DNA of 29,419 bases from a virus. Taxonomy: Duplodnaviria; Heunggongvirae; Uroviricota; Caudoviricetes. A program made the translations under genes and the position numbers. The notes below the pieces were generated by a model that had not been told where the DNA came from, made no database searches, and worked only from the letters and a program-made list of their open reading frames with translations. The stretch lies in IMG/VR virus record IMGVR_UViG_3300042341_001208; one strand, written 5' to 3'. This document shows, one piece after another, positions 1-29,419 of this stretch. Numbering within the stretch: the stretch's first letter is position 1; each line of letters starts with the position of its first letter.

Positions 1-1
1 A

Positions 2-193
2 AAACAAGCAGAGCAAAATATCAGAAATAAAAAAAGAGGGGATATTATAGCAGGAACTACAGATCTAAATTCTGTAAAAGGTTCCAGAGCTGCAGGTACC
101 ACTGGTCCTACTAAGGATGAAGCAGCTGCATTAAAGAAGAAGAAAAATATAGATGATATTTCTGCATATTTAGCAAAGAAATACAAATCTTAA
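2..193 (+). CDS. 3' end of a hypothetical protein entering from the left edge (...KQAEQNIRNKKRGDIIAGTTDLNSVKGSRAAGTTGPTKDEAAALKKKKNIDDISAYLAKKYKS*)
   Basis: Frame 2 is open from base 2 to TAA at 191-193 with protein-like composition. It is absent from the ORF track because its start lies outside the window. Confidence 0.6.
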   Translation, partial: KQAEQNIRNKKRGDIIAGTTDLNSVKGSRAAGTTGPTKDEAAALKKKKNIDDISAYLAKKYKS

Positions 194-340
194 ATTTTTT
201 TCCTCCGAAAGAAACTTTTTCTCCGAAAACCATCTAAAAGAATTACTTATATTCCCAGGAGAAGAATCTATATAGGCCCACCTAATCTCAGTTATCCTCG
301 GGTAAATCCAAACCCCAAATCTCAGATAGATAAATAGACT

Positions 341-547
341 ATGATCCCAAATCAAGAATACCTAGAAGCTATCAAAAGAAAACTAGATGCTATGAATAAA
401 GTAGCAGGAGTAGACCCATCTATCAGACCAGAACAAGGACAGGTTTGGGGTGAACCTAAATCTTTTGATGTGATGGATTGGCAGGGACAAGCTTCTATGA
501 ATTATCTAAAAAGTATAGGAAAGAATCCTAATCTATCAGATATCTAA
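341..547 (+). CDS. Hypothetical protein, 68 aa
   Basis: ATG-TAA ORF on the coding strand, preceded by GATAAATAG (329-337), a variant of the GATATATA motif seen before virion genes. No family recognised. Confidence 0.6.
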   Translation: MIPNQEYLEAIKRKLDAMNKVAGVDPSIRPEQGQVWGEPKSFDVMDWQGQASMNYLKSIGKNPNLSDI

Positions 548-548
548 C

Positions 549-556
549 CGTATATT
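549..556 (+). promoter_or_regulatory. CGTATATT motif (putative host-sigma/early promoter, resembles the Bacteroidota -7 box TAnnTTTG)
   Basis: The same octamer lies 16-23 nt upstream of all three signal-peptide genes (549-556, 1025-1032, 21548-21555). Confidence 0.5.
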
Positions 557-574
557 AAGGTAAAGATATAAATC

Positions 575-1015
575 ATGAAATTAAAATTTATTGCGGGGGT
601 TCTTCTCCTTTTCGGAATGAGTGAATTAAATGGGCAAAATCTAGAAGCTGATTCTGTTTACAAATATGAATTTAGAAATAGAAGACAATTTGAAAAGGAT
701 CTGGAAAGTGAAACTATCAGGAAACCTTCTAAGAAGACAACTTGGGAGTATGACCACTACCATGTTAATATAACTGATTCTACTTTTATATTTTCAAAAA
801 CTAAGGTGAATATAGTTAATAAATTCACAATCAAAGAGACTGATATCTATGATGAAAATTTCTATTTAAAATCCCTCTATGCAGTGAATTCGTGCGGGGG
901 TGAAATCAATGTAAAGATAACCTATGATGATATTGGATATTATGTTGTAGTTTATTTTATTGGTCCAAAAAATAAATATTCTGCAATTTATTTTCGTTCC
1001 GAATACAATTTTTAG
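575..1015 (+). CDS. Secreted hypothetical protein, 146 aa (Sec/SPI signal peptide)
   Basis: MKLK + hydrophobic FIAGVLLLFGM + LNG|Q predicted cleavage with Gln at +1. Contains DSV and DST sequons. Confidence 0.75.
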   Translation: MKLKFIAGVLLLFGMSELNGQNLEADSVYKYEFRNRRQFEKDLESETIRKPSKKTTWEYDHYHVNITDSTFIFSKTKVNIVNKFTIKETDIYDENFYLKSLYAVNSCGGEINVKITYDDIGYYVVVYFIGPKNKYSAIYFRSEYNF

Positions 1016-1024
1016 TACTGGGAC

Positions 1025-1032
1025 CGTATATT
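1025..1032 (+). promoter_or_regulatory. CGTATATT motif (putative host-sigma/early promoter)
   Basis: CCGTATATTTAT lies 23 nt upstream of the ATG at 1056 and matches the motif at 549 and 21548. Confidence 0.5.
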
Positions 1033-1055
1033 TATATGAATAACAATCATACATC

Positions 1056-1583
1056 ATGAAAAAATTAGCTTTAATCCTTATCCTAATTCCTACAATCTTA
1101 AAGTCTCAAAGTGCTAGAGAAATTAAAGTGATTCAGCTTCTAAATGAATATAGAGTTGCTAACAATCTTAAACCTTTAACTATAGATACAGGATTAAACA
1201 AAGCTGCTGAATACCAAGTTAAATACGAATCCTTAATTGATAGTGTAACCCATTACCAATATACAGATCTTCCTGGGTTCAAAGAGATTCCTCAAGCTGA
1301 AGATAGAATTAAAGAATTTTCTGATCTAGAAGCTCCAATAGGTGGAACCGAGATAACAATGGGTACTAAAAACTTCGGAAGTTTAAGCCTCGTTAAACAA
1401 AAATACTCTTATAAGGAGGTAGAAAAATACATTATTGATTCTTATAAATCTTGTTCAAGCCACGATGAAATAATGTTAAACCCTAACGCTCATAAAGTTG
1501 GAATTTCTATATTCAGGGAAGAAATAATAGAAGGTAGCGATGTTAAAATTAGATTATTTTGCGTCATCACATTCGGTAGTTAA
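1056..1583 (+). CDS. Secreted CAP (SCP/PR-1/Tpx) domain protein
   Basis: Signal peptide MKKLALILILIPTILKS|Q. CAP motifs: LLNEYRVANNLKPLTIDTGLNKAA, VTH, GTE, and SCSSHDEIMLNPNAHKVGISI (the S..H..N/ML....VGI pattern). Confidence 0.85.
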   Translation: MKKLALILILIPTILKSQSAREIKVIQLLNEYRVANNLKPLTIDTGLNKAAEYQVKYESLIDSVTHYQYTDLPGFKEIPQAEDRIKEFSDLEAPIGGTEITMGTKNFGSLSLVKQKYSYKEVEKYIIDSYKSCSSHDEIMLNPNAHKVGISIFREEIIEGSDVKIRLFCVITFGS

Positions 1584-1590
1584 TCCAATA

Positions 1591-1622
1591 AAAAAAGTCT
1601 TAAATTTATTTAAGACTTTTTT
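1591..1622. terminator. Bidirectional intrinsic terminator between convergent genes
   Basis: Perfect 15-bp inverted repeat AAAAAAGTCTTAAAT (1591-1605) / ATTTAAGACTTTTTT (1608-1622), with A and T tracts on both sides, between the stops at 1583 (+) and 1630 (-). Confidence 0.85.
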
Positions 1623-1629
1623 GTGTGTT

Positions 1630-2991
1630 TTAAAATTCGTTACATATAAAAGGTTTCTGTCCTACTCCTGGACCGCCTTTTTGTCTAATTCCTGGGAATT
1701 TTATCTTAATTTTTCCTCCTCCTTCTGATTTGGATTTCTTTGGAAATCCTACAGCGGGAACATAATTAACTGAAGATTTAACTTTCGGATCTATTACTTT
1801 AATTTCTGTATCAGTTATTACAGATTCAGCTTTTATAATAAAATTGACATACCTAAATTGTGTGTATTCATTTGGTCCTCCTAGAGGGGCAATTTCTGCT
1901 GTTGTATATTTTCCATTTGGTTTTCCCCCCTCACCAAGTTCTGCTATAACAATCGTCTTTCTATTCATTTCCTCGTCTTTTCCTTTCCCAAAAGTTCCAT
2001 TGTTTAAAATGAAGTTTCCCTTTTCGTCATAATATCCAAATTTAAGAGGGGTTGGTGGATTTGGTCCACTTGTTCCGTCCCCATTAGATCCTTTGGAATT
2101 GATAATTATTTTGGATTGTATTATTTTCTTTTTCTCTTCTGATAAATTATTTTCAGCTGCAGATTCTCTAAAAAGATCTATTATGGTATTTGCTCTATTG
2201 TAGGACAATTCACCCCAGGATATTTTTTCTGCTTTACCTCCGTTGTCATTTGTATTTCTATATCTGCTAGCAGATGATTGAATTTCTAAAGAGGTTAAAG
2301 TTAATTTATCATTCGATGCATATTCCTTTATAAAAGTATCGATAGTTTTTTTAATTTCCTCTAAAACATTTGGGTCATTAAATGCATCAGGGTTTACTTT
2401 TCCTCCTTGCGAATCTTCCCCTGAACCCCATCTATTGTCTTTGAATAATTTATTCTCCTCTTCTGCAGATAACCCAACTATTTCAATTTTTTTTATTTCT
2501 TCTTTTTCTCCTTTTTTCTCAATCTCTACAGAAGAAGGTGTTATTGAAATGAAAGGATTTGTTCTTACACTAGTTTTTCCCTTAATTGTATTGTTTACTT
2601 CTTTCTCTGATTCAAATCCACTAGCTTCCATTAAATCAGATAACTGGTCATAGACGGAATTTTTCTGATCTTCTGACAATTTTTCCCATAAGTATGGAGC
2701 TGCATAAGCCCCATCTGTAGTAGCCTTATCTGTTGGGAAATCCTTACCTGGATTTTTCTTCTTCCACTTAGCTAGCCAAGACTCGTAAGGATTTTCATCT
2801 TTAGCATAAGTAGGACGAAAAATATTTCCTAGCTCTATTTGCTTCTCCAATAGTTTTTCAACAAATTGAATTACAAATTCCCTTGATGGTGTGAATTTGG
2901 TTTTTCCTTCATCAGATTTTGCTTCTTTTATTATATTTAGCTCGAAATCAAGATAAGCTTGGAAAGATTCTAAAACAAATTTTTTGCTCAT
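1630..2991 (-). CDS. Putative virion-internal protein with a divergent OmpA-C-like domain (ORF open to 3048; preferred start Met20 at 2991)
   Basis: 472-aa ORF. N-terminus MSKKFVLESFQAYLDFELNIIKEA resembles T4-type capsid-targeting/protease-cleaved leaders. LEIQSSAS...ELSYNRANTII...IIINSKG...QFRYVNFII follows the OmpA-C pattern. A GATATATAC motif lies 24 nt upstream of Met20. Confidence 0.7.
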   Translation of the reverse strand: MSKKFVLESFQAYLDFELNIIKEAKSDEGKTKFTPSREFVIQFVEKLLEKQIELGNIFRPTYAKDENPYESWLAKWKKKNPGKDFPTDKATTDGAYAAPYLWEKLSEDQKNSVYDQLSDLMEASGFESEKEVNNTIKGKTSVRTNPFISITPSSVEIEKKGEKEEIKKIEIVGLSAEEENKLFKDNRWGSGEDSQGGKVNPDAFNDPNVLEEIKKTIDTFIKEYASNDKLTLTSLEIQSSASRYRNTNDNGGKAEKISWGELSYNRANTIIDLFRESAAENNLSEEKKKIIQSKIIINSKGSNGDGTSGPNPPTPLKFGYYDEKGNFILNNGTFGKGKDEEMNRKTIVIAELGEGGKPNGKYTTAEIAPLGGPNEYTQFRYVNFIIKAESVITDTEIKVIDPKVKSSVNYVPAVGFPKKSKSEGGGKIKIKFPGIRQKGGPGVGQKPFICNEF

Positions 2992-3015
2992 TTTCTTTAT
3001 GTTTATTAATTTCAT

Positions 3016-3024
3016 GTATATATC
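3016..3024 (-). promoter_or_regulatory. GATATATAC motif (putative late promoter)
   Basis: Reads GTATATATC on the plus strand. The same GATATATA core lies upstream of the starts at 9168, 11178 and 26298. Confidence 0.55.
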
Positions 3025-3063
3025 CATTTCCTTTATTATATTCTTCAAATCTAAATGTAGTTA

Positions 3064-3088
3064 GAAACAATCCATCTTAAAAACTATA
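3064..3088 (+). promoter_or_regulatory. Bipartite GAAACAAT-N9-AAACTATA motif (putative middle promoter of the uvsX operon)
   Basis: A near-identical bipartite motif with N10 spacing lies at 11909-11934, upstream of the glycan operon. Confidence 0.55.
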
Positions 3089-3111
3089 TAACTTAAGAAA
3101 ATAAAAAGTTT

Positions 3112-4305
3112 ATGGCTAAACAAAAATCAGAATTCTCATTTCTTGATCTAGATAAAGAATTATCTAAGATCGCCGGGTTTGAAACCGGATCTATTCTAAC
3201 AGAAAATACATTCAGCGAAGTTGACGACTGGATTCCTACCGGTAATTATCTACTAAATGCTCAACTATCAGGATCCTTATTTGGAGGTATTCCTAACACA
3301 AGATCTTTAGGTCTAATGGGAGATCCCGGAACAGGTAAATCTTTCGTTTGTCTAAATGTTGTTAGAGAAGCTCAAAAGAAAGGTTATGACGTTATGTATT
3401 GTGATACCGAGGGTGCAATTGATAAATCAACTGCTATCAATTTTGGTATTAACACAGATAAAATCAGATACCAACCAATCAAGACCGTTACTGAATTTCA
3501 AACATTCGTTTCTAACCTTCTTGCAATTGTAAAGAAAGCTAAGGAGAATGGTGCATCCCCAAAAATCCTTTTAATTCTAGATTCTTTGGGTATGTTAAGT
3601 ACAGATAAAGAGCTAAACGATGCAATGATTGGAAAAAATGCAGCGGACATGGGGGCTAAAGCAAAAGAACTTCGTAAGTTGTTTAGGGTTATCACTTTGG
3701 ATTTAACTGCAGCTAAAATTCCTTTGATCTGTACGAACCACGTTTATACAGGTGGTGGATTTATGCCAACAAAAGAATCTTCTGGCGGTGACGGTCCAAT
3801 CTTCGCAATGTCTGTTATTTCTTTCCTTTCTAAAGCTCAATTAAAAGAGAATGGTAGCACGACAAAGACTGGTATTATCGTAACATCTAATCTTAAAAAG
3901 AGTAGATTCACAATTCCAGAACCTGTTAAATTTCACATCTCATTTGCTAATGGTATGAATCCTTATGTTGGTCTTCAAGACTTCGTTACATGGGAAGCAT
4001 GTGGAATAGAAAGAGGAAAATTAGAAGAAGTTAAAAATAAAGAAGGTAAAAAAGAATTAGTTTTCACCCCTAATGCATCGTCAACCAGATGGGCAGTTAA
4101 ACATCTAGGAAAAACGGTTACGTCTTCTCAGTTATTTAGCGGAGATATTTTCACACAGGAAGTTCTAGAATCTCTAAACGAAAAAGTTATCAAACAGCAC
4201 TTTCTTCTTCCTACAATGGGAACTAACGAGGAAATTACAAATGCTCTGGAAGCAGAGATTGGTTCAGATTTTGATAATTTAGGTAATGCAGAGGAACAAG
4301 ATTAA
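3112..4305 (+). CDS. uvsX: UvsX/RecA-like recombinase
   Basis: Contains WIPTGNYLLNAQLSG, Walker A GDPGTGKS, YCDTEGA, Walker B LILDSLG, ICTNH, SGGDG. Its phage-type length and linkage to a gp41 helicase match the T4 arrangement. Confidence 0.92.
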   Translation: MAKQKSEFSFLDLDKELSKIAGFETGSILTENTFSEVDDWIPTGNYLLNAQLSGSLFGGIPNTRSLGLMGDPGTGKSFVCLNVVREAQKKGYDVMYCDTEGAIDKSTAINFGINTDKIRYQPIKTVTEFQTFVSNLLAIVKKAKENGASPKILLILDSLGMLSTDKELNDAMIGKNAADMGAKAKELRKLFRVITLDLTAAKIPLICTNHVYTGGGFMPTKESSGGDGPIFAMSVISFLSKAQLKENGSTTKTGIIVTSNLKKSRFTIPEPVKFHISFANGMNPYVGLQDFVTWEACGIERGKLEEVKNKEGKKELVFTPNASSTRWAVKHLGKTVTSSQLFSGDIFTQEVLESLNEKVIKQHFLLPTMGTNEEITNALEAEIGSDFDNLGNAEEQD

Positions 4306-4582
4306 ATTTAAGTACCTCATGAATCTTTGGCGAACAATGCCAAACTATCCTACTAAAGAGGATGCGATTTATGAATTAAATGTTTATCTAGTAAAAGACG
4401 GTAGACCAAATGGAAGCTTTTCAGAACAAACACTGAAAGCTCCATTCGGTCCTGACTGGGAAAACACTAAGTATAAACAGATTATCGACGAAATGATCGA
4501 GACAGGAGAACTCGAGGTCGATTCTAAAAAAGTTTCTTCTAAAACATGGTATAAAATTAAAAACAACCCCTATTATCAGTAA
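4286..4582 (+). CDS. Hypothetical protein, 98 aa, possibly winged-helix-like, in the position of T4 gene 40
   Basis: Overlaps the uvsX end and joins gp41 by a TAATG overlap. The C-terminus YKQIIDEMIETGELEVDSKKVSSKTWYKIK looks like helix plus wing. Confidence 0.65.
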   Translation: MQRNKIKFKYLMNLWRTMPNYPTKEDAIYELNVYLVKDGRPNGSFSEQTLKAPFGPDWENTKYKQIIDEMIETGELEVDSKKVSSKTWYKIKNNPYYQ

Positions 4583-5877
4583 TGGAATTATCCTATTCAG
4601 AAAATATAATACTTAGAAACATAATCAACACCCCTGCATATTTAGAAAATGCTAAATCTGAGTTCTTTAAAAATGATTCTTTCGGGGAAATTCTTAGACT
4701 CTCAAAGAAATTTTGGGATCAATACAACGAAATTCCATCTAGAGAGCAAACTAAAGAATCTGCTAAAATTGAGAATCGAGGTAAATTAGAGCTATCTGAG
4801 ATAGATGCAATCTACGACATTCAGTTAAAAGATTACCAGGAGGATTGGTTGAAGGAAACTACGGAGTGTTTCATCGAGTATAAAAACCTAACTAAATCTG
4901 CAGTCGATGCAGTTCAATATATCCAAAAAACCCCAGTCACAGCGGAGAACATCAAAGAGGTTATTAATACCTTTAAGAATATCGTCGTAGAAAGAAACAA
5001 TTTAGACTTCTCTTTTGATGAAGGTCTAGATTTCTTCAACCCTGAGAGTCATAAACAGTTAAGCCATAACACATTTAAATCCGGTTATTCATTTATCGAT
5101 ACCGTATTGGGTGGAGGATTTTCTGCTAAGTCTTTATACGTCTTTATGGGAATGCCCAAAGTCGGAAAGTCTCTGTGGCTGGGTAATTTGGCAACTCAAG
5201 CATCTAAGATGGGAAATAATGTGGCAATTATTACCCTCGAGATGAACGACAGAAAATATGCTAAGAGGATAGGTGCTAATATGTTAAACATACCAATTGG
5301 TGATTATAACACAGCAGCCAACGATTCCCCTACTATTAAGAAGAAAATCAGCTCAGTTCAGTATGACAATTTAAAAGTTCCAGGCCAAATTTGGATTAAG
5401 GAATTTCCAACTTCTCAAGCTTCAAGCTTGGATATTGAAAGATACTTAAGAAAAGTAGAAGAACAAAAAGGAATTAAATTTAAAGTTGTTGTAATTGACT
5501 ATATCAATATTCTAAAGAACTGGAGAAATCCAAACTCTGAAAACACCTACATGAAGATCAAACAGATTGCAGAGGATTTAAGAGGTATGGCAATGTCAAA
5601 CGAATGGTCAATCTTAACAGCAACTCAGACTAAGCAGGGGGATTTTGACTCCACTGACTTAACAATTACTTCAGCAGCTGAATCCTCAGGACTAGTTGCT
5701 ACTGTGGACGGATTATTTGGTATTATCCAGGATCCGATTATGTATGCTAACAGAGAATATAAACTAAAACTAATCGCAAATAGAGATGACGGATATAAAA
5801 ATTCCCACAAGGTATTTAATGTCGACTATAACTATATGAGAATAACAGAAGGAAGCGAACCAATACATGTGGAATAA
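4582..5877 (+). CDS. gp41: DnaB-family (SF4) replicative helicase, T4 gp41-like
   Basis: Contains KSGYSFIDTVLGGG, Walker A GMPKVGKS, ITLEM, Walker B VVIDYINI, ATQT, AESSGL, and a terminal RDDG...FNVDYNYMRI segment. Confidence 0.92.
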   Translation: MELSYSENIILRNIINTPAYLENAKSEFFKNDSFGEILRLSKKFWDQYNEIPSREQTKESAKIENRGKLELSEIDAIYDIQLKDYQEDWLKETTECFIEYKNLTKSAVDAVQYIQKTPVTAENIKEVINTFKNIVVERNNLDFSFDEGLDFFNPESHKQLSHNTFKSGYSFIDTVLGGGFSAKSLYVFMGMPKVGKSLWLGNLATQASKMGNNVAIITLEMNDRKYAKRIGANMLNIPIGDYNTAANDSPTIKKKISSVQYDNLKVPGQIWIKEFPTSQASSLDIERYLRKVEEQKGIKFKVVVIDYINILKNWRNPNSENTYMKIKQIAEDLRGMAMSNEWSILTATQTKQGDFDSTDLTITSAAESSGLVATVDGLFGIIQDPIMYANREYKLKLIANRDDGYKNSHKVFNVDYNYMRITEGSEPIHVE

Positions 5878-6352
5878 CAAGAAAAAAACAGAAGAACCTC
5901 AGGAAGTTGAAGAAAAGAAAATTCAACTAGGTGATAAAATATTTGGAGCTCACAACAACTCTAATTCTACTAATGAATATAAAGAAAGCTTCGAGCTAGA
6001 TACGGGTAATAGAATTCTAGAGGACAGTTATGACGAAGAAGAATACCTGCACAGAAAGAAATTGGAGGAAACTGTTTATGCTGCATTTCAGTCTTCTAGA
6101 TGGTATCCCCTTTCTTATAAGAAAAAAATTCCTAAGGATCTAGTTCCTCATCTTTTTCAAGATGTACTGGAAAAGCTAGAAAATAGTGAATTTAGTTTTT
6201 CTGAGAAGTTTGTGGTCATTTGTGACTTTGTTTCTATCCCCTATGCGAAGGCTTATGAGCAAATACCAGTAAAATATAAAGAAATTATCATCAATGAGTT
6301 AGAAGCTAAATTTAGCATTTTATCTAAAAGAAAGATAAGAAAATTATTTTAA
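5867..6352 (+). CDS. Putative late-transcription coactivator, T4 gp33-like, with an N-terminal extension
   Basis: The C-terminal segment SFSEKFVVICDFVSIPYAKAYEQIPVKYKEIIINEL aligns without gaps to T4 gp33 as I recall it (SYLEATTAFLEENSIPETQFAKFIPSGIIEKIQSEA). The match is from memory, not a search. Confidence 0.55.
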   Translation: MWNNKKKTEEPQEVEEKKIQLGDKIFGAHNNSNSTNEYKESFELDTGNRILEDSYDEEEYLHRKKLEETVYAAFQSSRWYPLSYKKKIPKDLVPHLFQDVLEKLENSEFSFSEKFVVICDFVSIPYAKAYEQIPVKYKEIIINELEAKFSILSKRKIRKLF

Positions 6353-6355
6353 GCA

Positions 6356-7456
6356 ATGATAGAGAATAAGAACGCAAAAAGAGTATTTTTTATAACAGAC
6401 ACTCACTTGGGAGTTAGAAATTCCTCTAACGAGTGGATTGATATAATGAGAGAATATTTTCACGGTTGGTTTATTCCTCTGGTAAAAGAAAATTATCGTC
6501 CTGGTGATGTATTAATCCATCTCGGAGACGTTTATGATTCTAGACAGAGCATAAATATCAAAGTTCTAAATCTTGGAATTGATATTTTTGAATCTCTATC
6601 CGATATTTTCAAAGATGGAATTTATGTTATAGCAGGGAATCACGATCTTTGGGGAAAGACTACAAATGAAATTAACTCATTGAAGTCAATCAAATGGGTT
6701 CCGAATGTTAATATTTTAGAAGAACCAGAAACCCTAGTTCTTGGCAAGAAGAAATTCTTAATGATGCCTTGGAGAAAAGATCATGCAACAGAAGAGGAAT
6801 TTTTGGATGCTTCTAAACCACATGATTACCTTTGCTGTCATGCTGATATTAGAGGTCTAAAGTTTAACCGTTATGTGAACGTTGAAGAAGGAGCAGATTC
6901 TCAGAAGTTTGAAAAATTTAAAACTGTATATTCGGGCCATATTCACTATGCTCAGGTAGTTAAAAATATCCACATGTTAGGATCCCCTTATGAGTTAACT
7001 AGATCTGATATGGGAAATACAAAGTCTGTTACCTTATTGGATTTGACAACAGGTGAAGAGCAGAAATTTGTAAATGACTTTTCTCCTAAGTTCAAGAAGT
7101 TTTTATTTGATCAAATTCTAGAAATGACTATTGATGATCTAGAACCTGAATTTAGAAACAACTTTGTGGACATTATGATAGATCCAAAGATGGCTTTGAA
7201 AGCTCCTTTGAATATCCTGACCGATAGTATAGGATCCCAAAGAAAATTAGGATTCCATCCATACGACCCAAATCAAGCGAACAAATTATCTGCTCAAATC
7301 TATGATACAGACGGAAGGCAATTTAGTGTAATGGATTTTGTTAAGGAATACATCAACACAATGAATTATGATGATTCGACCAAGGAGAGATTAATAGCAA
7401 GCGTAGAGAAACTTTATAAGATTACAGTAGACCAAGATCAAGAGACGAGAATATGA
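6356..7456 (+). CDS. gp47: Recombination endonuclease subunit, Mre11/SbcD metallophosphoesterase (T4 gp47-like)
   Basis: Phosphoesterase motifs DTHLG, GDVYD, GNHD, CHAD, GHIH. Coupled by an ATGA overlap to a Rad50-like gene. Confidence 0.93.
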   Translation: MIENKNAKRVFFITDTHLGVRNSSNEWIDIMREYFHGWFIPLVKENYRPGDVLIHLGDVYDSRQSINIKVLNLGIDIFESLSDIFKDGIYVIAGNHDLWGKTTNEINSLKSIKWVPNVNILEEPETLVLGKKKFLMMPWRKDHATEEEFLDASKPHDYLCCHADIRGLKFNRYVNVEEGADSQKFEKFKTVYSGHIHYAQVVKNIHMLGSPYELTRSDMGNTKSVTLLDLTTGEEQKFVNDFSPKFKKFLFDQILEMTIDDLEPEFRNNFVDIMIDPKMALKAPLNILTDSIGSQRKLGFHPYDPNQANKLSAQIYDTDGRQFSVMDFVKEYINTMNYDDSTKERLIASVEKLYKITVDQDQETRI

Positions 7457-9117
7457 GAATTAAGAAAATTGAATGGAGAAATTTTTCCTCTTACGGAAAC
7501 AGAAAGCAAGAGATTGAATTTGGAGATGAAGCATCCTTATATCAAGTAGTTGGAGAGAATGGTGCAGGTAAATCTTCCATCTCTGGAGTTATAACTTTTG
7601 GACTTTATGGTAAGCTTGAAGGAAAAAAATTAAAGGACATTCCAAATAGAATCAATGGTAATGCTTGGGTTAGGATAACCCTAGAATGCAATGGATCTGA
7701 AGTTGTAGTTGAAAGAGGGCTTGAACCTAATTTATTCAAACTCTATATTAATGGGACTGAGTATGATCAAGCTGGGGTTAGATCTGTTCAGGATTATCTA
7801 TCAGAAGACATCCTAGGAATCCCCTACTATGTGTTTAACAACACTATCTCCCTCTCTATCAATGATTTCAAATCTTTCATCAAAATGTCCTCACAGGACA
7901 AAAGAAGTATCATAGACAAGATATTTGGATTTCATGTTCTGAATCAAATGAGGGATCTTTTGAGGGATGAGAATAGAAAAATAAAAGAAACTCTAGACAA
8001 TATTGCTGGTAAATTATCCTCATTAGAATCCACTATTGGAAGTTCTCTAAATGAGATGGACAATTTAGCAAATCAATTAAAACAGGAATCTACTGATAAG
8101 AAAGGTCAGCTTCAAAAGTCTTTAGAAACGTTTGAGAATCTCCAATCTATTCATTCTAAGAAAACTGAAGAATTTAGGGAGAATGAGAACAATTTATCAA
8201 TTGAAATTTCCAATACCAATCGTTTAATAATAGAGTCTAGAACTAAAATCCAAGACACGCAGAGGAAAATAAAGCTATATGAATTGGATCAGTGTCCAAC
8301 TTGTCAGTCATCTTTGGATAGTGAATTCCACCATTGCATAAAGGATGGACTGATTGCTGAACAAGCTTCTTCCACTTTACAGCTAGATGAGCTAGCTAAA
8401 ACTATGTCAGATCTAAGAGAAAAAGAAAAAGAAGTTTTTTCTATTAAAACAGATATCTTAGACAAAGGAAGAAAAATAGAAATCAAAATTTCTGAGATTA
8501 GAAGAGATCTAAAACATCTGGAAGAAAATACAGGTGACAAACAACTTCAGTCTTTACAGAGAATTGTTGACAATTTATCAATTGAAAAGGATAAAATGTC
8601 TACCGAGTCTTTTAAAAATCAGGAAAAGAATAACTGGCTTAAAACTCTAGATGAAATCCTGGGCGAGAAAGGGGTGAAACAAATGGCAATTAGAACCATT
8701 CTTCCATCTTTAAATTCCGAGATCCTGGATCTTCTTTCTAAAATGCACTTGGATTATCAAGTAGTATTTGACGAGGAATTTAATGCTACTATTTACCACA
8801 TGGGGGTAGAGATAGCAACCCAGACTTTAAGCACTGGAGAAATGAAAAAGGTCGATTTCGTAGTTCTAATAGCTATTATGAAGCTAATGAAAATGAAATT
8901 CAGCAGCATTAATCTTCTGTTCTTAGACGAGCTATTCAGTTCGGTTGACCCTGATGGAGTACATTCCATTCTTAGAATTTTAAGATCAGTTTGTAAAGAG
9001 CTAGGACTTAACATTTTTGTTATCAATCACGCTCCAATGCCTCATGAAATATTTGACTGGAAATTAGAAGTTTCAAAAGCAAATAATTTCTCCTCTATTT
9101 CAATAGATAAATTTTAA
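7453..9117 (+). CDS. gp46: Recombination ATPase subunit, Rad50/SbcC (T4 gp46-like)
   Basis: Walker A GENGAGKSS, coiled coil with a CPTC zinc hook, signature LSTGE, Walker B LFLDE, H-loop INH. Confidence 0.95.
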   Translation: MRIKKIEWRNFSSYGNRKQEIEFGDEASLYQVVGENGAGKSSISGVITFGLYGKLEGKKLKDIPNRINGNAWVRITLECNGSEVVVERGLEPNLFKLYINGTEYDQAGVRSVQDYLSEDILGIPYYVFNNTISLSINDFKSFIKMSSQDKRSIIDKIFGFHVLNQMRDLLRDENRKIKETLDNIAGKLSSLESTIGSSLNEMDNLANQLKQESTDKKGQLQKSLETFENLQSIHSKKTEEFRENENNLSIEISNTNRLIIESRTKIQDTQRKIKLYELDQCPTCQSSLDSEFHHCIKDGLIAEQASSTLQLDELAKTMSDLREKEKEVFSIKTDILDKGRKIEIKISEIRRDLKHLEENTGDKQLQSLQRIVDNLSIEKDKMSTESFKNQEKNNWLKTLDEILGEKGVKQMAIRTILPSLNSEILDLLSKMHLDYQVVFDEEFNATIYHMGVEIATQTLSTGEMKKVDFVVLIAIMKLMKMKFSSINLLFLDELFSSVDPDGVHSILRILRSVCKELGLNIFVINHAPMPHEIFDWKLEVSKANNFSSISIDKF

Positions 9118-9120
9118 TTA

Positions 9121-9179
9121 GAAGCCTTTAAAAATTCCAGATATATAGTCTAAATAAATCTGGAATTTTGAAGCCTTTA
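9121..9179. repeat. 12-bp perfect inverted repeat flanked exactly by a 10-bp direct repeat
   Basis: GAAGCCTTTA (9121-9130), AAAATTCCAGAT (9131-9142), 15-nt loop, ATCTGGAATTTT (9158-9169), GAAGCCTTTA (9170-9179). Confidence 0.85.
9140..9148 (+). promoter_or_regulatory. GATATATAG motif (putative late promoter)
   Basis: Lies 19 nt upstream of the TTG start at 9168, at the switch from replication genes to virion genes. Confidence 0.55.
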
Positions 9180-10034
9180 TACAGTAGATCACAAAATTTA
9201 AAAGTTACTAAAACAGAACTAGCCAAATTAGGTCTCACTTCTGTTCAAGCGACTATGATCGAGCCTAATACTCAAGGTCTCGGTTTATTGGGGATTGGGT
9301 ATTTAAAACCTCTTCCTGATGTTCCTACTGATTACCAAGCAGTAACCAATTCTAAAGGAAATCCCGTTTATTCGAAAACTACAGTTCAGACTTATTCCAT
9401 ATTTTTTGCTCAATATGAGAACACTTATATTCCGGAAGGAGATGAAAAATTATATTCCTTTGTTGCAGTAAGAACACTAAATCCTATTACCTCAAGTGAT
9501 TGTGCAAAACAACTTGGAATGAAACAATCTAATGTTTATGGGTTAACCCTTAGTGAATATGAGGCTGGAACTTTTCAACATCCAGTTTATCTCAATCAAA
9601 ATAAAGAACCATTAACTTTTAATTATACAGATATTCCTGTTATGCTTCAAACTGTTCCAGGAAGGCTTGATAATGTTCCTATTGGTGCACCTAATTTCCC
9701 ACTAACTCCTAACAGAATTGCTAGCCAGCTTGGAATGCTACCTCAACCACCATACCCAGATTTTGTTACCTCTTTTGGTCAAACTGGGGGAACTGCAATT
9801 TCTGCCGGAGGAACTGTTGGATTTAGAGATGCTTCTCTAATGGTTCCTACTACAGTTCAGCCTACCGCATGGAATTGGAACTTTGGACCATCTGCTTCCC
9901 CTACAGGAAGTACCGCACAAAATCCAAGTTCGGTAACTTATGGATCTACTGGAAGCTTTAGCGTAACTCTAACCGCTTATAATGCCTATGGATCCAAATC
10001 AATAACTAAACAAAACTTTGTAATCGTATCATAA
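9168..10034 (+). CDS. Putative virion protein with a C-terminal PKD domain (TTG start)
   Basis: VGFRDAS...PTAWNWNFG...STAQNPS.VTYGSTGSFSVTLTAYNAYG is a canonical PKD signature. It is the first gene of the tail block. Confidence 0.8.
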   Translation: MKPLYSRSQNLKVTKTELAKLGLTSVQATMIEPNTQGLGLLGIGYLKPLPDVPTDYQAVTNSKGNPVYSKTTVQTYSIFFAQYENTYIPEGDEKLYSFVAVRTLNPITSSDCAKQLGMKQSNVYGLTLSEYEAGTFQHPVYLNQNKEPLTFNYTDIPVMLQTVPGRLDNVPIGAPNFPLTPNRIASQLGMLPQPPYPDFVTSFGQTGGTAISAGGTVGFRDASLMVPTTVQPTAWNWNFGPSASPTGSTAQNPSSVTYGSTGSFSVTLTAYNAYGSKSITKQNFVIVS

Positions 10035-10035
10035 A

Positions 10036-11163
10036 ATGTCGGGATTTTTAGAAAAATATAATATAGACGAGGTATTCCTAAGGGGAATTATCGTTGGACT
10101 TCTCAGAAGCTTAAATGAAAAAGTAACCTACACTCAGATTAATGAACAACAAGAAATATTGGAAGTTTACATTCCTTTTTTCTATTCAATGTCTGGAGAC
10201 GAATCTTTTTTACAGGACTTCTATTTAGACTATTTAGATTGTGACGGAAATTCTCCTTTTGCAGAGGGTAACTATGATATTATTCCTAGAGGAGTAGTAA
10301 CTTTTACTGGGGTTAATATAGATACAGCTTCAATAACAAATGGATTTGTAAGGGCAACTTATAACATTGAAACGGTAGAGGGACAGATGAAAGCATTTTC
10401 TGCTTATACGTCTTCTATTCCTCTTAGTATGACCTTTGATATAAAACTGAGAGCAGATACTTTATTAGATACATTTAAAATTTTCCAATCTGTAATTCAA
10501 ACTTTCTATAAAGTTTATAGTTTTAATGTTGAGTTTGGAGGAATGAGGGTTCCGGTTCAAGTTGGATTTCCTGAGCAATATCAAAATGACAAGCAATTAG
10601 AATTTACCTATTCAAATACACAAAAGTGGATCGAAACCAATTTTTCCATTCAAGTTGAAACTTATTATCCTCAGAAGGACATTGCAACTGAGAGATTTAG
10701 AGGAAATCTAATGCAAGCTGGAATTAAACTTAAACTTTCTATAGGGGATACTGTAATTGGAAGTTCAAGTTTATTTACAACTCCTGCTAATTCTAGTACC
10801 CCTGGCCTTCCTAGCCCAACTTCAAACTTACCTACTGTTTCTGTTCCAGCTAGCTCAACAGGAATAACTTTAAATCAAATCTCGGGATATTACATTAGTG
10901 AAGATTCTGTGAATGCTCAATTTGCTTCCCTTCAGATGTTCACAGGAGCCGGGGTAATTCCGGTAACTGCTCCTTACATAACTTACATAGATATGACACC
11001 TTTGGATATTTCCAATAAGGTTTTAGGGATAAATTTATTCATCACTGTTTCTTGTTCTTCTTTAGCGGGTAATGTGATAGCTACCAATGTTTCCGGATCA
11101 ACAATTACTTTTGAATCCAGCGTATCTGGGGTAGATTTTTATTTTACCGGGATATATACTTAA
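10036..11163 (+). CDS. gp15: Tail sheath stabiliser / tail completion protein (T4 gp15-like) with a Ser/Thr/Pro-rich C-terminal extension
   Basis: VYIPFFYSMSGDESF...IIPRGVVTF...IPLSMTFDIKLR...FQSVIQTF...VPV...IETNFSIQVETYYP follows the gp15/gp3 tail-terminator pattern (VP..Y...E.F; PR; P....F; L...EQI..F). Confidence 0.7.
   Translation: MSGFLEKYNIDEVFLRGIIVGLLRSLNEKVTYTQINEQQEILEVYIPFFYSMSGDESFLQDFYLDYLDCDGNSPFAEGNYDIIPRGVVTFTGVNIDTASITNGFVRATYNIETVEGQMKAFSAYTSSIPLSMTFDIKLRADTLLDTFKIFQSVIQTFYKVYSFNVEFGGMRVPVQVGFPEQYQNDKQLEFTYSNTQKWIETNFSIQVETYYPQKDIATERFRGNLMQAGIKLKLSIGDTVIGSSSLFTTPANSSTPGLPSPTSNLPTVSVPASSTGITLNQISGYYISEDSVNAQFASLQMFTGAGVIPVTAPYITYIDMTPLDISNKVLGINLFITVSCSSLAGNVIATNVSGSTITFESSVSGVDFYFTGIYT
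11151..11159 (+). promoter_or_regulatory. GATATATAC motif (putative late promoter)
   Basis: Lies within the last codons of the gp15-like gene, 18 nt upstream of the GTG at 11178. Confidence 0.5.
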
Positions 11164-11177
11164 AATAATTTTTAGAT

Positions 11178-11492
11178 GTGTCCGTAAATTCTCCAAATAA
11201 TCCGATTTTAGAACCAGGTCTTAGTGTTAGAATTATCGATGGTTCCACTAGTCAAACTTTTGATACCCTATATTTTGTAGGAACCTCGAATAACTATGTT
11301 AAAAAATCTGCTAAAAGCGAGACTATTAACTATTCAACATTTGGAAACTTCTGGACTAAGCAGATTTCAGTGGAGAGTAATTTTAGGGATATTCTAGACG
11401 GGGGAGATTCTGCACCAGGAACAGCACAGTTCTTCGGTCCAATCATAGGAGGGGAATTCCCAACACAAACAAGATTATTAAACAACATATAA
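11178..11492 (+). CDS. Hypothetical, probably virion-associated protein, 104 aa (GTG start)
   Basis: Beta-rich and Ser/Thr-rich, with a DILDGGDS motif of the kind seen in phage fibre-associated proteins. Sits between gp15 and the mini-fibre gene. Confidence 0.65.
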   Translation: MSVNSPNNPILEPGLSVRIIDGSTSQTFDTLYFVGTSNNYVKKSAKSETINYSTFGNFWTKQISVESNFRDILDGGDSAPGTAQFFGPIIGGEFPTQTRLLNNI

Positions 11493-11498
11493 AAGAAA

Positions 11499-11861
11499 AT
11501 GGCTTATAGAATACAATTTAGAAGAGATACATCTACAAACTGGGATAGTAACAATCCTATCCTTTTACAAGGAGAGTTTGGCTATGAACTTGATACCGGA
11601 TTTGCTAAAATTGGTGACGGATCCTCTACATGGGATCAATTAACTTATTTTGGAGGAACAGGTCCAACTGGACCAACTGGTTCAACTGGACCAACTGGTT
11701 CAACTGGTGTAACCGGATCAACTGGACCTTCTGTTTCTTCTCTAGCTCCTGGATCGTCGGGTGCTACCGGAACAACCGGAGAATTAGCTCTGGATACAAA
11801 CTATCTTTACGTTTGTGTTGGAACAAATACTTGGAAAAGAACCCAGATAACAGGCTGGTAA
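11499..11861 (+). CDS. Short tail-fibre-like protein: Mtd_N-type N-terminal domain, collagen-like G-X-T repeats, small C-terminal module
   Basis: [46 protein letters not shown] is the Mtd N-terminal domain pattern. It is followed by nine G-X-Y triplets and then [21 protein letters not shown]. Confidence 0.85.
11652..11732 (+). repeat. Coding tandem repeat: 9-bp G-X-T units, including two perfect copies of GGACCAACTGGTTCAACT (11670-11705)
   Basis: Encodes [27 protein letters not shown]. Confidence 0.9.
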
Positions 11862-11881
11862 TTTTTTAATAATGAATATTT

Positions 11882-11906
11882 AAAAGCCCTTTATTGGGGC
11901 TTTTTT
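11882..11906 (+). terminator. Intrinsic terminator ending the tail block
   Basis: Stem AAAAGCCC(T), loop TTATT, (G)GGGCTTTT followed by a T tract, about 20 nt after the stop at 11861. Confidence 0.85.
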
Positions 11907-11908
11907 GT

Positions 11909-11934
11909 GAAACAATTCTTAGCAGTAAACTATA
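11909..11934 (+). promoter_or_regulatory. Bipartite GAAACAAT-N10-AAACTATA motif (putative promoter of the glycan operon)
   Basis: Lies immediately after the terminator, 22 nt upstream of the ATG at 11957, and matches 3064-3088. Confidence 0.55.
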
Positions 11935-11956
11935 ATAGATAATAAATTATAGAATT

Positions 11957-12232
11957 ATGTCAGAACCAATAAAATTATCTCAAGAAGAATTAGATTCAAT
12001 TAAAGATCTAAGAGAAAAAATAAGATCTAACGTTGAAAAAATCGGAAGACTTAACATCAAAAGACACTTTACAGAGACCGAGTTGAATTTGATTAAAATG
12101 GATATAGATACGGAATATCTAGAAACAGAAGAATTGAGTAGACAGGAATCTAAAATTGTTGATTCTATCATAGCGAAATATGGTGATGGTGATTTAGACT
12201 TCACTACAGGTATCTACACTCCAAGATCTTAA
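11957..12232 (+). CDS. Small coiled-coil protein, 91 aa, first gene of the glycan operon
   Basis: Heptad-like charged helices ending in a KYGDGDLDFTTGIYTP beta-hairpin-like tail. Function unknown. Confidence 0.75.
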   Translation: MSEPIKLSQEELDSIKDLREKIRSNVEKIGRLNIKRHFTETELNLIKMDIDTEYLETEELSRQESKIVDSIIAKYGDGDLDFTTGIYTPRS

Positions 12233-12251
12233 TTTTTCTAACAACCAATTT

Positions 12252-14567
12252 GTGAGTAAAATAAAAATTTATGCACATGGGTCGTACATAGGAAATACCG
12301 GGTACAATCACCATACACGAGATTTTTTTAGATCTCTTTCTAAATATTTTCCGATCAAATTTAGAAATTTTACTGTAGGTGATTCTTGGAAAGGTCTAAG
12401 CGAAACCCCGCATGACGAAGAAGATTATCTAGATGACTTAGATAAAAATTTATTATACAGTCAAAGATTGTGGGTAGGGGAAGGTCGAATGGAGGATTTT
12501 AAAATATATCCTTCTTCAGAAAAAGAATTTGGAGCCGATCTTAATATAGTTCTAAATGAATCAAATCATTATTTATATTACGAAAAATATTCAGGACCCA
12601 AAATAGCATATAATGTTTGGGAATCAACCAGACAGACTGAAGAATTTTTTAAAAAATTAATATTATTTGATGAGATATGGGTTCCTAGTAAATGGCAAAG
12701 AGATTGTACTATAGATCAAGGAGCAAATCCAGACCAAGTTAAAGTTGTTCCTGAAGGAGTGGATGTTGATACTTTTTATCCAGAATCTGTTGATTTGCTT
12801 GACGAGTACAAGGATAAAAGATTTAAATTTCTTTTAATGGGAAGATGGGACTATAGAAAATCTACTAAAGAAATTATAGAAACTTTTCTAAAAACATTTT
12901 CACCGGAGGAACCCATAGATATTGTTGTCTCAATTGATAACATGTGGGGAGAAGAAATGGATGGATTTAAAACCACAGAGGAAAGACTAAAAAACTATGG
13001 ACTTTTGGATCCTAGAATTAAAATAATACACTTTCCAAAAAGAGAGGATTACATAAAATACCTTAAAACCGGACATGTCTTTCTTTCGTGTGCTAGATCT
13101 GAAGGATGGAATTTACCTTTGATTGAGGCCATGGCCTGTGGAACACCTTCTATCTATTCTGAGTGTTGCGCTCAGATGGAATTTGCAGAAGGTAAAGGAT
13201 TACCTGTTAAAATAATAGGGGAAAAGCCTGCAAATCAAAACACCTACGGCAGATACAGTATGGGTGATCTCCCAGGTAATTACTATGAACCGGATTTTAT
13301 TGATCTTTCTAGAGTTATGAGAGATGCCTATGAAAATTATGAATTTCACAAAAGTAAAGCTGTAGAAGAAAGTGTCGAGTTAAGAAGAAATTTTTCTTGG
13401 GAAGAGATTGCTAAAATAGGAAAATCAACAATAGAAGATTTTGTCGTAAAAGTAAATCAGCCCGGATACAATAAGAACAAAGACACTAATTCAATTCATA
13501 TTTCTTATTTAGATGGACCAAAGGTTGAGATTACTGGAGATTTTGAGTCTTCGTATCATATAGAGTTTATTGATTCTAAAACCGAGAAGATCATTCATTC
13601 GGAAACAATAACTAATAATATGTGGTGTGTTTGTTCAAGAAAATATTACACAGATTGGGTAATTAAGATCAACGGTAAAGTTGTTGACACTTTTGGACTT
13701 GAGGGTAAAAGAGTTTTAATTTCTTTTGAGTCTAAATCTATTGGGGATACAATTGCATGGGCTCCTTATGTAGTAGACTTCGAAAAAAAACACAAATGCA
13801 AGATTATATTATCTACATTTCATAATGACTGGTTTAAGGGGGTTAAAGAATACTCTAATTTTGAATTTATATCCCCCGGAAGTAACACAAATTGTTATGT
13901 TGTTTATAGAATTGGATGGTTTAGATCTAATGGAGGTAGATGGGACGATTTTAATTCATACCCAAATCCATTAAATTCACAGCCTCTCCAAAAGACATCT
14001 TCTGATATTTTGGGATTAGAATTTGAGGAAAGAAATTATGGAATTAATTTTACTCCGAGAAAAAATCCTATGACTGAAAAATATGTTGTAATTGCCCCGG
14101 AGTCTACCGCAGGATGTAAAGAATGGACTAGAGAAGGATGGGAAATTCTAACAAAGATGCTAACTGAAACTGGGATTCAGGTAATTTGTTTAACTCAAAA
14201 ACCATATTTTATTAAAGGAGCCCGTTGTATACATGGCAAAAATTTGGAAGAATCTATTAATATACTGTATCACTCCGAATATTTGATCGGACTGAGTTCA
14301 GGTCTTTCCTGGATTAATTGGTCGCTAAAAAAACACACAGTTATGATTAGTGGATTTACTGCTAAGGATCACGAATTTAAAACTAATATAACTAGAATAC
14401 AAAATTCAAATGCTTGTAATTCTTGTTGGGAAAATACAAATTTTATTTTTGATACTGGAGACTGGGATTGGTGTCCAGTCTGGAAGGGAACAGATAAACA
14501 ACACATTTGCTCAAAATCTATATCACCAATAACAGTATTTAATTTATTACCAGAGATAAAAAAATGA
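12252..14567 (+). CDS. Fusion of a GT4 glycosyltransferase and an autotransporter heptosyltransferase (TibC/AAH, BAHT-like) domain (GTG start)
   Basis: N-terminal half has GT4 motifs (GRWDYRK, SEGWNLPLIEAMACGTP). C-terminal half has SIGDTIAWAPY (D499), KEW, IGLSSGLSWINW and the iron finger C722-x2-C725-x15-C741-x11-C753. Confidence 0.85.
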   Translation: MSKIKIYAHGSYIGNTGYNHHTRDFFRSLSKYFPIKFRNFTVGDSWKGLSETPHDEEDYLDDLDKNLLYSQRLWVGEGRMEDFKIYPSSEKEFGADLNIVLNESNHYLYYEKYSGPKIAYNVWESTRQTEEFFKKLILFDEIWVPSKWQRDCTIDQGANPDQVKVVPEGVDVDTFYPESVDLLDEYKDKRFKFLLMGRWDYRKSTKEIIETFLKTFSPEEPIDIVVSIDNMWGEEMDGFKTTEERLKNYGLLDPRIKIIHFPKREDYIKYLKTGHVFLSCARSEGWNLPLIEAMACGTPSIYSECCAQMEFAEGKGLPVKIIGEKPANQNTYGRYSMGDLPGNYYEPDFIDLSRVMRDAYENYEFHKSKAVEESVELRRNFSWEEIAKIGKSTIEDFVVKVNQPGYNKNKDTNSIHISYLDGPKVEITGDFESSYHIEFIDSKTEKIIHSETITNNMWCVCSRKYYTDWVIKINGKVVDTFGLEGKRVLISFESKSIGDTIAWAPYVVDFEKKHKCKIILSTFHNDWFKGVKEYSNFEFISPGSNTNCYVVYRIGWFRSNGGRWDDFNSYPNPLNSQPLQKTSSDILGLEFEERNYGINFTPRKNPMTEKYVVIAPESTAGCKEWTREGWEILTKMLTETGIQVICLTQKPYFIKGARCIHGKNLEESINILYHSEYLIGLSSGLSWINWSLKKHTVMISGFTAKDHEFKTNITRIQNSNACNSCWENTNFIFDTGDWDWCPVWKGTDKQHICSKSISPITVFNLLPEIKK

Positions 14568-15286
14568 TAGACATTAGTAATTTTGATTGGGGTTGGATGG
14601 ACGAGCCTTGTGAAACTTATCAAATCATGTCAGATGGGACACACAAACCAATGGGACTTTATCATAAGGATTCCATCATTAAAGAAATTTTTGAGGGGGA
14701 AAGCATATATGAATTATTTTTTGAAGTGGAGGAAAATGATATTGTTCTTGATGTAGGAGCTAGCCTAGGTCCTTTCACCAGGTCTATTTTACACAAAAAT
14801 CCAAAGCATGTATTCTGTTTTGAACCAAGCTACAGAGAATTTAAAGTGTTAGTTAAAAATACCATGGGATATCAGGTAACTCCTATCTTTAAAGGAATTT
14901 CTGATAAGAATGGGATATCGGAATCTGATATGCTCTTTGGTGGAGAATCCGAAATGGAATCTATTACATTTAAATCTTTTATTGACTTATTTGGAATTGA
15001 TAAAATAGATTTCCTTAAAACCGACTGCGAAGGAGGGGAATATGATATTTTCACTAGTGGAAATCTTCCATATATAAAAGAGAACGTAAAAAAAATAGTT
15101 GGAGAATGGCATCTTAGTACAGATGAACTTAAGACTAAATTTAGAAATTTTAGAGATCATATATTACCAAACTTCAATAAAGTTATAATTTTTTCTGTAG
15201 ACGGGATTGACATTACCTGGGATTTGTGGAATGAACACTTCATTGAATATTATACCGAAATTATAATTCACATTGACAATAGATAA
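14564..15286 (+). CDS. FkbM-family SAM-dependent methyltransferase
   Basis: Contains VLDVGASLGPF, CFEP, IDKIDFLKTDCEGGEYDIF, IVGEWH. Confidence 0.9.
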   Translation: MIDISNFDWGWMDEPCETYQIMSDGTHKPMGLYHKDSIIKEIFEGESIYELFFEVEENDIVLDVGASLGPFTRSILHKNPKHVFCFEPSYREFKVLVKNTMGYQVTPIFKGISDKNGISESDMLFGGESEMESITFKSFIDLFGIDKIDFLKTDCEGGEYDIFTSGNLPYIKENVKKIVGEWHLSTDELKTKFRNFRDHILPNFNKVIIFSVDGIDITWDLWNEHFIEYYTEIIIHIDNR

Positions 15287-15288
15287 AA

Positions 15289-15933
15289 ATGGCACAAGGA
15301 GTACATAAAATTACGGAGGATTTTGAAAAATCACTATGCGATTATACCGGATCGCCTTATGCAGTTGCATTAGATAATATGAGCAATGCTTTATTTTTAG
15401 CCCTTTACTACGAAAAAAATATAAAGAAAAGTATTAAGGCTGGAACTGTCGATTGCCCTGCTAGAACTTATCCTTCCGTTCCGTGTGAAATAATTCACGC
15501 AGGTCTGAAGGTTAATTTTACCCCAGTGGAAGGGGATACCATAAAAGGAGCTTATCAGCTTTTTCCAAGCAACGTCTGGGATTCCGCTTTAAGATTTAGC
15601 GCTGATATGTATATCCCAAAAACCCATATGTGCTTATCCTTTACTGGACCATATAAAACACTGAAGCTGAGCAAGGGAGGAGCAATATTAACCGATGACT
15701 ATCAAGCAATGTTATGGTTCAAAAGAGCTAGATTTAGTGGGAGAAGAGAATGCTCATATCACGATGATAACTTTGATATGCTAGGATGGAATTTTTACAT
15801 GATGCCGGAACTCTCAGCAAGAGGACTTTTGATGATGACTCAGTTTTATAACATGGACGGGTCAAAAAAATACAACGAAGATCTAGAACTACCATATCCT
15901 GATTTATCAAAATTTGAAATTTATAAACAATGA
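15289..15933 (+). CDS. Short DegT/DnrJ/EryC1/StrS-family PLP-dependent sugar aminotransferase (214 aa)
   Basis: Contains FEKSLCDYTG, AVALDNMSNAL, WDSA, SFTGPYK (PLP lysine), GGAILTDD, GWNFYM. The usual C-terminal small domain is missing. Confidence 0.8.
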   Translation: MAQGVHKITEDFEKSLCDYTGSPYAVALDNMSNALFLALYYEKNIKKSIKAGTVDCPARTYPSVPCEIIHAGLKVNFTPVEGDTIKGAYQLFPSNVWDSALRFSADMYIPKTHMCLSFTGPYKTLKLSKGGAILTDDYQAMLWFKRARFSGRRECSYHDDNFDMLGWNFYMMPELSARGLLMMTQFYNMDGSKKYNEDLELPYPDLSKFEIYKQ

Positions 15934-16508
15934 AAAAAGCATTAGTCGGATATGGTGGACATGCCAAAGAAGTGATGGCACAAATGGGGTTAAATATTAC
16001 TTGTTTTGTAGACGACAAATATTTGATCACCGGAACAAAACCATTATCTGAATTTGATCCGAAAGAATACTCTTTGATGGTTGCAGTTGCAGACCCGATA
16101 GACAGACATAATATTATACAGAAACTTCCAAAAGAAACTAAATATTTTACCTGGATACATCCAACTGCTTTACTGATGGGGAAAATAGAAATCGGAGAAG
16201 GTAGCTTTATCGGTGCTTATTCTATTCTAACTACAAATATTAAAGTTGGAAGTCATTCAATCTTAAATAGGGGTAACCACATTGGCCACGACTGTATTAT
16301 AGGAAATTATTTCAGTGCAATGCCCGGATCTATAGTTTCAGGAAACGTTCATATAGGAAATATGGTTTATTTAGGAACAAATTCCTCCATAATAGAAAAA
16401 AAATACTTAGCACACAATATCAAAATAGGTGCAAATAGTGTAGTTATAAGAGATATAAAAGAACCTGGTATTTATGCTGGATCTCCTGCTAGAAAAATTT
16501 TAAAATGA
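15930..16508 (+). CDS. NeuD/PglD-family sugar acetyltransferase (left-handed beta-helix)
   Basis: N-terminal VGYGGHAKEV, IHPTA, hexapeptide repeats, GNHIGHDC, GIYAGSPARKI. Confidence 0.9.
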   Translation: MKKALVGYGGHAKEVMAQMGLNITCFVDDKYLITGTKPLSEFDPKEYSLMVAVADPIDRHNIIQKLPKETKYFTWIHPTALLMGKIEIGEGSFIGAYSILTTNIKVGSHSILNRGNHIGHDCIIGNYFSAMPGSIVSGNVHIGNMVYLGTNSSIIEKKYLAHNIKIGANSVVIRDIKEPGIYAGSPARKILK

Positions 16509-17494
16509 AAGATCTAATATTAATAACCTCATATTGTCCCGATGACCATAGAGAAAATATACTGAGAAATTTAGTTTATTCTTTAGAAAAATACAAAAGT
16601 AATTTTGAGGTTATGGTCGTAAGTCATACCCCAATTTCTTTAGACATTCAAAAAAAAGTTGAATTCTGCTTTTATGATAAAAAGAATGAAATCCTGACCG
16701 ATTGGGATCTCCTAAATCAACCTTGGTTTATCCCTAGCGGGGGAAGAAGAATTCAATCTTCTTTCCTTAGCAAAAAAAATACACATTTAGCAATCTGGAG
16801 GCTAATGATACTGGGATTTTCAAATGCCAAAAATTTAGGATTCTCAAAAGTCCATCATATAGAATATGATTGTGAGATAAATGAAATTAGTGAATTTCTA
16901 GAAAATAGCAGATTGTTAAATGAGAATAATAGTGTTGTCTATATGGATATTCAAGAAAGAATATCCCCTGTAATGTTTGGAAGTTTTCAATCTTACTTTA
17001 TTCCAAAAATCCACGAATTACTTGTTAATCTTAATGAAGAAAAAATTAAAGATTTAATAAGACATGCTATCTCTAAGTCTCCAGAGGGTCTTTTAAAACA
17101 ACTAATAGATGAAAGTGGTAATGTTGTTGTCAAGAACAGAGACGTTTTGAAAAAAAAAGGAAATAGATTTGGAATAATTAATAGCCAATCGATTAATAAA
17201 AATCCTTGGTCAGTTCCTTATTATGACTACTTAACAGAAACAGTCGATTTTATTTCCTGGAACACATCAAACAAAGAAGGCATAGAATATAAGATAATAA
17301 TAAATAATACCAATTTAGTTTACATCCCTAAAGTTTATATTGATTGCTGGACAATTAGGTCTCTGGGAAAAATAGAAGAAATTAATTCTATTATAGTTCT
17401 AGAAAATGAAATAATTAGAGATACTTTTTACCTGAATTCAGAATCAGACAGGGAATTATTTAAAAAAATGAGCTATAGAGTAGTAGAAGATTAA
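16505..17494 (+). CDS. Uncharacterised putative GT-A-like glycosyltransferase (paralogue of 20127-21107)
   Basis: N-terminal beta strand LILITSYC, then VMVVSHTPI, CFYDKKNEIL and an HIEYDCEI DxD-like motif. The operon context fits. Confidence 0.55.
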   Translation: MKDLILITSYCPDDHRENILRNLVYSLEKYKSNFEVMVVSHTPISLDIQKKVEFCFYDKKNEILTDWDLLNQPWFIPSGGRRIQSSFLSKKNTHLAIWRLMILGFSNAKNLGFSKVHHIEYDCEINEISEFLENSRLLNENNSVVYMDIQERISPVMFGSFQSYFIPKIHELLVNLNEEKIKDLIRHAISKSPEGLLKQLIDESGNVVVKNRDVLKKKGNRFGIINSQSINKNPWSVPYYDYLTETVDFISWNTSNKEGIEYKIIINNTNLVYIPKVYIDCWTIRSLGKIEEINSIIVLENEIIRDTFYLNSESDRELFKKMSYRVVED

Positions 17495-17496
17495 TA

Positions 17497-18048
17497 ATGA
17501 TTGAAAATATACATTTATGGCATGCTGACAGAGGAACTTATTTTGATCGAAATGTGAATATAATTTCGTGGAGTGACCAATATCAAATCAGATTAGGCCG
17601 ATATAATTCAATTGGTAGAGATTGTAACTTTTTCCTGCATGCAAACCATAGACCAGATTGGGTAACGACATCTTCCCAATTGTTAGGACCTGTTACGGAC
17701 GAAATTGCTCAAATGCACATGCAAATGGGACATCCCTCATGTAAGGGTGATATTATAATTCAAAATGATGTTTGGATCGGAGCAAAGTCTACTATAATGT
17801 CCGGGGTTAAAATATCTAACGGATCTATCGTTGGAGCTGGATCCGTGGTAACTAAGGATGTTCCCCCGTATGCAATTGTTGCCGGCAATCCGGCTAAGAT
17901 AGTTAAATCCAGGTTTACTGAGGAACAAATTGAAAAGTTATTAACTATTGCTTGGTGGAACTGGGACGAACAAAAAATTAGAGATAACTCGATGACTATG
18001 TGGTCAGATAATATAGATGAATTTATAAATAAATTTTATGAAAATTAA
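17497..18048 (+). CDS. CatB/Vat-like (XAT) hexapeptide O-acetyltransferase, probably acting on a sugar
   Basis: Contains LGRYNSIG, H....VTT, KGDIIIQNDVWIG, VGAGSVVTKDVPPYAIVAGNPAKIVKSRF, LLTIAWWNW. Confidence 0.85.
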   Translation: MIENIHLWHADRGTYFDRNVNIISWSDQYQIRLGRYNSIGRDCNFFLHANHRPDWVTTSSQLLGPVTDEIAQMHMQMGHPSCKGDIIIQNDVWIGAKSTIMSGVKISNGSIVGAGSVVTKDVPPYAIVAGNPAKIVKSRFTEEQIEKLLTIAWWNWDEQKIRDNSMTMWSDNIDEFINKFYEN

Positions 18049-19558
18049 TAAAGCAATTTTTGGTGTTGATGATTCTTACTTTTTAGAATTTTGGCCTATA
18101 CAAGCTAGGATTTGTAAAGAGTTATTAAACATAGAACCTGTTCTATTTTATATTTGTGATGAGGATAGCGACTTCTATAATGATGGGAACGGTTTAGTTA
18201 AGAAAATTAAAAAAGTAAAAAACACTCAAAATGGTAATGTAATAAATTCTGGATTACTTGCTTGTATTGTACGAATGTATGGCACGAAATATTTTCCAGA
18301 TGAGGTGTGTCTTACTTGCGATTTAGATATGCTAATGATTAATAAAGATTATTTCGTTAATCAAATTGAAAAATATGATAATGATAGTTTAGTTATTTAT
18401 TCAAGTGATGCGTATGATTTAAATAGACCAGAAGCGATTGAGCTGTTTAAAAATCAACCATTTCCTTTTACCCAAGAAATGTATAACTATCCATATAATG
18501 CGGCTAAAGGTAGAGTATTTGACAAAATTTTAGACACTAATTGTACTTTTGAAGAGTTTACTAATCGTCACGGAAATTATAAACCAGGATATCATTTTAT
18601 GTGGATGATTGATGAGTTTTATTTTGCGGATTGTGTAAATAATAAAAATCACGGTATTGAAGTTCATAAACTTAAAAGAGGATACATTTCTCCTTGGATT
18701 GCTGATAGAAGAATTGATAGAGGAAATTTCCCTGTTAAATTAGAGTGGGATGGTGAAATTGAATTCCAAAAAAAATATGGTATTTACGATGAAAAAAAAC
18801 TTAGAGATGGTTATTATATTGACGTAAATTGTTGTAGACCTTATAGCAAATATAAACAAGCGATAGATGATTTAATAGATATTGTATTGTGTGATAAAAA
18901 TAATATACAGAATAATATAATGTATGATTTAGGGATAAAACACCAAACGGATAAAATAGTACATCATAGATATGATAGGATTTATCCTTTATTTTTAGAT
19001 CGATTAAAAAACTCACCGATAAAACTTTTTGAAGTTGGATGTGGTTCTGATTATGCATCATTTAACATGTGGAAAGAATATTTTCCAAGCGGGATGATAT
19101 TTTCTATGGACATTAATGAAGAAATTGAAACAGATAGAGGCATAGTTTATAAAGGGGACCAAACCAAAGAAGAAGATCTAAATAGAATGGTCGAAATAAT
19201 TGGTAAGTGTGATATAATAATTGATGACGGAAGTCATGTACCGCAACACCAAATAGAAACATTTAATTATCTTTTTGAAAACATGCTAGAAAATGGTGGG
19301 ATTTATATTATTGAGGATATTGAGTGTAATTATTGGAATCCAAGAAATATGATTTACGATTACCAAATAGGTGACTATAATATTGTGGACTATTTTCAGT
19401 CTTTACCGCACAAAATAAACTCGGAATTTAGTAATATGAAAAATCATAAATCAATCTCGTCACTAACTTTTTTCAAAAATTGTATAATTTTAACTAAAAT
19501 GACATCTGATGAAATTGAAGAAAATAAACAAGAATATAGATTTAAAAATATGTTATGA
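18038..19558 (+). CDS. Fusion of a DxD-containing GT-like domain and a MycE/TylE-like sugar O-methyltransferase
   Basis: N-terminal half has CLTCDLDML. C-terminal half has TDK..HHRY...Y, FEVGCG, SMDI, GDQ, IIIDDGSH, GGIYIIEDI. Confidence 0.75.
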   Translation: MKINKAIFGVDDSYFLEFWPIQARICKELLNIEPVLFYICDEDSDFYNDGNGLVKKIKKVKNTQNGNVINSGLLACIVRMYGTKYFPDEVCLTCDLDMLMINKDYFVNQIEKYDNDSLVIYSSDAYDLNRPEAIELFKNQPFPFTQEMYNYPYNAAKGRVFDKILDTNCTFEEFTNRHGNYKPGYHFMWMIDEFYFADCVNNKNHGIEVHKLKRGYISPWIADRRIDRGNFPVKLEWDGEIEFQKKYGIYDEKKLRDGYYIDVNCCRPYSKYKQAIDDLIDIVLCDKNNIQNNIMYDLGIKHQTDKIVHHRYDRIYPLFLDRLKNSPIKLFEVGCGSDYASFNMWKEYFPSGMIFSMDINEEIETDRGIVYKGDQTKEEDLNRMVEIIGKCDIIIDDGSHVPQHQIETFNYLFENMLENGGIYIIEDIECNYWNPRNMIYDYQIGDYNIVDYFQSLPHKINSEFSNMKNHKSISSLTFFKNCIILTKMTSDEIEENKQEYRFKNML

Positions 19559-20130
19559 AAAATAAAGAAGAAAAAATTGAAGAATTACTACTTACACCAA
19601 GAATGTTTTATAGTGATTTTAAACCTAGATATAATCAATTGAAAGGTTTAAAAATGCTGATAGATAAATTTATTGATGATAATATGACCATGGTTGAAAT
19701 AGGTTCTTTTGCTGGGGTTAGTAGTGAATTATTCTCACTACACTGTAAAAAAATATATTGTGTTGACTTATGGGACCCATATTGGGAAATAACAGATAAA
19801 CAAAAAGTAGAATTTGCGGAGTATTCTTTTGATAAGATGTCTAAAAATTATAACAATATAGTAAAAATTAAAAATAGTAGTGTCGAAGCGGCAAAACAAT
19901 TTGATGATAACTCTTTAGATTTTGTTTATATTGATGCGGCACATGACTATGAAAGTGTAAGGCAGGATATTTTAACTTGGTTACCAAAGGTTAAAAAGGG
20001 AGGATATATCGGAGGACATGATTTTAGATTTGATGAAAACATCGGTGTATATGAAGCTGTTAATGATATTTTTTGTTACGATTATATGATAACATCATTC
20101 CCTGATTCAAGTTTTGTTGTAGAAGTATGA
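19555..20130 (+). CDS. Class I SAM-dependent methyltransferase (Methyltransf_24-like)
   Basis: Contains VEIGSFAGVS, CVDLW, LDFVYIDAAHDYESVRQDI..WLPKVKKGGYIGGHDF. Confidence 0.9.
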   Translation: MKNKEEKIEELLLTPRMFYSDFKPRYNQLKGLKMLIDKFIDDNMTMVEIGSFAGVSSELFSLHCKKIYCVDLWDPYWEITDKQKVEFAEYSFDKMSKNYNNIVKIKNSSVEAAKQFDDNSLDFVYIDAAHDYESVRQDILTWLPKVKKGGYIGGHDFRFDENIGVYEAVNDIFCYDYMITSFPDSSFVVEV

Positions 20131-21107
20131 GAAAAATAGTTTTAATAAGTTCATATTGCGATACTCAGGAAAAAATTGATATTTTATACGACAATATAAA
20201 AATATTAAAGGGGTTAGATTTAGATACGTTAGTAATAAGTCCAATCACATTACCTGAAGACATAATAGAACTATCTGATTTTGTTTTTTTTACAAAAGAA
20301 AATCCTTTGCTAAATTGGCCGGTTCGTGGATTTACTTTTTGGGAAACAAATTTTTCTAAAGATGGTTGGATGACCATGCACAGAAATGTTGCGGAATATG
20401 GATGGGCTGGTTTATACCAAATAAAAAAAATGAGTCAAATTGCATTAAGTTATGATTACGATTATTTTTATCACATAATATATGATTTGGAAATTGATGA
20501 ATACGTTATTGATACTATAAATTCTAATATAACTAACTTAGTACATCCAAGAATTAATCCTAATAATAATGATGATTGGTGGGATTGTACTCTGCATTTT
20601 ATGATATTTGATAGGGAAATAATGGGTAAAATTGTTGATGTAATAAATCTTGATGATTATTTGAAGCTGGATGGTGTTGCCGAAGGACAAGCGTTATTAT
20701 GGACTAAATTATTCCCAATCCAAATTTCAAAAACACCAGTAAGAGATAAAATTTATTATTGGGGTGACAGGGGATTTTTTGATTACTCAATGAACCCAAA
20801 ATATAAATTATTTATTAGTAAAAATACACCAACAACCTGTTGGATTTCTGAAGACGATGTTAATATTGAAAAACCAATATCCTCTAACCTTAGATTTTAT
20901 ATTTATGACATCAAAGAACCTCAAAAATTAACATTCAATTTAGATGAAGTTCTTTATGAGAGAGAATTAAGTGAAAATGAAATTTTTGAGTTTGAAGTAG
21001 ATTCAAATACAATAAAAAATATAAAATTAATTGACACTTATGGTGAGTATGATTACTCTACTATCTATAAAGAAATTGATAGAAATTTAATTTACTTAGG
21101 ACATTAG
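20127..21107 (+). CDS. Uncharacterised putative GT-A-like glycosyltransferase (paralogue of 16505-17494)
   Basis: Contains IVLISSYC, TLVISPITL, VFFTKENPLL and HIIYDLEI, colinear with the 16505 protein and of similar length (326 vs 329 aa). Confidence 0.55.
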   Translation: MRKIVLISSYCDTQEKIDILYDNIKILKGLDLDTLVISPITLPEDIIELSDFVFFTKENPLLNWPVRGFTFWETNFSKDGWMTMHRNVAEYGWAGLYQIKKMSQIALSYDYDYFYHIIYDLEIDEYVIDTINSNITNLVHPRINPNNNDDWWDCTLHFMIFDREIMGKIVDVINLDDYLKLDGVAEGQALLWTKLFPIQISKTPVRDKIYYWGDRGFFDYSMNPKYKLFISKNTPTTCWISEDDVNIEKPISSNLRFYIYDIKEPQKLTFNLDEVLYERELSENEIFEFEVDSNTIKNIKLIDTYGEYDYSTIYKEIDRNLIYLGH

Positions 21108-21135
21108 AAGACTAACTTAAATATTAATTAAAAAT

Positions 21136-21525
21136 ATGATATACAATCCAAAAATTTACATAGATAAAAGTCCGATCCATGGTTGGGGGGTTTTTGCCAA
21201 AGAGCATATAAAGGAAGGAGAAATATTCGAGGTTTGTCCTGTTATCACACTCCCCATCAATAAAGGAGAATCCAGTTCTCTTTTAATAGACTATAGATTC
21301 AACTGGCCACAGGGAAATGAATGGGAAGAACAAGTTTTCTCTTTCGGTTTTGGTGGGTTGTATAACCATAGAAATGATGCAAATTCTTATTGGAGATCCA
21401 ATATTGAAAACAAAACTTTTGAATTTATTGCACACAGGGACATTTTTCCAGGGGAGGAAATTTTCATCTGGTATGGAGACATAGGGTATTGGAACGACGG
21501 GAGAACTCACACGGAAGTGATATAG
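21136..21525 (+). CDS. Minimal SET-domain protein-lysine methyltransferase (vSET-like)
   Basis: Contains KSPIHGWGVFA, GEIFEVCP, GFGGLYNH, GEEIFIWYG..YW. No pre-SET or post-SET cysteine domains. Confidence 0.92.
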   Translation: MIYNPKIYIDKSPIHGWGVFAKEHIKEGEIFEVCPVITLPINKGESSSLLIDYRFNWPQGNEWEEQVFSFGFGGLYNHRNDANSYWRSNIENKTFEFIAHRDIFPGEEIFIWYGDIGYWNDGRTHTEVI

Positions 21526-21547
21526 TTTTTTAATATATAAATAGGAT

Positions 21548-21555
21548 CGTATATT
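21548..21555 (+). promoter_or_regulatory. CGTATATT motif upstream of the T9SS cargo gene (a TATAAATA also occurs at 21536-21543)
   Basis: Lies 16 nt upstream of the ATG at 21572 and is shared with the other two secreted-protein genes. Confidence 0.45.
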
Positions 21556-21571
21556 AAAAAAAAAGAATCCT

Positions 21572-24500
21572 ATGAAAAACTTATTTAAACTTCTGCTTCT
21601 TTCTTTGCTCTTGTTCTTACCTGCAAAAGCTAGTGCTACCCATATGATGGGTGGAGACATTTCCTATGAATGTATTTCACCAGGTAAGTATAAATTATTC
21701 ATAAAAATCTATAGGGATTGTAGAGGTATTTCATTTAACAACCCAACAATTAGTGCTTATTGTGTTGATGGAAATGGTGGTATTACTAATAATACTCCTA
21801 TAACATATACAAGAACAGCTATCAATGACATTACACCAAATTGTTCTTCAGGTACTGCGCCATGTAATCCTGAAAACACTACAGTAACTTCTGAAGGTAT
21901 TGAAGAACATGTTTTTGAAGCTATCATGGATTTTAATACAGATCCTTTTAAAGCTTTAAAGGATGCAGGTTGTTGTGAAATTAGAATTAAAGTAGAACAG
22001 TGTTGTAGAAACGATGCTATAAATACTATCAATCCCGGAAATTTCTTTACTGATGCAATGATTAACATCTGTAACATTGCTAAAACTAAAAAAAAATGTA
22101 ACACTTCTCCTCAATTATCTATACCTCCTGTTGCTTATATTTGTTGTAACCAACCATTTAGATATAATAATGGTGTTCGTGAAGTTACTGATGGTGATAG
22201 TTTATCTTATGAACTTTCAACTCCATTAAGCGCTCATAACACTAATGAAAACTATGCTGGTGGGTTTAATTCTCAAATTCCAATGACTCCTTATTGTCCT
22301 CCAAATCCAGGAATTATTAATTGCAGACCATTACCTAATGCTAATCCACCAAGAGGTATTTATTTTGATAAAGAAACAGGTGATATTGTTTTTACACCTA
22401 CAAAATGTGATGAAGTAGGAGTTATAGTAATTCAAATTAATGAATGGAGAAAGGATTCTACAACTAATAAATGGATACTAATCGGTTTTACAAGACGGGA
22501 TATGCAACTTATTGTTAAACAATGTCCTGATAACAACCCACCTTCATTTCCTGACTCTAAAAACAAATACTCTGTATGTGAAGGAGAAAAAATATGTTTT
22601 AGAATTAAAACAAAAGATGATCCGTTTTTACCTAATCAAACAAGAGCAGACACTACTACTTTAACTTGGAACAACGGTATTCCAGGTGCTACTTTTAATA
22701 TAGTAAATTTAAATGTTAGGGAAAGAGAAGCAGAATTTTGTTGGACTACTAAAATTGGAGATGCTAGACCTAATCCTTATTCATTTACAGTTACAGTCAA
22801 AGATGATAATTGTCCCAAACCAGCATCAGCTAATAGAGGTTATAATATTACTGTTGCACCTAGAGCTGTAGATACCCGTAAGTATACCGTTTTAGATTGT
22901 GGTAAATTAAAGTTTACAGCCACTCCTAAAGATACAGTTAACTACAATCCTAAAAACTATAGATACAAATATGTAATTAGAGATTCAACAAACAGCGGTG
23001 TTCCGTTTTTTATGACTTTTAACAGAACTGATAGTTTTAAATTTAAACGTGGTGGAAAATATATCATTGAACACGAAATCAATAATCCTCCGTTCAATTG
23101 CCCAACCATTTATTCAGATACTATTATTATACCACCTGTATTAGATGTTGAGTTATCCTTTGGTAAAGACACATTTATATGTGCAGGTAATTCATTAACA
23201 GTAGAACCAATTGTAGCTTATGGTTTTGCTCCTTATAAATTTAGATGGGAAGTGCCTGTTGGAACTCATAATCCTGCAGATACTTTAAATAAAATTACCA
23301 TTACACCAACTCAGACGACTCGGATTGCACTTAGACTTACCGATAAAAATAAATGTGTAGACTCTGATACCATTTTGATTAAATACATTAAAAATCCTAT
23401 CGTTGACCTTGGTCCTGACCGAAGAATATGTACTTATGATTTTGCTACATTAGATGCTCAAAATGCAGATACTCTAATGTATGAATGGAGTTCGAATGGA
23501 GTTACGATTATTGGATCAAGTACCCTTGTAGTAAATTTATACGAAAAAATATTCCCTTCTCAAAAGTATTCAGTTAAGGTATTAGATAGTGTTTACAAAT
23601 GTTTTGATACTGATACAATAGAGGTATTTGTCAATGACACAGTTATAGCTCTTTCTGGAGGGGATAGAGAAATTTGTATTTTTGATACCTTAAAAGTTAC
23701 ATCTAAACGTAAGCCATTGGGATACACTCGTCAAATTACTTGGAGAGATATTATTTCTGGTACAACTATGGCAACTGATAGCGCTTTCAGTTTAAGAATA
23801 TCCACACTTGCGACTCGTAAATATGAAATGCTTTTAAGAGTTAATCAAAAAGGAGTTATCTGTGAAGACTTAGACACATTTACTTTAACTGTTAATCCAT
23901 TACCTGCCTTTACTCCAACAATACTACCACCTAGATGTTATCAAGATGGTGCTATTAATTTAAATTTAGCTAACTTTGCTACTGCAAATAATAAAACAAT
24001 TCCTGCTGACTCGATTAGATTCTTTCAAACTAAAACACCAAGTTGGATTACAGGTGGTCCTGTAGGTAGAAATACTTTTGTTTGGAATTTTCCAATTTAC
24101 ATTACTAACGCTCAAGTACCTAAAGCAGGTTTAACTGATGTAATTAGTTATGATTATAGAGATAAAAAAGGATGTTATAATAGAGGTAGTCATTCAATTA
24201 GATTAAATCCTAATCCTGTAGTTAAATTAAGAGAAAGATCATTTTGTCAAAAACCCTATCTCCCAACAAATGGGTCTGGTAATACATCAGGGTCTCAATA
24301 TGGAGAAAGTTTAGTAGATCTTAGCGTTTTAATAGTGTCTCCGTTCTCTAGAATTGGTGGTATAGAAACATTTAGATGTTTATCTGTTCCTGATGGTTCA
24401 GGTGTTAATCCCGATCTTATTATATTTTGGGATAATTCAATCCCTGCAAAGCCATTATTTGATCCCGGATCTCCTGAAGAACCTCAAAAAACAGGTAAAT

Positions 24501-26245
24501 ACGAAATAGAGTATTGTTTCCAAGATGCAGTTTCAGGTTGTAAATCATGTGATTCAGTAATAATTGACGTTATTAAATTACCTGAAATACAATTTGAATT
24601 TATACCTAGTCAATGTATTAACTTTCCTGAGTTAGATTTAAATAACTATGCTAAAGATAGAAACACAGATAAGTTTTTAGTAGATGGAATTTGGTCTACT
24701 GTTGAGTTTAGAAATTCAAGAGATAAATCAAATCCTACTATATCAAATGCTTTAAACAACTCAATAAAATTAAACAAATTCAACCCATCAGTTGCTGGAG
24801 CAGGACAGTATTTAATAAAATTATTTGATAATTCAAGTGGTTGTTTAGTTGAGGATAGTATAGAGGTAGTAGTTAATGGTTTACCTATTGTTAAAATAGA
24901 TTTGCCTGACACTATTTGTTCAAGTTTATCTACATTAGAATTAACAAGTATACAACCCGGAGGAAATGTAGGTAAATGGTCAGGTGAAGGAGTTGTTGGA
25001 AATGAATTTGATCCAAGTATTTCTCCTAAATCAAAACAATATGAAGGAAAATATAGAGTTAAATTTGAATATACAAACCCAATAACCAAATGTACAGATA
25101 CTACAGCAGATCTTATATTAATACAAACTCAACCACAGATTGATATACTAAATTCTAATCCATACCAACAATGTGAAGATAAACAATTTATATTAAATGG
25201 TGATAAAAAATGGGTTAAAGATATTATTTGGAAAACTAATGGTGATGGATCATTTGTAAGACAAGGTAATGATTTGATTCAACTATATAATTATGGAATC
25301 GGTGATACATCATTAGATGTTAGAAATGGTAGAGTTTTAATTACTTTGGAAAGTGTTGAAGAAGGTGTTTGTCCTTCAGCTAAAGATGATATTCAATTAA
25401 TTATAGAACCGTTACCACAATTTAATTTTATTGGTAATCCATTAATTCAGTGTGAACCAGGTAGAGTTGATTTTACTTCAATAGTTAGAAAACCATTAAG
25501 TAATATAAAATATGAATGGGAGTTTGGTAATAACGGTATATCAACCATAGCTAATCCAATTAATATTAAATATGATACTGCTAATAGAAATTGGTATGAT
25601 GTAACTTTAATAGTAACAAATGATTGGGGTGGAGGTGTTTGTCAGAGTGTATTAACAAAAGAAGATTATATAAAAATACTACCTGTACCTGATGCTCAGT
25701 TTATTAATGAACCTAATTTTACAACAGTAGCATTTCCTAAATTTAAATTTATCAATCAAACTCAGATTCGATGGGGATTAGATAGTGTTAAATACTTATG
25801 GTCTTTTGACTTTCCTGATACTGAAGACACTTCAACTCAAATCAATCCAATTAAAAATTATCTAGCAGACACTTCAGGATATTGGGTAAACTTAACTTCA
25901 AGTTTTACATATGAAGATGTTACTTGTTTAGATTCAACCTCAAATATACTAACTATAGGTCCTGATGTTATTGTTTTTGCTCCAACAGCGTTTAGTCCTG
26001 AAAGAACAGGACCTGATAGAAATAATAAATTCTACATTACAGTTAGCGGAGAAAAAACATTCGAAGCTATGTTGTTTAATAGATGGGGAGAAATTCTATG
26101 GAAAACTAAAGATAAAAATGAAGGTTGGGACGGTACCTACAAAAGAGAAGACTCACAACAAGACGTTTATGTTTGGAGAGTAAAGGTTTCTGCTTATGAT
26201 GGTAAAGTATATTATTACGAAGGAACGGTAACCCTACTAAGATAA
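21572..26245 (+). CDS. Large secreted Bacteroidota-type surface protein: SPI signal peptide, Cys-rich N-terminal domain, Ig-like/PKD repeats, gliding-motility-associated type-B T9SS C-terminal domain (CHU_C)
   Basis: Begins MKNLFKLLLLSLLLFLPAKASA|THMMGGDISYEC...YRDC. PKD segments include KYEWEFG..NP...Y and YLWSF..NP..Y. Ends VFAPTAFSP..PDRNNKF...LFNRWGE.LW....GWDGTY...DVYVW....EGTVTLLR. Confidence 0.92.
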   Translation: MKNLFKLLLLSLLLFLPAKASATHMMGGDISYECISPGKYKLFIKIYRDCRGISFNNPTISAYCVDGNGGITNNTPITYTRTAINDITPNCSSGTAPCNPENTTVTSEGIEEHVFEAIMDFNTDPFKALKDAGCCEIRIKVEQCCRNDAINTINPGNFFTDAMINICNIAKTKKKCNTSPQLSIPPVAYICCNQPFRYNNGVREVTDGDSLSYELSTPLSAHNTNENYAGGFNSQIPMTPYCPPNPGIINCRPLPNANPPRGIYFDKETGDIVFTPTKCDEVGVIVIQINEWRKDSTTNKWILIGFTRRDMQLIVKQCPDNNPPSFPDSKNKYSVCEGEKICFRIKTKDDPFLPNQTRADTTTLTWNNGIPGATFNIVNLNVREREAEFCWTTKIGDARPNPYSFTVTVKDDNCPKPASANRGYNITVAPRAVDTRKYTVLDCGKLKFTATPKDTVNYNPKNYRYKYVIRDSTNSGVPFFMTFNRTDSFKFKRGGKYIIEHEINNPPFNCPTIYSDTIIIPPVLDVELSFGKDTFICAGNSLTVEPIVAYGFAPYKFRWEVPVGTHNPADTLNKITITPTQTTRIALRLTDKNKCVDSDTILIKYIKNPIVDLGPDRRICTYDFATLDAQNADTLMYEWSSNGVTIIGSSTLVVNLYEKIFPSQKYSVKVLDSVYKCFDTDTIEVFVNDTVIALSGGDREICIFDTLKVTSKRKPLGYTRQITWRDIISGTTMATDSAFSLRISTLATRKYEMLLRVNQKGVICEDLDTFTLTVNPLPAFTPTILPPRCYQDGAINLNLANFATANNKTIPADSIRFFQTKTPSWITGGPVGRNTFVWNFPIYITNAQVPKAGLTDVISYDYRDKKGCYNRGSHSIRLNPNPVVKLRERSFCQKPYLPTNGSGNTSGSQYGESLVDLSVLIVSPFSRIGGIETFRCLSVPDGSGVNPDLIIFWDNSIPAKPLFDPGSPEEPQKTGKYEIEYCFQDAVSGCKSCDSVIIDVIKLPEIQFEFIPSQCINFPELDLNNYAKDRNTDKFLVDGIWSTVEFRNSRDKSNPTISNALNNSIKLNKFNPSVAGAGQYLIKLFDNSSGCLVEDSIEVVVNGLPIVKIDLPDTICSSLSTLELTSIQPGGNVGKWSGEGVVGNEFDPSISPKSKQYEGKYRVKFEYTNPITKCTDTTADLILIQTQPQIDILNSNPYQQCEDKQFILNGDKKWVKDIIWKTNGDGSFVRQGNDLIQLYNYGIGDTSLDVRNGRVLITLESVEEGVCPSAKDDIQLIIEPLPQFNFIGNPLIQCEPGRVDFTSIVRKPLSNIKYEWEFGNNGISTIANPINIKYDTANRNWYDVTLIVTNDWGGGVCQSVLTKEDYIKILPVPDAQFINEPNFTTVAFPKFKFINQTQIRWGLDSVKYLWSFDFPDTEDTSTQINPIKNYLADTSGYWVNLTSSFTYEDVTCLDSTSNILTIGPDVIVFAPTAFSPERTGPDRNNKFYITVSGEKTFEAMLFNRWGEILWKTKDKNEGWDGTYKREDSQQDVYVWRVKVSAYDGKVYYYEGTVTLLR

Positions 26246-26256
26246 TTTATTCTGAC

Positions 26257-26279
26257 GATATATAAGAGGGGAAACCCTC
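26257..26279 (+). promoter_or_regulatory. GATATATAA motif (putative late promoter) immediately followed by a GAGGG-GAAA-CCCTC GNRA hairpin
   Basis: Motif at 26257-26265 and hairpin at 26266-26279, in the 52-nt gap before the neck gene. Confidence 0.55.
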
Positions 26280-26297
26280 AATATATTGTTAGATTAA

Positions 26298-28853
26298 ATG
26301 ACATTTTATCCAGAAAATAGATTTCCTAAAGAAGGACAGCCAGTTTACAATGGTAACGGCGAACAGTACGACGTCTCGGACCCGAGATATGCGTATCAGG
26401 ATGGTCTTGCTAACACAGCAAAACCGGGACCTTCGAGCACAAATAATCTTTTTTCTACACCGGAAGGAGCTTTAGCGAGAGCTGCTCAGATAGGATGTAA
26501 TGGTTATCACACCAAAGGGGTTGCCGATCCCAATGGAGGAACTGCTTATTTCTATTCCCCTTGTGGTGACAATATCATTAATATTACAGGGGAAGAGTGG
26601 TTAGCTCTAAGACAAGAGCAAATAGATTCCGCCCTTAATTTTACCTATATTGGAAGTTACAGGGTTTTAAGCTGGGATAAACCATACACTAACGTTTCTT
26701 CTGTCAATGGATGGATAATTGATTCTGTTAACACCTCGACCAATCCTGTTGATCTCGATGCACAAGATATTGTGATTGATTTCAGATATAGCATAGACGG
26801 AGAAACCTGGTCTCTATGGACAAACGTTGGAACTGCTTTAACGGGAATATCCCAAAGCACAACTTCAAATGACAGAGCAATTCCTTTCTCAATTACTTTA
26901 GATCCAACTAATCCATTTTATCCGGAGTTTAGATTTACTTCTACAGCAAAGAATAACGACGGATCTATAGCATATTCAGGTAATGAACCAATTTCTCCTA
27001 CGATTGCGATTGTTAATTTTGATTTAGATCTAACCTATAATTCTGTTTACGATCCAACCAATGACATTATAAGAGCTCCAGTTCCAACCTGCTCGGAAGA
27101 AAAAAGTAATAGACCGGTAGTTTTTAATAACGACTGCGGAGTTATAACTTTCAATCCTTATGCAGTTAATACAGCTTTAAATCTTTATCAAGATCTAAGT
27201 CTTTCCGTTAATAAATTATTTGGATGGGAAGTTAATTACTATTCAGTCCAAGCACAATCCAGATCCAAAGACGTTGTTCTAAAAGAATACACTTTGTATG
27301 ATGTGGTTGATGAAAAGTGTGTTAAGGTAATGGTTCCAAATAACCAATTTCCCGACAACAAGATCAATTACGATCCGTTCGGACTTCAATTTGAAGAACC
27401 TTTTGAGATTCACATTGACAAGATTTATTTTGAATCTTTCTTTGGCAGAGGAGCACAACCTAGAAAAAGAGATATAATTTATTTTCCTCTAACTAATAGA
27501 ATTTACGAGATAAATTCCATGTATTTGTTCAGAGATTTTATGTATGCTCCGGTTTATTTTAAAATCGAGTTAAAAAAATATCAACCAAAATCAAATACCT
27601 ACTACAAGGACCCTGCTTACAAAGAGGAACTTGATGGTATTGCTTTAAATTCACAAACTCTATTTGGAGCTGAAATAAACGATCAAGAAAAACAATTGAC
27701 CAAACCTCAGCAGTACTCTACTAGCACTCAAGATAGATCACCAGATCCTATCAGATCATATTTATATTCCGGCTTACCAATCGTAGGATACGATTTAAAC
27801 AACAACTGGACAATAGTATTCAATCACTATTACGATATGGACGAAGCGTTTAGATATGACCCAGAGTTCATCTACGATCCAAATGAATATAGACAAGCAG
27901 TCAGATATAAGACCCTTCCTATTTTAACAGCAACTAGCGAGATAGCATACACTGCTTGGTTTACTATTAGAAATTATTTTGATCAATCCAAGCTTACTAA
28001 GAGAGCATACCCTTCACTTGCTATAAGTGTTGTTTCCTCTTCTGCTACTGAAATAATTTACACAACATATCCTTACAAACACAACCTTCAGAGATGGATA
28101 TCATATTCACAGAATCCAGAAGGTTATGTTTCTATTCTTGCCGATGCTAATCACACCGGTGGATTTAGAGTTAAAAATGTAATAGACGATTATCAATTCT
28201 CTGTTGCAAATCCAAATACTCCGATGGAATCCGACAGAAGTTCTTGGAGAATGCAAAAAGCACAAGCTAGAAATTTACTAGACGGTCTTTTCCTTGCTTC
28301 TAGCGGAGACGTAAAAGGAACAAGAATCGACATTATTCATTCCGGATCCGACGAGCCTTCAAATTCTAGTTATCTAGGAGTTGGAAGTATCGAGGTAGTT
28401 TTGAACGATTTGGTAATTAACTCTCCTCTCCAATTTAAAGCAATTTATGGGGAATGGTATGCTGTGGTGGTTAACGTTTCGAACAAATATAAACAAGTTG
28501 CTATTAATTTCTGGGAGATGTCTTATGATCCAACAAATCCACAGGATCAGTCGAGCAATCTGAAAAATATTCACGAGTATGTTAAATCTCTCTCTACAAC
28601 CTATACATTTGCAGCAGAACCTGATTTAAATCAAGATCTAAATTCTCCTTACTATGGAACTGATAACAATTCCTACAAGATTATTACATCTCCTTTATTA
28701 TTAAGTAATATAAGACTATTCAAACAAATGATAGATATAGATAAGCAATCTATAGTTCTGAACCAGTCTATTGTTAGAGATGCACAGCTTGCACACATTA
28801 TAGATAACGCACAGCCTAAACTTAAATTGCCTAAATTTGCTAACAGAAAGTAA
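26298..28853 (+). CDS. gp14: Neck/head-completion protein (T4 gp14-like core) with N- and C-terminal extra domains
   Basis: Core LFGWEVNYY...KDVVLKEY...FGLQFEEPFEIHI...F......QPRKRDIIYFPLTNRIYEIN...F.Y.PVYFKIELKKY follows the gp14 pattern. N-terminal A..RA.QIGC.GYH...Y.PC motif and a C-terminal LamG-like region. Confidence 0.7.
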   Translation: MTFYPENRFPKEGQPVYNGNGEQYDVSDPRYAYQDGLANTAKPGPSSTNNLFSTPEGALARAAQIGCNGYHTKGVADPNGGTAYFYSPCGDNIINITGEEWLALRQEQIDSALNFTYIGSYRVLSWDKPYTNVSSVNGWIIDSVNTSTNPVDLDAQDIVIDFRYSIDGETWSLWTNVGTALTGISQSTTSNDRAIPFSITLDPTNPFYPEFRFTSTAKNNDGSIAYSGNEPISPTIAIVNFDLDLTYNSVYDPTNDIIRAPVPTCSEEKSNRPVVFNNDCGVITFNPYAVNTALNLYQDLSLSVNKLFGWEVNYYSVQAQSRSKDVVLKEYTLYDVVDEKCVKVMVPNNQFPDNKINYDPFGLQFEEPFEIHIDKIYFESFFGRGAQPRKRDIIYFPLTNRIYEINSMYLFRDFMYAPVYFKIELKKYQPKSNTYYKDPAYKEELDGIALNSQTLFGAEINDQEKQLTKPQQYSTSTQDRSPDPIRSYLYSGLPIVGYDLNNNWTIVFNHYYDMDEAFRYDPEFIYDPNEYRQAVRYKTLPILTATSEIAYTAWFTIRNYFDQSKLTKRAYPSLAISVVSSSATEIIYTTYPYKHNLQRWISYSQNPEGYVSILADANHTGGFRVKNVIDDYQFSVANPNTPMESDRSSWRMQKAQARNLLDGLFLASSGDVKGTRIDIIHSGSDEPSNSSYLGVGSIEVVLNDLVINSPLQFKAIYGEWYAVVVNVSNKYKQVAINFWEMSYDPTNPQDQSSNLKNIHEYVKSLSTTYTFAAEPDLNQDLNSPYYGTDNNSYKIITSPLLLSNIRLFKQMIDIDKQSIVLNQSIVRDAQLAHIIDNAQPKLKLPKFANRK

Positions 28854-28873
28854 TTTCTTAAACATAAAAATAT

Positions 28874-29419
28874 ATGCCAAGAAGAAAACCAAAACCAGAA
28901 AAAGTTGTACAGGACAATATTAAAAATGCCCTTGACTCAATTTTAATGGAGGAAAATCTAGAATATGAAGGAGTTAATCCTTTGGACCTTCCTAGATTAA
29001 AAACAACAGACATTATGGACTTTGCTTCTGCGAAGTCGGACACGGGTGCGGATGCGAGAATGCTCATGGCTTCAATTGTTGATTTCTATTTAAAGGAGAA
29101 TCTAATTGAAAAAACGGACTATGTAGCTTACAAGCAAAAGATAGATGCAATGAATTTGTCTTCTATGATGCTTCAGCTTAGAACTGCTCAGCACGCTATT
29201 ACAAAACTTTTGGAAGAAATAGATCTAGGGAATGCTAACCCTAGAATGTTTGAAGTTTTAGCCCAATTGCAATCCCAGATAATGCAGATGCCGAAAGATT
29301 ATCAGCACTACATGAATAAAATGGAAGACAGCTACATCAGACTTAGAGCTGAGGGAGAACAAAAAGCCTATGCTGGAGCAATGCCAATGGATTACAATTC
29401 CCAAACTGGATCCCCTTCG
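28874..29419 (+). CDS. gp16: Terminase small subunit (T4 gp16-like), 5' part; runs off the window
   Basis: Open from the ATG at 28874 to the window end (MPRRKPKPEKVVQDNIK...). LEEIDLGNANPRMFEVLAQLQSQI matches the gp16 PR..EV...L motif. It follows the neck gene as in T4-like order. Not in the ORF track. Confidence 0.7.
   Translation, partial: MPRRKPKPEKVVQDNIKNALDSILMEENLEYEGVNPLDLPRLKTTDIMDFASAKSDTGADARMLMASIVDFYLKENLIEKTDYVAYKQKIDAMNLSSMMLQLRTAQHAITKLLEEIDLGNANPRMFEVLAQLQSQIMQMPKDYQHYMNKMEDSYIRLRAEGEQKAYAGAMPMDYNSQTGSPS

Follow-up and report, generated by a model that had tools for sequence, protein, structure and literature searches.

TibC and Aah of E. coli, known from the TibC-TibA and Aah-AIDA-I pairs (bacterial autotransporter heptosyltransferases, BAHT; TIGR04414; PDB 4RAP/4RB4), represent a family of protein O-glycosyltransferases, and TibC acts in the cytoplasm on Ser residues of a repetitive protein (PMC4358343). 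Among viruses, the fibril cluster R132-L143 of Mimivirus (APMV) provides an O-methylated 4-acetamido-4,6-dideoxy-hexose, 2-O-methyl Vio4NAc, on the virion fibrils (PMC9614988). BclA of Bacillus anthracis is a collagen-like protein carrying an anthrose-capped oligosaccharide (PMC6222408). Chlorovirus PBCV-1 encodes the capsid glycosyltransferase A64R (PDB 2P73), a GT-A enzyme for virion protein glycosylation. Mycobacteriophages reportedly employ one or two glycosyltransferases on capsid and tail-tube C-termini. That their phage-encoded glycosyltransferases modify virion proteins is stated in a citing article (Freeman et al. 2023, cited in PMC12582341).

The locus considered here lies in a 29,419-nucleotide stretch of DNA (the window), part of an 89-kb record covering about 35% of the genome of a large, uncultured, T4-like phage. 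It is a ten-gene operon of soluble sugar-handling enzymes at 11957-21107 on the + strand, which probably encodes a cytoplasmic protein O-glycosylation system decorating a virion protein in late infection; the likeliest target would be the Gly-X-Thr/Ser fibre encoded just upstream. The features of the locus are as follows.

11499-11861, + strand: mini-fibre of 120 aa, candidate acceptor (Pfam Mtd_N 2.4e-16, Collagen 5.5e-6)
11882-11910, + strand: terminator-like hairpin (11882-11904) followed by a T-run (RNA fold -12.4 kcal/mol, z = -2.78)
11907-11936, + strand: predicted sigma-70-like promoter candidate upstream of gene 1, the best match in the region (10/12 matches)
11957-12232, + strand: gene 1, helical protein (91 aa) from a family confined to viruses, in which the motif KYGDG...TG is conserved
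12252-14567, + strand: gene 2, 771-aa fusion of GT4 and TibC/Aah-type domains (profile and PDB matches)
14564-15286, + strand: gene 3, FkbM-family SAM methyltransferase (PF05050 36.9 bits, TIGR01444 46.8 bits, both above cut-offs)
15289-15933, + strand: gene 4, shortened 214-aa DegT-type protein with a sugar aminotransferase fold (PF01041 41.9 bits)
15930-16508, + strand: gene 5, NeuD/PglD/VioB-type N-acetyltransferase of 4-amino-sugar nucleotides (TIGR03570, PDB)
16505-17494, + strand: gene 6, GT-A fold glycosyltransferase with a C-terminal beta-sandwich (AF2 pLDDT 95.9)
17497-18048, + strand: gene 7, CatB/Vat-type hexapeptide acetyltransferase (NCBIfam Vat/CatB 1.6e-38, below equivalog cut-offs)
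18038-19558, + strand: gene 8, GT8-like GT-A domain (aa 1-290) joined to a MycE/TylE-type sugar O-methyltransferase (PDB, Atlas)
19555-20130, + strand: gene 9, Methyltransf_24 SAM methyltransferase (PF13578 66.3 bits)
20127-21107, + strand: gene 10, distant paralogue of gene 6 (BLASTP E 4e-6)
21136-21525, + strand: SET-domain protein, 28 nt 3' of the operon (PF00856 59.3 bits)

The ten co-directional ORFs are tightly coupled, as the preliminary description of this DNA had claimed: ATGA start/stop overlaps occur at 14564, 15930, 16505, 19555 and 20127, gaps of 2 nt at 15287-8 and 17495-6, and an 11-nt overlap at 18038-18048. The terminator-like hairpin separates the fibre gene from the operon. 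The promoter motif claimed earlier does correspond to the best match in the region, but sites of this class are not enriched (72 found against 91.8 expected from shuffles), which leaves the promoter claim weak. The SET gene may be co-transcribed with the operon, and it is kept at the operon end in loci L003, L004 and L091 and in L008-L010 and L092. Gene 1 had no match in Pfam, PHROG or NCBIfam and its Atlas neighbours are all viral; its homologues adjoin the TibC-like gene in other phage lineages, but on the opposite side of it.

Gene 2 is a homologue of the GT-B enzymes TibC and Aah and matches a PHROG glycosyltransferase (3e-29). A GT4 domain (about aa 107-388) is followed by a TibC/Aah-type (BAHT) protein O-glycosyltransferase domain (aa 411-765), which scores 231.8 bits with TIGR04414, a curated protein O-heptosyltransferase family model with a cut-off of 200 bits, and aligns with TibC residues 23-380 (PDB 4RAP, E 7.8e-44). 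The TibC catalytic base D110, three of the four sugar-binding residues, with equivalents of T226, K230 and W305, and all four iron-finger cysteines, as defined for TibC (PMC4358343), are kept. Residues D499, T619, K623, W687 and C722/725/741/753 of gene 2 are each shared by 164-172 of the 172 phage homologues compared. Judged by these matches, the C-terminal half is a bona fide TibC/Aah-family protein O-glycosyltransferase domain, and gene 2 is the key sequence evidence for reading the operon as a protein-glycosylation system. It differs from TibC in its GT4 fusion, in having Ser in place of the sugar-binding R286, a position that varies among the phage homologues, and in the deletion of the beta-hairpin thumb required for the TibC dodecamer; in consequence, the two enzymes may differ in donor sugar and oligomeric state. 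Unlike TibC, it is phage-encoded within a ten-gene tailoring operon and has no autotransporter nearby, its likely acceptor being a collagen-like fibre. To our knowledge, the substrates of BAHT enzymes are beta-helical autotransporters rather than collagen-like repeats, and this counts against the fibre as acceptor.

The earlier claim that the operon proteins have neither signal peptides nor transmembrane helices agrees with their hydropathy: in none of the ten did a 19-residue Kyte-Doolittle window exceed 1.2, the signal peptide of a neighbouring 1557-aa protein serving as positive control (1.80). A second, larger soluble glycan cluster (14 kb, 16 proteins), lying 4-17 kb outside the window, likewise showed no hydrophobic helix in this test. 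Taken alone, solubility is a weak argument for a cytoplasmic acceptor, because many LPS and O-antigen glycosyltransferases, usually including those of GT4 and GT9 type, are peripheral proteins without helices. Soluble glycosyltransferases can also use lipid-linked intermediates, which again counts against the fibre. The enzymes might thus remodel the envelope of the infected cell, acting on lipid-linked or protein intermediates at the inner membrane face and leaving the rest to host export, so that altered host LPS, capsule or surface glycoproteins block superinfection or keep released virions from re-adsorbing. The classical BAHT substrates are indeed exported surface adhesins (PMC4358343). 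We nevertheless regard envelope remodelling as rather unlikely. The TibC-like domain does match the LPS heptosyltransferase I model, but weakly and far below its cut-off (24 against 185 bits), while exceeding that of the protein-specific TIGR04414. Moreover, a flippase, polymerase, initiating phosphoglycosyltransferase or GtrAB-like protein turned up neither in the operon, as noted previously for Wzx/Wzy and the other membrane components, nor in the second cluster.

The genomic setting also speaks for a virion protein. The operon is part of the tail/neck module: gp15-like and neck genes flank it, and the mini-fibre gene directly precedes it, a position that argues against envelope remodelling. 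The mini-fibre consists of an Mtd_N-type N-terminal domain followed by only about a dozen collagen-like Gly-X-Thr/Ser triplets, and it matches PHROG tail-fibre families; its counterparts in relatives are longer (290 and 389 aa) and have long GSS/GTS runs. No other collagen-like ORF occurs in the 89-kb record, and since this covers about a third of the genome, other acceptors may be encoded elsewhere. What points to the fibre as the putative acceptor is its gene neighbourhood. A different neighbour, the 1557-aa ORF located 465 nt downstream, is hydrophobic at its N-terminus and contains PKD repeats and a CHU_C T9SS domain. This protein, or T9SS adhesins of the host, might be glycosylated in the cytoplasm before export in the manner of Aah with AIDA-I, as BAHT enzymes classically modify adhesins ahead of Sec export (PMC4358343). 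We consider such an exported, non-virion target improbable: L003, L004 and L091 retain the operon core but lack the 1557-aa gene, their SET gene being directly followed by the neck gene, so this protein is not the conserved substrate.

In a relative at 92% nucleotide identity, the differences are confined to 11761-11930, the repeat and C-terminal region of the fibre, and to 16518-21114, corresponding to genes 6-10. Genes 1-5 are a conserved core, and genes 6-10, starting with gene 6, are a swappable cassette. Such variability resembles that of O-antigen loci, a point in favour of envelope remodelling. On the other hand, Ser/Thr-rich collagen-like genes are repeatedly found next to TibC-like genes across many lineages of phages and in some bacteria, which favours a fibre acceptor over the envelope. 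A collagen-like ORF is present in the locus of nine of the 12 TibC-like gene clusters having at least 4 kb of upstream DNA; about six of these nine fibres have 60-100% Ser/Thr at X and Y, and three are Pro-rich. Among sheath-anchored loci, a collagen-like ORF of at least 30 triplets accompanies the enzyme in 6/8 cases and is found in 0/16 loci lacking it, although several of these co-occurrence counts include related phages and are not independent events. Among 19 bacterial or MAG loci that encode a TibC-like enzyme, 11 also have such an ORF, and in Methylomicrobium and Bordetella sputigena a collagen-like ORF is immediately adjacent. In other lineages, the TibC-like gene directly precedes tail sheath, tube and hub genes and follows a gene for a 1426-aa collagen-like tail fibre. 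Our literature search found no publication on the pairing of a TibC-like enzyme with a collagen-like phage fibre. Together, the TibC/Aah domain, the tail/neck and fibre setting and the recurring pairing support the earlier proposal of a methylated and acetylated glycan on a cytoplasmic acceptor such as the virion.

The enzyme set described previously was recovered in full: five glycosyltransferase domains (GT4, BAHT and three GT-A), three methyltransferases (FkbM, MycE/TylE-like and Methyltransf_24) and two acetyltransferases (VioB/PglD-like and CatB/Vat-like). The aminotransferase stood as a DegT family member, but in a shortened, 'mini-DegT' form. Its AF2 model (pLDDT 77) matches solely sugar aminotransferases and dehydratases in Foldseek (prob 1.0), K123 aligns weakly (E 0.096) with the Lys of the PseC (2FN6) region IKPITTAEGGA, and the best 120 of 7602 homologues have 213-231 aa, mostly 214. 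Gene 5 falls slightly below the TIGR03570 cut-off (157.4 against 160.8 bits); VioB is its closest solved relative (6e-24), followed by PglD (2e-17) and perosamine N-acetyltransferase (7e-14). Gene 6 matches TarS, glycogenin and PBCV-1 A64R in Foldseek (prob 1.0), and D122 of its H-x2-E-Y-D motif is invariant across 93 homologues; the likeness to A64R is at the fold level only, with about 10% identity, and gene 6 has the extra beta-sandwich domain. Gene 10 matches gene 6 over the N-terminal 137 aa, including the YD-x-E motif, aligns inside family alignment A1 and is a putative GT-A glycosyltransferase. Gene 7 (PDB CatB, 4e-35) is probably an O-acetyltransferase. In gene 8, the N-terminal domain matches GT8 families in the Atlas (TM 0.55-0.61), and the metal-dependent O-methyltransferase part (about aa 296-437) matches TylE (8IA9, 1.2e-17) and MycE (3SSM, 9e-17) with DDGSH conserved.

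Gene 9, for which a sequence search found no relative of solved structure, has a PHROG match annotated as DNA methyltransferase. DNA glycosylation is known in T4-like phages, as with the glucosyl-hydroxymethylcytosine of T-even phages, and the operon could in principle attach sugars and methyl groups to phage DNA, a hypermodification that would evade restriction. This is very improbable, given that the lead enzyme belongs to a protein-glycosylating family, that other members match sugar-nucleotide aminotransferase and N-acetyltransferase families and macrolide-sugar O-methyltransferases, that the operon is associated with fibre genes, and that the incomplete 89-kb record has no thymidylate-synthase-type hydroxymethylase. 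More improbable still is an auxiliary metabolic island whose product, a small-molecule glycoside or a glycoconjugate either free or lipid-bound, has nothing to do with virion proteins. Enzymes resembling MycE/TylE, FkbM and CatB/Vat are characteristic of natural-product tailoring, but the neighbourhood contains no genes for forming a scaffold (PKS, NRPS, lipid carrier enzymes), the TibC-like domain is directed at proteins and the operon lies in a structural position.

For glycosylation of the fibre, the sugars and order of steps, like any biological role of the glycan, for example as a shield or adhesion layer, are putative. The TibC-like half of gene 2 would place the first sugar, likely a heptose in view of its relatives, on Ser/Thr of the fibre; the GT4 half would add the second, and the GT-A enzymes (genes 6, 8N and 10) would extend the chain. 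The mini-DegT and the VioB/PglD-like acetyltransferase would supply a 4-acetamido-4,6-dideoxy-hexose from keto-sugar nucleotides that either the host or the second glycan cluster of the phage produces, and the three methyltransferases and the CatB/Vat-like acetyltransferase would cap the glycan. With genes 6-10 exchangeable as a cassette, the glycans displayed would differ between related phages. Mimivirus R132-L143 shares these soluble, virus-encoded enzyme classes (DegT-type aminotransferase, viosamine-type N-acetyltransferase, sugar O-methyltransferase and several glycosyltransferases), but belongs to a giant eukaryotic virus, has no BAHT-type enzyme and uses unrelated fibril carrier proteins; its glycans were solved experimentally. 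The BclA oligosaccharide ends in an O-methylated, N-acylated 4-amino-4,6-dideoxy-glucose and requires an aminotransferase, an N-acyltransferase, an O-methyltransferase and glycosyltransferases. BclA, whose repeats are GXT, is a spore-surface protein of a Gram-positive bacterium, and the likeness is one of logic only. The mycobacteriophage system is not known to involve a BAHT domain, a collagen-like acceptor or a sugar-tailoring operon.

The operon had been described as sugar-building, but the ten proteins include no nucleotidyltransferase or 4,6-dehydratase; it is not a complete, self-contained pathway. In relatives, HldE-like and HldD-like ADP-heptose genes lie inside the same operon.

The plus-strand operon at positions 11957-21107 contains the ten open reading frames of the preliminary description, and each of the junctions listed there is correct. 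The genes were assigned as follows.

Gene 1 (11957-12232, plus strand): 91-aa helical protein of a virus-only family
Gene 2 (plus strand): 771-aa fusion of a GT4 domain and a TibC/Aah-type domain
Gene 3 (plus strand): FkbM methyltransferase
Gene 4 (15289-15933, plus strand): DegT-family protein of 214 aa, called mini-DegT here
Gene 5 (plus strand): VioB/PglD-type N-acetyltransferase
Gene 6 (plus strand): GT-A fold enzyme with an extra beta-sandwich (model pLDDT 95.9)
Gene 7 (plus strand): CatB/Vat-type acetyltransferase
Gene 8 (plus strand): fusion of a GT8-like domain and a MycE/TylE-type sugar O-methyltransferase that has a DDGSH motif
Gene 9 (plus strand): Methyltransf_24 protein
Gene 10 (plus strand): distant paralogue of gene 6

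On family score and conserved residues, the C-terminal domain of gene 2 is a genuine member of the TibC/Aah family. Residues 411–765 scored 231.8 bits (232.1 bits in a six-frame search) on TIGR04414 (cut-off 200), a curated profile of autotransporter O-heptosyltransferases, and covered profile positions 8–370 of 374. The same residues were aligned with TibC residues 23–380 (E 7.8e-44). In the TibC structure, D110 is the catalytic base, T226, K230, R286 and W305 bind the sugar, Cys 339, 342, 358 and 370 form the iron finger, and the beta-hairpin thumb with F265/V266 builds the dodecamer ring (PMC4358343). The catalytic base corresponds to D499 of gene 2 and is invariant in all phage homologues (172/172). 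T226, K230 and W305 correspond to T619, K623 and W687, and the iron-finger cysteines to C722, C725, C741 and C753, for which iron binding is predicted by alignment and which are kept in 166–167 of the 172 phage homologues. Taken over all these positions (Asp, T/K/W and Cys), conservation ranges from 164 to 172 of 172 distinct phage homologues. R286 is replaced by S668, at a position that varies among S, V, A, I and R in the phage homologues, and a 9-residue gap opposite TibC 263–271 in the pairwise alignment deletes the thumb. Because of the R286 change and the loss of the thumb, the quaternary structure probably differs from that of TibC, and the donor sugar may differ as well. The stereo-selectivity position P300 is Ser in gene 2, as in Aah. 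The GT4 half matches PF00534 at aa 187–311 (40.3 bits, threshold 26.4) and a PHROG glycosyltransferase at aa 107–388 (3.1e-29).

The first sugar added by such an enzyme would, as a best guess, be a heptose, because the operons of phage relatives contain genes resembling heptose-7-phosphate kinase, heptose-1-phosphate adenylyltransferase and ADP-heptose epimerase. These HldE-like kinase and adenylyltransferase halves and the HldD-like epimerase (984–4103 of locus L092, 20343–21143 of L091 and 20071–20871 of L004) all fall below equivalog cut-offs, and they suggest phage-encoded ADP-heptose synthesis in the relatives that have them. No Hld-like genes were found in the window's own 89-kb record, about 35% of the genome.

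No autotransporter domain was detected in any window protein scanned, and the neighbour of gene 2 is a collagen-like fibre gene. This gene, at 11499–11861 directly upstream of the operon and separated from it by a terminator-like hairpin, codes for a protein of 120 aa in which Gly-X-Thr/Ser triplets come after an Mtd_N domain, and is the only collagen-like ORF in the 89-kb record. Its counterparts in close relatives are larger (290 or 389 aa) and combine long runs of GSS/GTS with a C-terminus that is globular. The gene lies between a gp15-like gene and a neck gene, which we take to be the place where T4 has fibritin (wac).

The TibC-like enzyme is widespread, with more than 120 protein clusters at 64–96% identity and 76 IMG/VR loci that include stand-alone forms, and the fusion is also found in Microcystis phage Mel-JY01. 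Twelve sequence clusters have 4 kb or more of upstream DNA; in 9 of them the locus includes a collagen-like ORF, and several of these ORFs have 60–100% Ser/Thr at X and Y and no proline. In another lineage the enzyme gene directly precedes the tail sheath, tube and hub genes, with a 1426-aa Pro-rich collagen-like tail fibre and 2OG-Fe(II) oxygenase/glycosyltransferase genes upstream. When loci were anchored on the sheath gene as a control, a collagen-like ORF of at least 30 triplets was present in 6/8 loci with the enzyme and 0/16 without it (Fisher p = 0.0002; the loci are related, so the events are not independent). Bacterial genome records gave 19 loci that carry a relative of the enzyme; a proline-free Ser/Thr collagen-like ORF occurs in 11 of them, and it is immediately adjacent to the enzyme gene in Methylomicrobium and Bordetella sputigena contigs of 135–595 kb. 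The recurrence of this pairing in unrelated contexts is our main argument for the fibre as substrate. Given the fibre pairing and the TibC-type family score, the virion-glycosylation interpretation of the preliminary description gains comparative support, and we think it rather probable that the operon glycosylates the virion fibre. DNA hypermodification and small-molecule tailoring fit poorly with the lead enzyme and the structural context.

Several arrangements were observed around the TibC-like gene. A short proline-free Ser/Thr collagen-like ORF lies beside it at 11214–11924 of L175, 11236–12534 of L181 and 8735–9652 of L185, such adjacency being seen in chromosome-sized contigs of Methylomicrobium, Bordetella sputigena and uncultured Gammaproteobacteria. 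In L033 (995–9999; also in L019, L048 and L056) a glycosyltransferase fused to a 2OG-Fe(II) oxygenase precedes the TibC-like gene, together with a second 2OG oxygenase, two phrog_13607 proteins and the 1426-aa fibre, a layout reminiscent of the Mimivirus collagen hydroxylase/glucosyltransferase L230. The gene 1 family (83–92 aa, coiled-coil, with an invariant K-Y-G-x-G ... G close to the C-terminus) travels with the TibC-like gene; it is upstream in the window's lineage, and its homologues in other lineages lie downstream, between the TibC-like and tail sheath genes (L017 2399–2647, L041 3875–4126, L070 2618–2869 and others). A complex prediction for the TibC-like domain and the 91-aa gene 1 product gave a score of 0.04, which is neutral on binding.

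The operon had been described as lacking any membrane component, and this agrees with our analysis. No 19-residue window with hydrophobicity above 1.5 was found in the ten operon proteins or in 16 proteins of a second cluster of soluble glycan genes in the same record, and thus no stretch in any operon protein resembles a membrane helix; the same measure picks up the signal peptide of a neighbouring 1557-aa protein. The Pfam families of GtrA/GtrB, flippases and polymerases are likewise absent from the operon and the second cluster, as had been claimed. Remodelling of the host envelope is a possible role of the operon, because soluble transferases can use lipid-linked intermediates; against it, the searched Pfam families include no export or initiating component here, and the family-specific score of gene 2 favours a protein acceptor. 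A PADLOC scan of the ten operon proteins for anti-phage defence systems gave as its sole match a 20-bit generic methyltransferase for gene 9, and the GT4-conflict family PF20706 reached 15.3 bits, below its cut-off of 26.

The operon consists of a constant and a variable part. Gene order in relatives is kept from the PKD protein through the gp15-like protein, a 104-aa protein, the fibre and genes 1–5, followed by a variable block, a SET protein and the neck protein; the same flanks enclose at least four distinct versions of the variable block. Comparison of operon content across related phages thus finds genes 1–5 constant and genes 6–10 exchanged as a block. A contig 92% nucleotide-identical to the window differs from it at two places only, 11761–11930, which is the repeat and C-terminal region of the fibre, and 16518–21114, which is exactly genes 6–10. 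G+C content is lower in genes 6, 8, 9 and 10 (27–29%) than in genes 2–5 and 7 (32–37%). The swap suggests that genes 6–10 are exchanged as a cassette and that the locus is under diversifying selection, which is what one would expect of a surface glycan.

Gene 4, the mini-DegT, is the most conserved operon protein. Of its 7602 homologues, the best 120 clusters are 213–231 aa long, mostly 214, and 81–87% identical; the comparison figure for gene 2 is 64–78% identity. The preliminary description called it an aminotransferase. The DegT-family match stands, with a Pfam score above the cut-off, but it covers profile positions 26–98 only, and the protein has just 214 aa compared with about 360–390 aa for two-domain fold-type I DegT enzymes; relative to canonical sugar aminotransferases it lacks the C-terminal domain and, in the large domain, about 60 residues. 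K123 aligns weakly (E 0.096) with the Lys of the PseC region IKPITTAEGGA, and the predicted structure compares with sugar aminotransferases at TM 0.45–0.58. The conserved length among those best 120 clusters rules out a truncated pseudogene. With its thousands of homologues, the mini-DegT may be a minimal PLP enzyme, worth biochemical study.

Gene 5 scored 157.4 bits on TIGR03570 (cut-off 160.8), exceeded the Pfam cut-offs for both PglD_N and Hexapep, and matched VioB at 6e-24. The gene 8 methyltransferase has the sequence features of MycE/TylE metal-dependent sugar O-methyltransferases, since it matches 8IA9 (1.2e-17) and 3SSM (9e-17) with the IIDDGSH motif aligned and identical. The AF2 model of gene 6 (pLDDT 95.9) gave Foldseek probability 1.0 to TarS, glycogenin and A64R, and its D122 is invariant within an E-Y-D motif. 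Gene 10 was assigned to GT-A by paralogy with gene 6 (BLASTP E 4e-6), and genes 3 and 9 gave no useful match among solved structures.

No sugar-nucleotide dehydratase or nucleotidyltransferase was found in the operon, which is therefore not a stand-alone pathway. The record contains a further module:

Second glycan cluster (G000:C1:43300-56700, equal to 3644-17026 of L084, a stretch of the same record; minus strand of the record, which is the window's plus direction): about 16 genes, about 3.5–17 kb before window position 1, no membrane helix predicted

It encodes an RmlD-like reductase, a PseB-like UDP-GlcNAc 4,6-dehydratase, an RfbH-like DegT (428 aa), a full-length DegT (381 aa), a hexapeptide acetyltransferase, a prolyl-hydroxylase-type 2OG-Fe(II) oxygenase and six Pfam-annotated glycosyltransferases (GT17-, GT11-, GT2/GT92-, GT2-, GT31- and GT2-like); its DUF3431 and DUF5672 proteins may also be transferases. 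Glycan synthesis thus occupies well over 20 kb of this phage, the operon being one of two modules. Searches of the 89-kb record found no genes of PF00483 (nucleotidyltransferase), PF01467 (cytidylyltransferase-like) or PF00303 (thymidylate-synthase-type), which at about 35% completeness is uninformative.

A pathway consistent with these assignments would begin with keto-sugar nucleotides supplied by the host or the second cluster, which the mini-DegT and the VioB-like enzyme could convert to a 4-acetamido-4,6-dideoxy-hexose. In the cytoplasm, Ser/Thr residues of the fibre would receive a first sugar from the TibC-like domain and a second from the fused GT4; three GT-A enzymes would then lengthen the chain, three methyltransferases and one O-acetyltransferase would cap it, and the decorated fibre would be incorporated into the particle. 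The observed basis of this scheme is domain identity, residue conservation, solubility, synteny and cassette exchange, from which the acceptor, the sugars, the sequence of reactions and the biological role are inferred. Another conceivable substrate is the downstream type IX secretion (T9SS) cargo, glycosylated before export as an adhesin is in the classical logic of the bacterial autotransporter heptosyltransferase (BAHT) family. This 1557-aa protein (21572–26245), with a signal peptide, PKD repeats and a CHU_C T9SS domain, is ruled out as the conserved substrate because relatives that keep the operon lack it; compared with L003, L004 and L091, in which the neck gene comes directly after the SET gene, its gene is inserted.

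The closest known systems differ by the aspect compared. TibC and Aah are closest to gene 2 in homology, and the Mimivirus fibril cluster, whose product is O-methylated Vio4NAc (PMC9614988), is closest in system logic. In acceptor logic the nearest is the anthrose-bearing collagen-like BclA (PMC6222408). Phage virion glycosylation is documented for mycobacteriophages in work cited in PMC12582341. Our literature search returned no published work linking TibC-type enzymes to phages or collagen-like proteins. To our knowledge, mycobacteriophages are the only phages in which experiments have demonstrated virion glycosylation by phage-encoded enzymes; otherwise, the viruses known to encode elaborate glycan machinery are mainly giant eukaryotic ones. 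By homology, the present system places an already known family of protein-glycosylating enzymes in a new kind of host, a phage, with a new likely acceptor class and an unusually rich modular tailoring operon. If the proposed reaction is correct, the BAHT family, so far known only for the virulence-associated modification of adhesins in enterobacteria, is in common use among environmental phages and its substrate range reaches collagen-like repeats; exchangeable phage glycan cassettes could then set host range, particle stickiness, grazing resistance or antibody recognition. Two or three cloned genes would suffice for a direct test of virion-fibre glycosylation. Only tentatively do we extend the proposal to a very abundant group of aquatic T4-like jumbo phages and to many other phage lineages, in which a TibC-type enzyme with an iron finger might initiate O-glycans on proline-poor Ser/Thr collagen-like fibres. 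These glycans would be strain-specific, heptose-based, methylated and acetylated, and swappable cassettes would diversify them in the manner of bacterial O-antigen loci. This would give the BAHT family a new acceptor class, and phage particles a glycan "serotype" layer affecting adsorption or survival.

The window covers 29.4 kb of an IMG/VR viral record of 89,451 bp, whose CheckV completeness of about 35% implies a genome of roughly 250 kb; contigs with relatives of the window genes reach 238–399 kb. Several relatives come from metagenome samples of apparently lake or estuarine origin. T4-like content of the record comprises UvsX, a gp41-type helicase and gp47/gp46 (Mre11/Rad50), and the window also has the gp15-like tail protein (a weak match) and the neck protein. 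UvsX is nearest to huge uncultured phages and Prevotella Lak phages (35–39% identity), and the CHU_C type IX secretion domain in a phage ORF points to a Bacteroidota host. A nucleotide search with the operon against 50,697 phage records returned no match. The closest cultured carrier of the gene 2-type fusion is Microcystis phage Mel-JY01 (45% protein identity), on which no relevant published work was found.

A promoter-like motif had been reported ahead of the operon; our scan showed no enrichment over shuffles, leaving that call without statistical support. A GATATATA-like motif occurs at window 9141, 11150–11160, 26255–26265 and 21530–21545, 20–35 nt ahead of the genes for the PKD, 104-aa, neck and T9SS-cargo proteins. 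We regard it as a candidate late-promoter element; gene 1 has no clear copy in front of it. A GIY-YIG/NUMOD homing-endonuclease-like gene, missing from the window, lies between a 161-aa gene and gp47 in L003 (3366–4145). The 129-aa SET-domain protein (21136–21525) follows the operon in all close relatives, and its gene is also near the TibC-like gene in rearranged loci (L008–L010, L092), which suggests a second protein-modifying activity, lysine methylation, tied to the operon module.

Follow-up and report, generated by a model that had tools for sequence, protein, structure and literature searches.

The window, a 29,419-nt stretch of the IMG/VR virus record IMGVR_UViG_3300042341_001208, contains a gene whose predicted product joins a secretion signal to a chain of Ig-like domains and a C-terminal type IX secretion system (T9SS) sorting domain. 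The record holding this fibre gene is 89,451 bp long, linear and ~35% complete (CheckV), and the label 'jumbo' given to the phage in an earlier note is not demonstrable from it. The features at the locus are as follows:

21136..21525, + strand: upstream neighbour, a SET-domain protein of 129 aa (PF00856, E = 5.6e-16)
21548..21555, + strand: promoter-like motif CGTATATT, 16 nt 5′ of the ATG, noted for its position and recurrence
21572..26245, + strand: intact coding sequence of a predicted T9SS type-B cargo, a probably host-derived tandem Ig-like fibre of 1557 aa
21572..21637, + strand: Sec signal peptide, aa 1-22, read from the sequence, with predicted cleavage after A-S-A
21638..23371, + strand: conserved N-terminal region, aa 23-600, Cys-rich tandem beta-sandwich domains, presumably the distal end of the fibre
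23372..25981, + strand: more divergent Ig-like stalk, aa 601-1470, including PKD_4
25448..25648, + strand: PKD_4 within the stalk, aa 1293-1359 (Pfam match)
25982..26242, + strand: type-B T9SS C-terminal domain (CHU_C), aa 1471-1557
26266..26279, + strand: short GC-rich hairpin without a T-run, in the 52-nt spacer 3′ of the stop codon
26298..28853, + strand: downstream neighbour, a neck or head-closure-like protein of 851 aa (PHROG 679)

The intact reading frame of ~4.7 kb described in the earlier note is present, and the main features attributed to its product hold up. The N-terminus (MKNLFKLLLLSLLLFLPAKASA, followed by TH after the predicted cleavage) has a charged n-region, a hydrophobic core, an A-S-A cleavage motif and no lipobox Cys, from which we assigned an SPI signal peptide by eye. 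This type of signal is retained in 10/10 phage copies examined, in each of which a signal peptide of divergent sequence directly abuts a conserved mature start, (A/S/T)HMMG(G/A)D. The expected abundance of Cys and of tandem Ig/PKD-like repeats is borne out by 45 Cys, by one PKD domain (PKD_4, 27.8 bits against a Pfam cut-off of 27) and by AlphaFold2 models of aa 22-440 (pLDDT 87.7) and aa 1283-1557 (pLDDT 89.0). Both models are chains of beta-sandwich Ig-like domains, the first matching Ig and cadherin chains, and the modelled fold of the C-terminal domain is a beta-sandwich. The best structural matches to the C-terminal model come from the GhpA grappling-hook protein of Aureispira (PDB 9flu, 9flw, 9g8b), a Bacteroidota surface fibre that is likewise an Ig-like chain; the TM-score of only ~0.4 reflects a generic tandem-Ig resemblance and implies no homology or hook function.

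The C-terminal domain had been called a complete type-B domain ending in TVTLLR. The end is confirmed (...EGTVTLLR), and CHU_C (PF13585) passes its Pfam cut-off at aa 1471-1542 (32.6 bits against 27; 38 bits in a six-frame search), but TIGR04131, which covers profile positions 4-84 of 85 and reaches the last residue, scores 28.5 bits, below its own cut-off of 35. Chromosomal orthologues likewise reach only 38-39 bits on CHU_C, so the weak score is a trait of the family rather than a sign of decay in the phage. The type-A domain (Por_Secre_tail, PF18962 / TIGR04183) has no match anywhere in the 89-kb record.

The flanking genes are, as previously described, phage SET and neck genes: the upstream protein is assigned by PF00856, and the 851-aa downstream protein is neck-like, matching PHROG 679 ('head closure Hc2', E = 1.2e-8) and scoring 24.6 bits on T4_neck-protein, just below the cut-off of 25. 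Elsewhere around the fibre gene lie genes for UvsX, a DnaB-like helicase, gp46/47-like nuclease subunits, the large terminase, the tail sheath and the tail tube. Five contigs, each assembled independently and drawn from various runs and sources, have the SET–gene–neck arrangement at 100% identity, which rules out an assembly chimera, and the 3′ junction is confirmed by a sixth contig at 99.99% identity. The fibre gene belongs to a bona fide phage genome, large and T4-like. We take the phage to be one that infects uncultured Bacteroidia, and the bacterial genomes compared here serve as stand-ins for its host.

The 8-mer CGTATATT upstream of the gene occurs 10 times in the 89-kb record, in every case on the coding strand, and 9/10 copies sit 8-46 nt 5′ of a start codon; within the window, 3 copies are observed against 0.85 expected. 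We read it as promoter-like from the position of the motif alone. The other genes that it precedes are NAMPT-like, PurA-like and dCMP-deaminase genes and two genes for small secreted proteins, with no virion genes among them.

The genomic neighbourhood leaves some room for a virion component, that is, an Ig-like decoration or fibre such as T4 Hoc, assembled in the cytoplasm: the gene lies directly 5′ of neck-like, terminase, sheath and tube genes. Ig-like domains are also frequent on virions, and the RB49 Hoc structure is found among the fold matches (rank 21). Several lines of evidence nevertheless make a virion role highly improbable. First, the promoter-like motif is common to metabolic genes. 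Second, 10/10 phage copies examined retain both a cleavable signal peptide and, with its ...G-T-x-T-L-x-R end, the T9SS C-terminal domain. Third, the Cys point to a protein that folds outside the cytoplasm: 44/45 are kept across the three phage copies of the window's clade and three chromosomal copies. Fourth, the neighbours of the gene in other phage lineages are RNA-ligase and DNA-ligase genes and small ORFs rather than virion genes. Finally, no PHROG family matches the fibre protein. With its secretion signals conserved and no PHROG structural family assigned, we do not class the protein with Hoc-like virion decorations.

The fibre gene has 567 homologues, and the best-scoring among those listed are nearly all full-length (~1500-1560 aa). 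This ~1500-aa family is present in 30/31 related Bacteroidia genomes searched, many of which carry more than one copy; housekeeping genes lie in the surroundings of chromosomal copies, the best of which are 69-70% identical to the phage gene. Compared with the chromosomal orthologue of one genome (G004), identity is 79-88% per successive 100-residue interval over aa 101-600 and 44-76% per successive ~100-residue interval over the stalk (aa 601-1470), where it is lowest at aa 1193-1382 (44-46%, with pN/pS of 0.54-0.56). The C-terminal domain is 92-96% identical among the three phage copies of the window's clade and 67% identical to the G004 orthologue. Conservation between phage and host copies is highest over the N-terminal ~600 aa. 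These comparisons argue that the phage gene is a host-derived copy of a conserved Bacteroidia cell-surface protein, a disulfide-rich Ig-like chain of ~1500 aa.

Such a gene might be a neutral passenger, recently captured from a host and without a role for the phage; host-derived genes are common in large phages, and function is unproven. We find this very hard to credit. Relatives are present in other phage contigs, including records 93% and 98% complete with terminase homologues. Among the three phage copies of the window's clade, dN/dS is ~0.15 at dS 0.4-0.8 (0.03-0.045 among three chromosomal copies). The frame is intact in every phage copy seen and full length is kept across phage lineages. 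In one lineage the gene occupies a conserved locus though its alleles are only ~60% identical, and the fibre gene has its own phage promoter-like motif. These patterns indicate that the gene is maintained by selection in phages.

In a tree whose labels were given after it was viewed, and in which seven 'bacterial' rows were labelled from contig size alone (217 kb to 1 Mb), the phage copies fall in three places: a topology that gathers them all into a single clade is rejected (AU p = 2e-44, lnL difference 852), and one that unites just the two nearer phage clades is likewise disfavoured (p = 0.006). Alleles from one conserved phage locus are placed on both sides of a chromosomal clade. This topology indicates that host–phage transfer occurred more than once.

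The earlier note stressed that the cargo comes without a cognate PorP/SprF partner gene. Neither PorP/SprF nor other T9SS genes were found in the 89-kb record, which at ~35% completeness does not show that the phage as a whole lacks PorP/SprF. It is also missing from two related phage records, 93% and 98% complete, in which family members occur. The observation stands for the record but marks nothing special, as no PorP/SprF gene lies beside the chromosomal orthologues examined either, and a missing partner is ordinary for such cargo. The same holds for the Flavobacterium johnsoniae 'orphan' type-B substrates, which have one shuttle in common (Fjoh_1123, Fjoh_1720 as well as Fjoh_4934, shuttle Fjoh_1677; Paillat et al. 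2025, PMC12618676). They share with the phage fibre a type-B C-terminal domain and the lack of a neighbouring porP/sprF gene, which suggests dependence on a shuttle encoded elsewhere; unlike them, the cargo gene here is phage-borne and the shuttle would be host-encoded, a predicted pairing. Secretion requires five conserved motifs, A-E, of the type-B C-terminal domain (PMC12618676). Type-B cargo binds PorP-like proteins (PMC9143113), and two related bacterial genomes, stand-ins from the clade with the nearest orthologues, each have 2 PorP/SprF genes against 26 and 31 CHU_C proteins, along with SprA, porP-gldK-like-gldL-gldM-gldN and a PorU-like gene.

Having only 2 PorP/SprF genes in each of these genomes would suit a plug: made in excess, type-B cargo would saturate either the translocon or the small number of host shuttles, halting host secretion and gliding. 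When type-B C-terminal-domain fusions are made at high levels in F. johnsoniae, they stay unsecreted unless more shuttle is provided (PMC12618676). However, a signal peptide and C-terminal domain would suffice for this purpose, yet the N-terminal ~600 aa, unneeded in a plug, are the best conserved part and together with the Cys pattern the most constrained, and full length is retained in every phage lineage. The earlier suggestion that the phage jams the T9SS fits poorly with this pattern, and we give it very little weight.

We consider it probable that the gene is an intact, selected phage copy of a host fibre, shown on the infected cell via the host T9SS and supplying the activity of the host fibre. 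Since a conserved host fibre has been copied intact, export signals included, the phage-made fibre is probably displayed by infected cells; predicted export by the host T9SS is the well-supported part of this reading. Combining preserved sequence features with published knowledge of the T9SS, we infer the following steps. Transcription during infection would proceed from the gene's own phage promoter-like motif, and the product would be transported over the inner membrane by Sec, with disulfides then forming in the periplasm. The host T9SS would recognise the C-terminal domain, and a common host PorP/SprF-type shuttle would export the fibre and retain it on the surface, as with 'orphan' type-B substrates. 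The infected cell would then bear a fibre made by the phage and closely copying the host fibre over its distal N-terminal ~600 residues. As to its biological role, we infer from the conservation pattern only that the likeliest purpose would be to supply or boost the binding activity of the host fibre (e.g. adhesion, aggregation) during infection, with the phage copy outside the ECF-sigma control that applies to its chromosomal counterpart.

The same export could instead be defensive, with displayed or shed fibre mimicking the receptor, or serving as decoy or mask, so that superinfection is blocked and progeny do not re-adsorb to lysing cells. Phage resistance in Flavobacterium is associated with losing gliding or T9SS functions, and phage T5 Llp acts comparably to such a fibre. 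The occurrence of one family in several large-phage lineages, with repeated transfer, fits a protein central to adsorption, and phage copies show faster evolution of the stalk. To evade the fibres of the phage itself, however, a mask should differ at the N-terminus, and the distal N-terminal ~600 aa, the likeliest adsorption epitope, are the most host-like part, so we regard a defensive role as unlikely.

T5 Llp and lambda Lom and Bor are phage proteins sent into the host envelope via host export, as we propose for the fibre. To our knowledge, these are small lipoproteins or outer-membrane proteins, none of which uses the T9SS or reproduces a host fibre at near full length. Among T9SS cargo, SprB is much larger than the phage fibre (~1.5 kaa). 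By Pfam the fibre protein contains no SprB repeats (PF13573), and sprF is not adjacent in phage or chromosomal contexts, so we do not assign it to the SprB-type gliding adhesins. In the SprB-SprF pair of F. johnsoniae and the PG1035-PorP pair of Porphyromonas gingivalis, a PorP-like protein of the outer membrane keeps type-B cargo at the cell surface (Gorasia et al. 2022, PMC9143113).

The general idea of phage T9SS cargo is already in the literature, known from sequence only. The earlier note knew of no characterised case, which is true for experiments, but such cargo has been reported bioinformatically as 'Cryophage' genes (Bellas et al. 2020, Nat Commun, PMC7468147) and, in crAss-like contigs, as proteins with a T9SS sorting domain (de Jonge et al. 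2019, PMC6949934). As here, that cargo is phage-encoded, carries a Bacteroidota T9SS sorting domain and is presumed to rely on the host system. The Cryophage genes, which are hypervariable, encode enzymes and a PA14 protein with type-A domains (PorV/PorU route). The fibre gene has a type-B domain (PorP/SprF route), copies a single conserved host family at full length, is under purifying selection and is present in several phage lineages.

More speculatively, the ~1500-aa type-B fibre family could be a point on which interaction between this Bacteroidia clade and large phages centres, several phage lineages having acquired it from their hosts or exchanged it with them. The phage copy may then reprogramme the infected-cell surface through the host's shared PorP/SprF shuttle, for example for sticking to uninfected hosts or excluding rival phages; we hold this broader picture to be possible but doubtful. 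If the phage fibre is displayed, the T9SS would be a phage route for redecorating Bacteroidota cells, and in natural communities this could influence how cells aggregate, glide and attach to particles, as well as their cross-resistance to phages. That a single conserved host family has been transferred repeatedly singles out a concrete protein to test, and its nearest chromosomal orthologues offer a way to approach the host clade of a large, uncultured phage. The question of how orphan type-B substrates use a shared shuttle (PMC12618676) would thereby widen to cargo from outside the cell's own genome.

The earlier note had described an intact 4.7-kb reading frame, and the sequence bears this out:

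Window 21572-26245, + strand: intact open reading frame of 1557 aa, the gene under study

Judged by eye, the N-terminus of the encoded protein (MKNLFKLLLLSLLLFLPAKASA|TH) is a classical Sec signal peptide with cleavage at A-S-A. At the other end, the type-B domain that the note had proposed to check with two profiles is recovered above threshold by only one of them: CHU_C (PF13585, Pfam) matches the extreme C-terminus with 32.6 bits against a cut-off of 27, whereas TIGR04131 (NCBIfam) aligns end to end with 28.5 bits, under its cut-off of 35. In six-frame searches chromosomal orthologues share this modest CHU_C score (38-39 bits), and the weak score is therefore a family trait. PKD_4 (Pfam) is also present, narrowly over its cut-off (27.8 versus 27 bits). 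AlphaFold2 models of residues 22-440 (pLDDT 87.7, pTM 0.86) and 1283-1557 (pLDDT 89.0) both form chains of beta-sandwich domains, with fold matches to titin, cadherin and contactin chains and to fragments of the Aureispira GhpA fibre. We found no catalytic domain in the 1557-aa protein, no PHROGs family for it and no match to it in a PDB sequence search. In a six-way alignment, the window allele carries private insertions of 4 + 6 aa (residues ~646-662) and of 17 aa (residues ~895-915), the latter rich in Gly, Ser, Thr and Asn; both insertions are missing from the other phage and chromosomal copies.

The junctions of the gene with its neighbours were checked using independent contigs in place of reads. 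An exact-match look-up with the SET protein encoded upstream returned five contigs (three from Logan runs, one from an ENA assembly and one from a JGI assembly). All five contain SET followed by the start or the whole of the 1557-aa gene, as well as the downstream neck-like gene where length allows, and are 100% identical to the window across 6.2-12.6 kb. Samples containing the phage are SRR27419722, SRR27419058, SRR27335588, ERZ27272072 and JGI 3300042446. The gene is thus a phage gene and not the product of a chimeric assembly, the outcome that the earlier note had named as fatal to its reading. A further IMG/VR contig, L005, is 99.99% identical across the 3′ junction and reaches past the end of the 89-kb record. 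This contig breaks inside the gene (aa 1087, window ~24828, C1:15001), perhaps because different alleles present together interrupted the assembly.

The IMG/VR record itself encodes replication proteins (a UvsX-like recombinase, a DnaB-like helicase and gp46/47-like nuclease subunits), packaging and tail proteins (large terminase, tail sheath and two tail-tube proteins), a sugar-modification cluster, the SET-domain protein, the gene under study and the neck-like protein. Because it is a linear record of 89,451 bp and ~35% complete (CheckV), the designation 'jumbo' phage is plausible but not settled by it. The record gives a single CHU_C match and none for Por_Secre_tail, and no ORF in it exceeds 1557 aa. 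Immediately before the SET gene lies the following block:

Window 11957-21107, + strand: sugar-modifying genes, on the same strand as and directly upstream of the SET and cargo genes

Among its products are a 771-aa glycosyltransferase, methyltransferases, a DegT-like fragment and two PglD-like hexapeptide acetyltransferases, which may act on the exported fibre, on the cell surface or on the virion. Among GenBank phages, megablast of the region found nothing, and the only tblastn hits were in two uncultured phages of ~640 kb and a 4-kb fragment, with matches limited to the C-terminal third or less of the 1557-aa protein. The two large phages (LR745206.1 and LR756502.1) match the C-terminal domain in 4 and 3 places, respectively.

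The protein has 567 homologues, the best-scoring of which, as listed, are nearly all full-length (~1500-1560 aa). Among genomes related to one carrier, 30 of 31 carry the family, many in more than one copy. The nearest chromosomal copies are 69-70% identical over their full length, and chromosomal neighbourhoods hold housekeeping genes such as gyrB, citrate synthase and ribosomal proteins. The nearest orthologues lie in a conserved array:

L001 (contig) 6542-18293: conserved chromosomal array
L016 (contig) 6681-18477: conserved chromosomal array

Its order is ECF sigma factor, a 461-aa protein without a Pfam family, a 510-aa type-A cargo, the orthologue, a ~1200-aa type-B paralogue and citrate synthase, an arrangement suggesting that a group of surface proteins is expressed in response to a signal.

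Copies in phage context occupy three places on the family tree, whose groups were named only after the tree was seen and in which seven rows were called bacterial from contig size alone. For the window clade (79-90% identity), the sister group is the chromosomal clade of G004, a related bacterial genome. A second phage clade takes in a 149-kb record (93% complete) together with two phage-like contigs (105 kb and 128 kb), and a distant one (33-35% identity) includes records of up to 295 kb (98% complete). A constraint uniting all phage copies was rejected (lnL difference of 852, AU p = 2e-44), and one joining the first two phage clades was disfavoured (p = 0.006). The 295-kb record (98% complete; region G034 C1:204634-208842, L020) also encodes a second CHU_C protein of ~630 aa, 4 kb from its 1519-aa family member.

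In one phage lineage of low GC content (~27% in L006), the gene occupies a fixed locus:

L028 (contig) 424-13035: fixed locus
L006 (contig) 1759-11744: fixed locus
P0002 contig: fixed locus

Here the order is Clp protease, Metallophos, RNA ligase, DNA ligase, the gene, a 93-aa ORF and a 55-aa ORF. Alleles at this locus come from both of the first two phage clades, which a chromosomal clade separates, suggesting repeated allele exchange with hosts. The allele of the window phage (34.5% GC) shares 88% DNA identity with one allele of this lineage while the flanks are unrelated; the proteins on either side of that copy in L006 are without homologues in the 89-kb record. Together, alleles of mixed clades at one locus and a closely similar allele between unrelated flanks indicate that the gene has probably been exchanged repeatedly, both between phages and hosts and among phages.

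We then considered what is kept in these copies. dN/dS is 0.15 among three window-clade phage copies (at dS of 0.4-0.8) and 0.03-0.045 among three chromosomal copies, and 44 of 45 Cys are conserved across all six. Each of ten phage copies examined has a signal peptide, divergent in sequence and directly preceding a conserved mature start, (A/S/T)HMMG(G/A)D; the end ...G-T-x-T-L-x-R is likewise kept in 10/10. Compared with the G004 orthologue, the phage copy shows identities of 79-88% at residues 101-600, 44-63% at residues 801-1382 and 67% in the C-terminal domain, which is 92-96% identical among phage copies. Three things are thus preserved in phages: the signals for export, the extracytoplasmic disulfide pattern and the N-terminal region, the last of which would be distal if the C-terminal domain anchors the protein. 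Preservation of all three argues against a virion protein assembled in the cytoplasm and against a neutral passenger. It also argues against a mere plug of the T9SS, since the disulfide pattern and N-terminal region are preserved besides the export signals.

Upstream of the gene we observed an 8-mer, CGTATATT, present in 10 copies in the 89-kb record, all on the coding strand:

Window 549-556, 1025-1032 and 21548-21555, coding strand: copies of CGTATATT, with seven elsewhere in the 89-kb record
Window 575-1015 and 1056-1583, + strand: two small proteins, 146 and 175 aa, with signal-peptide-like N-termini

In nine of the 10 copies a start codon follows after 8-46 nt, the motif usually taking the form (G/A)ACCGTATATT; one of these copies is 16 nt before the start of the gene under study. 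The remaining copies precede NAMPT-like, PurA-like and dCMP-deaminase genes and, one ahead of each, the genes for the two small proteins; no virion genes are among those behind the 10 copies in this record. Neither of these small proteins has a PHROG family, and both may likewise be exported. In related phage contigs (L006, L015, L019, L020 and L028), genes are preceded by a comparable motif, TCGTAYATTMAC. From the placement of the motif, we infer a phage promoter dedicated to the gene, of a class that serves metabolic or auxiliary genes rather than structural ones. A second candidate, TATAAATA at 21536-21543, matches the T4 late-promoter consensus; with 10 copies in the record versus ~23 expected, it is rarer than chance and mostly within genes, and was rejected as a promoter class. 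A generic sigma-70 scan gave no excess of sites over shuffled sequence.

The earlier note had emphasized a missing PorP/SprF partner. Such a gene is indeed absent from the 89-kb fragment (~35% complete), and from two related phage records of 93% and 98% completeness, but this absence is not special, as the chromosomal orthologues have no adjacent PorP/SprF gene either. In the two genomes with the nearest orthologues, 26 and 31 CHU_C proteins are accompanied by just 2 PorP/SprF genes per genome (C1:264002-264931 and C1:387013-387885 in G004). Of the two, one is part of a porP-gldK-like-gldL-gldM-gldN operon at 17 kb from the orthologue, and the other adjoins a PorU-like gene; SprA is also present. 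Surface retention of type-B cargo by PorP-like proteins has been published (PMC9143113), and in F. johnsoniae one shuttle is common to three orphan type-B substrates (PMC12618676); ipTM values for cognate pairs in the latter study exceeded 0.8. Given orthologues with no adjacent shuttle, few shuttles overall and these published orphans, the phage protein would be an orphan type-B substrate of the ordinary kind, dependent on a shuttle from the host.

T9SS cargo in phages is known from sequence: 'Cryophage' genes carry type-A domains (PMC7468147), and crAss-like contigs encode proteins with a sorting domain (PMC6949934); we found no experimental test of phage-encoded T9SS cargo in the literature. 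In contrast to the 'Cryophage' genes, the gene described here takes the type-B route. This route is new for phage T9SS cargo. So are the repeated occurrence of a single conserved host family across several lineages of large phages and the evidence drawn from selection and from a promoter-like motif. Export of the phage protein through the host T9SS is well supported by the sequence evidence, and we consider the full statement, including the proposed purpose of a phage-made fibre, somewhat probable. As for that biological role, we infer that the protein functionally mimics the host fibre, a reading we prefer to exclusion or a decoy.
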